Source of the DNA: Methanobacteriota archaeon
GTDB taxonomy: Archaea > Halobacteriota > Methanomicrobia > Methanomicrobiales > Methanospirillaceae
Assembly: GCA_029547605.1 (NCBI GenBank)
Contig: JAKPPB010000003.1
Location: 36,212 to 100,211 of the forward strand
Direction of reading: 5' to 3'
Length of the DNA: 64,000 nt
Below, in pieces: positions 1 to 64,000 of this stretch. The notes beneath the pieces were generated by a model. It worked only from the letters and a program-made list of their open reading frames with translations, made no database searches and had not been told where the DNA came from. The translations under genes and the position numbers were made by a program. Within the stretch, counting starts at the first letter, position 1, and each line of letters begins with the position of its first letter.

Positions 1-414
1 GGGCTCTCCAAGGAAGGCACCAGGGTTGCATTCGGAGGTGAAGGAAACGGCGGGCTGATATTCCCCGCGCACCAGTTCTGCAGGGACGGGGGTATGACCG
101 CCGCAACGATGGTAGCCCTGCTCGCGGAAGCCCGGCAGCCACTTTCCGCGCTCATCGACGCGCTCCCGCAATTCTTCATGATAAAGGAGAAGTTTCGCGA
201 AATGGATGCTTCGGGACTTATAAAACGCCTGATCGAGGCATTTTCAGGTGATTCGCTCGACCTGACCGACGGGATCCGCATCAACCGTGAAGACTCGTGG
301 GCCCTGGTACGGCCTTCCGGGACAGAACCACTCGTGAGGGTGATGGTGGAGTCGCTCTCGGAGACCCGGGCAAGGGAGTTTTACGAAGAACTCATGGTGC
401 ACATCAGGCCCTGA
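1..414 (+). CDS. alpha-D-phosphohexomutase family protein (phosphoglucosamine/phosphomannomutase-like), C-terminal fragment; 5' end lies outside the window
   Basis: Frame 1 is open from base 1. The translation reads GLSKEGTRVAFGGEGNGGLIFPAHQFCRDGG..., followed by the C-terminal 'VRPSGTEPLVRVMVES' motif typical of PGM/PMM enzymes. Confidence 0.8.
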   Translation, partial: GLSKEGTRVAFGGEGNGGLIFPAHQFCRDGGMTAATMVALLAEARQPLSALIDALPQFFMIKEKFREMDASGLIKRLIEAFSGDSLDLTDGIRINREDSWALVRPSGTEPLVRVMVESLSETRAREFYEELMVHIRP

Positions 415-751
415 CCCAGGGGCCTGTCTTTTTCCTTTCCGGGGAGGCCGAACCCGCTGGAGGGGATTTTCGCGACTATTCCTCCCGTGTGAGAATAAAG
501 TTCCCGAACCATTGGGCGTGGAGAGGGTGCTGTTCATCACACTTATACAGATAATTATGTGTCTTTTTTTCAAAAATAACGCGATAATGGGGTTTTATTT
601 GGGTTAATCCGTCCAGGTTCATAAACCAGATAATGCGATATAATTGAGGGGCCGCGCCTCACGGGAATGCTGATAAGTACGCCCGTTGACAGATTTCTTT
701 GTGTTAAATTTCGCGGGGATGAGAGGACCCGCGCGGATTCAACAAGTGAAC

Positions 752-1036
752 ATGAAGACCGTGGAGATCCGCATCTCCGGAAGAGTCCAGAAGGTGGGGA
801 TGCGTAACTGCGTGCGGCATATTGCCGGAACACTCAGTATCAGGGGTGATGTGATGAACCTGCCCGACGGGACCGTCAGGATACGGGCAACCGGAGACTC
901 CCTCACCCTCGACAAGTTCATCTCTATGCTCTACGGGTGCCCGCGAGCCCTGATCAGGGATGTCGAGGTCATGGACATCCCATATACCCCGTTTCCGGAC
1001 TTTGCTGTGGTCAGGGCAGAAGAGGGGACGGATTAG
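752..1036 (+). CDS. acyP: acylphosphatase
   Basis: A roughly 94-aa product starts at the internal ATG 752 (MKTVEIRISGRVQKVGMRNCVRHIA...). The 'V.G.VQGVGFR'-like motif and the size fit acylphosphatase. The longer ORF from 686 has no recognisable N-terminal extension. Confidence 0.8.
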   Translation: MKTVEIRISGRVQKVGMRNCVRHIAGTLSIRGDVMNLPDGTVRIRATGDSLTLDKFISMLYGCPRALIRDVEVMDIPYTPFPDFAVVRAEEGTD

Positions 1037-1950
1037 CGTCCCTCGCAGGAGAGGACGAGGTAATCCTCCTTTCTTATCAGTGCGTCCCGGAGCGCCATCA
1101 CCTGCTCGTCGATAATGTCCTGGCGGATACGTTCCTGGAGCGCTTTCGTGAGCGCCTGAAGGAGTTCATCGCCGAGAATGCAGCGGGATGGGGTGCATTC
1201 GTAGTCCTCTTCTGCGAGTCCTCCCCGCGCAATGGCTGATACCGCGCTGTCCACCATCGCCGGTTTAAAGGGGTCAATTATGTCATAGACAAGGCCACCC
1301 TTGCCCTTGTGCAAAAAACCCATGTCCGGATCCAGGTGCGCCCCTATGGCCGTTACGCAGGCATTGCCAAAGAGAATGCCATATCCAAAGGAGAGCATAG
1401 TGTTTACCACATCCACGTGTGGGCGGGCAGTCCTGCGGCGGAAGCCGAGTTCAGGGGGAACGGTCCTTGCAAGAATCTCGTAATACATGTCCGAGACGAG
1501 GCGGTGGACCCGCCGGAGCTCTTCCATCCTGACCAGGAACTCGAGCTCGGCATAACTCTTCTCGAGGATCTCAAGCTCACCCTCGTAAAAAAGGGGTTCA
1601 TCCTTATGTTCCTGGAGCCCGACAAGCGCCTGAATCCGGGAATGGACACTGCCTTTTGCGACCGCCAGGGCAAATGAATGGGAGAATGCCTTTGACTGCG
1701 CCTCCCTGACAACCTCGTCATAGCGGAATCCGAATGGCCGGAGGACCCCCAGAGGCTCACCGTCAGCTTCAAAAAAGGAGATGCAGGATCCCGATGCGAG
1801 CAGCCGAGAAATCACCGAGGTGTGAAGGGAATGGCCCCCCATCACCAGGAGGTGCCTCACCCTGGAAAGTGGCAACTCTTCAATTTTCCCGTTCTTCTGC
1901 ACGATCAGGGCCCGCGGCGTTGCCTTAAGGTGGGCCCCGAATCCTGACAC
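1033..1950 (-). CDS. cas1: Cas1-family protein, stand-alone (no cas2 or CRISPR array anywhere in the window)
   Basis: 305 aa. The N-terminal beta-domain pattern is present (ALIVQKNGKIEELPLSRVRHLLVMGGHSLHTSVISRLLASGSCISFF..DGEPLG). C-terminal Cas1 signatures are 'PHVDVVNTMLSFGYGILF' and 'GFLHKGKGGLVYDIIDPFKP' (conserved His and Asp..Asp). Confidence 0.75.
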   Translation of the reverse strand: MSGFGAHLKATPRALIVQKNGKIEELPLSRVRHLLVMGGHSLHTSVISRLLASGSCISFFEADGEPLGVLRPFGFRYDEVVREAQSKAFSHSFALAVAKGSVHSRIQALVGLQEHKDEPLFYEGELEILEKSYAELEFLVRMEELRRVHRLVSDMYYEILARTVPPELGFRRRTARPHVDVVNTMLSFGYGILFGNACVTAIGAHLDPDMGFLHKGKGGLVYDIIDPFKPAMVDSAVSAIARGGLAEEDYECTPSRCILGDELLQALTKALQERIRQDIIDEQVMALRDALIRKEDYLVLSCEGR

Positions 1951-2282
1951 CAGATACCAGGGGACGGGGACGATGATTCACTGCTCCTTTTCCACCCTGT
2001 GCGAGGGGGTTTATCGATATACTCATTTCCAGGATTCTGCTACTTCAATGCATCGTCGACACGGGTGATCGCCGATGAGGGTAGGGGGAATCGCAGAAAT
2101 CCTCGATCGCCATGCCATGACTTGACAATGTTTTTCATCCGCCGGTGCAAGATTCTATGAGAAGCCCACGTCGGATCTGCGCCCACGACAATTCCCTCCT
2201 CGTGGAGCAGAAGGAACAGGCTGGACTGGTGGCAGAATGAGAGCGATTAACGGAGTCCGAGAGGACCTGGGGACCCGAGACC

Positions 2283-3572
2283 ATGTTCTGGGATGAGAAG
2301 ACCGAGACCCTCCCAAAAAAAGACCTTGAGGAACTGCAGCTGAAACGTCTCAAGAAGACCGTTGCACAGGTCCAGAACGTGGAGTTTTACAGGAGGTTAC
2401 TCCGGGAAGCCCAGGTAAGACCTGAAGATATCAGGACTCTTGCAGACATCGAGAAGATCCCCTTTACAAGGAAGCAGGACCTTCGTGACGGATACCCGTT
2501 CGGGTTTTTTGCCGTGCCCATCCACAAGGTAGTGCGCATCCACACCACTTCCGGGACAACCGGAAAACCGACTGTGGTGGGGTATACCCGGAAAGACCTT
2601 GAGACGTGGGCAGATCTGATTGCAAGGAACATGACGATGGTAGGGCTGACGGACCGGGACATCTTCCAGAACATGGTCAACTACGGGATGTTCACCGGGG
2701 GCCTGGGGTTCCACTATGGTGCCGAGAAAATCGGCATGACGGTGATCCCGAGCGCGACCGGGAACACCAGGAGACAGATCGAGATGATCCAGGATTTCGG
2801 GGTAACAGCGATCCACTGCACGCCCAGTTATGGAATGCACCTCGCAGAGGTTGCCGAAGAGACGGGCGCTCACCTGGAATCCCTCACCACAGGACTTTTT
2901 GGCGCGGAGCCATGGTCGGACGCGATGCGGGCAGAACTTGAGAAGAAGCTCGGGGTGACTGCATTTGACTCCTACGGCCTCTCGGAACTCTTCGGGCCCG
3001 GTGTGGCATTCGAATGCCCCGAACGGGATGGCCTGCACATATGGCACGACTGCTACCTAGTCGAGATCATCGATCCCCGGACCGGGGAGACGCTCGGCGA
3101 CGGGGAGCGGGGCGAACTCGTGGTCACCCCGCTTGTCAAGGAGGCCATGCCACTTCTGCGCTACCGCACGGGTGACATCACTATGCGCTTCGAAGACGAA
3201 TGCCTCTGCGGACGGGCAAAAAAGATTGCACGGATTACCGGGAGGAGTGACGATATGCTGGTCATAAGGGGTATTAATGTGTTTCCGTCGCAGATCGAGC
3301 ACGTACTGCTGCGGATACCAGAGGTGGGGAACCATTTTATGGTATACGTTGACCGGGTCAACCACCTGGATGAGATGACGATCGACGTTGAGATCAACCG
3401 TGACTACTTCTCGGGCGAACTCCAGGACCTTGCCCGGATACAGAAGAAAGTGGTAAAGGAACTGCGGGACACGCTGGAGCTTCGCACCACCGTCAAGCTG
3501 GTGGAGCCTGGTTCCCTCCCACGGTTCGAGGGGAAGGCAAAACGGGTGATCGACCGCAGGGGTGAGATGTGA
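2283..3572 (+). CDS. paaK: phenylacetate-CoA ligase family adenylate-forming enzyme (PaaK / coenzyme F390 synthetase-like), copy 1
   Basis: 429 aa. Motifs present are 'TSGTTGKPTVVGYT', 'YGLSE' and 'GRSDDMLVIRGINVFPSQIE', plus the C-terminal 'LPRFEGKAKRVIDRR'. Confidence 0.85.
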   Translation: MFWDEKTETLPKKDLEELQLKRLKKTVAQVQNVEFYRRLLREAQVRPEDIRTLADIEKIPFTRKQDLRDGYPFGFFAVPIHKVVRIHTTSGTTGKPTVVGYTRKDLETWADLIARNMTMVGLTDRDIFQNMVNYGMFTGGLGFHYGAEKIGMTVIPSATGNTRRQIEMIQDFGVTAIHCTPSYGMHLAEVAEETGAHLESLTTGLFGAEPWSDAMRAELEKKLGVTAFDSYGLSELFGPGVAFECPERDGLHIWHDCYLVEIIDPRTGETLGDGERGELVVTPLVKEAMPLLRYRTGDITMRFEDECLCGRAKKIARITGRSDDMLVIRGINVFPSQIEHVLLRIPEVGNHFMVYVDRVNHLDEMTIDVEINRDYFSGELQDLARIQKKVVKELRDTLELRTTVKLVEPGSLPRFEGKAKRVIDRRGEM

Positions 3573-4873
3573 TGAGGGCATGGGATCCCCGAATAGAAGA
3601 GATGCCGAAAGCCGATCTTGCGGCAATGCAATACCGGCTTCTCAAGACCCTCGTCTATCGACTTTACAGCTTCAGCCCTTTTTTCCACCGCCGCATGGAG
3701 GAGAGCAGGGTCCATCCCGACGATATCAGGTCACTTGAAGATATCAGGAAGCTCCCCTTCATGTACAAGCGCGACCTCCGGGACAACTACCCGGACGGGC
3801 TCTTTGTCTGCACACAGGACGACCTGGTGAGGTACCATGTGTCGTCCGGGACCACGGGTAAACCCACGGTCGTAGGATATACCGAGAGGGATCTTGAGAA
3901 CTGGACCGCCTCTCTTGCACGGGGGCTTGTCTCCTGTGGACTCGGGAGGGGGGACGTCATCCAGGTCAGCTACGGATACGGCCTCTTCACCGGCGGGCTT
4001 GGACTGCACTACGGGGCGGAACGGATCGGCGCGACCGTGCTCCCGACAAGTGTCGGGAACACCGAGCGTCAGATCGAGCTGATGCAGGACCTCAAGGCTA
4101 CCGCGATCGCATGCACTCCATCCTACCTCCTCCACATGGGAGAAGTTGCCGAGAAGATGGGGGTCAGCATCAAGGACGACACACTCCTGAAAGTGGGGAT
4201 CCTTGGCGCTGAGCCCTGGTCGGAGAAAATGCGGCAACGGATCCAGGAGTGGCTCGGGATCCGTGCGTACGACATTTACGGCACCAGCGAGCTCTCAGGT
4301 CCGATGTTCTGCGAGTGCACCGAGCAGAAAGGGTTCCACGTCTGGGGTGACCTTGCCTACGTAGAGATCCTCGACCCCGAGACGCTTGAACCACTGCCTG
4401 CAGGTGAGCGGGGGGAGATGGTGATCACCATGCTGCAGAAGGAAGCGCTTCCCATGGTGAGGTACAGGATCGGGGACATCAGCGCAATCGACGACTCGGT
4501 TTGCGCGTGCGGGCGGACCCACCCGCGGGTGCAGCGAATCACCGGGAGGGTCGACGACATGCTGATCATCAGGGGGATCAACGTCTTCCCCTCGCAGATT
4601 GAGTATGCCCTGATGTCAATCCCGGAGGTAGGGCAGCACTTCCAGATCATAGTGGACAGGAAAGGCGCACTTGATGACATGCTCGTCCAGGTTGAAGTGA
4701 AGAAAGAAGCATTCTCGGACAAGATCACCGACCTGATGAGCATAAGGAAGAAGGTTGAGCACAAGCTCAAGAATATCCTCAACGTGGCAGTGAATGTCGA
4801 ACTTGTCGAGCCAGGATCGCTGCCCAGGTTCGAGGGGAAGGCAAAGCGGGTGATCGACAGGAGGAAGATCTGA
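3572..4873 (+). CDS. paaK: phenylacetate-CoA ligase family enzyme, copy 2 (paralogue of the upstream gene)
   Basis: It carries the same motif set (SSGTTGKPTVVGYT, GRVDDMLIIRGINVFPSQIE, LPRFEGKAKRVIDRR). ATG 3572 shares one base with the upstream TGA stop (TGATG). The ORF track starts 3 nt earlier at a GTG. Confidence 0.85.
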   Translation: MRAWDPRIEEMPKADLAAMQYRLLKTLVYRLYSFSPFFHRRMEESRVHPDDIRSLEDIRKLPFMYKRDLRDNYPDGLFVCTQDDLVRYHVSSGTTGKPTVVGYTERDLENWTASLARGLVSCGLGRGDVIQVSYGYGLFTGGLGLHYGAERIGATVLPTSVGNTERQIELMQDLKATAIACTPSYLLHMGEVAEKMGVSIKDDTLLKVGILGAEPWSEKMRQRIQEWLGIRAYDIYGTSELSGPMFCECTEQKGFHVWGDLAYVEILDPETLEPLPAGERGEMVITMLQKEALPMVRYRIGDISAIDDSVCACGRTHPRVQRITGRVDDMLIIRGINVFPSQIEYALMSIPEVGQHFQIIVDRKGALDDMLVQVEVKKEAFSDKITDLMSIRKKVEHKLKNILNVAVNVELVEPGSLPRFEGKAKRVIDRRKI

Positions 4874-4874
4874 T

Positions 4875-5309
4875 ATGAAAGAGAACAAGTTCGTGATCAA
4901 GCAGATATCGGTATTCTCTGAGAACAAGCCTGGCCGGCTCGCGGCCATCGCCAGGGCGCTGCAGGAGGAGAAGATCAACATCATGGCATTCTCCATCGCC
5001 GAGGCAGATGGCTTTGGGGTGGTTCGGGCGCTCGTTGACAAGCCGAAGAAAGCACACGAGAAGCTTGGAAAGCTTGGATTCAACGTGGCATTCACCGATG
5101 TGATCGCAGTCCAGATGAAGGACGAGCCTGGCGGCCTCTACGAGACCGCACGGATCCTGGGAGAAGGGCAGATTAACATCGAGTATGCCTATGCATACTC
5201 GGGAAAAGAGGCCGCGGTCCTTATCCTGCGGGTTGACAACGTGGAGGCGGCGATTGCCGCGATCCAGAAGGGCGGAGGGACGCTCATCGAGAGCTCCCTC
5301 TTCCAGTAA
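4875..5309 (+). CDS. tandem ACT-domain small-molecule-binding protein
   Basis: 144 aa with two ACT-like halves (ISVFSENKPGRLAAIARAL...; MKDEPGGLYETARILGE...). It starts 1 nt after the paaK2 stop. Confidence 0.8.
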   Translation: MKENKFVIKQISVFSENKPGRLAAIARALQEEKINIMAFSIAEADGFGVVRALVDKPKKAHEKLGKLGFNVAFTDVIAVQMKDEPGGLYETARILGEGQINIEYAYAYSGKEAAVLILRVDNVEAAIAAIQKGGGTLIESSLFQ

Positions 5310-5317
5310 ACCCCCCC

Positions 5318-6604
5318 TCACTTCTTCTCCCACCTGACCAGCTCAGAGACTCGGGAAAGGGTGCTGCCTCTCCGGATCTCCTCCCTGACTCTCTCTTCGG
5401 TCTTCTTTACTTCCATCGCCCGGCGGGCAACCTCGAATGCCCGCTCCCGCGGGACCACCACCACCCCGCTCTCATCCCCGGCAACCCAGTCCCCGGGGCG
5501 CACCACCTGGCCGCCGCACCGGATCTCGGCATTGATCTCGCCAAATCCCTTGGGCTCGCCTGCATTCGGGACCACGGCACGGGAAAAGACGGGGAAGCCC
5601 AATCTCCGGATGTCGTCCACGTCCCGGACGGCTCCATCGATCACAATACCAGAGAGCCCGCGCTTCATCGCGCTCAGGGTGGCAAGCTCTCCCCAGCATG
5701 CCACATGCCTGGCACCCTGGTTGTCGATCACCAGCACGTCACCCGGAGCGGCCACATCGATTGCTTCGACCGGTTTGGCCCAGTCTCCCGCAAACCCCTG
5801 AACAGTCACGGCCTTTCCCGCTATCCTTGTGCCCCCGCAGATTGGAGATATCCCCTCCATGGCGCCCTTCCGGTGCATCGCATCAGAGATATTCGGAGTG
5901 GAGACGACGCGCAGGATATCGCGTATTGCCTGTTCCGGGGAGACATGCTCTTCGCGGGAGAGTGAGGGGTTATCGATTGCGTGCCTGATCGACCTGGCCG
6001 ATGCTGCCACTTCGGCTGAACGGGTGATTGCCCCTCCTACAATGACCACATCCGCACCCCCCATGACTGCCTGCGGTGCCGTGGTTGCATCAAGGCCTCC
6101 CGCAGCGGCAACCATGACATTCACCGCGTCTCTCAAAGCGGTGAGCATCGAGAGAGAGCTCTTCCCGATCATCTGCTGGTCGATCCCGACATGGGCGTTG
6201 ACGATATGCACTCCCATCTTCTCCAGTTCGCGGGCGCGTTCGACCGGGGAACGGACATTGATCAGGTCTGCCATCAGCTTCACGCCGTACAGGTCCGCGG
6301 CCCGGACCGCCTCGGCGATCACGGTGTCGTCCGCGTCGGCAAGGATGCAGACCACAGAGGCACCTGCCTTGGCAGCCATCTCCACCTCAAGCGTGCCCGT
6401 GTCTGCGATCTTCATGTCCGCCACGATCTCCCGGCCAGGGAAGAGAGCGCGGAGCTTCCTCACCGCTTCCATCCCCTCGCTCTTGATCAGCGGGGTTCCC
6501 GCCTCGATCCAATCGGCTCCCCCCTCCACCGCCTCCCGGGCAATCTGGACGGCCCGATCAAGTTCCGTGATGTCCAGGGCCACCTGGAGGATAGTCCGCT
6601 TCAT
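5318..6604 (-). CDS. 3-hexulose-6-phosphate synthase-like (OMP-decarboxylase fold) domain fused to an RraA-like (aldolase/'ribonuclease regulator') domain
   Basis: The N-terminal half, '[11 protein letters not shown]...[13 protein letters not shown]...[11 protein letters not shown]', matches the HPS/KGPDC family. The C-terminal half, '[11 protein letters not shown]...GDVLVID...ACWGELATL...DGAVRD', matches the RraA family. The start is taken at the MKRTILQ Met (6604). Confidence 0.8.
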
Positions 6605-6654
6605 AAGAGAGGTGTGGCACGCCATGGGCTAAATGGTTGCTGACCGAGGGCTGC

Positions 6655-6783
6655 GCCCCTCGACCCCCGGGCGACCTCTCGGTCGCCGCCCTTTATCAGT
6701 TTCTCCTATGCTGTATGGGTTCCGCTGCATACGCTGCCGCCCCTCCACACCCGGGTGATCTGCCATTCACCGCTCTTTATCCT
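6655..6783. repeat. two roughly 45-nt direct repeat units, each a small hairpin followed by CTTTATC
   Basis: Unit a (6655-6699) is gcccctcgacccccgggcgacctctcggtcgccgccctttatcag. Unit b (6739-6783) is gcccctccacacccgggtgatctgccattcaccgctctttatcct. The stems differ (ggcgacc/ggtcgcc versus ggtga/tcacc) but both remain self-complementary. Confidence 0.5.
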
Positions 6784-6851
6784 TTTTACCAATGGAGAAT
6801 GGTCGAATCCCCTCACCAAGCCCGCGCAATCGCGAAAGGAGTGAGGTTGTG

Positions 6852-7216
6852 TTTCATTTTTGATACAGTTTAAACCGATACCTGTGACCGGAGGGGGGAG
6901 AATCCCCCCTCCGGACCACCCCCAATACGCGATAGCGTGCAGGGAGAGTAAACTGGAAAGACCCGGATAATGACTGATATCTATCTCTTATCCTACCCCT
7001 TGTCGGTGACCATACCTATATATGGCTGGGCGAAGCCCCAAGAGCCTTATCGTTAGAGAGTGCGGCCTATTTCATCTTGGAACAGACTAGATTGGAACCC
7101 GTAACCGGATGGGGGAAAATCCCCCCTCAAGACCAAACCCCCAATACGCGATAGCGTGCAGAGTGAGTAAACTGGAAAACCTCTGATAATTACAGATCAT
7201 CTCTGATTCTATCCTG
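6852..7216. repeat. diverged tandem duplication (about 145-nt units, about 217-nt period) with a near-identical 44-nt core
   Basis: Unit 1 spans about 6852-6996 and unit 2 about 7069-7216. The shared core is ccccaatacgcgatagcgtgcag(g/a)g(a/t)gagtaaactggaaa, with only 2 mismatches, while the flanks have diverged. Unit 1 contains a perfect 11-bp hairpin, CCGGAGGGGGG-agaat-CCCCCCTCCGG, at 6888-6914. Confidence 0.7.
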
Positions 7217-7351
7217 TTTCGGGGCTGCTTAAGAGTGTGGGGAGAAACCCGAAAAGGTTCATCGGGGGTGAAGTACCGGTAGAGTTCGCCCGATGAACAG
7301 GGCATGCCCGGAACATAAGCGAGCACACCCCCGCAACAAAGGGCAATGTGC

Positions 7352-7861
7352 CTATTGCTGTTCCTTAAACTTCTCAAAGAAGGTAATGTTGTCCAGATCC
7401 TTCTTCTTCTGGATTGTGATTTCGGCCGGGAAACCAGCTGGGACGAGCGAAACGAGGGTATAGCCATCCGGGACGTCCAGAAGCTTCCTGACCGCCTCTG
7501 CATACTCCTTCTTCTCCCCCGCGACCCAGCAGCTCCCCACGCCATACGACTGGAGGGCGAGGATGATCGTCTCCGTGGCCGCGCAGCAGTCTTCGAGGTA
7601 GTATTTCGCCCCCTTCTCGCCAAACACCGCAATGCAGAGCGCAGCGCTTCTAATGAACTTCCCATGATCTGTGAGGTCCGCGATCTTCCCAAGGAGGGAT
7701 TTCTCACGGACAATACCAAAGAGCCATGGCTGGAGGTTCATTGCCGTCGGGGCATGCCTCGCGCATTCGAGGACGTCCCTGATTATGTTCTCGTCCACAG
7801 GGTCGGGTTTATATTTGCGGACGCTATGGCGTGACTTGATAATCGTAGTGCCTACGTTCAT
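7352..7861 (-). CDS. nitroreductase-family oxidoreductase
   Basis: 169 aa. 'IIKSRHSVRKYKPDPVDENIIRDVLECARHAPTAMNLQPW' is the classic nitroreductase N-terminal signature. Confidence 0.8.
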   Translation of the reverse strand: MNVGTTIIKSRHSVRKYKPDPVDENIIRDVLECARHAPTAMNLQPWLFGIVREKSLLGKIADLTDHGKFIRSAALCIAVFGEKGAKYYLEDCCAATETIILALQSYGVGSCWVAGEKKEYAEAVRKLLDVPDGYTLVSLVPAGFPAEITIQKKKDLDNITFFEKFKEQQ

Positions 7862-7924
7862 GGAGATTCCATCTGCACATGAGGAAAAAAAGGTGTCTTC
7901 ATTGGGCAGCCCCGGTTGTGAGAG

Positions 7925-8959
7925 TCAGGGTGATCTCTGATTCAGGACTGCTACCGTAAGTGCTGCAACAACTCCCAGGACTGCCAGATATCCCCCAAAC
8001 CCGGGCATCGGGGTCGACGAAGGTGTGGGCTGCGGGGGAGTTCCGGTCTCCAGGACCGTTGGCGGTTCAGTGGATGCGGAGGGGGCAGGACTCGTCATTG
8101 TCGCCTCGACCGTTCCCGCAGTGATGGTGGGTTGCGGAGCAGTGGTCGCTGGAACGGGCGTCGTTCCGGTGATAAGGGGGTTTACCCTCTGGAGAAGGAA
8201 CGAGACCTTCTCACTGATTGCCTTCCCGGCAGCAGGGTAATTGTCGGACATCCCGTTCGCGTCGCACCGGGCATACACAGTATACTCGCCAATCGGATAC
8301 TCCGCGCTCCCTGTAGCCCATACCGGCCCCGTCTCGAATGGTGACGACGAGACGACCAGGTTCTCGAGTGAAAATCCCCCAAGAGAGGAGAATACGAGCG
8401 AGTCCGGCCCGTTCAGCCTGACCTTCAGTGGGGCACCGGGAGTTCCCGGCCGGTTGGCCATCACCCACAGGTTTGTCTCGATCCGAAATCCCACCGCATC
8501 TCCCTTGGGGATCCAGGATGCAGCCGGACTGACGACGAACCCTGATGAGTAGTCCACGACCCGGATCTCAATGTGTGGCTCCTCCAGGTAAAATGCGACT
8601 GTGTTGGAAGGCAGGAGGAACCATGGCCCGGTCTTCCCTGCAAAAGTGATCGGAGACGCGTAAAACGCGGTCGGGTCCGCGACTGTCACCTGCGCGGAGG
8701 GCACGTGCGAGACCTGCCCGCCCGTCCCATACCACGCAAGAGTGTCACCCTGCGTGGCACCCGTCCCGGTGATATCCAGGTTCTCCTCACCCACAAAGAC
8801 AGTCCCTCCCATGGGTATGGCATTCTCCGCCGCGGAAAGCGGAACAATCACGATGAGAGTGGTGCAAAGGAAAAAGACCGCCGCAAGACTCAGTCTGCCT
8901 GTCGCCGATCGGTGCATACACAGGTGAGCACACCCGTCGTCATAAACCTTCTCAGGCAA
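7925..8959 (-). CDS. secreted surface (S-layer-type) protein with a PGF-CTERM archaeosortase sorting signal
   Basis: It has an N-terminal signal/TM segment (LSLAAVFFLCTTLIVIVPLSAAE) and a Thr/Pro-rich linker. The C-terminus reads 'PMPGFGGYLAVLGVVAALTVAVLNQRS' (PGF motif, TM helix, basic tail). The true start may be the internal Met at about 8917. Confidence 0.7.
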   Translation of the reverse strand: MPEKVYDDGCAHLCMHRSATGRLSLAAVFFLCTTLIVIVPLSAAENAIPMGGTVFVGEENLDITGTGATQGDTLAWYGTGGQVSHVPSAQVTVADPTAFYASPITFAGKTGPWFLLPSNTVAFYLEEPHIEIRVVDYSSGFVVSPAASWIPKGDAVGFRIETNLWVMANRPGTPGAPLKVRLNGPDSLVFSSLGGFSLENLVVSSSPFETGPVWATGSAEYPIGEYTVYARCDANGMSDNYPAAGKAISEKVSFLLQRVNPLITGTTPVPATTAPQPTITAGTVEATMTSPAPSASTEPPTVLETGTPPQPTPSSTPMPGFGGYLAVLGVVAALTVAVLNQRSP

Positions 8960-8981
8960 AAAAATTAGGACAGCCCTTTCC

Positions 8982-10190
8982 TCACGTCCATGAAAACAAG
9001 CCCGTGACGGCGTTCCACATGTTGGAGAGGCCCTGGGTGATCAGCACGCCCGGGTCGATCCCAAGCACCGGGAAGATGAACATGAAGTAAAGGATGGTCC
9101 CAAGCGTGCTCCCCAGGTTGGCAAGCGCGGCAACGAGTACGACCCGGAAGAGTGGCACCTTCATCATCTGAGAGAAACTCTCGGCCTCGAATATCCGGCG
9201 GAAGTCTGCAGGAGCCGGTTTTCGTATCCTGGCCTCCACGATAGCCGCAAACCACCCTGCCGCGACCAGCGGGTTCAGAGCCGTGAACCAGGAGACGCCA
9301 AACCCGGTGAGCGCGGAGAGGGGATGGCCTCGGGCAGCGAGGGTAAATACCGCGGTCAGGACACCATGGACCAGCACCCAGTAGAGGAGGGCCATTCCCA
9401 GCACCTCGAGGCCGACACCCGAGAACGCGATCGCAAGGAGCAGGAAGAGGAAGAGCGCAGTCACCGCGACCCCGAAGATAAGGCCCCATGGCCTGGACTT
9501 CATCTCGGCCGTCAATTCCCCCAGGGGGGGCAGGGTCTCGGGCGCATCAAGGTATTTCATGACCCCCTGGACATGCCCCGCCCCGAGGACCGCGAGGACC
9601 CGGGAATGTCCTTCCATGAGGCCCGCGATGTGATGGGCAAGGTACGCATCCCTTTCATCAATGAGCGCCCTCGCACCATTCGGGGAGAACTTCCTGAACT
9701 CATCCATGGCCATGGTGAGCATGTCCTGCTCTTTCAGACTCTCCACATCGATCTCCTCGCCGTCGATGCTGACGACTGAGACTGCGAGCGCGTAGAGCAT
9801 CTTCAGCTTCTCAAGGAACGAGAGCGATTTCCAGAACCTGCGGAGAGTGATATTGATATCACGGTCGACCAGGCCGATTGCAATCCCACGGGATTCCGCC
9901 TCCTCAATGGCGGCTTTCATCTCGGCGCCAGGTTCCACACCAAGGTCGAGCCCTATCCGGCGCTGGAGGTAGGCAAGGATCCACTGCACGAGGACCTGGG
10001 TGAAGTTTTTTGCCTCCAGGATGTCCTGCACCGACGGATCCCTTGCCTGTTTCCTGATCACGGCATAACGGGCAGGATCCAGTTCCACTGCAATGACATC
10101 AGGGGAGAACTCATCGATGGCCCTCCTGACCTCCTCGACACTCTTTGCCGAGACATGCGCGGTGCCCACGACACGGAGTTCGCCTTTCAT
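8982..10190 (-). CDS. TraB/GumN-family protein with C-terminal membrane domain
   Basis: 'ELRVVGTAHVSAKSVEEVRRAIDEFSPDVIAVELD' is the TraB-family N-terminal motif. The C-terminal third is hydrophobic. The start codon forms an ATGA overlap with the upstream gene's stop. Confidence 0.8.
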   Translation of the reverse strand: MKGELRVVGTAHVSAKSVEEVRRAIDEFSPDVIAVELDPARYAVIRKQARDPSVQDILEAKNFTQVLVQWILAYLQRRIGLDLGVEPGAEMKAAIEEAESRGIAIGLVDRDINITLRRFWKSLSFLEKLKMLYALAVSVVSIDGEEIDVESLKEQDMLTMAMDEFRKFSPNGARALIDERDAYLAHHIAGLMEGHSRVLAVLGAGHVQGVMKYLDAPETLPPLGELTAEMKSRPWGLIFGVAVTALFLFLLLAIAFSGVGLEVLGMALLYWVLVHGVLTAVFTLAARGHPLSALTGFGVSWFTALNPLVAAGWFAAIVEARIRKPAPADFRRIFEAESFSQMMKVPLFRVVLVAALANLGSTLGTILYFMFIFPVLGIDPGVLITQGLSNMWNAVTGLFSWT

Positions 10191-10747
10191 ACCCGCGTCA
10201 CTCCCTCCCCGTCGACGACAAGGCACCCATTCTCCCGCGGAATCCCGATAGAGATTGCCCGGCGGATCTTCTCTCCTTCTTGCTCCTCTGCAGCCCGCCG
10301 CTCACGCAGGGCTCGGGCCAGGGCGCGTGCCTCCTCCCGGCCAATGGGACGCCCGAGCCCAGGGCAGGGAGACGTCAGCAGGTCCTCGCCGTCAAGCATG
10401 AACGGATATGTGCGGCATATCCACGGTCTTTCGGCATAGACCTGGCAGGACCCCTCTCGATAGAACATGCAGTCACCCGAAATCCGCCGGACCGCCCATC
10501 CGAATGTGACCTCTGTGCCGTCGCAAAGCTTCACGCGCTCGGGATAGGGCTCGGCACACTCTTCGGCACGCAGGTGGCAAAGGGAGGATATCCGGCGGAT
10601 CTCGGCGGGTGAGACCATGACAAGGTTGTCGTCTCCTGCTCCCTGGCGGCAGCACTCCCCGCACCTGGTGCAGGAGAACCCGATCTCCCTGATGCGCGCA
10701 GTCAGTCGCTCCTCGTCCATGGATGCCCCGTATTCGTTCATGGTCAC
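10187..10747 (-). CDS. YkgJ/UPF0153-type Cys-cluster (Zn/Fe-chelating) protein
   Basis: It carries 'FSCTRCGECCR' plus later Cys residues (CAEPYPE..LCDG, GDCMFY, GSCQVYAERPWICRTYPF). An alternative ATG start lies at 10741. Confidence 0.65.
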   Translation of the reverse strand: MTMNEYGASMDEERLTARIREIGFSCTRCGECCRQGAGDDNLVMVSPAEIRRISSLCHLRAEECAEPYPERVKLCDGTEVTFGWAVRRISGDCMFYREGSCQVYAERPWICRTYPFMLDGEDLLTSPCPGLGRPIGREEARALARALRERRAAEEQEGEKIRRAISIGIPRENGCLVVDGEGVTRV

Positions 10748-11301
10748 TCTTCCCTGCAGATTGCGTCAAAATTCTGGTAGACTCTGCGGCCGTCCCGCGT
10801 ATGGCTGACCTCGGGGTGCCACTGAAGACCGTAAATACGAAGATCGGGCCTTGCGATTGCCTCGTGGGCACATATGGAAGACCGTGCAAGCAGCCGGAAC
10901 CCTGGGGGAATCACCGCTACCTCGTCGGCATGTGAAGCCCACACCTGGAGCGTCGCCGGGTACCCCGCGAGGATCCCCCCCTCCTCGACCACGTCTACCT
11001 CCACGGGACCATACCCGCCTGACCTCCCCGGCTGCACCCTGCCCCCAAATTCTGTTGCAATGATGTGAAGGCCCAGACATATCCCGAGGACAGGGAGATC
11101 GAGGTGAAGGTACTGGGCAGCACACCCGCTTCGCCCGATATCCGGCCCGCCTCCAAGCACAATCCCCCGGCATGCCCCTGCCATCTCGTCCGGAGGGGTG
11201 GTGTTCGGGACCAGCCTTGCATTGATTTCAAGGTCCCGGAACATTCGAAGGATGAGGTGGTTGAACTGCCCGAAGTTGTTCACCACGTATATAGGGAGCA
11301 T
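10744..11301 (-). CDS. guaAA: GMP synthase, glutamine amidotransferase subunit A
   Basis: 'MLPIYVVNNFGQFNHLILRMFRDL...GIVLGGGP...LPVLGICLGLHI...LQWHPEV' gives the class-I GATase Cys/His motifs. The roughly 185-aa size is typical of the archaeal split GuaA. Confidence 0.85.
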   Translation of the reverse strand: MLPIYVVNNFGQFNHLILRMFRDLEINARLVPNTTPPDEMAGACRGIVLGGGPDIGRSGCAAQYLHLDLPVLGICLGLHIIATEFGGRVQPGRSGGYGPVEVDVVEEGGILAGYPATLQVWASHADEVAVIPPGFRLLARSSICAHEAIARPDLRIYGLQWHPEVSHTRDGRRVYQNFDAICREE

Positions 11302-11514
11302 GATCTTCACAAGAATGGCTGCTTAAAGTTCAAAATGCCTCCGGCATTCTCATGGTGGCGGCGCGCAGCCGGGCGAGATGCCTTTGTCCCGCGTTCTCCA
11401 TGACGGCTCTCTCGTGAGAGGTGCCGGGTTCCAGGAGTACCCGGAAGAGGGCCTTTCTGGGCGCATGTGACCCATGCAAGCCTCTGGTGCCTCCCTTGAG
11501 ATTGGGTGCACAGT

Positions 11515-12645
11515 TCATTGGTAAGATGCGACTGTTTCAAAGATCTTCTCCCTGATTGCGGAGGGAGAGTGGCCAAGCAGGTATGCCATGAACATCGCCC
11601 CGCCTGCACCCATTCCCTCCTTGACTTCCCCTATGCAGTACCGCGCAAGGCCCGAGTGCCCGAGATCCCCGAATCCGGGATCAACGTATACCACTTCGGC
11701 CCCGATGTTGTGTGCAATCTCGGAAAAATTCGCGGACCTGTCATCCCTGACATAGACAGTCGTTGCGATCAGGGGGAGGGGAATGCCCATCGCCTTCATC
11801 ACTGCCGCCACGGCAAGCATCTGGGTGCCCCCTGCCAGCACCATCTGACGGGTGCAGGTGCTTCCCAATCCTGCACACAGGGCGATCATCGGGTCCCCGC
11901 AGCACCTTATGAGATCAAGAGGTGATCGATCACTCTCCGCTTCGATCCTGCGGGCAACCGCGTCCCATACCTCTTCCTTCATCCTGACAGGGTTCTCGAC
12001 GAAACTGGAGCTGACCCTCGCAGGGTACCCGAGCGAACGAAGGACACAGAGAGCCGTGGTGGTCCCCCCGGGGACACATTCGCCTACCACCAGCAGGTCG
12101 CACCACCGGGACAAAAATTCACCAAGTGAACGACCGGACTGGTAGAGCTCCCGTGCGAGTGGCACCGCGTCCATGAACCGGGGATCGTTCCCGGGCTCAC
12201 CATACACATCCATGCACGGGACAGTAGGGCGGAAAGAGAGCCCGGCATTGATGAACAGGGCTCCTGTCCCGCAGAGTTCCATGATGGAGCGGGTAATTGA
12301 CGCAGGAGTAGGACAGCCGGTAGGAGTGTCGGGCCTCGCCGGCATACTGGTGATCGAACCCCTCGCTATCAGTTCCGCATCGAGAATCGGAGTGAGCAGG
12401 GTCTTCTCCGGCGTGGGCCCGGCCCCCGAGATGCCCGGTACCACAGAGAGCATCGTATTTGCAAGGATGCTGCAGAATAGGGGGCGTTCTGCAGCGATAC
12501 CTGGATCTTTCGAGAGGAATGCCATGCACGCACTCTTCCTAACCATCGGTACTGTGGATCCATCAACATAGCGCTTGACCAGAATGAGTGGCAACCCTGA
12601 TAAACCCGGAAACGAGACCTGTGTGAGAAGAAGGATACCTGTCAT
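11515..12645 (-). CDS. cobT: archaeal-type nicotinate-nucleotide:dimethylbenzimidazole phosphoribosyltransferase (CobT-like, UPF0284/TIGR00303 family)
   Basis: 'FCSILANTMLSVVPGISGAGPTPE...' and 'GECVPGGTTTALCVL' are family-typical, and the gene sits next to cobS. The true start is probably an internal Met (about 12540), not 12645. Confidence 0.7.
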   Translation of the reverse strand: MTGILLLTQVSFPGLSGLPLILVKRYVDGSTVPMVRKSACMAFLSKDPGIAAERPLFCSILANTMLSVVPGISGAGPTPEKTLLTPILDAELIARGSITSMPARPDTPTGCPTPASITRSIMELCGTGALFINAGLSFRPTVPCMDVYGEPGNDPRFMDAVPLARELYQSGRSLGEFLSRWCDLLVVGECVPGGTTTALCVLRSLGYPARVSSSFVENPVRMKEEVWDAVARRIEAESDRSPLDLIRCCGDPMIALCAGLGSTCTRQMVLAGGTQMLAVAAVMKAMGIPLPLIATTVYVRDDRSANFSEIAHNIGAEVVYVDPGFGDLGHSGLARYCIGEVKEGMGAGGAMFMAYLLGHSPSAIREKIFETVASYQ

Positions 12646-13078
12646 GTTCGAGATCGGTGAACGGTTGCAACAGAAAGGAGCCGGGATGGAAGAGATTGTC
12701 GGCGCGGCAATGGAGCTCTATGTCCCCCACGGCGTCCCGGAAGGGGAGGCCCGGGAAATGATCAGGCGAATGATCGAGAAGTACATGGAGGACCCGAATG
12801 TCGCGTCCCTCCTCCTCGGTGCCATCCTGCTTGAAGACGAGCTCTACTGGAAACGCGCCAACTCGGAGATCAAGGACGACCCTGTCTTCCTCCTGTCTGA
12901 CGAGATAATAGGGATGGCGATCGCCGAGTGCATCGGCGGTACCTACGCCCGCTTCGAGTTCACCCGTTACGACCAGAAAAAGCCCGGCATTCTTGGCTCA
13001 CTCGGCCCTTTCCTCGACGATGCCGTGGCCGGCCTCATTGCCGGATGCACCTCCAGGTTTTACAGCGAATGCCACTGA
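12644..13078 (+). CDS. PgpA-family phosphatase domain protein (possible alpha-ribazole-phosphate phosphatase role)
   Basis: It carries the C-terminal 'LGPFLDDAVAGLIAG' PgpA-like DDxxAG motif and lies between cobT and cobS. The functional role is inferred from that context only. Confidence 0.55.
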   Translation: MFEIGERLQQKGAGMEEIVGAAMELYVPHGVPEGEAREMIRRMIEKYMEDPNVASLLLGAILLEDELYWKRANSEIKDDPVFLLSDEIIGMAIAECIGGTYARFEFTRYDQKKPGILGSLGPFLDDAVAGLIAGCTSRFYSECH

Positions 13079-13785
13079 CCTCAGTCATCTCACTGCTCCA
13101 GTTCACCACGGTCCTCCCGCTCGGAAGAACCCGCGATTTCTCCACGTTTGCGAGGCGATCGTGGATTTACCCCATTGCGGGATATGTGGTGGGGGGAATT
13201 GCCGCTGCTGCGGTCTTCTTCATCGGCCAGCCGCTCATTGCCGGCGCCGTTGCCCTTGGGCTCCTCTACCTCCTGACCGGGTGCAACCACCTCGACGGCC
13301 TCATGGATTTTGGCGACGGGCTGATGGCGCATGGGGACAGGGAGAGGAGACTGAGGGCGCTTTCCGACCGGCAGATCGGCACAGGCGGGATGGCGATGGC
13401 AATTGTCATGTCGATTATCTCTTTCTCGTCGCTCGCGTCGGCCCCATGCCTCCCCTGTGCCATTGTAATCGCCGAGGTGGGTGGAAAATTTTCGATGGCG
13501 TTTCTCTCGACGTTCGGAAAACCCTTCCGTGAAGGGCTCCACTCGTCAATCCAGTCCCATTCAAAGCCATATTTCCCGGTCCTCGCCGCCATGCTGTGCA
13601 CTCCGCTCGTGCTCCTCCCCATCGCCCCGATCTCCCTTGCAATGTCGGCCGTCCTGATGATCGCCTGCCCTGCTACCCTCCTCGCCGTCTCGAACAGGCT
13701 CTTTGGAGGAGTGAACGGGGACGTGACGGGGGCCAGCAACGAGATCACGAGGGCTGCGATCCTTGCCGTGCTCTGCCTGATCTAG
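13069..13785 (+). CDS. cobS: adenosylcobinamide-GDP ribazoletransferase (cobalamin 5'-phosphate synthase)
   Basis: 'MPLTSVISLLQFTTVLPLG' and 'NHLDGLMDFGDGL' are CobS signatures, and the protein is polytopic. The start is taken at ATG 13069. The longer ORF from 12928 is an out-of-context, Arg-rich extension. Confidence 0.85.
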   Translation: MPLTSVISLLQFTTVLPLGRTRDFSTFARRSWIYPIAGYVVGGIAAAAVFFIGQPLIAGAVALGLLYLLTGCNHLDGLMDFGDGLMAHGDRERRLRALSDRQIGTGGMAMAIVMSIISFSSLASAPCLPCAIVIAEVGGKFSMAFLSTFGKPFREGLHSSIQSHSKPYFPVLAAMLCTPLVLLPIAPISLAMSAVLMIACPATLLAVSNRLFGGVNGDVTGASNEITRAAILAVLCLI

Positions 13786-13815
13786 CGATCTCGCCAGGAC
13801 GCACACCTTTTTCCC

Positions 13816-14736
13816 ATGCCGGACGCAGTGTACTGCATGCGCAGGGAGAATATCATTCACATGAAGGGAGGGGTGATCACTGAGAGAGACCCTGGTTACT
13901 GCACTATCCGTACCAGGATCCCCGCGGGGGTTGTGACGAGCGCAATGCTCAGGGGAATAGCGGATATCGCGGATTCATGCAGGGCGCCCCACATCCATCT
14001 TACCACCAGGCAGACAATCGAGATACCTCGGGTCGATCCCGGCCTGCTCGATGAGATCTCGCGCTCCCTCGCAGAGAACGGGACGCCTATAGGTTCCGAG
14101 AGGGACGAGGTCGTGAATATCACCGCCTGCCCGGGCATCGAGCGGTGCATATTTGCAAATATCGACTCGATCTCCCTTGCCAAAGAGATCGACGCCCGCC
14201 TCTTCGGGAGGGAGATGCCGGTCAAAGTCCGTATCGCCATTTCTGCATGCCCGAACGCATGCACCAGCCCAATGCTCAACGAGATCGGCATCACCGGCCG
14301 GATCCAGCCCATCAGGACTCCCGGAGTCTGCACCGGCTGCGGGACATGTGTGGAATTCTGCAAAGAAGAGGCCATCTCCATCAAGAAAGGGGTATCAGTC
14401 CTTGACCCCGCAAGATGCGTCCAGTGCGGTACCTGCATCCGGTCGTGCCCTTTCCACCTTCTCAAGTCATCTGGTGAGCACTTCCTCATCTCCGTCGGGG
14501 GCAGGAGAGGGAGGCACCCGATGGTCGGGAGGGAACTCATCACTGTGAACTCTCCTTCCGCGGCGGCCGATGTCGTCGAGAAGGTAGTGCAGTGGGTCTA
14601 CCGACGCGCCTGGAGCGGGAGGCTCCTCTCCGAGCAGCTCGACGAGCTGCAGTTCGAGAAGTTCAGGGAAGAGATCACGAGCCAGATCCCCGCGTCGTCG
14701 GTCTTCGGCGCAGGAGGGGTGGATCAAAGCCTGTAG
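13816..14736 (+). CDS. small sulfite/nitrite-reductase-like protein with a 4Fe-4S ferredoxin insert (Dsr-like protein of methanogens)
   Basis: 'RTRIPAGVVTSAMLRGIADIADSCRAPHIHLTTRQTIEIPRV' is a NiR/SiR ferredoxin-like half-domain. 'CPNACTSP' resembles a sirohaem/cluster motif. Two CxxCxxCxxxCP ferredoxin motifs are present (CTGCGTCVEFC, CVQCGTCIRSCP). Confidence 0.7.
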   Translation: MPDAVYCMRRENIIHMKGGVITERDPGYCTIRTRIPAGVVTSAMLRGIADIADSCRAPHIHLTTRQTIEIPRVDPGLLDEISRSLAENGTPIGSERDEVVNITACPGIERCIFANIDSISLAKEIDARLFGREMPVKVRIAISACPNACTSPMLNEIGITGRIQPIRTPGVCTGCGTCVEFCKEEAISIKKGVSVLDPARCVQCGTCIRSCPFHLLKSSGEHFLISVGGRRGRHPMVGRELITVNSPSAAADVVEKVVQWVYRRAWSGRLLSEQLDELQFEKFREEITSQIPASSVFGAGGVDQSL

Positions 14737-15026
14737 CGAGGCCGGAATCCCTGGTTCTTGTCATCTGCACATTCGATAGCGGACCCGTCCCGGACCAGCT
14801 GGTTGAACTGGAGGGCAGCGGTCATCAGCGCATCATCGGAGGCCGAACCCCTCCTCATTCCCTTTTGCACCTGCTCCTGGGGGGCGGGATACATGCGTGG
14901 ACCGACCTTGATCCCCTTGCAGTGTTCGCAGAACGCACATCTTGTATAGACGGAGACCTCTCCTGTGGCGCATTCCACTGTGGCGCGGTTGCCGCTCGCA
15001 TCCTTGGTCATCGAAAGGGTCTTCAT
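14724..15026 (-). CDS. hypothetical small Cys-containing protein
   Basis: 100 aa. Third-position GC bias looks like the host's coding pattern, and the sequence includes 'CAFCEHCKG'. I recognise no family. The 3' end overlaps the convergent upstream gene by 13 nt. Confidence 0.45.
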   Translation of the reverse strand: MKTLSMTKDASGNRATVECATGEVSVYTRCAFCEHCKGIKVGPRMYPAPQEQVQKGMRRGSASDDALMTAALQFNQLVRDGSAIECADDKNQGFRPRYRL

Positions 15027-15204
15027 ATTTCCGGAAGGGGTTTTATCCCGTCACCGATATGATTCTGTCGATAATATCACGGTTTCCGTGAAAATCGCCC
15101 AGAATCAGGTCAGTCGAAACGATTAATATGGATCCCTTTCCAATATTTTATACTCGTATAAATGGGCTGAACTCTGACAGGCTCATTTTTATCGGAGGAA
15201 TGAC

Positions 15205-16482
15205 ATGGCAGCTGAAAAGCCTCACATGAATCTGGCGGTTATCGGACACATCGACCATGGGAAGTCTACCACGGTCGGAAGGCTTATGTTCGAGACCGGG
15301 ACCGTCCCCGCGCACATTATCGAGGGATACCGCAAGGAGGCCGAAGCCAAGGGCAAGGCCACGTTCGAGTTCGCATGGGTCATGGACAACCTGAAGGAAG
15401 AGCGTGAGAGGGGTATCACCATCGATATCGCCCACAAGCGTTTTGACACTCCCAAGTTCTACTTCACTGTCGTAGACTGCCCCGGGCACAGGGACTTCGT
15501 AAAGAACATGATCACCGGTGCCTCGCAGGCAGATGCGGCCATCCTGGTCGTTGCAGCCCCCGACGGGGTCATGGAGCAGACCAAGGAACACGTTTTCCTG
15601 GCAAGGACACTCGGGATCGGGCAGCTCATCGTTGCCATCAACAAGATGGACGCAGCAAAGTACGACCAGAAGCGCTTCGAAGAGGTAAAAAAGGACCTCT
15701 CCGCCCTGATGCAGATGGTCGGCTACAAGCCTTCCGAGACGCTCTTCATCCCGATCAGCTCCCTCGCAGGTGCGAACATCTCCAAGAAGAGCTCTGACAC
15801 TCCCTGGTATACCGGGCCGACTCTCCTTGAGGCACTCGATACCTTAAAAGAGCCCGAGAAACCGGTGGACAAGCCCCTGCGCCTGCCCATCCAGGACGTC
15901 TACAGCATCAGCGGGATCGGCACCGTGCCGGTCGGACGCGTCGAGACCGGCATCATGAAGAAGGGGATGAAGGTCTCCTTCATGCCAGCCAACAAGGAGG
16001 GCGAGATTAAGTCGATCGAGATGCACCACGAGGAGATCCCCCAGGCCCTGCCAGGCGACAACGTCGGCTTCAACGTGCGCGGTATCGCCAAGGGCGACCT
16101 CCGCCGCGGCGACGTCTGCGGACCCGTGGAGGCTCCCCCGACCGTTGCAGACGAATTTACCGCCCAGATCGTGGTGCTCCAGCACCCCAGCGCCATCACC
16201 GTGGGATATACCCCGGTCTTCCACTGCCACACCACCCAGACAGCCTGCACTTTCATCGAGCTGAAGAAGAAACTCGACCCGAGGACAGGACAGACCAAGG
16301 AGGAGAACCCCACCTTCATCAAGACCGGCGATGCGGCCATCGTCCAGGTAAAGCCGTCCAAGCCGATGGTGATTGAGAACGTGAAGGAGCTCCCCCAGCT
16401 GGGAAGGTTTGCGATCAGGGACATGGGATCGACCATTGCGGCGGGAATGTGCATCGCCATCACCCCGAAGCAGATGCGGTGA
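15205..16482 (+). CDS. tuf: translation elongation factor EF-1 alpha
   Basis: '[16 protein letters not shown]', 'DCPGHRDF' and 'NKMD' are the GTPase motifs. 425 aa. Confidence 0.97.
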
Positions 16483-16513
16483 ACCCGCATCCATTCATTT
16501 CAGGTGAGTACCC

Positions 16514-16822
16514 ATGCAAAAAGCCAGAATACGCCTTACAGGGACAGATTTCAAGAAAGTTGAGATGGTATGCGATCGTATCCGCGAGATAGCGGAGCGC
16601 ACAGGCGTGAATCTGGCTGGTCCGATTCCGCTTCCCACCAAGCGACTGGTCATCCCTATCCGAAAGAGCCCTGATGGAGAAGGCACTGCGACCTGGGACA
16701 GGTGGCAGATGCGCGTGCACAAGAGACTCATCGATATCGACGCAGACGAGCGGGCACTCCGCCAGCTGATGCGCACGCAGGTCCCAAAGGACATAGGTAT
16801 CGAGATCGTCCTCGAAAGTTGA
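16514..16822 (+). CDS. rps10: 30S ribosomal protein S10 (uS10)
   Basis: '[23 protein letters not shown]...GPIPLPTK' with 102 aa, in the conserved position after tuf. Confidence 0.95.
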
Positions 16823-16832
16823 GGGGAGCGGT

Positions 16833-18482
16833 TTGACCGCAGCCGGTATTGCTCAGAGAATCCGGCCCCTCTTCTCCTTTCATACGTTATTTTTCCTGAT
16901 ACTCCTGGGAGGGTTTCTCCTCCGGTTCATCGCCCTTGACCTCAAGCTCCTCCACCACGACGAGGCAATACACGCCTGGTTTGCCTATGAACTGGTGACA
17001 AAGGGGGCCTACATGTACGACCCGATGTACCACGGGCCGCTCCTCTACTATGTGACGGCAGGGATGTTCTTTCTCTTCGGGCAGTCCGACCTGGTCGCCC
17101 GGCTCCTTCCCGCACTCTTCGGGACCGCCCTCATTCCCCTGGTATATGTGATTTACCGGTTGGGATACTTTGACCGCCGCCAGGCCCTCATCGCCGCGCT
17201 CTTCATTGCAATCTCCCCCGACCTGGTATATTTCTCCCGCTTCCTCCGCCACGATATCTTCCAGCTCTTCTTCTCGGTGCTGATACTGGTCGCACTGCTC
17301 GCGTACCTGGAGAAAGGGAAAGTGCAATATGCACTGATCGCCGGGCTCGCCATGGGGGGTGGGATGTGTCTCAAGGAGGACATGCCCCTCTTCCTGGTTA
17401 TCCTCGCCGTCTTCGGTCTCTTTCTCCTCTGGAAGAGGCCGGTTCCCATCCCCCGCACGTGGATTCGTGATGCCATGCTCTCGGTCCTTCTCGCGGTGGG
17501 AATAATGGCCCTATTCTACTCCTCGTTCGGGGTACATCCCGAGATCCTCCTTACAGGGCTGGAAAAGGCATACACCCACTGGGCAGCCATGCACGGCATG
17601 TGCCGAATCTGCGGCCCTTGGTTCTTCTATATCCTGCTCTTCCTCCTCTACGAGGTGCCAATCTTTATCCTGGCTCTCTTTGGAATGATCCAGTTCGCCG
17701 ACCGGCACAACCCGGTCCCTGGGTGGATAGCCCGTGCCCATGCGTTCCTCGCAACCAGGCGCCAGGCCGCAGGGGAAGAGCCCGTCACGGTTCCCCAATT
17801 GCCCTCTGTTCCTGCCACATGGAACAAGAAGGAGCTCTTCTTCCTCTTCTGCATCATCTGGTTCCTCGTGGCACTTGGCGCCTATGCCTACATCGGGGAG
17901 AAGGTCCCGTGGCTTATCCTCCACCAGCTCCTCCCCGCCATTTTTATCTCCGTCTACCTGATGGGAAAAAAGAAGATGGTCTTTGCACTGGCCGGGTGCG
18001 TCTTTCTCCTCCTGATGACCTGGCATGTCGCGTTCATCCCGGCAGATGTGAACGAGCCTATCGTGCAGGTGCAGAACTCAGAGGATATGCGCCTCGTGAT
18101 GGCGCTGATTGATGTATCGGACTCCGTTGCGATAGCATCTGAGAACTACTGGCCTCTCCCCTGGTATTACCGGGGTGATGGTTGGTCACGGATGCACTTT
18201 TATGGAAAAATCGTGGACGAAGGGACCATATACAGCGTGAACCCTGACATGGTGATCACTCATGACCAGGCAAGTTTTGTCTCGCTTGCCGGGTACGAGA
18301 AGCATACGTTCAAGCTCTCCTACTGGTTCTCGATATATGATAACGAGAACAGGCTCCCCGAGTATTATATCAGGCGGGACGGCAAGATGGGGAGCATCAA
18401 TATCGACGTCTTCACAAAACCCGGCCTCTACGACAAGGCAGGAATCAGCCTTCCCTTCACTCCCTATCCCACATTCACATGA
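16833..18482 (+). CDS. polytopic membrane protein of the TIGR03663 / PMT-like (GT-C fold, Agl23-like) family
   Basis: It has a TTG start, more than 10 predicted TM helices and the N-terminal motif 'LLHHDEAIHAWFAYELVTKGAYMYDPMYHGPLLYY'. A soluble domain sits at the C-terminus. Confidence 0.65.
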   Translation: MTAAGIAQRIRPLFSFHTLFFLILLGGFLLRFIALDLKLLHHDEAIHAWFAYELVTKGAYMYDPMYHGPLLYYVTAGMFFLFGQSDLVARLLPALFGTALIPLVYVIYRLGYFDRRQALIAALFIAISPDLVYFSRFLRHDIFQLFFSVLILVALLAYLEKGKVQYALIAGLAMGGGMCLKEDMPLFLVILAVFGLFLLWKRPVPIPRTWIRDAMLSVLLAVGIMALFYSSFGVHPEILLTGLEKAYTHWAAMHGMCRICGPWFFYILLFLLYEVPIFILALFGMIQFADRHNPVPGWIARAHAFLATRRQAAGEEPVTVPQLPSVPATWNKKELFFLFCIIWFLVALGAYAYIGEKVPWLILHQLLPAIFISVYLMGKKKMVFALAGCVFLLLMTWHVAFIPADVNEPIVQVQNSEDMRLVMALIDVSDSVAIASENYWPLPWYYRGDGWSRMHFYGKIVDEGTIYSVNPDMVITHDQASFVSLAGYEKHTFKLSYWFSIYDNENRLPEYYIRRDGKMGSINIDVFTKPGLYDKAGISLPFTPYPTFT

Positions 18483-18704
18483 GTGAAATTTTTCCGAACA
18501 AAAGGCGTGCCCGAAGGACGAAAGGATGCGAGCCCTCGCGGTGTTTTCCTTCCACAGACGGGTGAAAGACAAATAATGAGGCGCCCACACTATCGCAGTG
18601 GCGTTGATAGGCGAAGCCATCGATTAAGGAAAAGGGAGGGGTGCACACCCCCGGGCATATATGCGAAGTGGCCGGTAAGGCAGGCATTTCTCTTCAAGAA
18701 AAAG

Positions 18705-18894
18705 GGCTCTTCGCTATCTGGTGTGGGTAGGATTGGTGAACCGGACACATTTTGTGGGGGCTATCCGCCCCCACACCCCCACATGCAATGCACGCCGCCG
18801 CCCCTGAAGGGTGTACCGGGGGAGGTTCAGTGACCGGATTGATATGCAGATAACACCCTCGATTCAGTCTCCCCGCACAAAACAGCGAGGAGGG
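18705..18894 (+). mobile_element. MITE-like element, copy A (about 190 bp, imperfect TIRs, 8-bp target-site duplication AGAAAAAG)
   Basis: AGAAAAAG occurs at 18697-18704 and again at 18895-18902, directly abutting the element. The 5' end GGCTCTTCGCTATCTGGTGTGGG matches the reverse complement of the 3' end, CCCTCCTCGCTGTTTTGTGCGGG. The element is homologous to copies at 44492 and 47313. Confidence 0.8.
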
Positions 18895-19097
18895 AGAAAA
18901 AGAGGACGATCAACAGGTACCGCTGAAGGGATGAACACCCCATATTCCCCTCCGAAAGACCCAGGGGGGTTGAGACCCGATACAAATTATCTTTCATGCA
19001 TCTGAGAAAGGCACACATTATCCATTTGCAGAAGGAATTGGGAGTGATCCCGCGATAATTCAATAAAAACCAAAAAAAGAGCCTGATAAATGTGGCC

Positions 19098-20234
19098 TTA
19101 GCCCAACTCGTCCCATTTCCGGCGTCGGCGGAAGATGAGAAGCGCGATCACGGCGACCACCGCGATTACCGCCACTGCAATGACGATCACGATCCCCCCG
19201 GTGAGGACGCCGGCAAACATGGTACCCACTGCAGCGAAGGGATTTGCATCGAGCTGCTCCTTCAGCTTGAGTGCTTCGGCAAGAGCCTCGTCTGCCTTCA
19301 CCCTTGCATCGTTTGTTTTGGATACTGCCTGGTCGTATTCTTTCCTCGAGAGTTCATCTTTTGCCGCGCTGACGAGGTTTGCAGCATTGTCATAGGCAAG
19401 GATGATCGGGGTAAGGCGGGGATCTGAACTCATGCTCCTGTTCACCCTGAAATCGGTGATGAGGGCATTCGCCTGCCCGATGACCGCGTCCACCTCATTG
19501 ATGGTCTTTTGTATCCCCAGTTCCCTGGCAAGCACTTCTGCCTCGGCGATTGCAGCGTTGGCGGTGTTCAGCGACTGCTGGGCCTTTGAATAATCAGAGG
19601 CGGTTTCCGCGCTGTGGATAGCGGAACTGGCTTCAGAATATTTCTGCTCGACCGGAGAGACATCGACGCCTGATGCGATAAGCTGGTCAATCTGCCCCCT
19701 GAGCGCCGAGAGCGTGTTCTTGGCCTGGCTGATGGAGGTCCCTATCTGGGCAGGGTTGATCACCATCTTCTTCTTGACCACCTCGGAACTCGCGATCTTT
19801 GCACCCCTGCTGTCAAGCTCCCTCACCGCAATGACAATCTTCTCTTCAGAGCTGCTCACGGTGGGTGCGAGCCCCTCCATGGTCACTTTCATGGAGAGTT
19901 CACGCTTTGAAGGATAAGAGAGGAGCCAGCCGTTGATATTGATGTTCTGACCGACTTCAGTCTTGGATGGGTTATCGATCCCGTCCAGCACGATCGCATA
20001 TGTCCAGCTGGGATTGGCCATTTCGCTTGCAAGCTGCAGGCTGTTCGCATCATCGAACGTATACCCTCCGCTGGGGGGGAAATTGATGATAAAGGTTGAC
20101 CTGACCTGGGTCTGCCCTGAGACAAGGTCCGTTGAGGGCGTGATGGCAATGTTACCAACCGATATTGCTGCAACGCCCTGTACCACAAGACAGAAAAGGG
20201 CGATGAATGTCACACACTTCCAGTAGCTCCTCAT
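19098..20234 (-). CDS. type-I membrane-anchored extracellular protein (signal peptide, helical/coiled-coil region, C-terminal TM anchor)
   Basis: The signal peptide is 'MRSYWKCVTFIALFCLVVQGVAA'. The central region is rich in Ala/Gln/Glu heptad-like sequence. The C-terminus is 'GIVIVIAVAVIAVVAVIALLIFRRRRKWDELG'. The ATG lies 5 nt downstream of the cetZ stop. Confidence 0.6.
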   Translation of the reverse strand: MRSYWKCVTFIALFCLVVQGVAAISVGNIAITPSTDLVSGQTQVRSTFIINFPPSGGYTFDDANSLQLASEMANPSWTYAIVLDGIDNPSKTEVGQNININGWLLSYPSKRELSMKVTMEGLAPTVSSSEEKIVIAVRELDSRGAKIASSEVVKKKMVINPAQIGTSISQAKNTLSALRGQIDQLIASGVDVSPVEQKYSEASSAIHSAETASDYSKAQQSLNTANAAIAEAEVLARELGIQKTINEVDAVIGQANALITDFRVNRSMSSDPRLTPIILAYDNAANLVSAAKDELSRKEYDQAVSKTNDARVKADEALAEALKLKEQLDANPFAAVGTMFAGVLTGGIVIVIAVAVIAVVAVIALLIFRRRRKWDELG

Positions 20235-20239
20235 GAATA

Positions 20240-21418
20240 TCACTCAAACAATGGTTCAATCTCATCTTCAAAGGAGAGAGGCTTCTTCTCCTCGATCTTT
20301 GCCGCATCGTCCCTCGTGGAACGGGCAATCTCCATCAACTCTTTAATCCGCGGGGCATTTCCTACCGTGGCGAGCACCACAACCGCGGCGACAAAATTGC
20401 TGTTCACCGGGTAATCTCCACCCCGGACCTCGACTCCCGCGATGTTCTCTTCAACCCAGCTCTTGGCCTTCTCGATACCTTTCCGATCAAGTTCATCGGG
20501 TGGACCTGCGACCAGCACAAGCGCACGTTCAGTGCTGCTGAAATCACAGGGGAGCGTGAGCCGGCCGAGCATCGCCCTCCGGACCAGGGAGATCACTTTT
20601 GCCGTCCTGTCCTCTCCCAGGAGGACCTCTTCGGTCGCCTCTTTCTTCCGGAGTGACCCCTTGATCCCATCGAAAATTCCCCCCACGGTTTTCTTCGGTT
20701 TCTTCGTCACGACCTCGGTGATCGCATACCCGACAGAGGTGATTCCGCCACCCCTGAGAGTGTTGATGATCTCGCTTGAGTCTACCACCATCTCACCGAT
20801 TCCGGCCGAACCCACCTCACCTGCCCGGAAGAGGACGCCAAACCTTCTGACGATCTCGTCGTTCAGCCGTGAAAATGCAGTTTTAATGCTCTCCCCTTCA
20901 TTTTTCCAGGCGCTGTTGTCAAAGATGAACGTGTTGTCTGCTTCCTTAACGAGCGTCGCGAGGCTTCTTGCGGCATTGAACGAATAGAGCTTTCCTTCCT
21001 CGGGTGCGGGAAGAATGCCAAGAACGTAGACAGGTTCCCGGTAGATTTTCTTCAACGATCTCGTCAGCACCGGCGTGCCACCCGAACCCGTGCCCCCGCC
21101 GAGCCCCGCGACGATCATGAATGCATCAATGTCATGGGTCCCCCGCTTGTCAATAGCACTGATGATGCTGTCAATCTCGTCAAAGGTGACCTTTGCCCCC
21201 ATGGCGTTGTCTGTACCCACGCCATGACCTTTGACAACGGTCTGCCCGATGAGAATGCGGTCTTTCATCTCGATATGCTTCAAACCCATCAGGTCGGTGC
21301 GAGCGGTATTGACGGCAATGCCCCGAAAGCTGTTCCGTCCAAGTTTCTTGTCCTGCTCCAGGAACATGTCCACGATCTTCCCGCCTGCCTGACCGAAACC
21401 GATGAAGAATATTCTCAT
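20240..21418 (-). CDS. cetZ: tubulin/FtsZ-superfamily protein, CetZ type
   Basis: 'MRIFFIGFGQAGGKIVD' and the tubulin signature 'AGLGGGTGSGGTPVL' are present. The roughly 390-aa length and the absence of an FtsZ C-terminal peptide fit CetZ. Confidence 0.8.
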   Translation of the reverse strand: MRIFFIGFGQAGGKIVDMFLEQDKKLGRNSFRGIAVNTARTDLMGLKHIEMKDRILIGQTVVKGHGVGTDNAMGAKVTFDEIDSIISAIDKRGTHDIDAFMIVAGLGGGTGSGGTPVLTRSLKKIYREPVYVLGILPAPEEGKLYSFNAARSLATLVKEADNTFIFDNSAWKNEGESIKTAFSRLNDEIVRRFGVLFRAGEVGSAGIGEMVVDSSEIINTLRGGGITSVGYAITEVVTKKPKKTVGGIFDGIKGSLRKKEATEEVLLGEDRTAKVISLVRRAMLGRLTLPCDFSSTERALVLVAGPPDELDRKGIEKAKSWVEENIAGVEVRGGDYPVNSNFVAAVVVLATVGNAPRIKELMEIARSTRDDAAKIEEKKPLSFEDEIEPLFE

Positions 21419-21600
21419 GAAACCGACCTACCAGCCCACAAATTACGCAAGATGCTCAAATTGCCTCAATGGATATGGTTTCTTCCGGGAGTTCAAATAC
21501 TTTCCTTCTTCCCCATCTGGTGCAAACTGAATTTAATTGCGATATTTGGAATCCGGAGCCTTTTTCATCCCCTTTTCCCAACCTATAATGAGCGCCGGAC

Positions 21601-22827
21601 ATGAGGATCTGCATCATTGGCGGAGGCCTGACAGGCCTTACTGCGGCCTATCATCTTGGGCGGAAACACGAAGTAGATCTCTACGAGAAGCGTAGCTGCC
21701 TAGGGGGATGTATTTCATCGTACGAGATCGGGGACTACCGCATCGAGGAGTTTTACCATCACTGTTTTGCGGGAGACTCCCGCCTCTTCTCACTCATGGA
21801 TTCGCTCCGTATTGCAGACCGGCTGGAATGGCTGAGGGGAACCAGCGGGTACTATGCTGACGGTACAGTCTATCCCCTGAACTCGCCAGGAGAGATCCTT
21901 CGCTATCCCCTGCTGACCATCCCCGACAAGATACGGCTGGCACTCCTGACGATGCGTGCAAGGAAGATGGACTCAACTCCGCTGGATCGGATCACCGCCA
22001 GGGACTTTGTTGTCCGGGAGGTCGGAGAGCGTGTCTACCGTTCGTTCTTCGAGCCTCTCCTCACCAGCAAGTTCGGGGACAGGAGGGACGATATCTCTGC
22101 AGCATGGCTCGTCAGCCGTATCGCGATACGGTCCAACCGTGGCCTTTCCGGGGAGCGGCTTGGATACCTGAAGGGGGGGTTCTTCACATTGATCGAGGCA
22201 CTCTCAGATGAGGTGGGGAGGCATTGCGTGATACGGCTCCAGGACCCGGCAACCTCGCTCTCGCGGGAGCCCTATGGATGGAGGGTGAACGGGCAGCGGT
22301 ACGATGCGGTCATCTCCACCATCCCCCCTCACACCGTCCCCGGGGGAGTTCTTTCAGACCTCCCCGGGATCCCCTACCAGGGGGCAGCATGCATGCTCAT
22401 TTCGCTGGACCATGACGTCACGTCCGGCATCTACTGGCTGAACATGAAAGACCCGGCCCCGTACGGGGCAGTCGTCGCCCATACCAACTTCGTTCCCCTC
22501 GAGCGCTACGGGGAGCACCTCGTGTACCTGGCTTCCTACTTCCAGGACACCCTCCCTCCAAGGAAAGACCAGGCGATGCTAGACGACTTCTGCCAGAGGT
22601 TCCATGTGCAGCCGGACCACATCCGGTGGCACAGGATGGCAGTCGAACAATCCGCGGGGCCTCTCTATTCTACCGGATTCCGCGAACGTGTCCTGCCGTA
22701 CCAGGAGAAAGGCCTCTTTTTGGCCGGGATGTTCTCAAGGCCAAACTATCCCGAGCGAAGCATGGAGGGGGCCGTGTGCGCCGGGGAAGAGGTCGCCGCC
22801 CTGCTCACCCGGGAGGAAAGGGCCTGA
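21601..22827 (+). CDS. FAD-dependent oxidoreductase (amine oxidase / protoporphyrinogen-oxidase-like fold)
   Basis: It carries the N-terminal dinucleotide-binding motif 'MRICIIGGGLTGLTAAYHL...DLYEK'. Confidence 0.7.
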   Translation: MRICIIGGGLTGLTAAYHLGRKHEVDLYEKRSCLGGCISSYEIGDYRIEEFYHHCFAGDSRLFSLMDSLRIADRLEWLRGTSGYYADGTVYPLNSPGEILRYPLLTIPDKIRLALLTMRARKMDSTPLDRITARDFVVREVGERVYRSFFEPLLTSKFGDRRDDISAAWLVSRIAIRSNRGLSGERLGYLKGGFFTLIEALSDEVGRHCVIRLQDPATSLSREPYGWRVNGQRYDAVISTIPPHTVPGGVLSDLPGIPYQGAACMLISLDHDVTSGIYWLNMKDPAPYGAVVAHTNFVPLERYGEHLVYLASYFQDTLPPRKDQAMLDDFCQRFHVQPDHIRWHRMAVEQSAGPLYSTGFRERVLPYQEKGLFLAGMFSRPNYPERSMEGAVCAGEEVAALLTREERA

Positions 22828-22828
22828 C

Positions 22829-23545
22829 ATGGAGGGCACGGAAGTCACTGCTGTCATCCCCGTGTACAATGACAGGGAGAGCCTTCGGACAGCGATACCC
22901 AGGTCAATCGAGGCTCTGAAGGATATCGACCCGGGTTTCGAACTCATTGTCGCTGAAGACGGGAGCACTGATGGAAGCGCGGATGAGGTCATGGCATGGG
23001 AACAGCGGGACTCCCGCATCAGGCTCCTTCACAGCGATACACGGCTGGGCAGGGGCAGGGCCCTCACCAGGGCATTTGGCGAGGCCCGGGGACGCATCGT
23101 CTGCTATTACGACGTGGATCTTGCCACAGATATCTCCCACCTCCCCGAGTTGATCGTGGCCATCCGTGAGGGGGCCGATATCGCTACCGGCTCCCGGCTC
23201 CTGCCCGGGAGCACGATCCAGAGGAGCGGCGGTCGCGAGCTCGCAAGCCGTGGGTACAACTTCATGGTGCGCACAATTCTCGGGAGCCGGCTCTATGACC
23301 ACCAGTGCGGGTTCAAGGCATTCCGGAAGGACCGTCTCATGCGTCTCCTCCCATCTGTCCGGGATCCCCACTGGTTCTGGGATACCGAGGTGCTGATTCG
23401 ATCACAGCGGAGAGGGTACCGGGTCGTCGAGTTCCCGGTCCGCTGGAGAGAAGGATCCGGGACGACGGTGAGGAAGAACGACGTCTTCCGGATGGGAAAG
23501 GCGGTTCTTGGGTTATGGTGGCAACTGCATGTGGAGAAAGATTAG
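22829..23545 (+). CDS. family-2 glycosyltransferase (dolichyl-phosphate sugar synthase-like)
   Basis: 'VIPVYNDRESL...IVAEDGSTDGS...YDVDLATD' is a GT2 DxD-type signature. ATG 22829 lies 1 nt after the upstream stop. The long ORF from 22604 is an overlap artefact. Confidence 0.85.
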   Translation: MEGTEVTAVIPVYNDRESLRTAIPRSIEALKDIDPGFELIVAEDGSTDGSADEVMAWEQRDSRIRLLHSDTRLGRGRALTRAFGEARGRIVCYYDVDLATDISHLPELIVAIREGADIATGSRLLPGSTIQRSGGRELASRGYNFMVRTILGSRLYDHQCGFKAFRKDRLMRLLPSVRDPHWFWDTEVLIRSQRRGYRVVEFPVRWREGSGTTVRKNDVFRMGKAVLGLWWQLHVEKD

Positions 23546-24500
23546 CACCATCATCGTCTCTACCGCGATTGCCGTGGGGATCATCGCGTTCATGCTCTTT
23601 CGCATATGGGACGACCTCATTGTCGCCCTCGGGCATGCCGTATGGTATTACCTGCTCCTTGCCTCGATCGTATGCCTCGGCGCCTGGTGGGTGAGAGGTA
23701 TTCGATACAGGAGTATCCTCTCCTCCCTCGGGGTTCTTGTCGGAGTGAACTTCTCTACGGGGTGCATCTTCGTATCGCAGACCGCAAACCTCATCGTGCC
23801 CGCACGGCTCGGCGACCTGGTCAGGATCTTCATTCTCGGGCACGAGAAGCACGCCCCTGTCTCGAAGGGGATCTCGTCCCTCGTCGTGGAGCGGGTGTTT
23901 GATATCGTGACAGTTGCCCTCCTCGGGGCCATATCCCTCCTTTTTGTCCTGGACGTCCCCGACTGGTTCTATACCCTCATCCTGCTTCCCCTCGCAGCCG
24001 GGGCAGTATTCTTCGCGGTCCTCCTCTTTGCCGGGAAGTACACATCGGAAAACAGGATCATCCGGACCCTGCTCACCATCATGGAGCAGATAAAGGAGGC
24101 GTCTCTTTCCGTCAGGGCAGTGATCTTTCTTTCCGGCAGTTCCATCCTCATATGGCTGATGGACGTAATGGTGTGCATCTTTGTCGTCATGATGTTCCAG
24201 GAAGTGATACCCTTCGCAGTGGTGGTCCTCGCAATCGTGGTGGGAAACCTCGTGAAGGCAGTCCCCCTCACCCCCGGCGGGGTTGGGACATACGAGCTGG
24301 CCCTTGCCCTCACCTTCACGCTTGCGGGAGTCCCTGCCGCGGAGGCGGCGATGATCGCAGTCGTCGATCACCTGGTCAAGAACCTCATCACGCTCGGCGG
24401 TGGGATCGCCTCTATCTATTATTTTGGCGGCTGGGTCCTCGAAAGCATAAAGAGCGCCTTCGAGAAGCGATTTGGGGGGATAAAACCTGGCGGGGTATGA
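23529..24500 (+). CDS. UPF0104 / lysyl-PG-synthase-TM-region ('flippase-like') membrane protein
   Basis: It is polytopic and carries 'LIVPARLGDLVRIFIL' and 'LTPGGVGTYELAL', which are family-typical motifs. Confidence 0.7.
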   Translation: MWRKISTIIVSTAIAVGIIAFMLFRIWDDLIVALGHAVWYYLLLASIVCLGAWWVRGIRYRSILSSLGVLVGVNFSTGCIFVSQTANLIVPARLGDLVRIFILGHEKHAPVSKGISSLVVERVFDIVTVALLGAISLLFVLDVPDWFYTLILLPLAAGAVFFAVLLFAGKYTSENRIIRTLLTIMEQIKEASLSVRAVIFLSGSSILIWLMDVMVCIFVVMMFQEVIPFAVVVLAIVVGNLVKAVPLTPGGVGTYELALALTFTLAGVPAAEAAMIAVVDHLVKNLITLGGGIASIYYFGGWVLESIKSAFEKRFGGIKPGGV

Positions 24501-24762
24501 ATTCCAGGTACTGGCAGTCATCTCCTGGCTGATCCTGCTCTTCTTCCTCCACCTTGCCCTCTGGCCGTTCCTGAAAGGTTCATTCCGCGAGTTCGCCTAC
24601 CCCGTCTCTTTCCCGGCATCCGTCCTTGCCTTCTCTCTCCTCTCCTGGTATTGCGGGCTCCTTCGCCTCCCGATAGTTGTCGCACTCGTCCCCTTCGCAG
24701 TTCTCTTTCTGCGGGCCGCATGGAAAGGCGAATACTCGAGGAATGCATTCGATGGCCAGGGG

Positions 24763-26622
24763 GTGTGGGTGTTCCTCTTCCTGCTCTTCTTCTTTGCGAT
24801 GGTGAGCGTGAGGTTTGTCAACCCGAGCATCTCGTATGCGGAGAAGTTCATGGACCATGCGTTTCTCGCCTCTATCATGCGGGTGCCGGTCGTTCCCCCG
24901 CTTGACCCGTGGTTCCTGGGAGGATACCTGGATGTCTACTATTACTTCGGATACTGGATGATCGGTGCGCTGGGAATCGTGAGCGGGGTGCCTTCGTATA
25001 TCACCTTTAACCTGGCACTGCCGACTGTGCTCGGGCTCTCTGCGATGATGATGTACGCGCTGGGACGCCTTCTCGCGCGACGGTTTGCATACCTCACCCT
25101 TGCCACATTTCTTGTCGCAAACCCGTCTTTTCTCTGGCAGATCATGCAGGGGAAGAGCCTGGGGACTGTCTTCTGGGACAGCACGCGGACCATTCCCGAC
25201 ACAATCAACGAGTATCCCCTCTTCTCATTCCTGTGGGGAGACGTACATCCCCATGTGATTGGGATCTTCAACCAGGTGCTCTTCCTCTTCATCCTCGTCT
25301 ATGCCTTGACCCGTTGGCAATCGCTCAGGCCGCGGGAACGCCTTTCAGTCATTCTCATTGCGGCGATCAGCCTCGGTGCAATGCCGCTCATCAACACCTG
25401 GGACGTTCTCGTCTATGCCCCTGTAACTGTCCTCATAGGTCTCGTGATATGGTACAAAGGGGGAACGCCATCTCCTCCCCCAGGAGCCGGGAACCTTGAA
25501 ATCCTCCGATTGGCAACAAAGAGGGCAGTATCAGGAGTTTTTGGACTCCTGGGGGTGAACAAAGGAGAAAAAGAGAGGGGGGGTGCCGATGCCCTGCAAA
25601 AGATTTTGGGACACCCTGCTGCATTCCTCTTCCTCGTCCCGGTTGTCTCGGTCCTCCTCTACCTCCCTTTTTATTTCCAGATGAACACCCGGGGCATCCA
25701 GGGGGTGGGCTTTGTTCATACCCCGACCACCCCCGCGGATTTCCTCCTTGTCCACGGAATTTTCCTTGTCATCATGGTCCTCTACCTGTACCGGGATATT
25801 TGGAAGCGGCCCCTTCTCCTTCTCGTCCCTCTTGTTGTCTGGCTTTCCGGGCATGGCGCAGCCGCTCTCGCCGCCATCCCGCTTGTCTATCTCCTTTGCA
25901 GGCGGACGAGAACCCCATCGGAAGTGCTTGCAATTCTCGGACTCTCCATCGTCATCATGTGCGAAGGAGTCTACCTTATCGATAACATGGGGGAGACCTA
26001 CTACCGGATGAACACCATCTTCAAGTTCTATATCTCTGCCTGGCTGCTGATGGGTGCATCCTCGTTTGCGATGCTCGCAGAGATGATTGAACGGCGGGTT
26101 GGCGTGATCCGATCTCCGGTATGGCTCGGCAGGGCGGCACTGGCTGTAGTGGCAGTCTTTCTTCTGGTCACTCCTCTTGTCCTCCCCCTCGACTCCCCAT
26201 ACAGGGGCGCCACGCTGGACGGCCTTGACTACGTGAAATCAGCCTATCCTGGCGATGCGGAAGCGGTCGCATTCCTTCGGGCGCTCCCCGGTGTTCACGG
26301 CATCGTCGAAGCAATAGGGGGGGATTACACCTACTATTCCCGGATCTCATCCTTTACTGGGATCCCCGCCGTACTGGGATGGTCGTTCCATGAGTTCATG
26401 TGGCGCGATGATACAGACGGGTGGTATGGGAGACGGATTGAGGACGTCAGGACCATGTACGAGCGTCCTGACCGCACTGAATCCCTGATGCGGGCGTACA
26501 ATGCAACCCACATTTACGTGGGGGACCTCGAGCGGGAACAGTATGCCGTCAGGGTACACGAAGCCGGGCTATTTCCGGTGTACGACCGCGGAGGGGTCCA
26601 GATTTTCGCCCTTCCCAGCTGA
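24763..26622 (+). CDS. DUF2298-family large polytopic membrane protein (N-terminus apparently disrupted, see findings)
   Basis: The ORF in the track starts at GTG 24763. The same frame stays open and clearly TM-like back to 24484 (..VLAVISWLILLFFLHLALWPF..) with no ATG/GTG/TTG. An ATG at 24497, in ATGA overlap with the upstream stop, is in a different frame. Confidence 0.7.
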   Translation: MWVFLFLLFFFAMVSVRFVNPSISYAEKFMDHAFLASIMRVPVVPPLDPWFLGGYLDVYYYFGYWMIGALGIVSGVPSYITFNLALPTVLGLSAMMMYALGRLLARRFAYLTLATFLVANPSFLWQIMQGKSLGTVFWDSTRTIPDTINEYPLFSFLWGDVHPHVIGIFNQVLFLFILVYALTRWQSLRPRERLSVILIAAISLGAMPLINTWDVLVYAPVTVLIGLVIWYKGGTPSPPPGAGNLEILRLATKRAVSGVFGLLGVNKGEKERGGADALQKILGHPAAFLFLVPVVSVLLYLPFYFQMNTRGIQGVGFVHTPTTPADFLLVHGIFLVIMVLYLYRDIWKRPLLLLVPLVVWLSGHGAAALAAIPLVYLLCRRTRTPSEVLAILGLSIVIMCEGVYLIDNMGETYYRMNTIFKFYISAWLLMGASSFAMLAEMIERRVGVIRSPVWLGRAALAVVAVFLLVTPLVLPLDSPYRGATLDGLDYVKSAYPGDAEAVAFLRALPGVHGIVEAIGGDYTYYSRISSFTGIPAVLGWSFHEFMWRDDTDGWYGRRIEDVRTMYERPDRTESLMRAYNATHIYVGDLEREQYAVRVHEAGLFPVYDRGGVQIFALPS

Positions 26623-26761
26623 TTTCCGGCCTGAAATCCGGTGGAAAACCGCGATCTTCCAAACCTTTATGTCTGCATCTGTCGAAATGATATGGCTACA
26701 TCGTCGTCACTGACTGATGAGTGATGAGGGAGATTTACGCTACTCCTGAATGAGGTGAGTT

Positions 26762-27130
26762 ATGGCAAAGACATACGTGAAATTCCAGGTTTCTGAAGAG
26801 ATTCAGAACAAGGCCCTCGAAGCCCTGGAGGTCGCCAGGGACACAGGGAAGATCAAGAAGGGGTCAAACGAGGCGACGAAGGCAATTGAGCGCAGTATCG
26901 CCTCGCTTGTACTGATCGGAGCCGATGTGGAGCCGGAAGAGATTGTCATGCACCTTCCGCCGCTCTGCGAGGAGAAGAAGATCCCTTTCATCTTCATCAA
27001 CAAGCAGAACGACATCGGCACTGCCAGCGGGCTGGACGTGGGATCTGCTGCTGCCGCCATCGTCAAGCCCGGGAAAGCCAAGGAAATGATCGACGAGATC
27101 GCAAAACAGGTCGCCGATCTGAGAGCGTGA
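26762..27130 (+). CDS. rpl7ae: 50S ribosomal protein L7Ae (K-turn binding protein)
   Basis: '[46 protein letters not shown]' is the L7Ae/L30e signature. 122 aa. Confidence 0.95.
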
Positions 27131-27137
27131 GCGGGCC

Positions 27138-27347
27138 ATGGCAGACGAAGGAACTCCCGCAGAGGTGATCGAAGTGATCGGCTCCACTGGAATGCATGGA
27201 GAGGCCATGCAGGTGAAGTGCAGGATCCTCGACGGCAACAACAAGGGCCGGATCATCACCCGCAACACGGTCGGACCCATCCGCGAGGGGGACGTGCTGA
27301 TGCTGCTGGAGACCGAGCGCGAGGCCAAGAAGCTCTCCCGGCGGTGA
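27138..27347 (+). CDS. rps28e: 30S ribosomal protein S28e
   Basis: '[28 protein letters not shown]...[16 protein letters not shown]'. 69 aa. Confidence 0.95.
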
Positions 27348-27354
27348 AGAGATC

Positions 27355-27546
27355 ATGGTCGAACAGAGAACCTGCAGTTTCTGCGGGGACGCAATCGAGC
27401 CGGGGACCGGCAAGATGTTCGTCCGGAAGGACGGCACGGTCTATTACTTCTGCAGCACCAAGTGCCAGAACAACCACAGGCTTGGCCGGGCCTCCCGGAG
27501 AGTGCCATGGACCCAGGCCGGAAGAAAGGCGATGGGGAAGGAGTGA
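27355..27546 (+). CDS. rpl24e: 50S ribosomal protein L24e
   Basis: '[33 protein letters not shown]' is the L24e zinc ribbon. 63 aa. Confidence 0.95.
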
Positions 27547-27554
27547 ACCTTTCC

Positions 27555-28004
27555 ATGGACCGCACCTTCGTCATGGTCAAGCCTGACGGCGTAGCCAGGG
27601 GGCTTATCGGCGAAGTGATCACACGCCTTGAGCAGAAGGGCCTGAAGCTCGTTGCGGCACGCCTCGAGAGACTGCCCGAGAAGAGAGTCATGGAACAGTA
27701 CAGGGAGCACCTGGAGAAGCCGTTCTTCCCCTCCCTTCGCCACTACATAGAGAGCGGTCCCTGCTTCCTGATGGTCTGGGAAGGCAGGGATGCCGCGGCA
27801 GTGGTCCGGCGCATCGTCGGCGCGACGAACCCGGCGGAGGCTGCCCCCGGGACCATCCGGGGGGACCTTGCGGTGGACATCGGGAGGAACGTGATCCACG
27901 CGTCCGACTCCCCTGCGAGCGCTTCCCGCGAGATCGCCATCCACTTCCCCGCAACGGAGATTGTCTCCTATAAGCGTGTGGATGAAACGGTACTCTACGA
28001 GTGA
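27555..28004 (+). CDS. ndk: nucleoside diphosphate kinase
   Basis: '[22 protein letters not shown]' and 'NVIHASDS' (active-site His) are present. The start is taken at ATG 27555. Confidence 0.95.
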
Positions 28005-28011
28005 CCCATCC

Positions 28012-28018
28012 TTTTTTT
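28012..28018 (+). terminator. oligo-T tract (archaeal-type terminator candidate) after the rpl7ae-rps28e-rpl24e-ndk unit
   Basis: A T7 run begins 8 nt after the ndk TGA. Confidence 0.45.
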
Positions 28019-28463
28019 CCCCACTTGCATATTATCAAGAGTTTTTCATCCTTTGATCCTGTGAAGCCCTTCTTTTCTGAATGTTGCAACCCGGCCTCCA
28101 TTTCACACGCACTTTCATGACCTTTTCTGGATGAGATTGATACTTCAGACGCAGGCCTGTTTCTGATATCCGAACCGCACTCCCGCACGATAACGCTCTT
28201 TTGATTGATGCCCTGCCTACTTAAGCAGCCTTTAAGCGCGATATGGCCAGTGCTGGAGAAAGGATGAGAGATTATATTGCTGTGTAAATACCCTGTCCAC
28301 ACGTTACCGCGGACCGGAGGATGGTCTGGGGAGGGGATTCTTCCCCTCCCACCGGTGAAAAACAAAAAAGCGGCGATCGGGAGGTCGTCCTGTAGTCGAG
28401 GGGCGGCAGCCATCCTTGGAACACCAGAAATATCAAAATATCCCTGCCTCCCACACCAATGGT

Positions 28464-29264
28464 ATGAAGCTCTTCTGCGCCCAGGTCGCAAGCGTCTGGG
28501 AGGACCCGGAGGCTACCCTGGAGAAGGTGGAGCCATGCATCGCCAGGGCATCGCGGGCCGGCGGCGACCTCATCTGTTTCCCCGAGCAGTTCGCCACCGG
28601 ATGGGACCCGGAGTCGACCCTGCACGTGCAGGGGATCGATGGCCCTGTCACACGGAAACTGCGTTCGCTCGCCGAAGAGTATTCTATCGCAATCCTTGGC
28701 TCAATCCGCGAAGAGAGCGGGGCAAAACCGAGGAATACGTGCATGGTGATCTCCTCTGGGGGGGAGATTCTCTCCACCTACTCCAAGTGCCACCTCTTTT
28801 CCCCTGCATCCGAGGACATGTATTACAGCCGGGGAGACGACATTGCCACATTCTCTCTTGGCGGGGTGGAGTGTGGGCTTGCCATTTGCTATGACCTCCG
28901 TTTCACCTCCCTCTTTCGGCTGTACGCAGATGCGGGTGTCCACGCGGTACTGGTACCTGCGGCCTGGCCGGAAGCCCGGCTCCAGCACTGGGAACTCTTC
29001 ATTCGGGCCCGTGCGCTCGAATACCAGGTCTACGTCGCAGGAATCAATACTACCGGGATCACGCCGGTCGACGTGTACGGCGGCGGCTCCATGGTAGCGG
29101 ACCCGACCGGTGGTCTCCTCGTTCGCGCCGGGCAGGACATTTCGCTCATCTCATGCGAACTTGACCGGGAATACGTCGAGAGGGTAAGGGCTGCGCTCCC
29201 TGTCGCAAGGGACAGGCGCGATGACCTCGGGCCATCTCATGAAAAAAAGCCAGGGGAGCGGTAA
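28464..29264 (+). CDS. carbon-nitrogen hydrolase (nitrilase-superfamily amidohydrolase)
   Basis: 'MKLFCAQVASVWEDPEATLEKV...DLICFPEQFATGW' (catalytic Glu) and 'ECGLAICYDLRF' (catalytic Cys) are present. Confidence 0.85.
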   Translation: MKLFCAQVASVWEDPEATLEKVEPCIARASRAGGDLICFPEQFATGWDPESTLHVQGIDGPVTRKLRSLAEEYSIAILGSIREESGAKPRNTCMVISSGGEILSTYSKCHLFSPASEDMYYSRGDDIATFSLGGVECGLAICYDLRFTSLFRLYADAGVHAVLVPAAWPEARLQHWELFIRARALEYQVYVAGINTTGITPVDVYGGGSMVADPTGGLLVRAGQDISLISCELDREYVERVRAALPVARDRRDDLGPSHEKKPGER

Positions 29265-29389
29265 GAAACCTGCGAGTCGTCCTGCTGCCTGGAAAGACTG
29301 GATCCATTCTCTCCGGAGGGTTGAATTGTGGCACGAGACCGGCGTCTCTTCTTTTCCCGGGCACCTCCTTTTTCCCCTCTGGACGCACA

Positions 29390-30607
29390 ATGTATATTAT
29401 GTACCGTCTCGTGTGCGTTGAATGCGGGGAGTCGTTTCCGCCTGCCGAGATATTATACCAGTGCACGCGTTGCGGCCACCTGCTGGCGGTGGAATACGAT
29501 CTCGAGACCATTGGCGTCGACGTGGCTGTTTGGAAAAGGCGGCCGCTTTCCGTCTGGCGATACCGGGAGATCCTTCCGGTCTCCATTGAGCCGGTCTCGC
29601 TCCAGGAAGGAGGGACGCCCCTCTACCACCTCTCACGCATCGGAGAGGAGATCGGAGTCCCCCACCTCTATGCCAAGCACGAGGGAATGAACCCCACCGG
29701 TTCGTTCAAGGACCGCGGCATGACAGTCGGGGTGAGCATGGCGCTGCAGCTTGGCAGGACTTCCGTTGCCTGCGCGAGCACCGGCAACACTTCTGCGAGT
29801 CTCGCTGCCTATGCCGCAAAGGCCGGCATCCCTGCTGTCGTCCTCCTGCCGGCCGGAAAAGTAGCCCTCGGAAAGGTGGCTCAGGCCCTGATGCACGGTG
29901 CACGGGTCCTCTCGATCCGCGGAAACTTCGACAAGGCACTTGAGATGGTGCACGAGCTCTGCCTCTCCCATGGTCTCTATCTCCTCAACTCTGTCAACCC
30001 TTTTCGCCTGGAAGGACAGAAGACGATCGGGTTCGAGGCACTTGACCAGCTGGGAGAAGTTCCTGACCGCATGGTGCTGCCGGTCGGGAACGCCGGAAAC
30101 ATCTCGGCAGTCTACAAGGGCTTCACCGAACTTACGACGCTCGGGATAATGGACAGAATCCCGATGATGACCGGGATCCAGGCATCCGGATCGAGCCCTG
30201 TTGTCAGGGCCATACACGAGGGACTGCCCGAGGTGATCTCCGAGACAAATCCCGAGACAGTCGCGACCGCCATCCGGATAGGCGCACCCGTCAATGCCGA
30301 GAAGGCACTTGCAGCGATCCGGAAGACCGGTGGGACCGCCGAGTCCGTGACCGATGGGGAGATCCTGTCCATGCAGCGCGACCTCGCACGAAAGGAGGGG
30401 ATCGGGGTTGAGCCTGCATCTGCGGCTTCGGTTGCCGGAGTGAAGAGACTGCGCGAGATGGGCGCAATCGACCGAGACGAGAAGATTGTATGCGTAGTGA
30501 CCGGGCACCTGCTGAAAGACCCGGAGACGGTGATCAGGCAATGCGAGCCTCCCATGGAGATCGATGCAGACCTGCCCTCGTTACTCTCTGCATTGCAACG
30601 CTCCTGA
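29390..30607 (+). CDS. thrC: threonine synthase
   Basis: It has an N-terminal Zn-ribbon-like 'YRLVCVECGESF..YQCTRCG' and the PLP-lysine motif 'NPTGSFKDRG'. About 405 aa. Confidence 0.9.
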   Translation: MYIMYRLVCVECGESFPPAEILYQCTRCGHLLAVEYDLETIGVDVAVWKRRPLSVWRYREILPVSIEPVSLQEGGTPLYHLSRIGEEIGVPHLYAKHEGMNPTGSFKDRGMTVGVSMALQLGRTSVACASTGNTSASLAAYAAKAGIPAVVLLPAGKVALGKVAQALMHGARVLSIRGNFDKALEMVHELCLSHGLYLLNSVNPFRLEGQKTIGFEALDQLGEVPDRMVLPVGNAGNISAVYKGFTELTTLGIMDRIPMMTGIQASGSSPVVRAIHEGLPEVISETNPETVATAIRIGAPVNAEKALAAIRKTGGTAESVTDGEILSMQRDLARKEGIGVEPASAASVAGVKRLREMGAIDRDEKIVCVVTGHLLKDPETVIRQCEPPMEIDADLPSLLSALQRS

Positions 30608-31155
30608 CAATTGCACCGGCTTCGGGGCTTGGGGCAGAGTACTGGATCGCCCAGAACGGGACTTCGTATCGCGCAGCACTTGATCTCGTTGACGCAGAAC
30701 GTTTCGAGTTCTACGAGACGGGGATGTTTGGCGAGCGCACTCCCCTGAGAGCATCGGAGGTGATGCTTTCGGGCGACTGTGATCCCTGCCGGTTTGAGTG
30801 GAGCGGGAATACTGCCATCATATTCGAGAGGGGAAATTATTCTCTTTCATTCCAGGGACCGCTGCGTGACAATCACTTTCACGCCACGTTTGAGGCTCCC
30901 CGGCAGGTCAGCGTCTTTCTCCCCCCTGGCCTCGATGTACGGAACCCAGCCCTCGGGATGATCAGCCAGGGGGGGATCGTCCTCGATTCCCCCGAAGGGG
31001 GGATCACCGTCGCCTGGAATTCCACCCGGACTGCTGAGATCCGGTTCTATGACAAGGGCCGGGAGAACCTGCTGTATATCTTCGCCAATTTCTGGATCAT
31101 CATCGCAGTGGTAATGCTCGTCCCGTTCCTTCTCAGCATGAGGAAGAGGGAATAG
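30541..31155 (+). CDS. hypothetical secreted protein with C-terminal TM anchor
   Basis: A signal-like 'RPALVTLCIATLLTIAPASGLGAE' is present and the C-terminus reads 'FWIIIAVVMLVPFLLSMRKRE'. The start is uncertain and the gene overlaps the thrC 3' end. Confidence 0.5.
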   Translation: MRASHGDRCRPALVTLCIATLLTIAPASGLGAEYWIAQNGTSYRAALDLVDAERFEFYETGMFGERTPLRASEVMLSGDCDPCRFEWSGNTAIIFERGNYSLSFQGPLRDNHFHATFEAPRQVSVFLPPGLDVRNPALGMISQGGIVLDSPEGGITVAWNSTRTAEIRFYDKGRENLLYIFANFWIIIAVVMLVPFLLSMRKRE

Positions 31156-31261
31156 GATAGGGATATGCCATTGGACCATCTGACCCTGCAATAAACCTCC
31201 TCTTCCCTACCTGGAAATCTACCGCGGTGAGGATGACCAGGGAAAAAAAAGAGCGGGCAAG

Positions 31262-32155
31262 TTACTTCTTCAACTTGATATCAATCCCGAAACGCTCCGC
31301 GTTCCGGTCGGCAACCGCCTGTATCTTTGCGATCTCTGTCTCGTTTAGTTTCGGTTTGAAGAGGTGGCGGAACCTGCGCTGCTCCTTGAGATACACCTCC
31401 ACCGGCTTTCTTACCACCTTCTTCACCCTTGTCACCTTCCCATCCTCCATCTCGTAGTTGACCCAGAGCCCTGTCTCGATGGCGAGTTTGCCGATGGTCA
31501 TGGTCTTCTCACCCTCGAATCCCCACCCCGTACAGCAAGGGGCATGGACCTGCAGGTAGCAGGGCCCTTCCGTTGCAATGGCTTTTTCGACCTTCTTCTT
31601 CAGGTCTGGAAGATAGGCGACAGACGCCGTCGCCACGTAGGGTGCGCCATGTGCTGCGAGTATCATGGGAAGGTCCTTCTTCGGGCGGCGGTTCCCCGTT
31701 GAGCATTTTCCTGCCGGACTTGTCGTGGTGCTCGCATCGTACGGGGTCGCACCTGACCGCTGGATGCCGGTGTTCATGTAGGCCTCATTGTCGTAGCAGA
31801 TGTACACGAAGTCATGGCCCCGCTCGAATGCACCCGATAGGCAGAGGATACCGATGTCAAAGGTGGCACCGTCACCGCCGAGCGCGATCACCTTCTCTTT
31901 CCTGCCCTGTTTCTTCAGGGAGGCCACTATCCCGGATGCAACCGCCGAGTTGTTCTCGAAGAGCGAGTGGATCCAGGGGACCTTCCACGCGGTCTCGGGG
32001 TATGGGGTAGAGAAGACCTCCATGCATCCCGTTGCTGAGACAATGATGGTGTCCTTTCCGGCGGCGTCAAGGATGGTCCTCGCTGCCATGGCAGCCGCGC
32101 AGCCACCGCATGCCCTGTGCCCGTACTCGAAGAGCCCGCACGATTCTCCCGTCAT
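31262..32155 (-). CDS. porB: pyruvate (2-oxoacid):ferredoxin oxidoreductase, beta subunit (TPP-binding)
   Basis: '[17 protein letters not shown]' and '[10 protein letters not shown]' are TPP motifs. The start at the MTGESCG Met (32155) forms an ATGA overlap with the porA stop. The 74-aa upstream extension in the track is an artefact. Confidence 0.85.
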
Positions 32156-33309
32156 GACACCAACTCCTGGCGGAGACCATGGAAGAGGTCTCCTTTGCCC
32201 TGTCCTGCCATGTCCACCACGGCCCTTATATCCTTTTTCCGCACGTCCCTTCCTCCAAGAGCGATGATGTAGTCGAGTACGGGCACCTGCTGCCCGTAGA
32301 GCGCATCCCTGACTTCGAGAGCGACCGCCCCCTTGGTACCAAGCGAGATGTTCTTGTCGAGCACCGCGACGCAATTCACCCCGGAGAGCGCCGATCTCAC
32401 CTCTTTATTGGGGAACGGCCTGAAACTGCGGAGACGAAGGAGTCCGACTTTCTTTCCATCCTTTCGCATCTCGTCGATCGCATCCTTGACAGTCCCGCAT
32501 ATCGATCCCATGGCCACGATCGCACAGTCCGCGTCGTCGAGACGGTATGATTCGACGAGGTTGCTGTAATCCCTTCCGAACATCTCCCCAAACTCCCTTC
32601 CTGCCATTGCGATCGTCTTTGCAGCCCCCTTCACCGCCTGGTCGATCTGGTAGCGGAACTCCATGTAGTAGTCAGGGGAGGCAAAGAGGCCGAATGAGAT
32701 TGGGTCTGTGCTGTCCAGGCGCTGGACGGGAGTGTACCGCGGGAGGTAGCTGTCCGCCTGCTCCTGCGTGAGCATGTCGACCGGTTCGTAGGTATGGGAG
32801 AGGATGAACCCGTCGAAGCATACGAACGCGGGAAGGAGGACGTTTCTGTCCTCGGCGACTTTATATGCCAGGTAGTGGAGATCGGCCGCTTCCTGGTTGT
32901 CCTCTGCATAGAACTGGAGCCAACCGGAGTCCCGCAGGGAAATGGAGTCCTGCTGGTCGTTCCAGATAGAGAGAGGAGCACCCAGCGCCCTGTTGACGAT
33001 GGACATCACGACAGGCATACGCATCCCCGCACAGTTGAAGCATACCTCGAACATCAGGGCCAGCCCCTGCGACGTGGTGGCAGAGTAGACCCTCGAGCCG
33101 GCCGCACTTGCCCCGAGGCACGCGGAGAGGGCTGAGAACTCGCTCTCTACCGTGATGTACTCGGCGTCAAGGTGGCAGTTGGCGACCATCTCTGCCAGTG
33201 CCTCCACGATGTGGGTCTGCGGGGTGATGGGATATGCCGCGATGACCTCAGGGCGGCAGTGCTTTACTGAGTGGGCCACCGCGTGCGACCCTTCCATGAA
33301 CTCCATCAT
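32152..33309 (-). CDS. porA: pyruvate (2-oxoacid):ferredoxin oxidoreductase, alpha subunit
   Basis: '[32 protein letters not shown]' is the typical alpha-subunit N-terminus. 385 aa. Confidence 0.85.
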
Positions 33310-33310
33310 C

Positions 33311-33571
33311 TTACTTCTCCTCCTTCTTCATCTCGATGGCCTGGCCCGGGCACTCCTCGGCACAGATTCCGCACCCTTTGCAGTAGTCGTAGTCAGGGAC
33401 AGGCTGGCCCTCACCGTCCTCCGCGATGCAGCCCTCTGGGCAGACCAGGGAGCACAGGCCGCATTTCGTGCACTTCTCGTGGAGGAACTCGGGTCGGAAT
33501 GTCCGCCATGAGCCCGTTCTGTTCTCTTTTGCCTTGCCCGGTTTTGCCGAGCACCCCAGACCGAGTGCCAT
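33311..33571 (-). CDS. porD: pyruvate:ferredoxin oxidoreductase, delta subunit (2x[4Fe-4S])
   Basis: Two ferredoxin motifs are present, 'CTKCGLCSLVCPEG' and 'CKGCGICAEECP'. 86 aa. Confidence 0.85.
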   Translation of the reverse strand: MALGLGCSAKPGKAKENRTGSWRTFRPEFLHEKCTKCGLCSLVCPEGCIAEDGEGQPVPDYDYCKGCGICAEECPGQAIEMKKEEK

Positions 33572-33573
33572 GG

Positions 33574-34125
33574 TCAGGATACCCCCTTCACGAACTCATA
33601 TGCCTCACGGGCTGCGGCAATGTTCTTGTCTGCCAGCTCGCCCGGGAACCTCTGGCGGATCGCGCCCTCGAGCGCGGGCAGCGCGATCTCCCCGCTCGCG
33701 GCGGCAAACGCCCCCATAAGGGTGGTGTTGGTGATCGGAAGCCCCAGGTGCTTCAGGGCTACTGAGGTGGCGTCGATGGTGATGACCTTCACCCCTTCAG
33801 GGATTGGGTAGGTGAGCGCCTTCTCTGTGTTGACGATCACGATCCCGCCTTTCTTGAGGCCCTGGAATACGTTGACGTCCCGGATCAGGGTGCTGTCCTG
33901 TACAATGATGTAATCGGGCTCGTACACCTGGCTTCTCAATCGGACCTTCTGGTTATCGAACCTGACGAACGCCTGGACCGGTGCGCCCCTGCGCTCCACC
34001 CCGAAGGCCGGAAACGCCTGTGCATACACCCCGCCCGCGAATGCCGCCACGGCGATCAGTTCTGCGGCGGTGACTGACCCCTGTCCACCGCGGCCATGAA
34101 TACGCAGCTCGCGCAAAGAAATCAC
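33574..34125 (-). CDS. porG: pyruvate:ferredoxin oxidoreductase, gamma subunit
   Basis: 'LRIHGRGGQGSVTAAELIAVAAF...AFPAFGVERRGAPV'. GTG start. Assignment to pyruvate rather than another 2-oxoacid rests on the four-gene GDAB order only. Confidence 0.8.
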   Translation of the reverse strand: MISLRELRIHGRGGQGSVTAAELIAVAAFAGGVYAQAFPAFGVERRGAPVQAFVRFDNQKVRLRSQVYEPDYIIVQDSTLIRDVNVFQGLKKGGIVIVNTEKALTYPIPEGVKVITIDATSVALKHLGLPITNTTLMGAFAAASGEIALPALEGAIRQRFPGELADKNIAAAREAYEFVKGVS

Positions 34126-34138
34126 AGTATAATTTTAC

Positions 34139-34150
34139 ATGATTAATCAT
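34139..34150. promoter_or_regulatory. perfect 12-nt palindrome ATGATTAATCAT inside the AT-rich por promoter/leader
   Basis: It lies 14-25 nt upstream of the porG GTG start and is flanked by TATA-like A/T runs (minus-strand reading: ..cattttagtatgattaatcatgtaaaattatact-GTG). Confidence 0.35.
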
Positions 34151-34247
34151 ACTAAAATGTTGAGATTTCACGCGGTGCATGATCGAAAAGACCCAGACAT
34201 CGTCCACCACCCCAGGGATGAAATAACACAGGTGAAAAAACCCTGTA

Positions 34248-35123
34248 TCAGGAGCGCACGTCGAGGCCCAGGATGTCCCTGGCCCCGGAGAAGACCTCCT
34301 CTGCGATGAGGGCAAGCCCATCTGCTGCGCACCATTCGTCGTAGACAGAGACCTCTCTTCCGAGAAGGGATCTCACTTCGCTCGCAATCACCGGTGCCAT
34401 GGTGCCTGCGAGGGCGACGTGCGCTTCGGGTGCAAGGACAAGGAGTGCGGCGCATTCCATCGCGGAAAAGAGTGCCAGTGCGGGAATCCGGTCAGAGGGG
34501 GGGAGGGTGTGAGATACTCCTGCATGGAGAAAGGCCTCGTTTGCGGTCGTTTCGCATCGGTCCACCCTGCGGATGGCGTCCACGTCAAGCGCCCCGTGCT
34601 CGGTGCCGGGAGCAAAGATGCAGGCATCGAGGGCACCCACCAGGCGACGACCCTTCACAAGGATAGTGACTGTGTTCGAGCTCACGTCCGATACCACCAC
34701 GTCATCGCCGAGATCCTGGACCACGTTGAACGCAATCCCGACCTTCTCCGGGCTGGCCTGGTGGGAATACACAAAAAAGCGCGGATCGGTGGGGGACCCG
34801 CGGTGGAGGCCAGGGATGGCGACCGCGGGGATGCCGCTTTGTAAGACCTGGTCGAACACGCGGGTCCCGCCCCCCGTATGCTTTCCGGCCCCTTCCCTGC
34901 TGACGATGCCGCGGTTTACAAGGAGATGAAGGGGGGTGATAGACGAGAAGTTGTCACCCATCGAGTAGGTGAGGGCGATCCCCTCGATCTCGTCAGGGGG
35001 CGCCAGGCGGAAGAGGTCCTCCATACAGAATGAGACTGCATCTTCCCGCGGTATCTTGAACCGCCGGCCTTTTCCGGCCGAGAAGCGAAGTGCCGAGGTC
35101 CCATGGTCTATCCCGATGAACAT
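34248..35123 (-). CDS. ASKHA-fold (actin/Hsp70/sugar-kinase-like) protein, probably methanogenesis marker protein 12
   Basis: The N-terminal phosphate-1-like motif 'MFIGIDHGTSALRF', the roughly 290-aa size and the methanogen context support the call. The family name is from memory, not from a search. Confidence 0.55.
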   Translation of the reverse strand: MFIGIDHGTSALRFSAGKGRRFKIPREDAVSFCMEDLFRLAPPDEIEGIALTYSMGDNFSSITPLHLLVNRGIVSREGAGKHTGGGTRVFDQVLQSGIPAVAIPGLHRGSPTDPRFFVYSHQASPEKVGIAFNVVQDLGDDVVVSDVSSNTVTILVKGRRLVGALDACIFAPGTEHGALDVDAIRRVDRCETTANEAFLHAGVSHTLPPSDRIPALALFSAMECAALLVLAPEAHVALAGTMAPVIASEVRSLLGREVSVYDEWCAADGLALIAEEVFSGARDILGLDVRS

Positions 35124-35195
35124 CGCAGTATCGTTTGGGTTACGTGTGAATATATCATATCGATCCTCTTGGGCGCCTCGTTCCCCATGCACCAG

Positions 35196-36083
35196 TCATG
35201 TACGGGGATTCATCCCGCATGCAGAAAAATGGCGGAGAGCGAGTTCAAAGAGGAGGACCAGGAGCACCCCTGCCGCACATGGAACAAATACTGAAGAGAC
35301 TGTCCCTCCCGCAGCAACGATGCGGTCATACATCATCCTCGTTGAGCCAAGCATCAGTCCGGTGAGAAACGCCAGCGACTGGGTGTGATAGGTGCGCAGG
35401 ACCACCTTGAGGACACGGCTCATGGATATGATACCCGCCGCGCCCCCCGCCATGTAGACCGCGAGGGGAAGAACGTCGATCCGGGCAATAGCCGAGAGGA
35501 GATACTCGTACTGGTTCATGACCAGGGTGAGGTATGCACCTGAAACACCCGGCAGGATCATGGCACACAGGGCAATGAAACCCGTGACAAAGAGCACCGG
35601 CAGGGAATGGCCAAGCCCCGACTGGCCAAGGCCGCCGACAAGATAGCCGGCAGCGAGGCCCAATGCAACCCATACGGTGGCAATGACCGCGTCCCACTGC
35701 TCGATACGGTAGGCGATCAGGACCGATGAGGCGAGGATCAAACCGAAGAAGAACGCGTATGTCAGGGCAGGGGCGGTGTCGAGGAGGGAGAGGACGATCC
35801 TTGACATTGCGAGCAACCCGATGCCGATTCCTGACAGGAGAATTGCGAGGAAGACAGGATCGATCCGGGCAATTGCCTCGACCGCCTCCTCTCTCCTTCC
35901 GCGGATGAGCGCGCTGACAGGGGCCACACTGATACTGCCGATCGCCGAGATGAGGCGCTCGTAAATCCCTGTAATCAAAGCGATAGTGCCCCCGGAGACG
36001 CCGGGAATGATGTCGCACATGCCCATGAGCACTCCCTTGAGCACGATCAGGACACCCTGTGGCGCATCGATTCTTGAAACCAC
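35196..36083 (-). CDS. DUF368-family polytopic membrane protein (polyprenyl-phosphate transporter family)
   Basis: The 'DIIPGVSGGTIALITGIYERL' signature is repeated as 'ILPGVSGAYLTLVMNQYEYL' in the second half. Confidence 0.8.
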   Translation of the reverse strand: MVSRIDAPQGVLIVLKGVLMGMCDIIPGVSGGTIALITGIYERLISAIGSISVAPVSALIRGRREEAVEAIARIDPVFLAILLSGIGIGLLAMSRIVLSLLDTAPALTYAFFFGLILASSVLIAYRIEQWDAVIATVWVALGLAAGYLVGGLGQSGLGHSLPVLFVTGFIALCAMILPGVSGAYLTLVMNQYEYLLSAIARIDVLPLAVYMAGGAAGIISMSRVLKVVLRTYHTQSLAFLTGLMLGSTRMMYDRIVAAGGTVSSVFVPCAAGVLLVLLFELALRHFSACGMNPRT

Positions 36084-36092
36084 ACCTTTAGT

Positions 36093-37088
36093 ATGAGAGA
36101 GAGACGTTTAATATTGATTACAGGGAAGAAGGGGAATGCCTTGAAAGCGGTCGTCACAGGAGGAGCGGGGTTCATCGGGTCGCACCTTGTTGATGCCCTG
36201 GTTGCACGGGGCGACGATGTCACCGTCATCGACAACCTCTCTACCGGGGATCTCCGGAATATCATGAGGCATCTCGATTCCGGTGCCGCAAGGTTCGTAA
36301 GGAAGGATCTCCTCGGGGAAGGATGGCAGGATGTCGTCCGGGATGCTGACCGGGTCTACCACCTCGCCGCAGATCCAGATGTCCGGGCGAGTGCGGGCAA
36401 TCCGGCGACGGTGTATGACCAGAATGTGACGGCAACAGTGAGGGTCCTCGAGGCAATGCGGGAGGCAGGGTGCAGCGAGATTGTGTTCACCTCAACGTCA
36501 ACGGTGTATGGGGAGGCCGAGGTCATCCCGACGCCAGAGGAGTACCCTGGAATGCAGCCCATATCCATCTACGGAGCAACAAAACTCGCCTGCGAGGCGA
36601 TGATCTCGGGATACGCCCACACTTACGGCTGGAGATCGTGGGTATTCCGGTTCGCAAACATCATCGGGGAGCGGAGCAACCACGGGGTCATCTGGGATTT
36701 CGTCCACAAATTGGGATCAAATCCCCATGAGCTGGAGATACTCGGCGATGGCAGGCAGCAAAAGTCCTATTGTTCGGTATTGGCATGCGTGGATGCCGTC
36801 CTCTATGCTGTCAGCCGCACAAATGAACCCTTCTCCTGCTTTAACATCGGGACCGAGGACTGGATCGACGTGACCTCGATCGCGTCGATAGTGACCGCCG
36901 AGATGGGGCTTCGGAATGTCTCCTTCCGGTACACTGGCGGTGATCGGGGCTGGGTGGGCGACGTCCCAAGGATGCTCCTCTCGGTTGAGAAGCTCAAGTC
37001 GCTCGGCTGGCGGCCTGCCCTCAATTCTGAAGCTTCGGTGCGGGAGGCGGTAAGGGCGCTGTTACGGGATACTGGCCGTATTCCCTGA
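36093..37088 (+). CDS. NAD-dependent nucleotide-sugar epimerase/dehydratase (SDR family)
   Basis: 'KAVVTGGAGFIGSHLVDAL' is a Rossmann motif and 'YGATKLACE' is the YxxxK catalytic motif. The true start may be TTG at about 36141. Confidence 0.85.
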   Translation: MRERRLILITGKKGNALKAVVTGGAGFIGSHLVDALVARGDDVTVIDNLSTGDLRNIMRHLDSGAARFVRKDLLGEGWQDVVRDADRVYHLAADPDVRASAGNPATVYDQNVTATVRVLEAMREAGCSEIVFTSTSTVYGEAEVIPTPEEYPGMQPISIYGATKLACEAMISGYAHTYGWRSWVFRFANIIGERSNHGVIWDFVHKLGSNPHELEILGDGRQQKSYCSVLACVDAVLYAVSRTNEPFSCFNIGTEDWIDVTSIASIVTAEMGLRNVSFRYTGGDRGWVGDVPRMLLSVEKLKSLGWRPALNSEASVREAVRALLRDTGRIP

Positions 37089-37113
37089 AAGGGGCATTGA
37101 AGGCAGGACTGAC

Positions 37114-38280
37114 ATGAAGAAGAAGTACCTCGTTGTGCTCGGAGACGGGATGGCGGACGAGCCTGTCCCTGAGCTTTTTGGCCGGACGCCCCTTGAGGCG
37201 GCGAGGACCCCGAATATGGACCGCATCGCAAGGGAAGGTTCCTGCGGCCTCCTGCGGACCGTCCCCGAAGGGTGCGAGGCCGGGTCCGATATCGCCAACC
37301 TCTCGATCCTCGGCTACGACCCCATCCGCTACTATACCGGCAGAGGCCCGCTCGAGGCAGCAAGTATCGGGATATCCCTCGGGAATACCGACATGGCCTA
37401 CCGCTGCAACCTCGTCACCATAAGGGACGGAATCATGGAAGACTTCTCTGCCGGGCACATCACGAGCGCGGAAGGGGCTCTGCTCCTCTCGTCCCTTGAG
37501 CGGGAGTTGTCTCCAGCCCGGGTCTATGCCGGCGTCAGCTACCGAAACCTCCTCGTCCTGCCGGATGCAGGGGGCGCGACGACCGTCCCTCCCCACGATA
37601 TCGTGGGCCAGGAGGTCGCACCCCATCTTCCCTCTGGCAGGGACGCGTCCCTGCTCCTTGAGTGCATGCACGCATCAGAGAAGGTATTTGCAGGACACCC
37701 CGTGAACAAGGACAGAGTATCCCGCGGACTCCCGCCGGCGACCCAGATATGGCCATGGAGCGGCGGCAGGGTTCCTGCGCTCCCGCCCTTCCGTGAAAAG
37801 TACGGCATGCGGGGCGGGATCATCTCCGCAGTCGACCTGCTCAAAGGCATAGGAAGGTGCGCAGGGATGGAGATCATCGAAGTCCCCGGTGCAACGGGGT
37901 ACCTGGACACCGACTACCAGGCAAAGGCGCGATACGCACTCATGGCGCTGGAAAGGCTGGACTTTGTCTATGTCCACGTCGAGGCTCCTGACGAGGCCGG
38001 CCACCTCGGAAGCGTGGAGGAGAAGGTGGCCGCCATCGAGCGGCTCGATGAGATGATAGGCACTATCATGCAGGAGTTCCGGGGGGTAATCGCTGTCCTG
38101 CCCGACCACCCGACGCCGATACGGACCAGGACACATTCCCGCGACCCGGTGCCCTTCGCGGTGTCAGGAAAAAGAGGGGGGCACTGCTGTCGATCGTTCT
38201 CGGAGAGGGAGGCCAGAAGGGAGAACTCGGCGTTGATGGAGGGGCCGGACTTTCTTTCTCACCTCCTAAAAGAGGGTTGA
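37114..38280 (+). CDS. apgM: archaeal cofactor-independent phosphoglycerate mutase
   Basis: 'KKYLVVLGDGMADEPVPELFGRTPLEAARTPNMDRIA', 'YVHVEAPDEAGH' and 'VLPDHPTP' are present. Confidence 0.85.
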   Translation: MKKKYLVVLGDGMADEPVPELFGRTPLEAARTPNMDRIAREGSCGLLRTVPEGCEAGSDIANLSILGYDPIRYYTGRGPLEAASIGISLGNTDMAYRCNLVTIRDGIMEDFSAGHITSAEGALLLSSLERELSPARVYAGVSYRNLLVLPDAGGATTVPPHDIVGQEVAPHLPSGRDASLLLECMHASEKVFAGHPVNKDRVSRGLPPATQIWPWSGGRVPALPPFREKYGMRGGIISAVDLLKGIGRCAGMEIIEVPGATGYLDTDYQAKARYALMALERLDFVYVHVEAPDEAGHLGSVEEKVAAIERLDEMIGTIMQEFRGVIAVLPDHPTPIRTRTHSRDPVPFAVSGKRGGHCCRSFSEREARRENSALMEGPDFLSHLLKEG

Positions 38281-38356
38281 GCGGCCAGGTACTCCCGCGG
38301 GACGTGAACTCCAGGGGGAAAGATTGGTATCCCCCCGTCACCATCACTGGTGTGGC

Positions 38357-39889
38357 ATGAACGAGTCATTGCTGTTTGCCGAGCTCGAACGAGTGGCAGG
38401 GCCGCTCACCCCCCTGCAGAGGATCCTCCTCGGGACCGACGGATCGGTGACAAGGATCCTCGAACTTGCGACTGGAGCCCCGGTCACCATCACCACTCTT
38501 TTGCAGACAGTGGAGGCGGCAAGCCCGCAGGTAGCAGAGATGCTGGCCGTTCCATCGGGCCAGGAGGTCAACCACCGCATCGTGGAACTGAAGAATACGC
38601 GTTCCGGTGAGACTCTTATCTATGCGGAGTCCTACACGCCACTCTCCCGACTTTCATCGTCATTCCGGGAGGACCTGATGCGTGCAGATATCCCGATCGG
38701 GAAGATCCTCGAGCAGCACCAGTTAGAGACGAGGAGGGAGATCGTGAAGATGTCTGCCGGCCAGAGGCCGGCGCCCGTCGCCGCATCATTCGGGCTCTCG
38801 GGCAAGCCAAGGTTCCTCTCCCGGCAGTACCGCATCATCCACCAGGAGCACCCCCTGATCCATATCGAGGAGATCTTCCCCGTCTCGCTCTTTTCAGGAG
38901 AGACAAGGGTGGTGATCGACGCACCGTCAAGGCTGCACCTGGGGCTCGTCGACATGAACGGATCGCTCGGGAGGATTGACGGTGGAATAGGACTTGCACT
39001 CGACGAGCCCCGACTCGTTGTCTCTGCAAGGCGGAGCGAGACGTTTCTTGTGGAAGGCGGCGACGCGGACGCACGGGAGAGAGTACTTGCGGCGGCAAGG
39101 TCGGTTTCGGGCTCACTCAACCTCCCCGGCGCCGCAGAGTTCACTATCCAGGCGCAATTCCCCGGCCACGCAGGCCTCGGCAGGGGGACTCAACTCGCTC
39201 TCTCGGCTGCGTGCGCACTCTGCCGCCTCTACGGGCAGGAATGGACTGCCAGGGACCTGGCGCGCATGACCGGGAGGGGGGGGACTTCTGGGATCGGGAC
39301 CGCGTCCTTTGGAGCCGGGGGTTTCATTATCGACGGTGGACACTCGTTTGGAGCACACCTTGACAAGACTGCGTTCCTCCCTTCTTCCGCCTCGCAGGGG
39401 GTCCGTCCACCCGAAGTGATCCTCCGGCGCGATTTTCCGGAGGCCTGGAAGATCATGCTGGTTATCCCTGACATCCCCCCGGGAGCGAGCGGGAGAGCCG
39501 AGAGAGATCTCTTTCTGCGTCACTGCCCGGTGCCGCTCGAGGAGGTGCGCGAACTCTGCCACCTGGCGATGGTGTCCCTCCTCCCGGGACTTGCAGAAGA
39601 GGATCTTGACCTTTTTGGATCTGCCTTAAACAGGATGCAGGAACTCGGGTTCAAGAGAGTAGAGAACCAGTTGCAGCCTTCCCGGGTCGCGGACCTCATG
39701 GAGGCAATGCGGGATGCCGGTGCTGCGGCTGCGGGGCTGAGTTCGTTCGGTCCCACGGTATACGCCATTGGAGAGGGGCGCATGCAGGACGTGGAGAGTG
39801 CCGCCAGGGAGATCCTCCCCACACTCGGGGGCGGACGCATGCTTCTCACCAGGGCCAGGAATTCCGGGGCGGAGGTCACCGTCGCATGA
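38357..39889 (+). CDS. fusion protein: DUF98/chorismate-lyase-like N-domain plus beta-ribofuranosylaminobenzene 5'-phosphate (RFA-P) synthase
   Basis: The N-terminus, 'LTPLQRILLGTDGSVTRILE', is DUF98/UbiC-like. From about residue 190, 'VVIDAPSRLHLGLVDMNGSLGRIDGGIGLAL' and 'GGTSGIGTASFGAGGFIIDGG' are GHMP-like RFA-P synthase motifs. Confidence 0.75.
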   Translation: MNESLLFAELERVAGPLTPLQRILLGTDGSVTRILELATGAPVTITTLLQTVEAASPQVAEMLAVPSGQEVNHRIVELKNTRSGETLIYAESYTPLSRLSSSFREDLMRADIPIGKILEQHQLETRREIVKMSAGQRPAPVAASFGLSGKPRFLSRQYRIIHQEHPLIHIEEIFPVSLFSGETRVVIDAPSRLHLGLVDMNGSLGRIDGGIGLALDEPRLVVSARRSETFLVEGGDADARERVLAAARSVSGSLNLPGAAEFTIQAQFPGHAGLGRGTQLALSAACALCRLYGQEWTARDLARMTGRGGTSGIGTASFGAGGFIIDGGHSFGAHLDKTAFLPSSASQGVRPPEVILRRDFPEAWKIMLVIPDIPPGASGRAERDLFLRHCPVPLEEVRELCHLAMVSLLPGLAEEDLDLFGSALNRMQELGFKRVENQLQPSRVADLMEAMRDAGAAAAGLSSFGPTVYAIGEGRMQDVESAAREILPTLGGGRMLLTRARNSGAEVTVA

Positions 39890-39953
39890 CCTCTCCTGCC
39901 ATGGCAACGAGGGGAGGCACTTTCATTAGAATGTGCCGCGCTAGTATGGTACT

Positions 39954-40448
39954 ATGAGCGGGCCAAGGACACTCACCATCGGGATCACGGTGAACCTGGA
40001 GCACTACGAGAACCTCCGCCTTGAAGTGAACGGGGAGGTGAAGGACCTGGGGGATGCCCGCGACCTTGCCAGGTTTCTCTCCGACGTGCTCGGGACCTAC
40101 GGTCGCGGCGACCCGGCAACTGCCGAGAGGATAGAGAGCTTCCGCCGACGTGTCCTCCCTCATGCCGGCGGGCAGCACGACCTGGTCCCAGAAATTCCCG
40201 GAAGGGGGGGGGAGGGCGTGACGGCATGCGCCGCGCCTGTCTCATCGCCCGCTCAGGCAGAAGAGACCGCGGTACCATCTCCCGCGCCGCCCATCCCCCC
40301 CTCACCAGTCCCTGCAGATGAGAAGGGGCCCGGACCAGGGGCCATAACCTGCGAGGAATGCGGTGCACCAATGAACATGGCGGAGCAGAAGATGAGTATG
40401 CTCTTTGCAAGCAGGGTCCTGTGCAGGAAATGCCTCAAAAAGGTATGA
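39954..40448 (+). CDS. hypothetical protein with Pro-rich linker and C-terminal zinc-ribbon
   Basis: 164 aa with the C-terminal 'CEECGAPMN...CRKC'. I recognise no family. Confidence 0.45.
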   Translation: MSGPRTLTIGITVNLEHYENLRLEVNGEVKDLGDARDLARFLSDVLGTYGRGDPATAERIESFRRRVLPHAGGQHDLVPEIPGRGGEGVTACAAPVSSPAQAEETAVPSPAPPIPPSPVPADEKGPGPGAITCEECGAPMNMAEQKMSMLFASRVLCRKCLKKV

Positions 40449-40491
40449 CGAGGGGGATCGCGTTGAACCGGATACAGAAGGTGTTGCCCTG

Positions 40492-41616
40492 GTGAAAAAG
40501 AACCTCCTGATGTGGGATGAGACCCTCTTTCGTGACCCGGAGGTGTTTGAGATCGATTACGTCCCCGAGCAGTTCAATTTCCGGGAGACACAGATGCGCG
40601 AGCTCGCGTTCCAGATCAGGCCGGGACTGCGGGGAGGCCGGCCCCTCAACACCATCTGCCGCGGCCTCCCCGGGACGGGCAAGACCACCAGCGTGAAGAA
40701 GCTCTTTGCAGAGATAGAGGAGACCACGAAGAGACTCGTCCCCATCCATGTCAACTGCCAGATCGACAACACCAAGTTCGCCATATTCTCCCAGATCTAC
40801 CGGAGGCTCTCGGGCCATCTGCCCCCCTCGTCAGGGACTTCTTTCAAGCAGGTCTTCGATGCGATCGCGAGGATCCTTGCAAAGGAGGAGCAGGTACTTC
40901 TGGTGGCACTCGATGACGCCAACTATCTCCTCTACGAGAACGAGATAAACAAGGTGCTCTACACGCTCCTCCGCTCTCACGAGGCGTATCCCGGGACGAG
41001 AGTGGGAGTGATCATGATCGTCAGCGACATGGACGTGGACATCGCGCGGGAGGTTGATGCGCGGGTATCCTCGGTCTTCCGCCCGACAGAGATCTACTTC
41101 CCTCCCTACACGATGGAGGAGGTAAAAAGCATCATCAGCGAACGGGTGATGCAGGGGCTCTACCCAGGATGCCTGCCGCCCCCAATGTTCGATCTCGTGG
41201 TCGAGCAGACCCAGAAGAGCGGGGACCTGAGAGTGGGAGTCGACCTGCTGAAACGGGCCGCACTGAACGCAGAGAAGCGGGCAAGCCGGGTGATCGAGAC
41301 GGAGGACATCTGCGGTGCCTACAAAGTTTCGCGCTACCTTCACCTGGCATACTCGGTGAAGTCCCTCAAGGCAGAGGAGAAAGCCCTGCTCCTCACACTT
41401 GCCACCCATGCCGGCGAAGGAGGGGAAATGAATGCAGGGGAGGTCTACAAGGCGGTAAAAGATGAGTCCGGAGTCGGCTACACACGCTTCTACGAGATAG
41501 TCAAAAAGTTCGACGCGATGCGACTCGTGAACCTGGAATACCGCGACGGGAAAGGCCGCACGAGGGTGATCAGCCTGAGATACGACCCGGCAAGAATAAT
41601 TGAATATCTCTCCTGA
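40492..41616 (+). CDS. cdc6: Orc1/Cdc6 replication initiator
   Basis: 'LFRDPEVFEIDYVPEQFNFRETQMREL', Walker A 'GLPGTGKTT', Walker B 'LVALDDANYL' and a C-terminal winged-helix region are present. GTG 40492 is chosen as the start by N-terminal length. ATG alternatives are at 40405 and 40510. Confidence 0.9.
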   Translation: MKKNLLMWDETLFRDPEVFEIDYVPEQFNFRETQMRELAFQIRPGLRGGRPLNTICRGLPGTGKTTSVKKLFAEIEETTKRLVPIHVNCQIDNTKFAIFSQIYRRLSGHLPPSSGTSFKQVFDAIARILAKEEQVLLVALDDANYLLYENEINKVLYTLLRSHEAYPGTRVGVIMIVSDMDVDIAREVDARVSSVFRPTEIYFPPYTMEEVKSIISERVMQGLYPGCLPPPMFDLVVEQTQKSGDLRVGVDLLKRAALNAEKRASRVIETEDICGAYKVSRYLHLAYSVKSLKAEEKALLLTLATHAGEGGEMNAGEVYKAVKDESGVGYTRFYEIVKKFDAMRLVNLEYRDGKGRTRVISLRYDPARIIEYLS

Positions 41617-41670
41617 TCTTTTTATAAAACGATCATTTGATAACTCTTATCACTTCTGCTGCTATGTTCT

Positions 41671-42636
41671 ATGGTAAAGGGGGTACTCCACGTGCTCAGT
41701 GTAAACGAACTTGCTTTAGAGATTTTTGAAAACCTGGCGGAATACGCCGAAGAATTCAACGCTGCATACCATGAACTTGATAACGGCGCACGGATCATCG
41801 ATTGCGGGGTAAGCACCCGGGGAGGGTATGCGGCCGGCCGCGCCTTCACCGAGATCTGCATGGGAGGACTTGGAGAGGTCAATTTCAGGATGGCCAACAT
41901 CAAGGATTTCCCTATTCCTTTCATCGATGTGTTCACAGACTTTCCCTCCATCTCCTGCCTCGGCGCACAGAAAGCAGGATGGACGATCAAGCACAACAAC
42001 TACTTCGCCATGGGCAGTGGTCCTGCGAGGGCTCTCCCCCTCAAGCCCAAGCACACCTACGAAGTGATCGAGTATGAGGACGACTTTGACTCGGCTGTCA
42101 TCGCCCTCGAGAGCGACCACCTTCCCAACGGAGAGGTCATGGAGAAGATCGCAGAGGACTGTCATATCGACGTGAGCAACGTCTGCGCCGTGGTTGCCCC
42201 GACGGCCTCAATCGTGGGTTCCATACAGGTCGCCGGTCGTTGCGTGGAAACTGCCATATACAAGCTGAACGAGCTCCACTTTGACACCCGTAAGGTCGTC
42301 GCGGCATTCGGATGCGCACCCCTTCCCCCGGTCCGGGGCCCAAAGCTCGCGATGGGTGTGACAAACGACGCCACCATCTACCATGGAAGGATCATGCTGA
42401 CAATAAAGGCACCCGAGATCAAGGACTACCTTGAGAAGATCCCAAGCAACAAGTCGAAGGGGTACGGAAAGCCCTTCAACGAGATCTTCAAGGAGGCAGG
42501 ATATGACTTCTACAAGATCGATACATCCCTCTTTTCCCCCGCCGAAGTCGTGATCAACGAGATCTCACAAGGCGTGGTCTACCACTGCGGCGCCGTAAAC
42601 CCTGACGTGACGCTCAAGTCGTTCGGGCTTATCTAA
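41671..42636 (+). CDS. mch: methenyltetrahydromethanopterin cyclohydrolase
   Basis: 'LSVNELALEIFENL...ARIIDCGV...GGYAAG..FTEICMGGLG' and the 321-aa length fit Mch. Confidence 0.9.
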   Translation: MVKGVLHVLSVNELALEIFENLAEYAEEFNAAYHELDNGARIIDCGVSTRGGYAAGRAFTEICMGGLGEVNFRMANIKDFPIPFIDVFTDFPSISCLGAQKAGWTIKHNNYFAMGSGPARALPLKPKHTYEVIEYEDDFDSAVIALESDHLPNGEVMEKIAEDCHIDVSNVCAVVAPTASIVGSIQVAGRCVETAIYKLNELHFDTRKVVAAFGCAPLPPVRGPKLAMGVTNDATIYHGRIMLTIKAPEIKDYLEKIPSNKSKGYGKPFNEIFKEAGYDFYKIDTSLFSPAEVVINEISQGVVYHCGAVNPDVTLKSFGLI

Positions 42637-42731
42637 CCTTTGCCCCTTTTTATACCTGGGCGCATTTTCATTGCAGCGTTCCATAAATGTACAGTGTACC
42701 TGTGACGTGCCGGAAGAAAGACTGTTGACGC

Positions 42732-43409
42732 ATGCCAAGGTACACCTCATACATGGCTGCACCACGTGAGGCATGGAATGCCGACTATGCAATGAGAGGG
42801 CATCGATGGGCAGGGTATTCGTGGGGTATTCCTGCACTGTCTTCACATGACAGGGTACTTGATGTCGGGTGCGGAAACGGAAAGACCATCCTTTCCATGA
42901 CAGGAGCGCACCCATTGTCTCCCGGGAGGGGATCAGGAAGCCCTGATATTGTCGGGCTTGATTTCTCTCTTGCCGCCATTCGGCTCTGTTCCCAGAACAC
43001 CCGTGGGAAGACCAATATCCACCTTGTATATGGAGACGGATCCTGTATGCCATTTTCTGATTCTTCCTTTGATTATGTACTCCTCTTTCATGTGCTGGGT
43101 CATGCCTGTCTCCGTTCAAGAAAAATGATATGCACTGAGGCAGGCAGGGTAGCCAGGGTGGGGGGACGTGTGATAATCAGGGTATTTTCAACCCGCGATT
43201 TCCGATCCGGGAAGGGGAAAGAGATCGAAGATATGACTTTCCTCCGCGGGGATGGTATTTTCACGCATTATTTCACCATTCCCGAGATCACCGACCTCAA
43301 TCCCGGGCTCTCAGCCTTATCCGTTGGGACCTCAACATGGACCCTCAAAGTGCGGGGGAATACTCTTGAACGGGAAGAGATCTATGCAATTTTTCAAAAA
43401 ACCACATGA
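42732..43409 (+). CDS. class I SAM-dependent methyltransferase
   Basis: Motif I is 'VLDVGCGNGK' and post-I is 'GLDFS'. An acidic loop 'YGDGSCMPFSDSSFDYV' follows. Confidence 0.75.
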   Translation: MPRYTSYMAAPREAWNADYAMRGHRWAGYSWGIPALSSHDRVLDVGCGNGKTILSMTGAHPLSPGRGSGSPDIVGLDFSLAAIRLCSQNTRGKTNIHLVYGDGSCMPFSDSSFDYVLLFHVLGHACLRSRKMICTEAGRVARVGGRVIIRVFSTRDFRSGKGKEIEDMTFLRGDGIFTHYFTIPEITDLNPGLSALSVGTSTWTLKVRGNTLEREEIYAIFQKTT

Positions 43410-43606
43410 TTCGCTTCGTAACGCACGCATGAAAAATGGGTATGGCGAAGGCATTTTCATTCGAAACACAGCCCCTGGTCCATGTTATCTGAAAACCTCT
43501 GTATAGTACCAAAATCACCGTTCCTGTGAACTCCTCATGACCAGTCAATTGAAGTGCCGGGAGCTGGCAAGAGGGGTCCCCCCTCTTCATCATCAGGAAA
43601 TCTCGC

Positions 43607-43981
43607 TCATCCTTCCACTAGTCTCTCATCGTTTGCCTGCCACTTCGGCGCAACAATGCAGAGGAAAATGAGATCCTCACGACCGGTATTCCGGATATAC
43701 TGCCTGGAACCCGGCGGTATCATGACTATCTGCCCTCTCTGGACTGTTGAACACTCGTTCTCGATATGCATCTCTCCATGCCCGCTCAGGATGTAATAGA
43801 GTTCAGTGGATTTCTTCAGCACGTGCGGAAGGGATTCCTCTCCTACCGGGACGATGGCGTGAGCAATGCTGCATGGAAGGCCTGATGCTCCTGGAACCTT
43901 GTCAGGATGTAAGAGTTCGCAAAGCATTGTCCGGTCAAGGACGCGTTCATGGGGGCAGTTGGTTATATCACGGATGATCAA
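43607..43981 (-). CDS. cupin-domain protein
   Basis: 124 aa with 'HVLKKSTELYYILSGHGEMHIE' and 'IPPGSRQYIRNTG', which are cupin motifs 1 and 2. Confidence 0.65.
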   Translation of the reverse strand: MIIRDITNCPHERVLDRTMLCELLHPDKVPGASGLPCSIAHAIVPVGEESLPHVLKKSTELYYILSGHGEMHIENECSTVQRGQIVMIPPGSRQYIRNTGREDLIFLCIVAPKWQANDERLVEG

Positions 43982-44313
43982 GGGATTTCACCACCATGTG
44001 ATAGTTATTCCATCCCTCTGAAACTATTGATAATAGCACTATTTTCCTCCCTTATCATGGAGGAATGGGAAGATGGATGTGCCACCGGTCCATAAATGTG
44101 GAGTCCTCCCCGGATCCTGCTCACTGAATGGCATTTTTTTTACAATGAAATCCTATTCGCCACCGAAACGTGACTTTCCATCAACTGTATCCCTTTCGAT
44201 CGTTGGTGAATCTTGATGCCGGCGGCATTTGCAGGACATTTTTCCCGGGGCAAATCGGTTCAAATCCGATGGATGAGTTTAATACCCACACCGTTGAATC
44301 TTTCTGGCAAATC

Positions 44314-44387
44314 GGGCCCGTGGTCTAGTCGGTTATGACGTCGCCCTTACACGGCGGAGGTCGCCGGTTCGAATCCGGCCGGGCCCA
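44314..44387 (+). tRNA. tRNA-Val (anticodon UAC)
   Basis: The cloverleaf was folded by hand. The acceptor is GGGCCCG/CGGGCCC, the D-arm GTC..GAC, the anticodon stem TCGCC/GGCGG with loop CT-TAC-AC, and the T-arm GCCGG-TTCGAAT-CCGGC with discriminator A. No CCA is encoded, and a T5 run follows 8 nt downstream. Confidence 0.9.
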
Positions 44388-44491
44388 CTGGAATATTTTT
44401 CATCTCCCCTTCGTTACGTGTGCTGAAAACAAACGGGGAATATACTGATGGATAATCAGTCAGAAAACAGCCTTGTATCAATGATTATTTA

Positions 44492-44679
44492 GGCCCTTCG
44501 CTATCTGGTGTGGGTAGGATTGGTGAACCGGACACATATTGTGGGGCTATCCGCCCCCACACCCTCACATGCGATGCACGCCGCCGCCCCGGAAGGACCC
44601 CCGGCGGCGGTTCAGTGACTGAATTGATATGCAGATAACACCCTGGATTCAGCCTCCCCACACAAAACAGCGAGGAGGC
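44492..44679 (+). mobile_element. MITE-like element, copy B (8-bp target-site duplication ATTATTTA)
   Basis: ATTATTTA at 44484-44491 and at 44680-44687 directly flanks the element. By hand alignment it is about 93% identical to copy C. The TIRs match at 18 of 23 positions (GGCCCTTCGCTATCTGGTGTGGG versus reverse complement GCCTCCTCGCTGTTTTGTGTGGG). Confidence 0.8.
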
Positions 44680-45590
44680 ATTATTTAAGAACCAGGAGTT
44701 CGCGGGAGGAAGCCCTGTGCAGGGGTAGCGTTATATACGATATAACATATCTGCGCGAAGTCCCAGGGTTATATCGGGTCTTCTCTCTCATCTCCTATGC
44801 AGGACTCCATTCAGATGTTCCCATGCCGGGGCATAGCGATACCAGGTAATAAAAGGAGATGATTGCCTTGCCCCATCTACTCCATGACTGGCAATACCTT
44901 GTGGCTGCACCAATTGTCAGACACCTCTCAGTCGCCTCTTCAATGCACTCCTTATGACAATCCTTAAATAGTAGAAACTGCGGCACCACACAGTTTTTCA
45001 TGAAAAAAAAGTCCCCGATTATGCGTTCCATGGAGAATCGGTCTCCTCACTCTGCCTGAAATGATGAGAAGAGCGAATTTTGGCGTTCGTAAAAATCCCA
45101 ATTAAATTGCTTTTTTATTGTTTTTAAACCCAGAATAAGGTTTTTTGCACTTGAATGACCATAAGGCTCCCGATTGGCGATTCGGTCGTAAAGCGTCAGA
45201 CGCGTGCCAAAAGCGACCCGAAATAATCACTTTGAACGATGTAATTTATATACAAGAAGATGAAATGGATTTTTTGGTGCACCGTTCAGCGGGCGACGCC
45301 TGCCTGAAAAAGCACTATACAATCAAGGTGGCATCAATATAGGCAGTACTCCAGGCTTTCCATTGCGGGGCGCTTCTCGGTACACCAGAATGAGATATCA
45401 CATTGTGATAAAAAAGGTATCGGATCGCATCGGGCAGCCCGCCCCGGTGCAATCCAGGTCATGCGACGATTGCACCTTTTTTGAGAAATAATCCCTGTAT
45501 TGCCATTCCTTTGGGGATCCTCCCTTTCCTGCCGGCTCGTAATGAAGGTTCACCGGAGGAGAGGGGACGTAAGAGGGTGACCCTCTCACA

Positions 45591-46169
45591 TCACTTCTTT
45601 ACGATCTCTTCCAGTGTGATCGTGAAGACGAGGTCCTTTCCTGCCAGGGGATGGTTCTGGTCGATGGTGGTTGATTGCTCGGAAATATTGTAAAAAGTGT
45701 AGTGCACGACGATATTGCCGGGAAACGTATATTCAAAGACCGGCTCCATCCCCGGGAAGAGACGGACGCGGCTCGTTCCCATCCTGTCCAGGTTCTGGAT
45801 GAACGCCAGTGCGGTGGCGGTATCGACTTCTCTCACCAATGTCTCGTTCCTGAGCCCGTACCCGTCCTCCGGAGAGACCGTCACAGTCTTTGTTTCACCC
45901 GGATGCATCCCGATCAATGCCTGGTCGAACCCCCGGATGACAGTCCCGTCACCGACTGTAAACTCCAGTGGGGTTCCATTCAGGTTGCCCTCGAATGGTT
46001 GAGTTCCGGGAAAAGAGACCGTGTAATAGACATGAACGGTATCTCCCCTCGCTACCCCTGAAGTGGTGCTGCACCCTGCACCAAGCACAAGAAACAGTAC
46101 AATGCAAAATGCGGCCGCGGTGAGAGGGCGTCCTCCCGGTCCTCTCACGGGGCGATCTAATCTCCTCAT
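45591..46169 (-). CDS. FKBP-type peptidyl-prolyl cis-trans isomerase with lipobox-type signal peptide
   Basis: The start is taken at 'MRRLDRPVRG...AAAFCIVLFLVLGAGCSTTSG' (lipobox LGAGC). The FKBP core is 'GDTVHVYYTVSF...FEFTVGDGTVIRGFDQALIGMHPGETK' with the end 'HPLAGKDLVFTITLEEI'. The 116-aa upstream extension in the track is not supported. Confidence 0.85.
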   Translation of the reverse strand: MRRLDRPVRGPGGRPLTAAAFCIVLFLVLGAGCSTTSGVARGDTVHVYYTVSFPGTQPFEGNLNGTPLEFTVGDGTVIRGFDQALIGMHPGETKTVTVSPEDGYGLRNETLVREVDTATALAFIQNLDRMGTSRVRLFPGMEPVFEYTFPGNIVVHYTFYNISEQSTTIDQNHPLAGKDLVFTITLEEIVKK

Positions 46170-46350
46170 ATCCTCTCCGGTTGCACCTGATCCGCCATAA
46201 TTCCTGCGGGGTCTCCCCAACGAGCGCCTGCTCGATCGCTGGGACATTCTGGAAAAAACGGCCAAGGCATTCCTGAATCGAATTGTATTTATCATGCCAA
46301 CCCTCACAATTAACAAAACGCGCCGCATGGAATGGCGCGGGGAGAGAAAG

Positions 46351-47244
46351 ATGGCAGAGAATGAATACAAGGTCGCCGATGTGGCGGGGAAGAAGGTACA
46401 GTGGGACCCTGAACAGCTCCGTAAGATACGCGAACACCCCTGCTTCTCGGAGAAGGCCTGCCATGCATTCGGGCGTTGCCACGTGCCAGTCGCACCGAAA
46501 TGTAACATCCAGTGCAATTATTGCGTAAGGGATTTTGACTGCGTGAACGAAAGCCGCCCGGGAGTCACCTCAAAGGTGCTCAATCCACAGGAGGCAGTAG
46601 AACTGGTCCGCGAGGCAATCCAGAAGTTCCCGTACATCAAGGTTGTCGGGATCGCCGGCCCCGGTGAGCCGCTTGCAAACGAAAGGACTTTTGAAACGCT
46701 CCGCCTCCTGAAGGAAGAGTTTCCAAACGTCATCAAGTGCCTGAGCACGAACGGACTTCTCCTGCCCGACAAGATTGACCTGCTCCACAAATACGATGTG
46801 GGAAACCTTACCGTCACCCTCAACGCAATCGATCCCGAGATCGGTGCAAAGATTTACCAGTTCGTGGACTACGGGGGAAAACGGTACGAGGGTGTGGAGG
46901 GTGCGAAGATACTCCTTGAGAACCAGCTGAAGGGAATAGAGATGGCAATCGCGCGCAAGATGATCGTGAAGATCAACACAGTCTACATCCCCGGCATCAA
47001 TGACACCCATATCCCAGAAATTGCGAAAAAAGCAGGGGAGATGGGAGTATACAATTTCAATGTGATCCCTCTCATCGCCCAGTACCGGTTCGCCGACATC
47101 GCGCCTCCGACACCAGAGATGAAGAGGAAGATGCAGGACGAATGCTCAAAGTACGTCCGCCAGATGAGGCACTGCCAGCGCTGCAGGTCAGATGCAATCG
47201 GCCGGCTGGGCCAGGACGTCCAGTCCTGCCTCTATCACGATTAA
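46351..47244 (+). CDS. nifB: NifB-like radical-SAM protein (short archaeal form, no NifX-like C-domain)
   Basis: 'HPCFSEKACHAFGRCHVPVAPKCNIQCNYCVRDFDCVNESRPGVTS' carries the CxxxCxxC plus NifB-specific N-terminal Cys/His. 'GIAGPGEPLAN' and 'LSTNGLLL' are present, along with the C-terminal 'CQRCRSDAIG'. Confidence 0.8.
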   Translation: MAENEYKVADVAGKKVQWDPEQLRKIREHPCFSEKACHAFGRCHVPVAPKCNIQCNYCVRDFDCVNESRPGVTSKVLNPQEAVELVREAIQKFPYIKVVGIAGPGEPLANERTFETLRLLKEEFPNVIKCLSTNGLLLPDKIDLLHKYDVGNLTVTLNAIDPEIGAKIYQFVDYGGKRYEGVEGAKILLENQLKGIEMAIARKMIVKINTVYIPGINDTHIPEIAKKAGEMGVYNFNVIPLIAQYRFADIAPPTPEMKRKMQDECSKYVRQMRHCQRCRSDAIGRLGQDVQSCLYHD

Positions 47245-47312
47245 GCGGCGATACTCATTCTCTCTCCCCTTTTTCGTTCGGCTCGGCATCTCACCGCCAC
47301 ATCCTTTTTTTT

Positions 47313-47502
47313 GGCTCTTCGCTATCTGGTGTGGGTAGGATTGGTGAACCGGACACATATTGTGGAGGCTATCCGCCCCCATACCCCCACATGGGATGCA
47401 CGCCGCCGCCCCCGAAGGATGCCCCGGCGGCGGTTCAGTGACTGAATTGATATGCAGATAACAACCTAGATTCAGTCTCCCCACACAAAACAGGGAGGAG
47501 GC
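47313..47502 (+). mobile_element. MITE-like element, copy C (flanked by T-runs consistent with a T-rich 8-bp duplication)
   Basis: The left flank is T8 (47305-47312) and the right flank is C+T7 (47503-47510). The element is homologous end-to-end to copies A and B in the same orientation. Confidence 0.75.
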
Positions 47503-47533
47503 CTTTTTTTACTCCGCCGCAGAAGAACGGGTT

Positions 47534-47725
47534 ATGCCAGTATCGGAAGAGATTCACCCCGTAGCAATTGCCGATGAATTTCGCCAGTGCCGGACCTGCG
47601 GGTACGATCGCGGTTTCCACACCTCGCTCCAACGTATTGCAGCCGGGCATCCCCATTTCAGGGTCGTCCTGATCTGCCCCGAATGCGGGACACGGTACGA
47701 TGCCCGCTGGGTCATGGAACTCTAG
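47534..47725 (+). CDS. hypothetical small zinc-ribbon protein
   Basis: 63 aa with 'CRTCGYD....CPECGTRY'. I recognise no family. Confidence 0.4.
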   Translation: MPVSEEIHPVAIADEFRQCRTCGYDRGFHTSLQRIAAGHPHFRVVLICPECGTRYDARWVMEL

Positions 47726-47749
47726 CGGGCGGCGGGGAGACGCAATCGA

Positions 47750-48253
47750 TCAGGAAGACCCCCCGTGCCTGGAGATGAGTTCGTCCATAGTGGTGATGAC
47801 GGGGACCAGGGGTGCGGGGATACCCGTGGTCTCCGTAGTAATCGTCCTGTTTCCGACGATAATCCTGTATGCGTAATAATCAGCTCCCGGCACTGGTGCG
47901 GGATAGCTGTCCTTGAGACCTCGGATATCTGCATCGCGTATCAGGCCCCGTAGGAGGTCCATATCCGCGGCTCCGAGGTTGAACCCTCCCGTTCCATGGT
48001 GGGTGGAGTTGTACACCACCCAGCCGTCACTGAAGACAACTGCGTAATCCATGACCCCCGCGATACCGCCACTCCTGGAATATTCAATCAGGACGCCGGG
48101 AGGCTCCGGCTTCTCACCAGGCGGGCCGGCGTCTTCGGTGCATCCTGCAAAAATGACGAGTGCACCCAGAACGCACAGTGCCCAGAGCCCGTACAAGGGA
48201 TCTTTTCCCTTCTTTCTTGGCGGCAGGATCTTCGCCTGCAAACACTGCCTCAT
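47750..48253 (-). CDS. hypothetical secreted lipobox protein
   Basis: 'LYGLWALCVLGALVIFAGCTEDAG' gives a signal peptide plus an FAGC lipobox. I recognise no family. Confidence 0.5.
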   Translation of the reverse strand: MRQCLQAKILPPRKKGKDPLYGLWALCVLGALVIFAGCTEDAGPPGEKPEPPGVLIEYSRSGGIAGVMDYAVVFSDGWVVYNSTHHGTGGFNLGAADMDLLRGLIRDADIRGLKDSYPAPVPGADYYAYRIIVGNRTITTETTGIPAPLVPVITTMDELISRHGGSS

Positions 48254-48451
48254 TGAAAAACTGCCTCTCTCTTACATCTCACCGGGAAAATAAATCCTTA
48301 TCCCCGCCGGGCGGTAACAGGGAAAGACTGCGGCGGGAGAGCCTGCATCCTGCATAGGAATTTCTGGGCCGGGGAGCGTTCTTCCCTTATAATTACCAGG
48401 GCTGAGGGGAGAAAACCATACCTGTGGGGATGGATCAATCCAAAGATTCGG

Positions 48452-48778
48452 TCATAACTCCAGGATATCTTCAGGACCGCTCTTCTGGCCTTTCTTCCCG
48501 GGGGTGATCTCCTCTATGCTCCTGATCAGGCCATCGACTTTTGGATTGGAGAAGATCTCACGGAACGCCGAGAGTTCGACGGCGCTCATGATCATCACAC
48601 CCTTCTTCTTCATGGGTGCGCCCTTCTCATTGACCGGGTTGATCTCGATTGCAAGCGAAGGCGCCCTTGACTTTGTGCCCGGGAGCTTGATGAGAGAGAC
48701 CCCCTTCAACGAGGTATTCTTCCGCTCCCAGTCTTCTCCACCCTCAAGAAATGCCCGCAGTACTTCGTTCAATTCCAT
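48452..48778 (-). CDS. hypothetical protein
   Basis: A 108-aa product starts at 'MELNEVLRAFLEGGEDWERK'. The longer ORF to 48961 would overlap the divergent ogg start. I recognise no family. Confidence 0.4.
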   Translation of the reverse strand: MELNEVLRAFLEGGEDWERKNTSLKGVSLIKLPGTKSRAPSLAIEINPVNEKGAPMKKKGVMIMSAVELSAFREIFSNPKVDGLIRSIEEITPGKKGQKSGPEDILEL

Positions 48779-48947
48779 AGGGAAGAGATGAGGGACTGTA
48801 TGTAAAAAACCCTGCGGTTTGCGGGGTGAAAGAGTGTGGAAGTGGTCCTTTTCATTCCCTTGAGCGTATCCTCTCCCCGGCAGATACCGCAACCGCCACC
48901 ATTTAGAGGACGGGCACCAGATGAGAGTTGCATCATGGTGATCACAC

Positions 48948-49829
48948 ATGCCGGCAATCACGCTTCGATCCGATCAGCCATTTGACCTTGATCTGACTCT
49001 CTCCTGCGGCCAGGTCTTCCGGTGGGAGCGGAACGAAACGGGGGCATGGAACGGGATCGTGGGGGATTCCTTTATCCGAATCTGCCAGCAGGGCCGCTCG
49101 CTCATCTTCGAAGGGGCAGACACGCCGTTCATCTGCACTTATTTCCAGCTTGATGAGGACCTGCCCGGCATCATCTCCTCAATTGACAGGGATCCTCTCA
49201 TACATGCCGCCATTTCCAGGTGCGCTGGCCTCCGAATCGTCAGGCAACCGGCCTGGGAGTGCCTTGCGTCCTACATCATCGCCACTTACGCCAATATCCC
49301 GGGAATCAGGCGGCGGATATCCCTTCTCTGCCGCTGCTTCGGGGAACGTGTCACCGGAGAGCGAGGTGAATACTATACGTTCCCGACTGCAGAGGCTATC
49401 GCTTACAGTGAGCCATGCCGGATCGCCGAATGCCGCCTGGGATACCGGGCTCCATACCTGAAAGAGACTGCAAAGGCGATCGCAGAAGATTGCGGCTGGG
49501 AAGAGCGGATCGCCGGACTCTGTTACGACGATGCGAGAAGGGAACTGATGCGTCTCAAGGGGGTGGGGAAGAAAGTCGCTGACTGCGTCCTCCTCTTTGC
49601 ATTCGGCAAGGAAGAGGCATTTCCGGTCGACGTCTGGATCCGGCGCATCCTCCAGACCAGGTATCCAGGAGGGGATTCCCTGAACACCTATGACCAGTGC
49701 AGCAGGTTCGGGAGGTCTCACTATGGCAGGTATGCCGGCTACGCTCAGGAATACCTCTTTTGTGCCCGCGAAGCACTCACAGGTGAGAGGCAGGAGGGTC
49801 AGGTGCCGGTCTCCCAGCCCGAGAGGTAA
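48948..49829 (+). CDS. HhH-GPD superfamily DNA glycosylase (8-oxoguanine glycosylase / AlkA-like)
   Basis: It carries the helix-hairpin-helix plus catalytic Asp region 'LMRLKGVGKKVADCVLLFAFGKEEAFPVDVWIRRIL'. The N-terminal 'LDLTLSCGQVFRW' is typical of Ogg-like enzymes. Confidence 0.8.
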   Translation: MPAITLRSDQPFDLDLTLSCGQVFRWERNETGAWNGIVGDSFIRICQQGRSLIFEGADTPFICTYFQLDEDLPGIISSIDRDPLIHAAISRCAGLRIVRQPAWECLASYIIATYANIPGIRRRISLLCRCFGERVTGERGEYYTFPTAEAIAYSEPCRIAECRLGYRAPYLKETAKAIAEDCGWEERIAGLCYDDARRELMRLKGVGKKVADCVLLFAFGKEEAFPVDVWIRRILQTRYPGGDSLNTYDQCSRFGRSHYGRYAGYAQEYLFCAREALTGERQEGQVPVSQPER

Positions 49830-51070
49830 TCCTTCTGTTCTTTCGTGAGTTCGTCGATGGCGAGACCAAGTGAGGTGAGTTTCTTTGTAGCAACCAGGGA
49901 ATCGATCTCTGCCGGGACTTCGTAGACCCCTGGAGGCATGTTCTTTCCGTTGAGGACAATGTGACGGGCGCAGAGGGCCTGCAGGGCGAAACTCAGGTCC
50001 ATGACCTCGATTGGGTGGCCCATTCCCTTGGGGATAGCCAGGTTCACCAGGCGGCCTTCCGCGAGCACGTGGATATCTTTTCCATCCAGGTGGTATGTGT
50101 CGATCCCGTCACGCCTTGTCACTGCTTTTGCGTGTGACTCCAGCCACTTTACATCGATCTCAACGTTGAAATGCCCGGCATTGGCAAGGACCGCCCCCGG
50201 TCTCATCTTCCTGAAGTGCCGTGCGGTGACCACCGAGGTGTTCCCTGTGGTGGTGATGAACAGCTCCCCCGCCTCTGCGGCCGCCTCCATGGGCATGACG
50301 AGGAAGCCGTCCATATAGGCCTCAAGCGCCCGGCGGGGATCAACCTCGGTGACGATGACCCGGGCCCCGAGCCCGTGGAGCTTTTTCGCAAGCCCCCTCC
50401 CGCAGAACCCGTACCCTGCGACCACGACGGCTTTCCCGGCAATCAGCATGTTTGTGGTGAGCATGATCGCCGCGAGTGCGCTCTCCCCAGTTCCGTGAAC
50501 ATTGTCAAAGAACCGCTTCATGGGGGTGTCATTCACTGCGATGACAGGGAACCGGAGTTTCTCTTCCCTCGCCATTGCGCGGAGCCGGTGCACTCCCGTC
50601 GTGGTCTCCTCGCACCCTCCGATAACACCGGGGATGAGGTCCATCCTTGTGGTGTGGAGGCGGTGGATGAGGTCCATGCCGTCGTCGATAGTCACCTGGG
50701 GCCTGGCATCCAGCACCATGTCAATGGCCGCGTAATACTCCTCTGTCGTGGCACCGCGCTTCGCGTAGCAGTGCACGCCTACAACCTGCCCGAGCGCATT
50801 GGCGACATCGTCCTGCGTGCTGAGCGGGTTGCACCCGGTGATATATACCTCTGCGCCTCCGGCAGCAAGCGCCTCCACGAGGCAGGCGGTCTTTGCCTCG
50901 ACGTGAAGAGCCATCCCTATTCGCATCCCGCGGAACGGAAGTTCCCGTATGAACTCCTCGCGTATGGATGCGAGGACCGGCATGAACTGCCGGGCCCATG
51001 TCATCTTCTTCTCTCCGGTCTCCATGGACTCGTGATCCCGCCGGGGAGAATCACTCTCCCGCCCCGGCAT
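49799..51070 (-). CDS. ahcY: adenosylhomocysteinase
   Basis: 'GEKKMTWARQFMPVL', 'EETTTGVHRL' and the NAD motif 'VVVAGYGFCGRGLA' are present. 423 aa. The 3' end overlaps the convergent glycosylase gene by 31 nt. Confidence 0.9.
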   Translation of the reverse strand: MPGRESDSPRRDHESMETGEKKMTWARQFMPVLASIREEFIRELPFRGMRIGMALHVEAKTACLVEALAAGGAEVYITGCNPLSTQDDVANALGQVVGVHCYAKRGATTEEYYAAIDMVLDARPQVTIDDGMDLIHRLHTTRMDLIPGVIGGCEETTTGVHRLRAMAREEKLRFPVIAVNDTPMKRFFDNVHGTGESALAAIMLTTNMLIAGKAVVVAGYGFCGRGLAKKLHGLGARVIVTEVDPRRALEAYMDGFLVMPMEAAAEAGELFITTTGNTSVVTARHFRKMRPGAVLANAGHFNVEIDVKWLESHAKAVTRRDGIDTYHLDGKDIHVLAEGRLVNLAIPKGMGHPIEVMDLSFALQALCARHIVLNGKNMPPGVYEVPAEIDSLVATKKLTSLGLAIDELTKEQKDYLSGWETGT

Positions 51071-51163
51071 TTCTCTTTAAGAAATTCCCCCTGCAAGAGT
51101 GATAAAAACCCCGGGTGCTGCATGTCATAACCCTGATAATCCCTCCCCACCCACACTCTTCCT

Positions 51164-51970
51164 ATGACGCTTACCCGTCGCATCATTCCCTGCCTTGACC
51201 TGAAGGGCGGGAGGGTAGTGAAGGGGACCCACTTCCTGGAGCTCCGGGACGCGGGAGACCCGGTGGAGCTCGCCCAGCGGTACAATGAACAGGGCGCAGA
51301 CGAGGTGGTGTTCCTCGACATCACCGCATCGAAAGAGCAGCGCGGGACCATCATCGAGGTCATCGAGCGGGCCGCGGACCAGCTCTTCCTTCCCCTTACC
51401 GTCGGAGGGGGTATCCGCTCGGTCGAGGACATCCAGCAGATCCTCCGTGCAGGGGCCGACAAGGTGAGCATCAATACGAGCGCCGTGCATGACCCCTCCC
51501 TCCTCTCAAGGGGCGCCGAGAAGTTTGGCACCCAGTGCATCGTCCTTGCAGAGGACGTGAGGAGGAACTTTACGGCAAACCCCGATGCCACCCCGGTTAC
51601 GCTGCCCGACGGCAGGACCTGCTGGTACGAGGTGGTGATCTACGGGGGGAGCAAGCCCACCGGGATCGATGCCATCACCTGGGCCAGGGAAGCCGAGGAG
51701 CGCGGGGCAGGCGAGATCCTCCTCACCAGCATGGAGACTGATGGGACGAAGAACGGGTTCGATATCCCCATCACTGCGGCGATCTCCGATGCAGTGGGGA
51801 TACCGGTCATCGCCAGCGGCGGGGTCGGGACGCTCGAGCACTTCTACGAAGGGTTCGTCAATGGAAAAGCGGACGCGTGCCTTGCCGCAAGCGTATTCCA
51901 CTACGGGGAGATGACCGTCCGCCAGGTTAAGGAGTACCTTGCCCGGAGGGGTATCCCGGTACGGCTCTGA
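51164..51970 (+). CDS. hisF: imidazole glycerol phosphate synthase, cyclase subunit
   Basis: '[19 protein letters not shown]', '[11 protein letters not shown]', '[10 protein letters not shown]' and 'IASGGVG' are present. Confidence 0.95.
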
Positions 51971-53567
51971 GGTCGATCTCCACGGCTGCAACAGGGTGCT
52001 CGAGTTCGAAAGCATTCAGCACTGCAGGGTGAATCTCCCCGAAGGTCCCGACCGTGCGGCCGTTCGCCACAAGGCATCCCCTTCTCCCCTCAATGAAGGC
52101 GGGGTCCCCTGACTTTCCTGCGGTATAGGGAATGGACAATTCCCTGCAGAGAGCATCTGCCACTGCGTAGGCCTCGGAGAAGTCAGCGGCAGGGTGGAGC
52201 GAGACAAATGCAGATTTATGGAAGGTTTCGAGGCCCTCGACCACGTCCCCCACGGCAAAGAGCCGCTGCGGGAGTTCGCGGTGCCGGTTGAACTGGAGCA
52301 TCTCGATGAGGAGCGGCAGTATCGCGGTCCGCACGATGGTGTTCTCTTCGCTGATGGGATGAAGGACACCGAGGGTCTCCGGTGCATAAGGGCGCTGCAT
52401 CTTCTGGTACATCACCCTCTCACTGGTCAGCGTGAACGGGATCACTTCCTGGTACCCGAGGCCCGTGCCGAGCGAGCGGACCATTGACGCGATGGCCATG
52501 ACAGGGTGTGCCTGCCCGATCGTGAAAGTGGGGGGTAGTTCCGCCCTGAAGTTCTCGTACCCGAACGCGATGGCCGCATCCTCGAAGATATCCCAGTCGT
52601 GCATGATGTCTGCCCGGTAACAGGGTACCGTGACCCTGACCCCGTCATCCCCCGCTGGTTCCGCACCGAAACGCATTTTCTGCAGGAGAAGGGAGAGTTC
52701 AGCGGGAGTGAATTCGACGCCGAGCAGGGAGCTGCACTCGCGGGCGCTCACCACCCGGGTAGAGGGGGCAAGGGTCGGGATGTGGGAACCGGAGACGAGA
52801 ACGCTCTCGATCGTCCCCCCGGCATCGGCAAGCGCCGTACAGATGATGTTGACGGCAGTCATCACGGCCCGTTCATCGGTGCCCGTCGTATCAAGGAGGA
52901 GGTTTCTCGACTCCGCGGTGACTCGGGTCAGCTCTCCGTTGATGATGGGGGGGAACGAGAGGACCTGGTTGCAGGCGTCCACTATGAGGGGGAACCTTGG
53001 GAAGTCCCTGACAATTGCTGCATACGCACGCCCCTTGGGGTGCTCATCCAGTATCTCTTCCATGGTCATCTCCCGGTCATAGTCCAGAGGGACGAATGCC
53101 CTCGTGCGCTCCTCGGCAATGTAACGAAACGGCGGCGTCACGCGGTCGAGGTCGTGGATCCCGATTGCGACCTTGCTCCTGCCGCGGCCCAGTGCCCAGT
53201 GAAGCGCCTCCTGGAGGCCCATAAGCGAGAGAATCGACTCCTCGTCGAGCGTGATTCCCCTGATTACCGCGGTTCCCAGGTACGGGCGTATCGAGGCCAG
53301 CCCTGGGTCAACGGAGAAGCTGATACCTGACGGCGTGACCCTGTACTCGGGGAGCCCCGTCTCAAGGCCGAGGAAGCCCCTCATTGCCCTCGCAACCCCC
53401 TCCACCGAGAAGAGGTCCGGGCGGGAAGGGAAGAACTCCACGTCGACGTGGTCCTCGTCTATGCGCTCGATGTCAGAACCAATCATTGGAAGACGTTCGA
53501 GAATCGTTGCCCTGTCGCATCCCACAAGTCTCTCCAGGTAACGGTAGTGAAGAGTGATCACTGCCAT
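51927..53567 (-). CDS. pheT: phenylalanine--tRNA ligase, beta subunit (archaeal type)
   Basis: '[16 protein letters not shown]...[27 protein letters not shown]' is the typical archaeal PheT N-terminus. About 546 aa, immediately downstream of pheS. Confidence 0.9.
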
Positions 53568-53568
53568 T

Positions 53569-55017
53569 TCAGTTTCCCCCCCTGACCTCACTGGACTGCT
53601 GCCACGAAGGTGTCTCCCTCACAAGGTCGATGTCGGTCCGGTAGAGTTGCCGGAGGTCTTTTAACCCAAGGCGCAGCATCGCGACCCTGCTGACGCCGAG
53701 CCCCCATGCCAGCACGGGGTGGGTGACCCCCCATGGGGCACGCACCTCTTCCCTGAAGATTCCGGCACCCCCCATCTCTACCCAGCCAAGCCCGTCGACG
53801 TAGACCTCGGGTTCGACTGAAGGCTCGGTGTAGGGGAAGTACCCGGGCCGGAACCTCACATCCTCAAAGCCCATGCGCCCATAGAACTCCTTCAGGAACC
53901 CGAGGAGATGACGAAACGTGACGTCCCGGTCCATGACGATCCCCTCCAGCTGCTCGAATTCTGCGAGGTGCGTGGAGTCAATGGACTCCCTCCTGTATAC
54001 CCGGCCGATACAGAAGACCTTGACGGGGGGCTCCGGGTGAGCGACAAGGTGCTGGATGGAGAGGCTTGTCGTGTGAGTGCGAAGCACGCACTGCTCTGCC
54101 TTCTCCCTGCTCCAGTGGCCCCCCCATCCCGTCGATGAGGTGGTGCCCCCGTGAAGGTGCATATCTCTCACTTTCTCATACCCCTCGGGTACTGGGACGT
54201 GCTCTTTTAAGAAGAAGGTGTCCTGCATCTCGCGGGCAGGGTGGTCCTGGGGCTGGAAGAGGGCATCGAAGTTCCAGAACGAGCTCTGCACGAGGCCACC
54301 ATAAATCTCTGCAAAACCCATCTCGAGGAGGATCTGCCGCATCTCGTCAAGGAGTCTCTGGTACGGGTGGACTTTCCCGGGGTAGATCTTCCTTGGCAGG
54401 GTCTCCAGGCTGTAGCGTCTGAGGCGAAGGTCCTTCCAGGCGCCGCCGATGATCTGCTCGCGCGTGAGGGTCCCCACCTCCTCCACGAGATCCAGTCCCT
54501 TCGCTGCAAGGGCCTCCCCTTCAGGCGTGACGGTGATCAGGTAGACTGTCTCCTGGCGCTCGCAGATGAGCCCCCTCTTCTGGAGCAGGGCGATTCCCTT
54601 ACCACCCCGTGAGAGATCGGCGAGGGCGATCTCGTCCTCCCCGGGTGCATCCCTCCCGGTCTTCTCCACCATCCCGTCGCGGATCGCCACCCATCCTTTC
54701 TTTCTCATCTGGCCCATTCCGACCCGGGAAAGGGGGTGCGCTGTCAGATCGGATATGGGGATGCGTTCATTGAAACTATTCAGCATCTGGCGCTCGGGCA
54801 GGCCTTCCCTTGCATATCTTGCTCCCTCTTCTGTAAGGTGATAGGTGATATCGACCTTCTTCTCCACCCTGGCAAGGCCCCGGCCTTCCAGCAGCAGGGC
54901 AAACTGGATCACCGACTCAGCCGTCGTGTCCATGTGGGAGGCAAGTGTAGCCGGATCTCCTTTTTTTATCTTTTCAAGGACTTTCAAGAGCCTTTTTTCG
55001 TTCAGCGACAGGTCCAT
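53569..55017 (-). CDS. pheS: phenylalanine--tRNA ligase, alpha subunit
   Basis: The class II core motifs are '[11 protein letters not shown]', 'VLRTHTTS', '[10 protein letters not shown]' and 'GAGIFREEV'. Confidence 0.9.
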
Positions 55018-55018
55018 A

Positions 55019-56275
55019 TCACTCCACCTTCACGAGGTGCGCCACTGCCTCCATCCTCTCGCGGAAGTCCCGGACAAAGGCCAGCACCCGCTCTGCGGTC
55101 TCCTTCTTGCACTGCCCGCACATCATCTCACCCTGGAGACAGCGCCTGCGCAATTCGGCAAGCTCTCTATCGTCTTCCACCATGTGGAAGAGGTTCAGCA
55201 AAAAGAGGGGGCAGCGGTCCGGCTCGCCGCCCTGCTCCTTCTGCTCCGCGAGCGTCGGCCGGCCGCCAGTGAGCGCGGCCATCACCTTCTTTCTCACCAC
55301 CCCTTCGGGCTCCGTGAACGTGATGGTGCTCTCGGGGACGCTGCTTGACATCTTTCCTCCCTGGAGGCCGGGAATGAAGCGGTGGTAGGTCGAAGAGGGC
55401 GTGAAGAACCCGTACCCTCCGTGCGCGATCTCGATCTGGCGCACCATTGCGCTGACATCGCTGCACCGCCCCCCCGGGATATCGACGTGTCCTTCATATT
55501 TCCTGGAACCTGCAAATCGCCGGTGCACTTCTTCGAGAGCTGCGGAAGGGGCGTTCTTTGACCGGACACTGATGTACCCGTCCCTCTCCTCCACCGTGAA
55601 CATACGGAGCTTGTGCGCGACACCCCTCGTCAGCCGGATGTGCGGGTCCTGGTCGATGCCGACCGGGACGATGGTAGGGGCGGGATGGCTGTGCACCTGT
55701 GGGTAGAGGATATCGGCAACCTGTGTGATCACGCTCTCGGCGTGTGCAAGCGCGGTCTCGTCCGAGAACCCATAGATCGCCTGGAGTTCCGAGAAGTTCA
55801 CCTTGGTCGCCGCTTCGAACGCAAGGTCCGCCAGCTGCCTGTTCCTGCTCTGGAAGTAGGAATGCCCCCGGTACCCAAGCGCATAGAGACACTCCAGGTA
55901 CTCCCTCCCGTACTCGTCGCATTTCGTCCAGGGGATATCACGCACTGCATGGGCTTCCCTGTCCGCGATGGTGATATAGCCGGTCCCACCCTGCTCCACG
56001 TGCCATATCACCTCTTTCATCACCATCAGGTGTCCGAGGTGGGGGTGACCTGAAGGCATGAACCCTGTCAGGACGTGAAAGGGCCTCGAGTCCCTGATTG
56101 CCTCTGCAATCTGACGATAATCGCGGTGGCCGACCACGACGCCGCGGCTGATGAACGACGGTACACAGGGGAGGATCCCTTCAATGCTGGCGATCGGCTC
56201 GATGCCGAACATGGTGAAAAGCTTCTCGATATCGTCGGACTGCTGGCTGGACCAGGGGTTTAAAGGTTCCTGCAT
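55019..56275 (-). CDS. trpS: tryptophan--tRNA ligase (archaeal/eukaryotic type)
   Basis: 'LNPWSS...EKLFTMFGIEP', 'RGVVVGHRD', the HIGH-like 'PSGHPHLGH' and 'KMSSS' are present, along with a Cys-rich C-terminal segment. Confidence 0.85.
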   Translation of the reverse strand: MQEPLNPWSSQQSDDIEKLFTMFGIEPIASIEGILPCVPSFISRGVVVGHRDYRQIAEAIRDSRPFHVLTGFMPSGHPHLGHLMVMKEVIWHVEQGGTGYITIADREAHAVRDIPWTKCDEYGREYLECLYALGYRGHSYFQSRNRQLADLAFEAATKVNFSELQAIYGFSDETALAHAESVITQVADILYPQVHSHPAPTIVPVGIDQDPHIRLTRGVAHKLRMFTVEERDGYISVRSKNAPSAALEEVHRRFAGSRKYEGHVDIPGGRCSDVSAMVRQIEIAHGGYGFFTPSSTYHRFIPGLQGGKMSSSVPESTITFTEPEGVVRKKVMAALTGGRPTLAEQKEQGGEPDRCPLFLLNLFHMVEDDRELAELRRRCLQGEMMCGQCKKETAERVLAFVRDFRERMEAVAHLVKVE

Positions 56276-56286
56276 GGGTTACCTAC

Positions 56287-57294
56287 TCACAGTTTTATCC
56301 GGGCAAATTCCACGTACTGGATTCCTTGAGTATGTTCGCATCCGAATAACATCTTCTTTTTCACACTGTGAGCCAGGCGGACGGATCTCGAGATGGTACT
56401 CATAGGGAGGGCCACTCCTTCCGGGAGGGCCTGCACCAGCATCTCTGAATGGACCTTTTTCCCTGAATAGACGCGGAAATGGTGGCCGAACTTGTAGCCG
56501 GTGCGCGGGACGAAGCCGCGGGACCTCAGATCGTCGTAGACTGCCACCTTCACGGGGAACTCGGGGTCAGCCTCCTGCGCCATCAGGCGGTACTTGCCGG
56601 GATCTATGGGTTCGCCGTTGCCGTAAAGGATGAGCCGTCCGGAATGCATCAGGTTGAGGATCTCGAGGGGGGCAAGCACCAGCCGCTCCGGGTCAAGCTG
56701 CATCCCGAATGTAGCCGGGATCGCGGCCCCCGGTCCGGGAGCATGGACGATTGCGTACTTCCCGACAAGTTCTCCCCGGAAGTGGTCTACAGGTGCCTCC
56801 TGATCAACCCGCGGGAGAGTGGGCATCCTCACCTCGTAGTAGGTCAGTTCGTTCTCGTCGTCGACCACCGCGAGGACGTGTTGCTTCCTGAGGTTGAGCG
56901 AGGCAGTTGCCTCCCTGACAAGGCTTGAGAAGTCGATCAAGTCTCTCTCGGAGATGACCCTGATCATGTACTGGGACTGGCCGGTGCCGGGCCTCTGTCC
57001 CCTCCTGAAGACACGGAAGTCGTGCGGCCCGGTCTGTATGACGTATCCCCTCTCCCTTATATCCCGGTAGACCAGGTAACTCCGCAGGAAATTGGGCTTC
57101 TCCGCACAGACCGCCAGGAACCGGTCGAAAGGATGACCAGCAACGTCGAGCCGTCCCCGGTGGACGAGGTACAGCGCCTCCTCGGGCGCAAGCTTCAGGC
57201 CCTCCTTCTCGGGCCGGCCATAGCCGCTCTGGTCGTAGAGTGCGCGGCCCTCGGATCCAACCCTTACCCACTTCCCGTCAAAAGTGGCTTTCAC
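56287..57294 (-). CDS. endA: tRNA-splicing endonuclease (two-domain, about 335-aa form)
   Basis: 'GRALYDQSGYGRPE...LAPEEALYLVHRGRLDV' and the C-terminal catalytic unit 'VYDDLRSRGFVPRTGYKFGHHFRVY' are present. GTG start. Confidence 0.85.
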   Translation of the reverse strand: MKATFDGKWVRVGSEGRALYDQSGYGRPEKEGLKLAPEEALYLVHRGRLDVAGHPFDRFLAVCAEKPNFLRSYLVYRDIRERGYVIQTGPHDFRVFRRGQRPGTGQSQYMIRVISERDLIDFSSLVREATASLNLRKQHVLAVVDDENELTYYEVRMPTLPRVDQEAPVDHFRGELVGKYAIVHAPGPGAAIPATFGMQLDPERLVLAPLEILNLMHSGRLILYGNGEPIDPGKYRLMAQEADPEFPVKVAVYDDLRSRGFVPRTGYKFGHHFRVYSGKKVHSEMLVQALPEGVALPMSTISRSVRLAHSVKKKMLFGCEHTQGIQYVEFARIKL

Positions 57295-57504
57295 TGTATA
57301 CTCATTTGCAGAGAGCGTTCATAATATCATGCAGCGCTCTGGTATGCCTTAAGAAATGGAAATGGCAGAAAGTGGAGGTCTTGATCACTCTTATAGAATA
57401 CCAAGGAGCGAATCTCAAATTCTTATACGAACAATATTATGCCTTCAATTTCATTTTTACGCCTGATTTGTCCGGCGCGAGGGGAACCAGCAATCACTGT
57501 CTAT

Positions 57505-57537
57505 GCAATACCTATGTAATACCTTCGTAATACTTTT
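57505..57537. promoter_or_regulatory. three tandem, helically phased 11-nt repeats (GCAATACCTAT / GTAATACCTTC / GTAATACTTTT) in the AT-rich leader of the 57.7-kb module
   Basis: AATAC(C/T) recurs at 57507, 57518 and 57529, an exact 11-nt period. The repeats lie 131-163 nt upstream of the radical-SAM ATG. The surrounding 370 nt are visibly AT-richer than the rest of the window. Confidence 0.45.
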
Positions 57538-57667
57538 TTGGGAAAATACGGCCGCAGAGAGAAGGACTTATACCATGCCGGCAGGAAACCTCTCTTTTCA
57601 TGATTCAGGGGGAGGCAAAAATGCGGGAATGGAGTGACCATCCCGGCTCCTGCGGGGTGCAGTTCGG

Positions 57668-58252
57668 ATGATCAATTGTGCCGGGTTTCTTGAGCGGTCA
57701 GGGGTGAATGGCCCCGGGCTCCGGGCGGTAGTCTGGGTCCAGGGCTGCCCCCTCAGGTGCCGGGGCTGCTTCAACCGGGACCTGTGGTCATTTGGGAAAA
57801 AGTGGCTCGTCAAAGAGGATGAACTGGCGGCACGCATCCTCGCAGTCCCTGGAATAGGAGGAGTCACGTTTTCAGGAGGTGAGCCGTTCTGCCAGGCAGC
57901 CCCCCTTGCAGTTCTCGGGAGGATGGTCCGCGAGTCGGGGATGTCAGTAGTCACGTTCAGCGGGTATCCCGCAGAGACGCTCCTGTCAAGCCGCAGAAAG
58001 GACTGGAGGGCGCTCCTGGAAGAGACCGACCTCCTCGTCGGAGGGCCCTTTTTCCGTGAATGCCGCACTCCGTCTTCGCTCTGCGCCTCCGCAAACCAGG
58101 AGATGGTCTCCCTCTCGGGAAGGATCACGCAGGGTCATGGAGGAGAAGAAGGGGGGACCGGTGTCGAGTTTACCATCGGACCCGGTGGCGAAGTGACCAC
58201 CACCGGGTTCCCGGAGAGGGAGATTCTCTTCTGCGGGCGGAGGTGTGCCTGA
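57668..58252 (+). CDS. NrdG/PflA-type radical-SAM activating-enzyme homologue (orphan: no glycyl-radical partner in window)
   Basis: 'SGVNGPGLRAVVWVQGCPLRCRGCFNRDLW' is the GCxxxCxGCxN cluster motif and 'GGVTFSGGEPF' is the SAM motif. 194 aa. An SD-like GGGGTG lies 8 nt upstream. Confidence 0.75.
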   Translation: MINCAGFLERSGVNGPGLRAVVWVQGCPLRCRGCFNRDLWSFGKKWLVKEDELAARILAVPGIGGVTFSGGEPFCQAAPLAVLGRMVRESGMSVVTFSGYPAETLLSSRRKDWRALLEETDLLVGGPFFRECRTPSSLCASANQEMVSLSGRITQGHGGEEGGTGVEFTIGPGGEVTTTGFPEREILFCGRRCA

Positions 58253-58255
58253 CCC

Positions 58256-58651
58256 ATGTCGCATTTTTCACGGGTGAAGACAGCCTTCAGGGACCGTTCA
58301 GTCCTTGCACAGTGCCTGGAGGAGATGGGCTACCAGGTCGAATGCGGGGGATCCGTCAGAGGATACCACGGTGTGCATCAGGTCGACCTGGCAGTTGCAG
58401 GACGGGATGGGTTCGGCGTGGGGTTCGTCCAGAACACCGACGGGTGCTACGACCTCCTTGCAGACTCGTGGGGAGTGAAGGGTGCGGACAGGAAGGTCCT
58501 TGAGAGATTGCGCCGGGACTATCCCCGCCTCCAGCAGGAATACGCAAGGAGGATGGTCCACGAGCAGGCCGTGCGTGAGGGCTACACCATGGTCGAAGAG
58601 GTGACGCAGGAGGACGGCAGTATCCGCATCGTGGTAAGGAGGTGGGCATGA
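58256..58651 (+). CDS. DUF1257 (Ycf35-like) protein
   Basis: 131 aa. 'MSHFSRVKTAFRDRSVLAQCLEEMGYQVE' and '...YDLLADSWG' match my memory of the DUF1257 N-terminal pattern. It starts 3 nt after the upstream stop, with SD GGAGGTG 10 nt upstream. Confidence 0.6.
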   Translation: MSHFSRVKTAFRDRSVLAQCLEEMGYQVECGGSVRGYHGVHQVDLAVAGRDGFGVGFVQNTDGCYDLLADSWGVKGADRKVLERLRRDYPRLQQEYARRMVHEQAVREGYTMVEEVTQEDGSIRIVVRRWA

Positions 58652-60216
58652 GTCCCGTGGGCGGAGAGCAGGACATCCCATCCCAGATCGACCTCTGCCT
58701 CCGGGCACGCATCACACTCCTCATCCTGCATACCGCGGAGGAGGAGAGGGCGATGCGCATGCTGCAGGACGTCTGCAGCCGTTTCTCCCCGAAAAGACCT
58801 TTTTTGGCCTGGGACATTGCGGAAGGGTTCTCAGGGGCAGGATATGGAGCAGGCAGGGGATCTCCTGCGAGAGACCCGCTCGTTGCCCTTGAAGAGATCG
58901 AGAAGACCGATGAGGCGGCCGTCATCGTGCTCAAGGATTTCCACGAGTTCTGGGGAAACCCCGGTGTGAAACGAAGGCTCCGGAACCTTGCCCAGAAGTT
59001 GCGGTTTACCCGGAGGACGATGGTGGTGGTAACTCCTTCTCTGAAGGTGCCTGATGAGATACGCGACGACGCCGTGGTGCTCCACGTGCCGCCGCCGTCT
59101 GCGAGGGAGCTTGAGCAGGAACTCGACCGGCTGCTGCGGGGGAGCGGGGTCGGCGATTCACTCACTCCCCTCGGTCGTGAGAAGTTGATACAGGCCGCGC
59201 TCGGGATGTCCCTCAACCAGGCATGCAGGTCGTTTGCGAAGGCGATCGTCCGTCACGGACGGCTCGATGACCGCGATATCGATGCCGTGGTCTCGGAGAA
59301 GAAAGACATCCTCTCCCAGAGCGAGGCCCTCGAGTTCTACAGCGCCACAGAGGCCGCGGAGAACGTGGGAGGCCTTGCGGTGCTCAAGGAGTGGCTCCGC
59401 CTCAGGGAGCGGGCCTTTTCACGCGAGGCGAGGGAATACGGGCTGCCTTCCCCCAAGGGCATCGCGCTGATTGGCATCCCCGGGACAGGAAAGAGCCTCA
59501 CGGCCAAGATGATTGCCGGGATGTGGAGGCTCCCGCTGCTCCGTCTCGACGTGGGAGCGCTCTTTGGGAGTTATGTGGGGGAGTCCGAGGAGCGGACGCG
59601 CCGCGCCCTTGCACTCGCCGAGACTATCTCTCCCTGCATCCTCTGGATCGACGAGATGGAGAAGGCGTTCTCCTTTGGAAACGGGGACTCGGGGACCAGC
59701 CAGCGGGTCTTCGCGAGCATCCTCACCTGGATGCAGGACAAGACCTCGCCCTGTTTCGTGGTGGCGACGGCCAACGACATCTCGGCACTCCCCCCCGAGC
59801 TCCTCCGCAAGGGTCGCTTTGACGAAGTGTTCTTCCTCGACCTCCCTTCCGTCGCGGAGCGCAGGGAGATCTTCTCGGTCCACCTGCGGAGGAGGGGACT
59901 TCTTCCGGACGATTTCGACCTGGATCACCTTGCGAGAGCGTCTGATGGGTACGTGGGTGCCGAGATCGAGCAGACAGTCATCGATGCCATGTACCACGCG
60001 TTCAACCAGGAGATGCGGCGGGTTTGCACTGGAGATATCCTCGCCGCGCTGGGTGCACAGGTGCCACTCTCGATCTCCCAGAAGGAGATCATCGGCGGAC
60101 TCCGGCAGTGGCTGACCGAGGGCAGGGCGCTCTCGGCATCCCCGCCATCGTCTCCTGCCGGCGTCTTGGGGGGTTCGATATGCCTTGAGCCTGTTCTCTC
60201 TCCCGGCGAACGGTGA
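58648..60216 (+). CDS. Ycf46-like AAA+ ATPase (classical-clade AAA module with about 250-aa N-domain)
   Basis: Motifs present are Walker A 'GIPGTGKSL', Walker B '[11 protein letters not shown]', sensor-1 'VVATAND' and the Arg-finger region '[16 protein letters not shown]'. ATG 58648 forms an ATGA overlap with the DUF1257 stop and is preceded by AAGGAGGTG. Confidence 0.8.
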
Positions 60217-60223
60217 ATCATCC

Positions 60224-63076
60224 ATGCCCTCATTGGAACGGATGCTGGGGGGGATCTCATGCCGCGCACCCCTTTTCGGGAGGTTCATAAGGTCCTCTGC
60301 GGCAATGCAGCTGGCCACCGCTGCCAGGGAAGGAGACCACAGGGCTGTCCTCGCCCTCTGCCAAGCACTTTCCGGATCACCCTACCCTGAAGTGAAGAGA
60401 TTGGCCAGAGAATGTCTCACTTCGCTCGTTGCGCGTGAGGCGATCGACGCGCTTTGCGACCGCGTGATCGTGGACGGAGACCCCTGCCTCACACGCATCG
60501 CACTGGAACAGGGATACCTGCCCTGCAGCAAGGAGAAGCAGGCGCTCTTTTACTTCCTCTCCGGGCAGGCAGAGGCATGGCTTGAGCTCGACCCTCTCGA
60601 GTCTCATCCGCTCCTGACAAAGGCACTCATCGGTGCTTCAGCCCATGTCCGTGCCAGGGCGCTCGCTGCTGCCAGGGAGAAAGGGATGGTCAGTCTCTAT
60701 TGCGCCCTCGCGCGCCGTCCCGAGGCCATGGGGTGGTCACCTGAAGACTGGAGAGCTCACATGGAAGGATGCCGGAGAGAGAGTCAATGGGATGAGATCT
60801 ATGCGCTCCTCTTCCTCGCACCGATCGAGATTGTGGTCGAAGCGGTGCACGTCCTCCGTCTATCCGGGTGGAGGCCACCTGAGGGAGACCTCCCGCTCTG
60901 GAAGGACCTGCTCGCCCTGGTCCCGGACCGGTGGGAATACCCTGACCCGCCGCAGCCTCGACAAGGCGCACTTTCTGGTCCTGCCGGAAGGATCGATGAC
61001 GCCGTATTGTCTCCTGACGGAGCGCACCTTGCGACACTGAACTGCGACGGCACCCTGTGCCAGTGGTCCCTCCCACAGGGTATGCTCCTCTCGTCTGGCA
61101 GACCGGCGGGCGGCAGCGCCACGGCGATCGCATGCAGTCCGGACGGCCGTGCCCTCGCAATCGGGGCAGCGGACGGGTCAATCAGCATCGTAGAAATCGG
61201 GAGCGGCGCTCACATCCGCGAACTGCAGGCGCATGGCGCACCCGTCACGTCGGTTGCCTTTGCTGCCGGGAACAAAACCCTGTGCTCGGGAGGAAGTGAT
61301 GGGTCTGTCTGTTCATGGAACTGGCCGGAATGCAGTGGCGAGCACCGGAGGAGTGTCCATCGCGGAGCAGTCACGGCCGTTGCAGCCCACAGTGAGATGA
61401 TTGCTTCCGGCTGCAGGGATGGGACGGCAGCGATATGGAGAAATGGCGGGCATTACATCGAGATCGCGGGAACCGGGGATGCCATCCGGGGACTCGTCTT
61501 CTGCTGTGGTGGCGCGATCCTCGCAGGGATTGACGAGAGTGGGACATTTTATGCCTGGAATTCCGTCGACGGTACGCTCCGCACCCTCGTGCCGACCACT
61601 CCACGCCGGTTCATTGCATGGTGCGCTGTTCCTGGCGGCAATTTCGCTGCACTTGCCACAGATGACCACGCTGCTGTCCTGATCTCGCTCAGTTCCGGTG
61701 AGGTGGTGAGCCGCCTCGAGGTTCCGGGGCAGGGGATCACGTCCCTTGCACTCCACCCGGACGCAGACTTCATCATTGCGGGATGCCGCGACGGCTACCT
61801 CCACACATGGTCCCTCCGGGAGAGAGAGAGGGTCCAGGTGAGGAAGGCCCACGAAGGAATGGTCCGGCTTCTCGAAGTCGACAGGGCGGGGACGCGGGTG
61901 ACCAGTGCCGGGTGGGATGGGACCGCCAGGCTGTGGGCGCTCCCATCAGGTGAGCTGCTGACGATCATGCGGGGGCCCGGCGCTCCGATCCATTGCCTTG
62001 CATCCACCCCCGGAGGAGAGCTCATTGCCTGCGGGTGTGAGGGCGGCGTGCTCACGGTATGGGAGACGGGGACGCGGAAACTGGTGCATACGCTCAACCT
62101 CTTCTGCGGAAGGATCGAGTCCCTCGCGCTCCACCCTTCGGGAACCATGGCCGTGTGCGGCGATCAGGATGGCAGGGTCTCTCTCTGGGACCTTGTTACA
62201 GGGTCGTTACGCGCAACCCTTGACGGGCACGCAGGAAGGGTCCATGCCCTTGCAATCAACCGTGACGGGACTCTCCTCGCAAGCGGAGGCTGGGACGGCG
62301 CGGTCCGCCTCTGGTCACTTCCCGCAGGAGAGCCGGTCACCTCGCTCGGGGGACACGAGAGCCCGGTCACCTCGCTTGCGTTCTCGCCTTCCGGCACGTT
62401 CCTGGTGAGCGGTTCCCATGACCGGACCGCAATTGTATGGGACCTGAGATCGGGGGAGATGCATGCCCGCATGATAGGGCATTCGCACGTGGTCTCATGC
62501 CTCGGGATCACGGGGGACGGGAGGGTCCTTGCAACCGGGAGCTGGGATCGGACCATCAGGCTGTGGAGCATGCCCTCAGGCGAACCGCTGAAGACGATCC
62601 CGGGCCATGCGGGGAGAGTCCGTTCACTCTCGGTGCACCCCGACGGAAGTCTTCTCGCAAGCGCAGTCGATGGCGGAACATTCTCCCTCATCTCGCTTTC
62701 GGGAGGCAGACTCATCCGCACCCGCGTGGTCAGCGCCGACGCCCGCAATGGCATCTGCCTGCTCCCCTCCCAACACATGATGGCGGCTGCGGGCAGGGAC
62801 GGGTCACTCAGACTCTTTGGGATCCCCTGGACGAGGCCGATGTGCCAGACCACCCCTGCGGATATCGCGTACGTCCAGTCCTGCATCACGCGGGAACTCG
62901 CTCCAGGGCAGGCCGGGCAGTGGAAGTTCCTCGAGCGCCTCCTTGCAGGAAAGTTCCGCCTGAGCATCGCGTATGGCGGTTCGGGGATGCCTGCCGGACC
63001 GTACGATATTGAGATCATCGAAGAGCCGGATATCAGCGGGATGACCAGGAACGGGGTGAGTCTCCATGCCATGTAG
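60224..63076 (+). CDS. large WD40-repeat protein (N-terminal helical-repeat region plus about 14-15 WD40 units, i.e. two beta-propellers)
   Basis: Repeats were counted by eye, e.g. 'SGGSDGSVCSWNW', 'SAGWDGTARLWAL', 'SGGWDGAVRLWSL', 'SGSHDRTAIVWDL' and 'TGSWDRTIRLWSM'. The N-terminal about 270 aa are helical and HEAT/ARM-like. The first ATG is 7 nt after the AAA+ stop, and the track's TTG start is at 60185. Confidence 0.85.
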   Translation: MPSLERMLGGISCRAPLFGRFIRSSAAMQLATAAREGDHRAVLALCQALSGSPYPEVKRLARECLTSLVAREAIDALCDRVIVDGDPCLTRIALEQGYLPCSKEKQALFYFLSGQAEAWLELDPLESHPLLTKALIGASAHVRARALAAAREKGMVSLYCALARRPEAMGWSPEDWRAHMEGCRRESQWDEIYALLFLAPIEIVVEAVHVLRLSGWRPPEGDLPLWKDLLALVPDRWEYPDPPQPRQGALSGPAGRIDDAVLSPDGAHLATLNCDGTLCQWSLPQGMLLSSGRPAGGSATAIACSPDGRALAIGAADGSISIVEIGSGAHIRELQAHGAPVTSVAFAAGNKTLCSGGSDGSVCSWNWPECSGEHRRSVHRGAVTAVAAHSEMIASGCRDGTAAIWRNGGHYIEIAGTGDAIRGLVFCCGGAILAGIDESGTFYAWNSVDGTLRTLVPTTPRRFIAWCAVPGGNFAALATDDHAAVLISLSSGEVVSRLEVPGQGITSLALHPDADFIIAGCRDGYLHTWSLRERERVQVRKAHEGMVRLLEVDRAGTRVTSAGWDGTARLWALPSGELLTIMRGPGAPIHCLASTPGGELIACGCEGGVLTVWETGTRKLVHTLNLFCGRIESLALHPSGTMAVCGDQDGRVSLWDLVTGSLRATLDGHAGRVHALAINRDGTLLASGGWDGAVRLWSLPAGEPVTSLGGHESPVTSLAFSPSGTFLVSGSHDRTAIVWDLRSGEMHARMIGHSHVVSCLGITGDGRVLATGSWDRTIRLWSMPSGEPLKTIPGHAGRVRSLSVHPDGSLLASAVDGGTFSLISLSGGRLIRTRVVSADARNGICLLPSQHMMAAAGRDGSLRLFGIPWTRPMCQTTPADIAYVQSCITRELAPGQAGQWKFLERLLAGKFRLSIAYGGSGMPAGPYDIEIIEEPDISGMTRNGVSLHAM

Positions 63077-64000
63077 GGTCGCGGTCGATTTCGGCACTTC
63101 TAACACGGTGCTTGCCTGCTGGGACTATTCCCTCGGCTCTGCCCGGGTGCTCGAGATCCTCCGGTGGTCCCGCCCATGCAGAGACGGACAGGGCAGCATG
63201 GCACAGATCCCCTCACTCATCCATTACGGGGAGAGCGGGACGAGGTGGATAGGGCAGCAGGTAAACGACCTTGACCTGCTTGACTCCCCCGGGACGGTCC
63301 GCTGGATGAAGCACTACATCTCCACGCGGAGCCCTGTCAGGGTGCCGCTCCCCGGAGGGAGCAGGAGTTACATGGAGGCGGGTGCCGATTTCCTCGGGGC
63401 TGTCCTCTCAACGCTCCCGGAAGCGGCGGGCGATGGGGAGATCGAGGCAGTCTTTCCGGTGCCGGTGGAGTCATTTGAGCATTACCAGGACTGGGTGATC
63501 TCCCTTGCCGGTTCTGCGGGGATTGGGAAGGTACGGGTCGTGGATGAGGCGACCGCGGCTGCGGTAGCATCGGGCATTGCACTTGGGCCCGGGGAGGTGT
63601 TCATGCTCTTTGATATGGGGGGCGGGACACTCGATGTCTCGGTGGTCCGCCTCGACGAGATGGAGCCCGGCCAGGGCCGCCGTTGCAGGGTGCTTGGAAA
63701 AGCGGGTGAGGATCTCGGCGGGATGCGCATGGACCAGTGGATCTTCGAAGATATCTGCGAGAGGTTCGGGCCCGCCTTTGGTGGACGGGAAGGAAAGACG
63801 CTCACGCGCCCCCTTCTCTCTGCCTGCGAGCGTGCAAAGGAGATGCTCTCCCTCCAGAATGAGACTGAGATCTCCGTCGGTATTTTATCCGGCGGGGGAC
63901 AGGAATTCTCGACTCCCTACACAAGGGACGAGTTCGAGGGGCTGCTGGAGAGAAGAGGGGTCTTTCCCCGCCTGAACGCCACAATACAGAGAGCGCTCCA
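63066..64000 (+). CDS. non-canonical Hsp70/DnaK-superfamily ATPase, N-terminal part (runs off the window; absent from the supplied ORF track)
   Basis: My own translation from ATG 63066 is open to base 64000: MPCRVAVDFGTSNTVLACW... Motifs are 'VDEATAAAVA' and 'MLFDMGGGTLDVSVV' (phosphate-2) and 'GEDLGGMRMDQWI'. It overlaps the WD40 gene stop by 11 nt. An SD-like GGGGTGA lies 6 nt upstream. Confidence 0.8.
   Translation, partial: MPCRVAVDFGTSNTVLACWDYSLGSARVLEILRWSRPCRDGQGSMAQIPSLIHYGESGTRWIGQQVNDLDLLDSPGTVRWMKHYISTRSPVRVPLPGGSRSYMEAGADFLGAVLSTLPEAAGDGEIEAVFPVPVESFEHYQDWVISLAGSAGIGKVRVVDEATAAAVASGIALGPGEVFMLFDMGGGTLDVSVVRLDEMEPGQGRRCRVLGKAGEDLGGMRMDQWIFEDICERFGPAFGGREGKTLTRPLLSACERAKEMLSLQNETEISVGILSGGGQEFSTPYTRDEFEGLLERRGVFPRLNATIQRAL

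Follow-up and report, generated by a model that had tools for sequence, protein, structure and literature searches.

A stand-alone Cas1 homologue in a Methanolinea-like genome is an ortholog of Cas1-solo group 1 with a replaced catalytic glutamate

Introduction

CRISPR adaptation and casposons both have Cas1 as their hallmark integrase. The locus studied here raises the question of what such a protein does when its gene stands alone among housekeeping genes, and whether its active site is still that of an integrase. The window, i.e., the whole analyzed stretch of DNA (64 kb), comes from a Methanolinea-like genome, and the original prediction had proposed that it carries a solitary Cas1 homologue belonging neither to a CRISPR locus nor to a casposon.

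Results

The proposed 305-aa ORF, hereafter cas1-solo, was found at positions 1033..1950 of the minus strand with a GTG start, and both motifs ascribed to it, NTMLSFGYGILF and GFLH....LVYDIIDPFKP, were located within it. Its product matched the PF01867 (Cas_Cas1) profile over residues 4–273 (4.1e-52, 177.5 bits, cutoff 22.3) and the TIGR00287 profile (5e-44, 150.7 bits, cutoff 71.7), while its scores against the CRISPR-subtype models were far under every cutoff (I-G, 113 vs. 560; I-D, 109 vs. 385; and I-B, 84 vs. 304 bits). The best match among solved structures was 4n06 (A. fulgidus Cas1; 2e-14), and the top 50 Foldseek matches were Cas1 or casposase only (TM 0.58–0.82), the closest folds, with TM up to 0.82, being 7kft, 7cr6, and 6opm. 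The AF2 models (pLDDT 89.8–93.2) had the two-domain fold of Cas1, with a beta-rich N-terminal and a helical C-terminal domain. The Pfam and TIGR profiles and Foldseek thus agree on the Cas1 homology that had been proposed, and this homology is far beyond chance.

The gene is convergent with an acylphosphatase gene (686..1036, plus strand; probable ATG at 752), with a 4-nt overlap of the 3' ends (1033–1036), and divergent from a PaaK-like/PaaK-like/ACT cluster (2283..5309, plus strand), which represents a conserved syntenic context outside the element; both arrangements had been described correctly. The same housekeeping context of the stand-alone gene was found in 86 homologous loci of several genera, and the gene order PaaK-PaaK-ACT, cas1, acylphosphatase-PGM-MobB was kept across genera. 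Acylphosphatase adjoined cas1-solo in essentially all of the 86 Methanoregulaceae/Methanomicrobiaceae loci, including those in which the PaaK side was rearranged (L042, L063, L046, L072, and L073), and the 3' junction of the two genes varied from a 17-nt overlap to a 15-nt gap. Divergent family members had other housekeeping neighbors, being located after Peptidase_M54, after a glyoxalase-like gene, or beside DeaD. The closest relative (93% amino acid identity) had the same synteny as the window, and its 6 kb past the left edge of the window contained acylphosphatase, PGM, MobB, DUF5806, and response regulator genes and no cas genes; judging from this region, no CRISPR-cas locus lies just outside the start of the window. 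Acylphosphatase was considered as a functional clue and rejected, since its gene runs convergently to cas1-solo, the junction between the two varies, and divergent lineages lack this neighbor; the link was treated as inherited synteny. Acylphosphatase was also rejected as a stand-in for Cas2, having normal acylphosphatase motifs and no similarity to Cas2. On the whole, the gene neighborhoods gave no clue to function.

No CRISPR array was detected in the 64 kb (one trivial 11-nt repeat in TRF; no spaced direct repeats), and the only Rfam match in the window was tRNA-Val. According to PADLOC, other cas genes, including cas2, were absent among the 61 other ORFs (11 families, none of them Cas). 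PolB was not found among the ORFs of the window, the largest of which were WD40, DUF2298, PheRS, AAA, PMT, and similar ones, and no flanking TIRs were revealed, positions 1–12000 containing only imperfect inverted matches of 16–28 nt at chance level. The claim of a window free of CRISPR arrays, cas genes, PolB, and TIRs was thus borne out by TRF, the repeat search, Rfam, and PADLOC, and the gene, which lacks PolB, TIRs, and a complete catalytic tetrad, is not part of a casposon, as had been stated. The flanks of cas1-solo were syntenic housekeeping genes in all relatives, not casposon boundaries. No cas genes were located beside the homologues in about 90 loci, and a k-mer spacing scan of 1.06 Mb of flanks from 91 homologous loci revealed no CRISPR-like arrays. 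Three loci flagged as array-like were rejected: L003 and L063 were plain tandem repeats of 56 and 48 nt, and L080 was judged to be a tandem repeat by k-mer coverage only. Copies of the solo family were absent from IMG/VR viral contigs and from plasmids, the plasmid matches being canonical Cas1 only (identity < 30%). The solo gene is consequently linked to none of CRISPR, cas2, casposons, viruses, and plasmids.

Relatives were encoded in 257 species-representative genomes, the best 80 of which were labelled Methanomicrobiales or bore broader archaeal names, and the ORF was intact at about 305–320 aa in more than 200 family sequences. Of the phylogenetic placement suggested in the original prediction, the comparison with canonical Cas1 was carried out, and the solo family formed a monophyletic clade apart from 77 such sequences (NJ, 100/100). 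A gap in profile scores was found as well, with family members ranging from 525 down to 177 bits and canonical Cas1 reaching at most 135 bits. The family is under purifying selection (dN/dS 0.05–0.13), and the window genome's own branch has accumulated 16 synonymous and 9 nonsynonymous changes. Judging by these sequences, the solo gene appears to be single-copy and vertically inherited and to behave like a core chromosomal gene of Methanomicrobiales.

A family of this kind already bears a name, Cas1-solo group 1, which reportedly goes back to Makarova, Wolf and Koonin (2013), as cited by Krupovic et al. (2014). The group is confined to Methanomicrobiales, without signs of horizontal gene transfer, and includes M. 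boonei, M. formicica, M. palustris, M. marisnigri, and M. hungatei, among others; the full set of active-site residues is present in no member (Krupovic et al. 2014, BMC Biol 12:36, PMC4046053). This published view, which rests on 8–9 sequences, is the same as that reached here (PMC4046053). The family motifs GFGAH(I/L)K(S/A)T, GGHxxH, and RRxxRLxxDMYYEI match those of the group-1 supplementary alignment (GFGAHIKST, GGHxxH, and RRLxRLTxDMYYEI; PMC4046053). All the defining traits of group 1 match those of the window gene and nothing essential differs, the assignment being made by motifs, taxonomy, and context, together with an NJ tree of the family sequences collected here and 77 canonical Cas1. 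The window gene adds one more ortholog, from a Methanolinea-like genome, to the published Cas1-solo group 1 and is hence already known; its predicted membership in a non-casposon solo group held, and the exact group was in the literature. A literature search revealed no functional study of this group.

CRISPR-associated Cas1 (TIGR00287; nearest models I-G Cas4g/Cas1g and I-D Cas1d) has the same two-domain fold as the window protein and shares with it the shell motifs RRP..D..N, GY, G-F-L-H, and DxxD/E-P-F-K/R. Unlike CRISPR Cas1, the window gene is found without cas2, a CRISPR array, or any other cas gene in its vicinity; its Glu is replaced, the Gly pair of GxEG has become Arg, and the solo family as a whole does not conserve the catalytic His and carries additional invariant residues of its own. 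Casposases share an island with PolB that is bounded by TIRs and target-site duplications, and they occur in a patchy, mobile manner. These proteins (Cas1-solo group 2, e.g., PDB 6opm) are likewise Cas1 homologues that methanogenic archaea encode outside CRISPR loci, and their fold is similar to that of the window protein (TM 0.65–0.82). The set of four catalytic residues is intact in casposases (Krupovic 2014, PMC4046053), whereas the window gene has neither this complete set nor PolB, TIRs, target-site duplications, or a patchy mobile distribution.

In the original prediction, the His and Asp residues of the active site had been recognized by eye and the metal-binding Glu had been left in doubt. 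His214 (codon 1309..1311, minus strand), aligned with the catalytic H208 of E. coli Cas1, and Asp223 and Asp226 of the YDIID motif (1273..1284, minus strand), aligned with D218 and D221, are present. The doubt over the Glu was justified: it could not be located because it is absent, and its position (E. coli E141) is occupied by His149 (codon 1504..1506, minus strand) according to structure and sequence alignments, namely, three PDB alignments and a MAFFT alignment with 77 canonical Cas1. The hhalign comparison with E. coli Cas1 confirmed H208/D218/D221, but opened a gap of 8 residues at the E141 helix that is not plausible, and the Glu position was taken from the PDB and 77-sequence alignments. 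The tetrad of the window protein is H149-H214-D223-D226, and the canonical GxEG has become RxHR ('RRVHRL'), with Arg147 and Arg150 in place of the two Gly.

The canonical E-H-D-D/E tetrad was found in 0 of 206 family sequences, E-H-D-E occurred in 77 of the 77 nearest CRISPR-type Cas1, and the H-H-D-D/E set was present in 133 of the 206, including the window protein. Position 149 was occupied by H (171), Y (25), S (4), E (4), or N (2), and divergent family representatives had L, D, F, or N there; the four sequences with E at 149 all had N at 214. Position 214 was occupied by H (159), N (16), F (9), S (8), T (7), Y (4), R (2), or Q (1), i.e., His214 was replaced in 47 of 206 sequences, and its entropy (1.31) was near the family median (1.39), while 45 other positions were at least 98% conserved. 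D223 was invariant, and position 226 was D or E save in two sequences. The canonical shell motifs (RRR-x2-RP-x2-D-x2-N, GY, G-x-L-x, D223, and D234) were kept. Conservation and the AF2 model also revealed a family-specific stripe of E144, R147, L151, D154, and E158 (1477..1521, minus strand) on the predicted helix 142–163, with at least 98% conservation of E144, R147, D154, and E158 and at least 90% of L151; R147 and E158, the two stripe residues compared, were not conserved in canonical Cas1. By helical periodicity, the stripe E144-R147-D154-E158 would face away from position 149.

The exact native product probably differs from the 305-aa ORF because the conserved N-terminus is encoded upstream of it, after an in-frame TGA. 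The in-frame extension (1951..1977, minus strand) encodes IIVPVPWYL, the conserved N-terminal strand of the solo-Cas1 family, in which the P-W of VPVPWYLV is at least 90% conserved. The AF2 model with the extension, which joins a long N-terminal strand, had pLDDT 93.2 and pTM 0.91, and that of the GTG1950 ORF alone had pLDDT 89.8 and pTM 0.83, the two models being built on different alignment depths. Comparison with relatives showed that the GTG at 1993..1995 (minus strand) is homologous to their start codon (GTG/ATG-E-K-...) and that the TGA at 1978..1980 (minus strand) is codon 6 of the ancestral reading frame; the matching codon is TGC (Cys) in the closest relatives L007, L008, L009, and L039. 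The segment 1951..1977 contains no ATG, GTG, or TTG codons; ATC codons are located at 1975–1977 and 1972–1974, with GGAG (1984–1987) 6–9 nt upstream of them. The route by which a full-length protein would be expressed in the window genome is uncertain because the reading frame is stopped at codon 6. In one relative, L011, a TAG was observed at codon 5 of the same reading frame.

The upstream region contains a conserved element, GACGATGCATTGAAGTA (2041..2057, minus strand; family consensus aaAACGATGnnTTRAT), which is the sole match within the 64 kb. The core AACGATGnnTTRAT was present in 73 of 85 loci and stayed with cas1-solo where PaaK was absent; it was not found at the divergent operonic loci L087–L091. 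An AT-rich TATA-like block, GAGTATATC (2016..2024, minus strand), located about 21–31 nt upstream of the ancestral GTG, probably serves as the core promoter of cas1-solo. It should be noted that AACGATGnnTTRAT is also readable as a Met-X-stop mini-ORF.

Discussion

The group-1 ortholog is best explained as an exapted Cas1 that has given up the canonical integrase site for a non-catalytic host role in nucleic-acid binding or scaffolding (probability of roughly 0.6). The Cas1 paralog of Methanomicrobiales keeps the whole two-domain fold and the substrate-pocket shell; according to this explanation, it would have abandoned the canonical metal-dependent integrase/nuclease site and would no longer integrate DNA; the residue patterns suggest such a loss of catalysis in group 1. 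The protein would act as a pseudo-enzyme in a host process, by nucleic-acid binding or scaffolding, with nucleic-acid binding as its probable role, and would use the retained Cas1 DNA-binding architecture together with a new conserved surface (E144-R147-D154-E158, E125, and the N-terminal H7/H40/H43/D63). Its gene would be expressed from its own promoter with a gene-specific conserved control element. Nuclease-dead proteins that derive from CRISPR or mobile-element enzymes and were exapted for host roles are known, e.g., the TnpB-derived TldR repressors. A similar pattern may be seen in group 1, in which catalytic residues are lost, the fold is kept along with its architecture for nucleic-acid binding, selection is purifying, and inheritance is vertical; unlike TldR, group 1 belongs to a different protein family and has no known guide RNA or DNA target, and the likeness is an analogy only.

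An alternative is that the enzyme is active but remodelled, H-H-D-D or a new set (E125/E135/E144/D154/E158, R147/R150) binding another metal, and that it takes part in genome maintenance as a nuclease or recombinase that processes branched or damaged DNA. This is unlikely, although it is conceivable because invariant acidic residues (E125, E135, E144, D154, and E158) surround the old site in its helices, among many family-specific invariant charged residues. The H-H-D-D/E set could still bind a transition metal; H149, moderately conserved (83%), is not free to vary, H214 is kept in 77%, D223 does not change, 226 is nearly always acidic, and purifying selection is strong. The option was listed as a less likely one by Krupovic 2014 (PMC4046053). 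Against it, both old catalytic positions carry non-ligands (F, L, T, S, N, Y, R, and Q) in many otherwise conserved lineages, position 214 evolves as an average site, and the stripe is predicted to point away from 149. It is rather unlikely that the Cas1 fold has instead been rebuilt around new sites, the charged stripe with E125 and the His/Asp cluster, as a housekeeping or stress factor under a dedicated control element. Candidates for binding at such sites would be a metal, a small ligand, or a partner protein, and group 1, with a mobile-element or CRISPR integrase as its ancestor, would then represent a housekeeping/stress-response factor of Methanomicrobiales that had not been recognized before. 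The His/Asp set of the N-terminal domain (H7, H40, H43, and D63) is kept in most lineages.

Cas1 works as dimers in Cas1–Cas2 complexes, and the solo protein might accordingly be imagined as a trans-acting accessory of CRISPR adaptation that pairs with canonical Cas1–Cas2 encoded elsewhere and, for instance, serves there as a subunit without activity or regulates the acquisition of spacers. Methanoregula formicica does have both solo and canonical Cas1 in the alignment of Krupovic (PMC4046053), but in none of about 90 loci was the solo gene linked to cas genes or arrays, and its fixed housekeeping position and vertical inheritance differ from the patchy, mobile CRISPR-Cas loci, which makes this role quite improbable. 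Even less probable is a local functional partnership, with the divergent PaaK/ACT operon under the control of the solo protein or with acylphosphatase as its working partner. The small acylphosphatase protein has a ferredoxin-like fold, the general fold class of Cas2; it adjoins cas1-solo almost everywhere, even beside a rearranged PaaK side, and PaaK is divergent from the gene in most loci. However, acylphosphatase is convergent and not co-transcribed with cas1-solo, their 3' junction is variable, its motifs are of the usual catalytic type without Cas2 similarity, divergent family members lack both neighbors, and the upstream element follows cas1-solo when PaaK is missing. Finally, the loss of the canonical catalytic residues, the codon-6 TGA of the window genome, and the codon-5 TAG of L011 would suit a decaying pseudogene left by a lost CRISPR-Cas locus or casposon. 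This reading is the least credible and at the family level is effectively refuted by dN/dS of about 0.1 (16 synonymous vs. 9 nonsynonymous changes on the window genome's own branch), the intact ORF in more than 200 sequences with relatives in 257 species genomes, the 45 positions conserved to at least 98%, the conserved promoter element upstream, and the failure to find TIRs, PolB, or arrays.

The window adds no new kind of element. If the preferred explanation of a non-catalytic host role holds, a Cas1 kept for another job across a methanogen order represents a clear exaptation of an immune or mobile-element enzyme. What is added here to group 1 comprises about 200 sequences, the detection of relatives in 257 species genomes, the replacement of GxEG by RxHR, synteny across the order, the conserved upstream element, the family-specific invariant stripe, and the codon-6 stop in the window genome. 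This wider sampling turns a brief literature remark on 8–9 sequences into a firm, testable picture, in which the old catalytic Glu and His are dispensable in group 1, and R147, E125, E144, D154, E158, H40, and D223 are untouchable. The residue map and the upstream element can guide mutagenesis, assays of DNA binding, and studies of the promoter in those Methanomicrobiales that are tractable. It should also be noted that the label 'CRISPR-associated endonuclease Cas1', routinely given to group-1 genes, misleads when CRISPR content is inferred from it.

Identity and fold of the stand-alone Cas1

The cas1-solo ORF (1033–1950(−), GTG start, 305 aa) was covered end to end by the Pfam profile Cas_Cas1 (4.1e-52, 177.5 bits) and matched the TIGR00287 cas1 profile (5e-44), and its top solved relatives were the Cas1 proteins of A. 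fulgidus (4n06, 2e-14), Synechocystis (7cr6) and T. maritima (4xtk). The AlphaFold2 model of the ORF had a pLDDT of 89.8 and a pTM of 0.83, whereas the ORF with its upstream in-frame extension, for which the alignment was also deeper, reached 93.2 and 0.91, respectively. In a Foldseek comparison with the PDB, all of the 50 top matches were Cas1 or casposase chains (TM 0.58–0.82). Thus, the protein has a Cas1 fold, and the homology originally recognized from sequence motifs is borne out by profiles, solved relatives and structure comparison alike.

With reference to Makarova et al. 2013, Krupovic et al. 2014 (PMC4046053) distinguished two Cas1-solo groups; group 1 is described there as exclusive to Methanomicrobiales, without indication of HGT and with no member bearing all of the active-site residues, and was then left aside in favour of casposons. 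The same description was given again in a 2023 review. The supplementary alignment of PMC4046053 includes M. hungatei, M. formicica, M. boonei, M. petrolearius, M. palustris, M. marisnigri, M. bourgensis and M. labreanum, and its group 1 motifs are the same as those of the window protein. Since both the published motifs and the group description match, the window gene is a further ortholog of an already known class, Cas1-solo group 1, for which no later functional work was found in the literature.

Family, selection and distribution

When 1.84 billion representatives were searched with a profile, family scores ranged from 525 down to 177 bits and were separated by a gap from canonical, CRISPR-type Cas1 (at most 135 bits). 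Relative to the 77 nearest canonical Cas1 sequences, the family formed a monophyletic, separate clade (NJ, 100/100 bootstraps). Pairwise dN/dS between the window gene and its relatives was 0.05–0.13, indicating purifying selection. With each GTDB species represented by a single genome, 257 genomes were found to encode a relative; the best 80 of these all carried Methanomicrobiales or broader archaeal labels, including Methanolinea, Methanoregula, Methanoculleus and Methanogenium, the closest being Methanoregulaceae PtaB.Bin056 and Methanolinea sp. QR_Bin.1 (93%). No copies were found on IMG/VR viral contigs, and plasmids yielded only canonical Cas1 matches of <30% identity.

The reported absence of other cas genes, a CRISPR array, PolB and TIRs from the window held up: no CRISPR-like array was found in the 64 kb, a PADLOC scan of the 61 other ORFs gave 11 families and no Cas, PolB was not found among the ORFs, and inverted repeats flanking cas1-solo did not exceed chance. 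The remaining genes are those of an ordinary methanogen chromosome (methenyl-H4MPT cyclohydrolase, PheRS, EF-1alpha, CetZ, POR and histidine biosynthesis). The gene is inherited vertically, in a core-like manner, with no link to CRISPR or mobile elements; the observation of a stand-alone Cas1 is confirmed and its assignment to the non-casposon solo group supported.

Former catalytic site and conserved residues

Each of three independent alignments to PDB entries placed R-V-H-R (residues 147–150) at the canonical G-x-E-G motif, so that His149 stands where canonical Cas1 has its metal-binding Glu (E141 in E. coli). Alignment with E. coli K-12 Cas1 (hhalign) matched H208, D218 and D221 to H214, D223 and D226, respectively; the E141 helix was gapped and unreliable in this alignment. 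The His and Asp residues seen by eye were therefore correctly recognized, and the Glu that had eluded location is replaced, giving H-H-D-D. In the family set (n = 206; 120 from the protein search plus translations of genomic loci), position 149 was H in 171 sequences, Y in 25, S in 4, E in 4 and N in 2, and position 214 was H in 159, N in 16, F in 9, S in 8, T in 7, Y in 4, R in 2 and Q in 1; position 223 was always D, and position 226 was D in 104 sequences and E in 100. The full E-H-D-D/E tetrad was found in none of the 206 sequences, and each of the four with Glu149 had Asn214, whereas E-H-D-E was present in all 77 full-length canonical neighbours. Among 13 family representatives, residue 149 was H, L, D, F or N and residue 214 was H, F, T, N, S, P or Y. 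Entropy at position 214 (1.31) was near the family median (1.39), and this site thus evolves like an average one.

The canonical Glu/His pair is therefore variable in an otherwise rigid protein, in which 45 positions were at least 98% conserved. Among them are residues of the canonical shell (R172, R173, P177, D180, N183, G189, Y190, D223 and D234) and, outside the canonical motifs, H7, H40, D63, E125, E135, E144, R147, D154-M-Y-Y-E158, R256 and C257, of which H7, H40, D63, E125, R147 and E158 were not conserved in the 77 canonical Cas1 sequences. In the helix predicted by AlphaFold2 (residues 142–163), helical periodicity suggests that E144, R147, L151, D154 and E158 share one face, other than that bearing residue 149.

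Gene neighbourhood

The order ACT ← PaaK ← PaaK / cas1-solo → ← acylphosphatase ← (PGM) ← MobB ← DUF5806 was found in 86 loci. As first described, the acylphosphatase gene of the window (686–1036(+)) is convergent with cas1-solo, with a 4-nt overlap, and the PaaK–PaaK–ACT cluster is divergent from it. The convergent, abutting acylphosphatase was present in essentially all 86 loci, including those with a rearranged PaaK flank, with anything between a 17-nt overlap and a 15-nt gap at the junction. Identity across syntenic loci was 73–99% for PaaK versus 46–93% for cas1-solo. Past the left edge of the window, the corresponding 6 kb of the closest relative contained acylphosphatase, PGM, MobB, DUF5806 and response regulator genes.

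Divergent family members lacked the acylphosphatase neighbour. In three loci of the most divergent members (L087 1647–3196, L088 1572–3109 and L089 199–1742), an archaemetzincin (Peptidase_M54) gene preceded a translationally coupled cas1-solo (start/stop overlap); elsewhere cas1-solo lay behind a glyoxalase-like gene or adjoined DeaD. No cas genes were found in the divergent contexts examined.

Two Methanoregula loci carried a gene for a 1187-aa protein, with no Pfam match on record, between acylphosphatase and PGM (L003 9207–12770, L004 2745–6308); this insert is absent from the window, and a PGM offset of ~4.1 kb suggests a similar one in many other loci. Sites that a CRISPR-spacing scan had picked out (L003 1074–1240; L063 5452–5600, a Methanoculleus locus) were plain tandem repeats near cas1-solo, of 56 and 48 nt, respectively, with three copies each and no spacers.

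Upstream element and translation start

A 15–17-nt element, aaAACGATGnnTTRAT, was located upstream of cas1-solo, 51–88 nt before the segment encoding the conserved N-terminus, which lies at the start codon or shortly after it, and was followed after 14–18 nt by an AT-rich, TATA-like block. Of 85 loci examined, 73, spread over several genera, matched the pattern CGATGNNTT[AG]A[TA] at this site, with only five matches elsewhere in 978 kb (both strands). The window copy lies at 2041–2057(−), and its pattern match, 2044–2056(−), was the sole one in 64 kb (0.03 expected). The element also accompanied cas1-solo where PaaK is not a neighbour (Methanoculleus loci L042 and L063). It is partly palindromic, and every variant seen also fits ATG-NNT-T(A/G)A, which would spell a Met-X-stop mini-ORF; the element may act as a specific operator or as an unusual BRE/TATA, or may be transcribed as a mini-ORF. 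Two tandem copies occurred in Methanogenium locus L065. Together with the family-wide data, this cis-element makes the old question of group 1 function easier to test.

The ancestral frame (M-E-K-E-Q-C-I-I-V-P-V-P-W...) begins at GTG 1993–1995(−), and its codon 6 is TGA in the window (1978–1980(−)) versus TGC in the four closest relatives; another Methanolinea MAG (L011, near 5340) has an independent TAG at codon 5. Downstream of the TGA, the conserved strand VPVPWYLV is in frame with no ATG, GTG or TTG, and GGAG stands 6–9 nt ahead of two ATC codons. Translation may begin at a non-canonical codon or by re-initiation, or at GTG1950 with loss of the strand, or there may be a sequencing or assembly error.

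A second conserved non-coding block, CATAGAAnCTTGnnCCGGCGGATGAAAAAnATTGTCAAGnCATGG, was common to Methanolinea-clade loci (intergenic, window about 2115–2165, sequence given for the − strand), about 130–170 nt upstream of the paaK ATG, with further conserved stretches (TCATTCTGCCACC) nearer paaK. This region, which had no Rfam match, may be a paaK promoter plus a structured leader.

Proposed function and alternatives

The favoured reading (probability of roughly 0.6) is an exapted, non-canonical Cas1 that serves the host and is probably non-catalytic. The canonical two-metal-type transesterification site would be out of use, and Arg147 and Arg150, in place of both Gly of GxEG, may fill the pocket or neutralise it, with D223 and D/E226 still invariant in its lining. 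Retention of the Cas1 shell suggests continued nucleic-acid binding, and the invariant stripe with the N-terminal His/Asp residues points to a new interaction or ligand site.

A remodelled, still active enzyme is unlikely yet keeps an appreciable share, because 133 of the 206 members, including the window protein, retain H-H-D-D/E, a combination that might coordinate a transition metal. Only a small probability falls to a CRISPR accessory acting in trans. A pseudogene has a similarly slight chance; despite the codon-6 TGA, selection on the window gene's branch looks unchanged (16 synonymous and 9 nonsynonymous changes, with a similar sister branch). A local partnership with PaaK or with acylphosphatase likewise receives little weight.

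Other features of the window

GC content falls to 0.50–0.53 at 42000–46300 (about 0.58–0.62 elsewhere) around tRNA-Val(TAC) (44314–44388), with ~1.7 kb devoid of any ORF of at least 80 aa and flanking methyltransferase and cupin genes of low GC3; the stretch could mark an old insertion site or could just be non-coding. PADLOC matches to IetA-like, HEAT-ARM_XIII, mad2 and pVip/radical SAM, counted over the window as a whole, may be generic domain matches. At 58642–63076(+), a gene for a 524-aa AAA ATPase precedes and overlaps one encoding a WD40 multi-propeller protein of 963 aa.

Follow-up and report, generated by a model that had tools for sequence, protein, structure and literature searches.

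The right-hand edge of the window, the 64,000-nucleotide stretch of DNA analysed here, is the Methanoregulaceae version of a widespread module of six to seven genes that is undescribed in the literature searched. Its recurring parts are a DUF1257-DUF2997 pair, a Ycf46-type AAA+ ATPase, a lid-less Hsp70-like ATPase and an NrdG-like radical-SAM enzyme, usually with a HEAT/WD40 platform; dozens of bacteria, related archaea and one phage also carry this gene set. As neither a paper nor a curated model for it turned up in our searches, the module would probably be an uncharacterised protein-remodelling machine. Our leading interpretation, although a tentative one, is of an ATP-driven machine for protein remodelling with the DUF1257-DUF2997 pair at its centre, and not of an NLR-like sensor.

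The locus

Read directly from the sequence, the window edge carries five of the six operon genes, all on the same strand (Table 1). The sixth encodes DUF2997 and lies beyond the window on NCBI contig DAOSPE010000016.1, which is the same DNA. There the Hsp70-like gene runs to its full length of 530 aa, and DUF2997 is followed by a spacer of ~480 nt and a convergent AP-endonuclease gene; the six-gene operon holds neither a J-domain nor a GrpE gene. The first-pass annotation had described a module of five genes, which is real, but it missed DUF2997, and it also omitted the dedicated GrpE-like gene of the bacterial versions. The four junctions that it reported were recovered with the same values when re-read from the sequence, and the two overlapping junctions, of -4 and -11 nt, imply that translation is coupled.

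Table 1. Features of the module and its upstream flank; positions are those of the window unless stated.
Feature	Position	Strand	Remarks
Spacer between the divergent endA gene and the module	57295..57667		373 nt
NrdG-like radical-SAM 'activase'	57668..58252	+	194 aa
DUF1257 (Ycf35 family) small protein	58256..58651	+	131 aa; gap of +3 to the radical-SAM gene
Ycf46-type AAA+ ATPase	58648..60216	+	522 aa; ATGA overlap (-4) with the DUF1257 gene
WD40 protein, whole ORF	60224..63076	+	950 aa; gap of +7 after the AAA+ gene
HEAT-like N-terminal helical-repeat region of the 950-aa scaffold	60224..60988	+	matches N-terminal regions of the bacterial modules
WD40 beta-propeller region and C-terminal tail of the scaffold	60989..63076	+	Pfam WD40
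Lid-less Hsp70-like ATPase, first 311 codons	63066..64000	+	overlap of -11 with the WD40 gene; gene continues past the window
DUF2997, sixth gene	L001 14449-14670, outside the window		4 nt after the Hsp70-like gene; Pfam 2e-17

The spacer upstream, correctly noted before as an AT-rich leader of ~370 nt, has a GC content of 45 % vs 63 % in the module. The promoter and 5' leader of the module presumably lie within it; an Rfam scan of the leader returned no family above noise and no riboswitch or sRNA. SD-like boxes do precede four of the five starts, as had been claimed, while such motifs occur only ~1.7 times per kb on this strand. The WD40 gene is a weaker exception than stated, since a partial SD-like box (GGTGA) lies 8 nt upstream of its start. 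All five domain assignments were upheld by Pfam: Fer4_12 (4e-29) and Radical_SAM, DUF1257 (3e-19), AAA (8e-30) and AAA_lid_3, WD40 (5e-83) and HSP70 (5e-22).

Conservation and distribution

Loci were sampled with the Hsp70-like protein as the marker, and the 80 loci fetched from species genomes span at least ten phyla-level groups plus Methanoregulaceae. Homologues of the genes are co-localised in these loci, which bears out the earlier suggestion of a conserved functional module. Where full flanks were available, all six families were present in 34 of 45 loci (9/9 from Methanoregulaceae and 25/36 from bacteria), in three different gene orders. The phage contig keeps five of the six families and has no WD40 gene. 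The module is patchily distributed, with an enrichment in filamentous or aggregate-forming lineages. No further family is common to all neighbourhoods, and beyond the module there is only lineage-specific synteny. In Methanolinea and Methanoregula the module occupies the identical chromosomal site, among housekeeping genes with aaRS/endA on one side, and the archaeal Hsp70s of the module form one clade; both observations support the view that it is not a recent import.

Components of the module

The AAA+ protein comprises a degenerate D1-like domain (approximately residues 10-225) and an intact classic-clade D2 domain (approximately 240-490). p97, NVL and VAT are its PDB sequence matches, with PAN also among the best. 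Its AF2 model, of medium confidence (pLDDT 77, pTM 0.56), aligns in Foldseek with the D1-D2 tandems of p97, Rix7, NVL and Pex1/6 over 550-590 columns (TMq 0.46-0.59), with whole-chain E values to such type II tandems of ~1e-20 to 1e-22. The model is thus that of a p97-like tandem in which D1 is dead and D2 intact. Across all aligned orthologues the Walker A, Walker B, sensor-1 and Arg-finger residues of D2 are invariant, and the P-loop of D1 is replaced by an invariant T-x-E-E-E-R. The first-pass annotation had proposed two intact chaperone-type NTPases; the motifs of the Hsp70 and of the AAA+ D2 are indeed intact, but the dead D1 had been missed. Pore loop 1 of D2 reads [L/F/Y]-V-G and in most orthologues begins with Leu and not an aromatic residue, so threading by the AAA+ is not assured. 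Identity between the archaeal and bacterial AAA+ proteins is 63 %, and in one cyanobacterial protein an AAA D1-like domain is fused to HEAT repeats.

The Hsp70-like protein has a nucleotide-binding domain with intact ATPase motifs and a beta-type substrate-binding domain (SBD-beta). The helical lid (SBD-alpha) is absent, and the chain ends straight after its alignment to Hsc70 461-497 in SBD-beta. Over its 530 aa it scores 110.6 bits against the DnaK model TIGR02350 (cut-off 822.55) and 108 bits against the HscA model TIGR01991 (cut-off 708). The DnaK score, the missing lid and the lack of an adjoining dnaJ support the earlier reading that it is not the canonical dnaK. The linker of DnaK is VLLLDV; in our reading of the alignment, the interdomain linker position of the module protein instead holds a conserved DHIQHDYA, which is not a hydrophobic linker. 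No J-domain gene was present in any of the loci examined and, together with the replaced linker, this means that classic Hsp70 allostery may not apply. A GrpE-like gene that passes the Pfam threshold lies directly upstream in 45 of 81 loci, none of them archaeal.

The 950-aa protein carries seven WD40 stretches and matches to many propeller families, and its propeller region (residues ~257-870) has a length that fits two 7-bladed propellers. Pfam found helical repeats and WD40 only and no NTPase domain, in line with the earlier description of a scaffold without an NTPase domain of its own. The N-terminal region matches those of the bacterial modules several times over, which indicates internal repeats, and these bacterial counterparts carry Pfam HEAT_2. 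All strong scores for the C-terminal tail of ~90 aa come from archaeal loci; the bacterial matches are two in number and marginal. WD40 genes number from 0 to 5 per locus and are divergent in sequence.

DUF1257 and DUF2997 are encoded side by side in 77 of 80 viral matches and in nearly all cellular loci; T4-like cyanophages carry such pairs, and in cyanobacteria and cyanophages the pair occurs without the radical-SAM gene. The invariant residues of DUF1257 are M1-S2-H3, T9, G56, D70, Y96-A97 and R128, and DUF2997 carries a single invariant Cys that follows a Gly-rich loop, in a G-x-x-G-x-x-C arrangement. The AF2 model of DUF1257 (pLDDT 85) found no matching fold in the PDB (best E 0.3), a search of BFVD returned only one unnamed viral homologue, and the DUF2997 profile had no match in the PDB. 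Two candidate relationships were rejected. Kinship of DUF1257 with BMC-H came from two weak stretches (profile E 0.003) and was not matched by the AF2 model in the PDB, and relationship to PD-(D/E)xK nucleases was suggested by one JGI name and by Foldseek matches of 32-34 residues that are not significant (probability 0.57-0.66). Among the 1853 clusters of the DUF1257 family there was no informative domain fusion. These clusters include one tandem duplication with an N-terminal hydrophobic leader, one leader-bearing copy that resembles a targeted precursor, and one probable wrong start call.

The radical-SAM protein is closest to NrdG, its best model match, although at 81.8 bits it falls below the cut-off of TIGR02491 (126.1), and with the PflA model it reaches 64.4 bits (cut-off 231.75). 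Twenty module orthologues share invariant NGPGxR, C27x3C31x2C34, GGEP and GSxN[KQ] motifs, and this NrdG-like subfamily sits in the module at 56 loci, in both domains of life and in shuffled gene orders. No PS00850-like glycyl-radical motif (RVxG[YFW]) occurs in the window ORFs of at least 120 aa, which agrees with the earlier statement that no glycyl-radical enzyme is nearby. Within the module itself, two possible glycyl-radical sites were considered and rejected. In DUF1257 the Gly of 'SVRGYHG' gives way to Ser in some orthologues, and the residues around it vary. In the Hsp70 the invariant 'RCRVLGKAG' aligns to a normal Hsp70 strand, 'EVKSTAGD', and is just as conserved where the radical-SAM gene is missing; rather than a radical site, this would more likely be a remodelled hairpin, at the position where J-domains dock on DnaK. 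No residue in the Hsp70, AAA+, DUF1257 or DUF2997 is conserved only alongside the radical-SAM gene.

Relationship to known systems

Among the closest known systems is the DnaK-GrpE-ClpB (Hsp70-Hsp100) bi-chaperone disaggregase. In both, an Hsp70-fold ATPase with a peptide-binding beta domain is encoded beside a ring AAA+, and bacterial versions of the module add a GrpE-type exchange factor; the shared Hsp70, GrpE-type factor and ring AAA+ make cooperative ATP-driven remodelling plausible. However, the module has no J-protein, neither the lid nor the hydrophobic linker is found in its Hsp70, and it also includes a radical-SAM enzyme, two DUF proteins and WD40 scaffolds. Nor is its AAA+ a ClpB. 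ClpB/Hsp104 are HCLR-clade AAA+ proteins with two active tiers and an M-domain on which the Hsp70 docks, whereas the module AAA+ is a classic-clade (p97/FtsH/PAN) protein whose first tier is dead and which lacks an M-domain; the sequence and fold matches listed for it include no ClpB. The module likewise differs from DnaK/DnaJ/GrpE in DnaK equivalog score, lid, linker and dnaJ, and from HscA/HscB in missing the HscA cut-off by 600 bits and in having no HscB/IscU partners in its neighbourhoods; as no further conserved family occurs there, it has no equivalent of HscB or IscU.

With Cdc48/p97, Pex1-Pex6 and Rix7/NVL the AAA+ shares the tandem D1-D2 fold, with Pex1/6 one catalytically silent tier, and, as for other type II segregases, there are separate repeat-protein adaptors. 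Unlike the p97 kind, it has no N-domain (double-psi barrel), so that the chain begins directly at D1, and no ubiquitin-type adaptor; it is only 522 aa long, its D1 P-loop is wholly lost and its pore loop is mostly Leu-Val-Gly. The radical-SAM enzyme resembles the NrdG/PflA activases in its Cx3Cx2C motif, N-terminal GPGxR, GGE(P) SAM motif and small size, and NrdG in particular in its C-terminal GSxN[KQ]. It differs from them in lying below every equivalog cut-off, in having no glycyl-radical enzyme or fingerprint nearby and in being always embedded in a chaperone module.

The genes for ycf35 (DUF1257), DUF2997 and Ycf46 are long-standing 'hypothetical chloroplast reading frames', retained in cyanobacteria, red-lineage plastids and T4-like cyanophages. 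DUF1257 and DUF2997 are the same Pfam families as the proteins of cyanobacteria and red-lineage plastids, and in the module DUF1257 is encoded with DUF2997 and a COG0464 AAA+ of ~500 aa, as expected of the Ycf46/Ycf35 gene set. The module AAA+ carries the COG name SpoVK/Ycf46/Vps4 (JGI names), a likeness to plastid Ycf46 at the level of the COG name only. Plastid genomes of freshwater red algae preferentially lack both ycf35 and ycf46 (PMC5940233), stress and ppGpp induce the cyanobacterial ycf46 operon (bioRxiv 10.1101/2025.07.21.665879), and a cyanobacterial gene cluster DUF2997-ycf35-fed7 has been reported (PMC4284462). These reports concern uncharacterised sets of two or three genes, and describe neither a tie to a lid-less Hsp70, a GrpE-like protein, WD40 proteins or a radical-SAM enzyme nor a presence in archaea and Chloroflexota.

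Proposed mode of action and alternatives

We infer from the domains and gene neighbourhoods how such a machine might work. The AAA+ would form a p97-like ring in which the dead D1 tier docks partners and the live D2 pulls or unfolds polypeptide. The beta-sandwich domain of the Hsp70 would grip extended segments as it cycles nucleotide, with GrpE assisting in bacteria and a non-J partner substituting for DnaJ. The HEAT/WD40 protein could be an exchangeable assembly or substrate platform, and the DUF1257-DUF2997 pair, as its specific adaptor or client, may define what the machine is for. The activase-type radical-SAM enzyme of anaerobes might install a radical, or a modification derived from one, on a module protein. 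Protein remodelling, one of the options offered by the first-pass annotation, fits this anatomy, and the machine would serve a cellular function, probably a stress- or redox-linked one. A bolder version, which we consider doubtful, is a radical-coupled chaperone system common to archaea, bacteria and phages, of which ycf35/ycf46 would be the plastid remnant. An oxygen-sensitive radical or modification on DUF1257-DUF2997, the Hsp70 or the AAA+ would be the NrdG-type mark, gating the p97-like unfoldase as it works with the J-protein-independent, lid-less Hsp70; in effect, redox state or oxygen would trigger a protein-remodelling switch.

That there is no system at all, the activase being the NrdG of the organism and the other genes unrelated neighbours packed by chance, is very improbable: NrdG is the best model match, but a sub-threshold one, the same subfamily recurs in the module at 56 loci, the overlapping junctions imply coupling, and co-localisation among the loci sampled with the Hsp70 marker comes close to refuting it. 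A second alternative, which we judge unlikely, is that DUF1257-DUF2997 is a redox or iron-sulfur-linked scaffold or sensor, and that the Hsp70, acting like HscA on IscU, and the AAA+ load, repair or regulate a 4Fe-4S partner, namely the radical-SAM enzyme in anaerobes and the ferredoxin Fed7 in cyanobacteria. The fed7 cluster cited above would fit, as would the 4Fe-4S radical-SAM gene that adjoins the pair in anaerobes, a ferredoxin-annotated gene three genes upstream of the pair in P-SSM2, the near-equal scores of the Hsp70 with HscA and DnaK models, the invariant Cys of DUF2997 and the invariant His3 of DUF1257. Yet every locus lacks a cysteine desulfurase, IscU/SufU and an HscB-type J-protein, the pair has only that one invariant Cys, the HscA cut-off is missed widely, and the WD40 platform and the p97-like unfoldase are left unexplained.

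The first-pass annotation also raised a STAND/NLR-like sensing or conflict system. In a system of this kind the WD40/HEAT arrays would detect an invader and the NTPases would serve as a threshold switch, with a toxic or signalling product made by the radical-SAM enzyme. The variable number and divergence of the WD40 genes, the patchy distribution in filamentous or aggregate-forming lineages, generic IetA/IteA matches of the AAA domain and the toxin-antitoxin-type Gp49, HTH_37 and DUF559 interspersed in one cyanobacterial locus would suit defence. The HSP70-containing GTPase/tubulin conflict systems of Kaur, Burroughs, Iyer and Aravind (2020), which are enriched in multicellular prokaryotes, are likewise multi-gene NTPase sets with Hsp70, repeat proteins and sometimes GrpE (PMC7159879). 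These, however, centre on TRAFAC GTPases, tubulin or MoxR-vWA with effectors, all absent from the module, and DUF1257, DUF2997 and the module AAA+ go unmentioned there (PMC7159879). The module has no NACHT/NB-ARC domain or other STAND NTPase and no nuclease, protease, TIR or pore-former effector; its 950-aa protein is helical repeat and WD40 only, and its AAA+ is of the classic clade. PADLOC 2.0 gave generic IetA (AAA) and repeat-model matches and a marginal pVip match on the radical-SAM protein (E 0.001), with nothing for the Hsp70, DUF1257 or DUF2997. Strong conservation of the core proteins, as in the AAA+ identity across domains, a site fixed among housekeeping genes across two genera, a WD40-less module in a phage, the small pair in cyanophages and plastid-encoded homologues all argue against defence, which we regard as improbable.

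If a remodelling machine is indeed encoded here, it would be a new architecture on the short list of Hsp70-AAA+ machines, one that has no J-protein, brings an exchange factor of its own and is linked to radical-SAM chemistry. It would give ycf35 (DUF1257), DUF2997 and Ycf46 a concrete multi-protein context, and the Methanoregulaceae archaea would gain an Hsp70-type system separate from dnaK. The question is directly testable, as cultured carriers such as Anaerolinea thermolimosa and Longilinea arvoryzae exist alongside genetically tractable cyanobacteria.

An operon of six genes in a housekeeping neighbourhood

The five co-directional genes at the right-hand edge of the window were recovered from the ORF table and the raw sequence with the junctions that the first-pass annotation had described (+3, -4 (ATGA), +7 and -11 nt), and the AT-rich leader of about 370 nt noted there corresponds to a spacer of 373 nt with 45 % GC, against 63 % in the genes. 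Four starts carry the reported Shine-Dalgarno-like boxes (GGGGTG, GGAGGTG, GGAGGTG and GGGGTGA), against a background of about 1.7 motifs of this kind per kb of the strand; the WD40 start, described as the exception, is only partly so, since GGTGA sits 8 nt upstream. Pfam agreed with the domains already assigned, giving Fer4_12 with Radical_SAM, DUF1257, AAA with AAA_lid_3, WD40 and HSP70, and gave WD40 alone for the WD40 protein, in keeping with its reported lack of an NTPase domain.

Features of the window discussed in the text
Feature	Position (nt)	Strand	Source
Orc1/Cdc6 gene	40405-41616		
mch	41671-42636		
tRNA-Val	44314-44388		
Second radical-SAM gene, unrelated to that of the module	46294-47244		
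rSAM (NrdG-like radical-SAM enzyme)	57668-58252	+	ORF table, raw sequence
DUF1257	58256-58651	+	ORF table, raw sequence
AAA+ (Ycf46-type ATPase)	58648-60216	+	ORF table, raw sequence
WD40 protein	60224-63076	+	ORF table, raw sequence
Hsp70-like	63066 to beyond 64000	+	ORF table, raw sequence

The exact WD40 protein is also encoded on contig DAOSPE010000016.1 (MAG GCA_035374505.1), the first base of which corresponds to about window position 45306, and an identical Hsp70 fragment lies on a JGI contig (P0001). On DAOSPE010000016.1 the Hsp70-like gene reaches its full length of 530 aa; next comes a DUF2997 gene (Pfam 2e-17), whose true start, judged by its SD box and the family consensus, is probably at position 14449 of that contig. 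Since a convergent AP-endonuclease gene follows about 480 nt past DUF2997, the unit comprises six genes. Upstream lie endA, trpS and pheST, the aaRS/endA neighbours that had been pointed out before, and further left genes for AdoHcy hydrolase, OGG, mch and orc1/cdc6; the surroundings are those of an ordinary methanogen chromosome. GC content dips to about 50 % at window 43-46 kb, around tRNA-Val; as there are no direct or inverted repeats of at least 14 nt in 43900-45700, this interval offers no evidence for an origin.

Conservation and history of the module

The Hsp70-like family is tight (~530 aa, roughly 45 % identity across phyla), and two peptides specific to it were used to scan one genome per GTDB species. 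The scan gave 159 relatives, 80 loci of which were fetched; their six-frame ORFs were queried with the proteins of the window and then with HMMs derived from the matches. Three gene orders recur: rSAM-DUF1257-AAA-WD40-Hsp70-DUF2997 in Methanolinea and Methanoregulaceae; AAA-WD40(x1-2)-[GrpE-like]-Hsp70-DUF1257-DUF2997-rSAM-[WD40] in the majority of bacteria, chiefly Anaerolineae and other Chloroflexota; and DUF1257-DUF2997-rSAM-AAA-WD40-GrpE-Hsp70 in a small number of bacteria, among them Thermaerobacter and a planctomycete. Families were counted in the 45 fully flanked loci. There, all nine archaeal loci hold all six families (DUF1257, DUF2997, WD40, AAA and rSAM in nine each) and none a GrpE-like gene, while all six occur in 25 of 36 bacterial loci (DUF1257, DUF2997 and WD40 in 35 each, AAA in 30, rSAM in 28, GrpE-like in 19). 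No further gene family was common to all neighbourhoods. Homologues are thus co-localised in other genomes, as the proposal of a module implied, and that the same genes have stayed together while their order was shuffled argues strongly for a functional module.

The scaffold gene is present in 0 to 5 copies per locus, and the rSAM gene is missing from all five cyanobacterial loci that keep DUF1257 and DUF2997. Four bacterial loci (L020, L030, L034 and L081, e.g. L081 5838-6251) carry a second, diverged DUF1257 paralogue besides the DUF2997-adjacent copy, placed between two WD40 genes in L034 and in the AAA+/WD40 interval in the other three. In a Pleurocapsales cyanobacterium (L082 8461-9768, 12459-13185), small DUF559, HTH_37 and Gp49-type (toxin-antitoxin-like) genes interrupt the module between the GrpE-like gene and Hsp70, and after DUF2997.

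Because Methanoregula contigs hold the same six genes at an identical site, with endA-trpS-pheST on one side and the AP endonuclease on the other, and because a neighbour-joining tree places all Hsp70-like proteins of Methanoregulaceae in a single clade separate from the bacterial ones, the module is an old, vertically inherited resident of Methanoregulaceae and not a mobile island, which agrees with the earlier judgement that it is no recent import. Compared with bacterial orthologues, the window proteins show median identities of 63 % (AAA+), 49 % (DUF2997), 44 % (Hsp70), 37 % (rSAM) and 32 % (DUF1257). The Hsp70-like proteins of three Methanoregula loci (L086 12368-13999, L087 12422-13999, L088 12379-14010) are highly diverged at an unchanged module position; in two of the three the precomputed Pfam HSP70 match is lost and just a faint MreB_Mbl match remains.

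Components of the module

Sequence matches of the AAA+ protein to classic-clade p97, NVL, VAT and PAN cover residues ~240-470, and in an AF2 model (pLDDT 77) residues 10-225 fold as a further AAA-like alpha/beta domain that carries a lid; by Foldseek the whole model aligns to the D1-D2 tandems of p97, Rix7, NVL, Pex1/6 and AFG2. The first domain, D1, has an invariant T-x-E-E-E-R in place of the P-loop and LKDFH[E/D] at the Walker-B position. In D2 a 16-residue segment and R-K-G-R are invariant, and the pore loop reads [L/F/Y]-V-G. In a Phormidiaceae cyanobacterium (L025 2099-5746), a long protein of HEAT repeats that lacks an ATPase domain carries the dead D1-like domain of the AAA+ as a fusion, and in L036 (6785-8551) a HEAT/WD40 protein is joined to a short D1-like piece; these fusions may be domain-shuffled variants or assembly/frameshift artefacts.

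The Hsp70-like protein retains the phosphate-1/2, adenosine and catalytic motifs, and DHIQHDYA is conserved at its linker position. Its C-terminal third matches the beta substrate-binding domain of Hsc70, and since the protein ends right after this alignment, it has no helical lid. Its scores are 110 bits for DnaK (cut-off 822) and 108 bits for HscA (cut-off 708), and neither dnaJ nor grpE occurs in the six-gene unit when the operon is read past the window edge on DAOSPE010000016.1; it is therefore not the canonical dnaK with dnaJ/grpE that the first-pass annotation had considered. In bacteria, a 180-aa gene directly upstream matches Pfam GrpE over nearly its full length (29.9, threshold 25.8).

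The rSAM protein has every NrdG-type motif, yet scores below every equivalog cut-off, and neither motif look-alikes nor the comparison of loci with and without its gene gave any hint of its substrate. At 50 % identity the DUF1257 family falls into ~1850 clusters, and almost all of its members are stand-alone proteins of ~130 aa starting M-S-H; its predicted fold (pLDDT 85) has no PDB counterpart. DUF2997, likewise without a PDB relative, has an invariant G-x-x-G-x-x-C loop preceding a helix. The scaffold consists of a HEAT-like repeat region followed by ~610 aa of WD40.

Possible functions

In cyanobacteria, a DUF2997-ycf35-fed7 cluster is recorded in a ferredoxin review (PMC4284462), ycf35 and ycf46 tend to be missing from the same (freshwater) lineages among red-algal plastid genomes (PMC5940233), and in S. 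elongatus the operon containing ycf46 responds to severe oxidative stress, darkness and ppGpp by induction (bioRxiv 10.1101/2025.07.21.665879). We found no literature connecting these genes with genes for Hsp70, GrpE, WD40 or radical-SAM proteins, and no NCBIfam or PADLOC model for the module as a system. Kaur et al. 2020 describe conflict systems that include HSP70, but these are assembled from other parts. Tested against known systems, the module fits the defining features of none; we consider it a new type of multi-component system.

A p97-like ring with one live tier, a peptide-binding Hsp70 and exchangeable repeat platforms, as read from sequences and models, point to putative ATP-driven remodelling of proteins, with the ever-present DUF1257-DUF2997 pair at its centre. 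The AAA+ protein would supply the ring, the Hsp70 would act through its peptide-binding domain, with its own exchange factor in bacteria, and the repeat proteins would serve as exchangeable platforms; in anaerobes, the activase-type rSAM may act on a protein component. Of the NTP-driven sensing or remodelling system first suggested, the conserved module stands and remodelling is the favoured reading, whereas NLR-like immune sensing is argued against by the lack of any effector, the fixed site among housekeeping genes, the strongly conserved core and the homologues in plastids and phages. The main rival to remodelling is a redox or Fe-S role: DUF1257-DUF2997 is tied to 4Fe-4S partners (Fed7, rSAM and a nearby phage ferredoxin), but the usual Fe-S assembly proteins are all absent.

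Phage carriers

Besides genes for a phage-type polymerase, an NAD-dependent ligase and a CCA-adding enzyme, a 48-kb viral contig of 32 % GC (IMGVR_UViG_3300028603_002755, L089) has at 7075-11275 a compact module in the order DUF1257-rSAM-Hsp70-AAA-DUF2997, its Hsp70 just 28 % identical to that of the window. As this module has no WD40 gene, the WD40 platform is dispensable. In 77 of 80 other IMG/VR loci (L090-L169) the DUF2997-DUF1257 pair occurs alone; its carriers include T4-like cyanophages (Kyanoviridae), among them L115 and the isolates P-SSM2 (PSSM2_178/179), P-SSM5 and P-SSM7. The two genes overlap; in L115 (7774-8375) they sit just upstream of the baseplate genes gp25 and gp6, and in P-SSM2 (NC_006883.2, L170) the pair lies at 2802-3381, with a gene annotated as ferredoxin three genes upstream. 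In cyanophages, these two genes look like an auxiliary pair that has gone unrecognised. PHROGs families exist for AAA+ (phrog_8638, 3e-142), DUF1257 and DUF2997. Relatives 38-43 % identical over 59-76 % of the window AAA+ length are found in Rhizobium, Agrobacterium, Aeromonas and Pseudomonas phages and in mycobacteriophages (records H19-H38).
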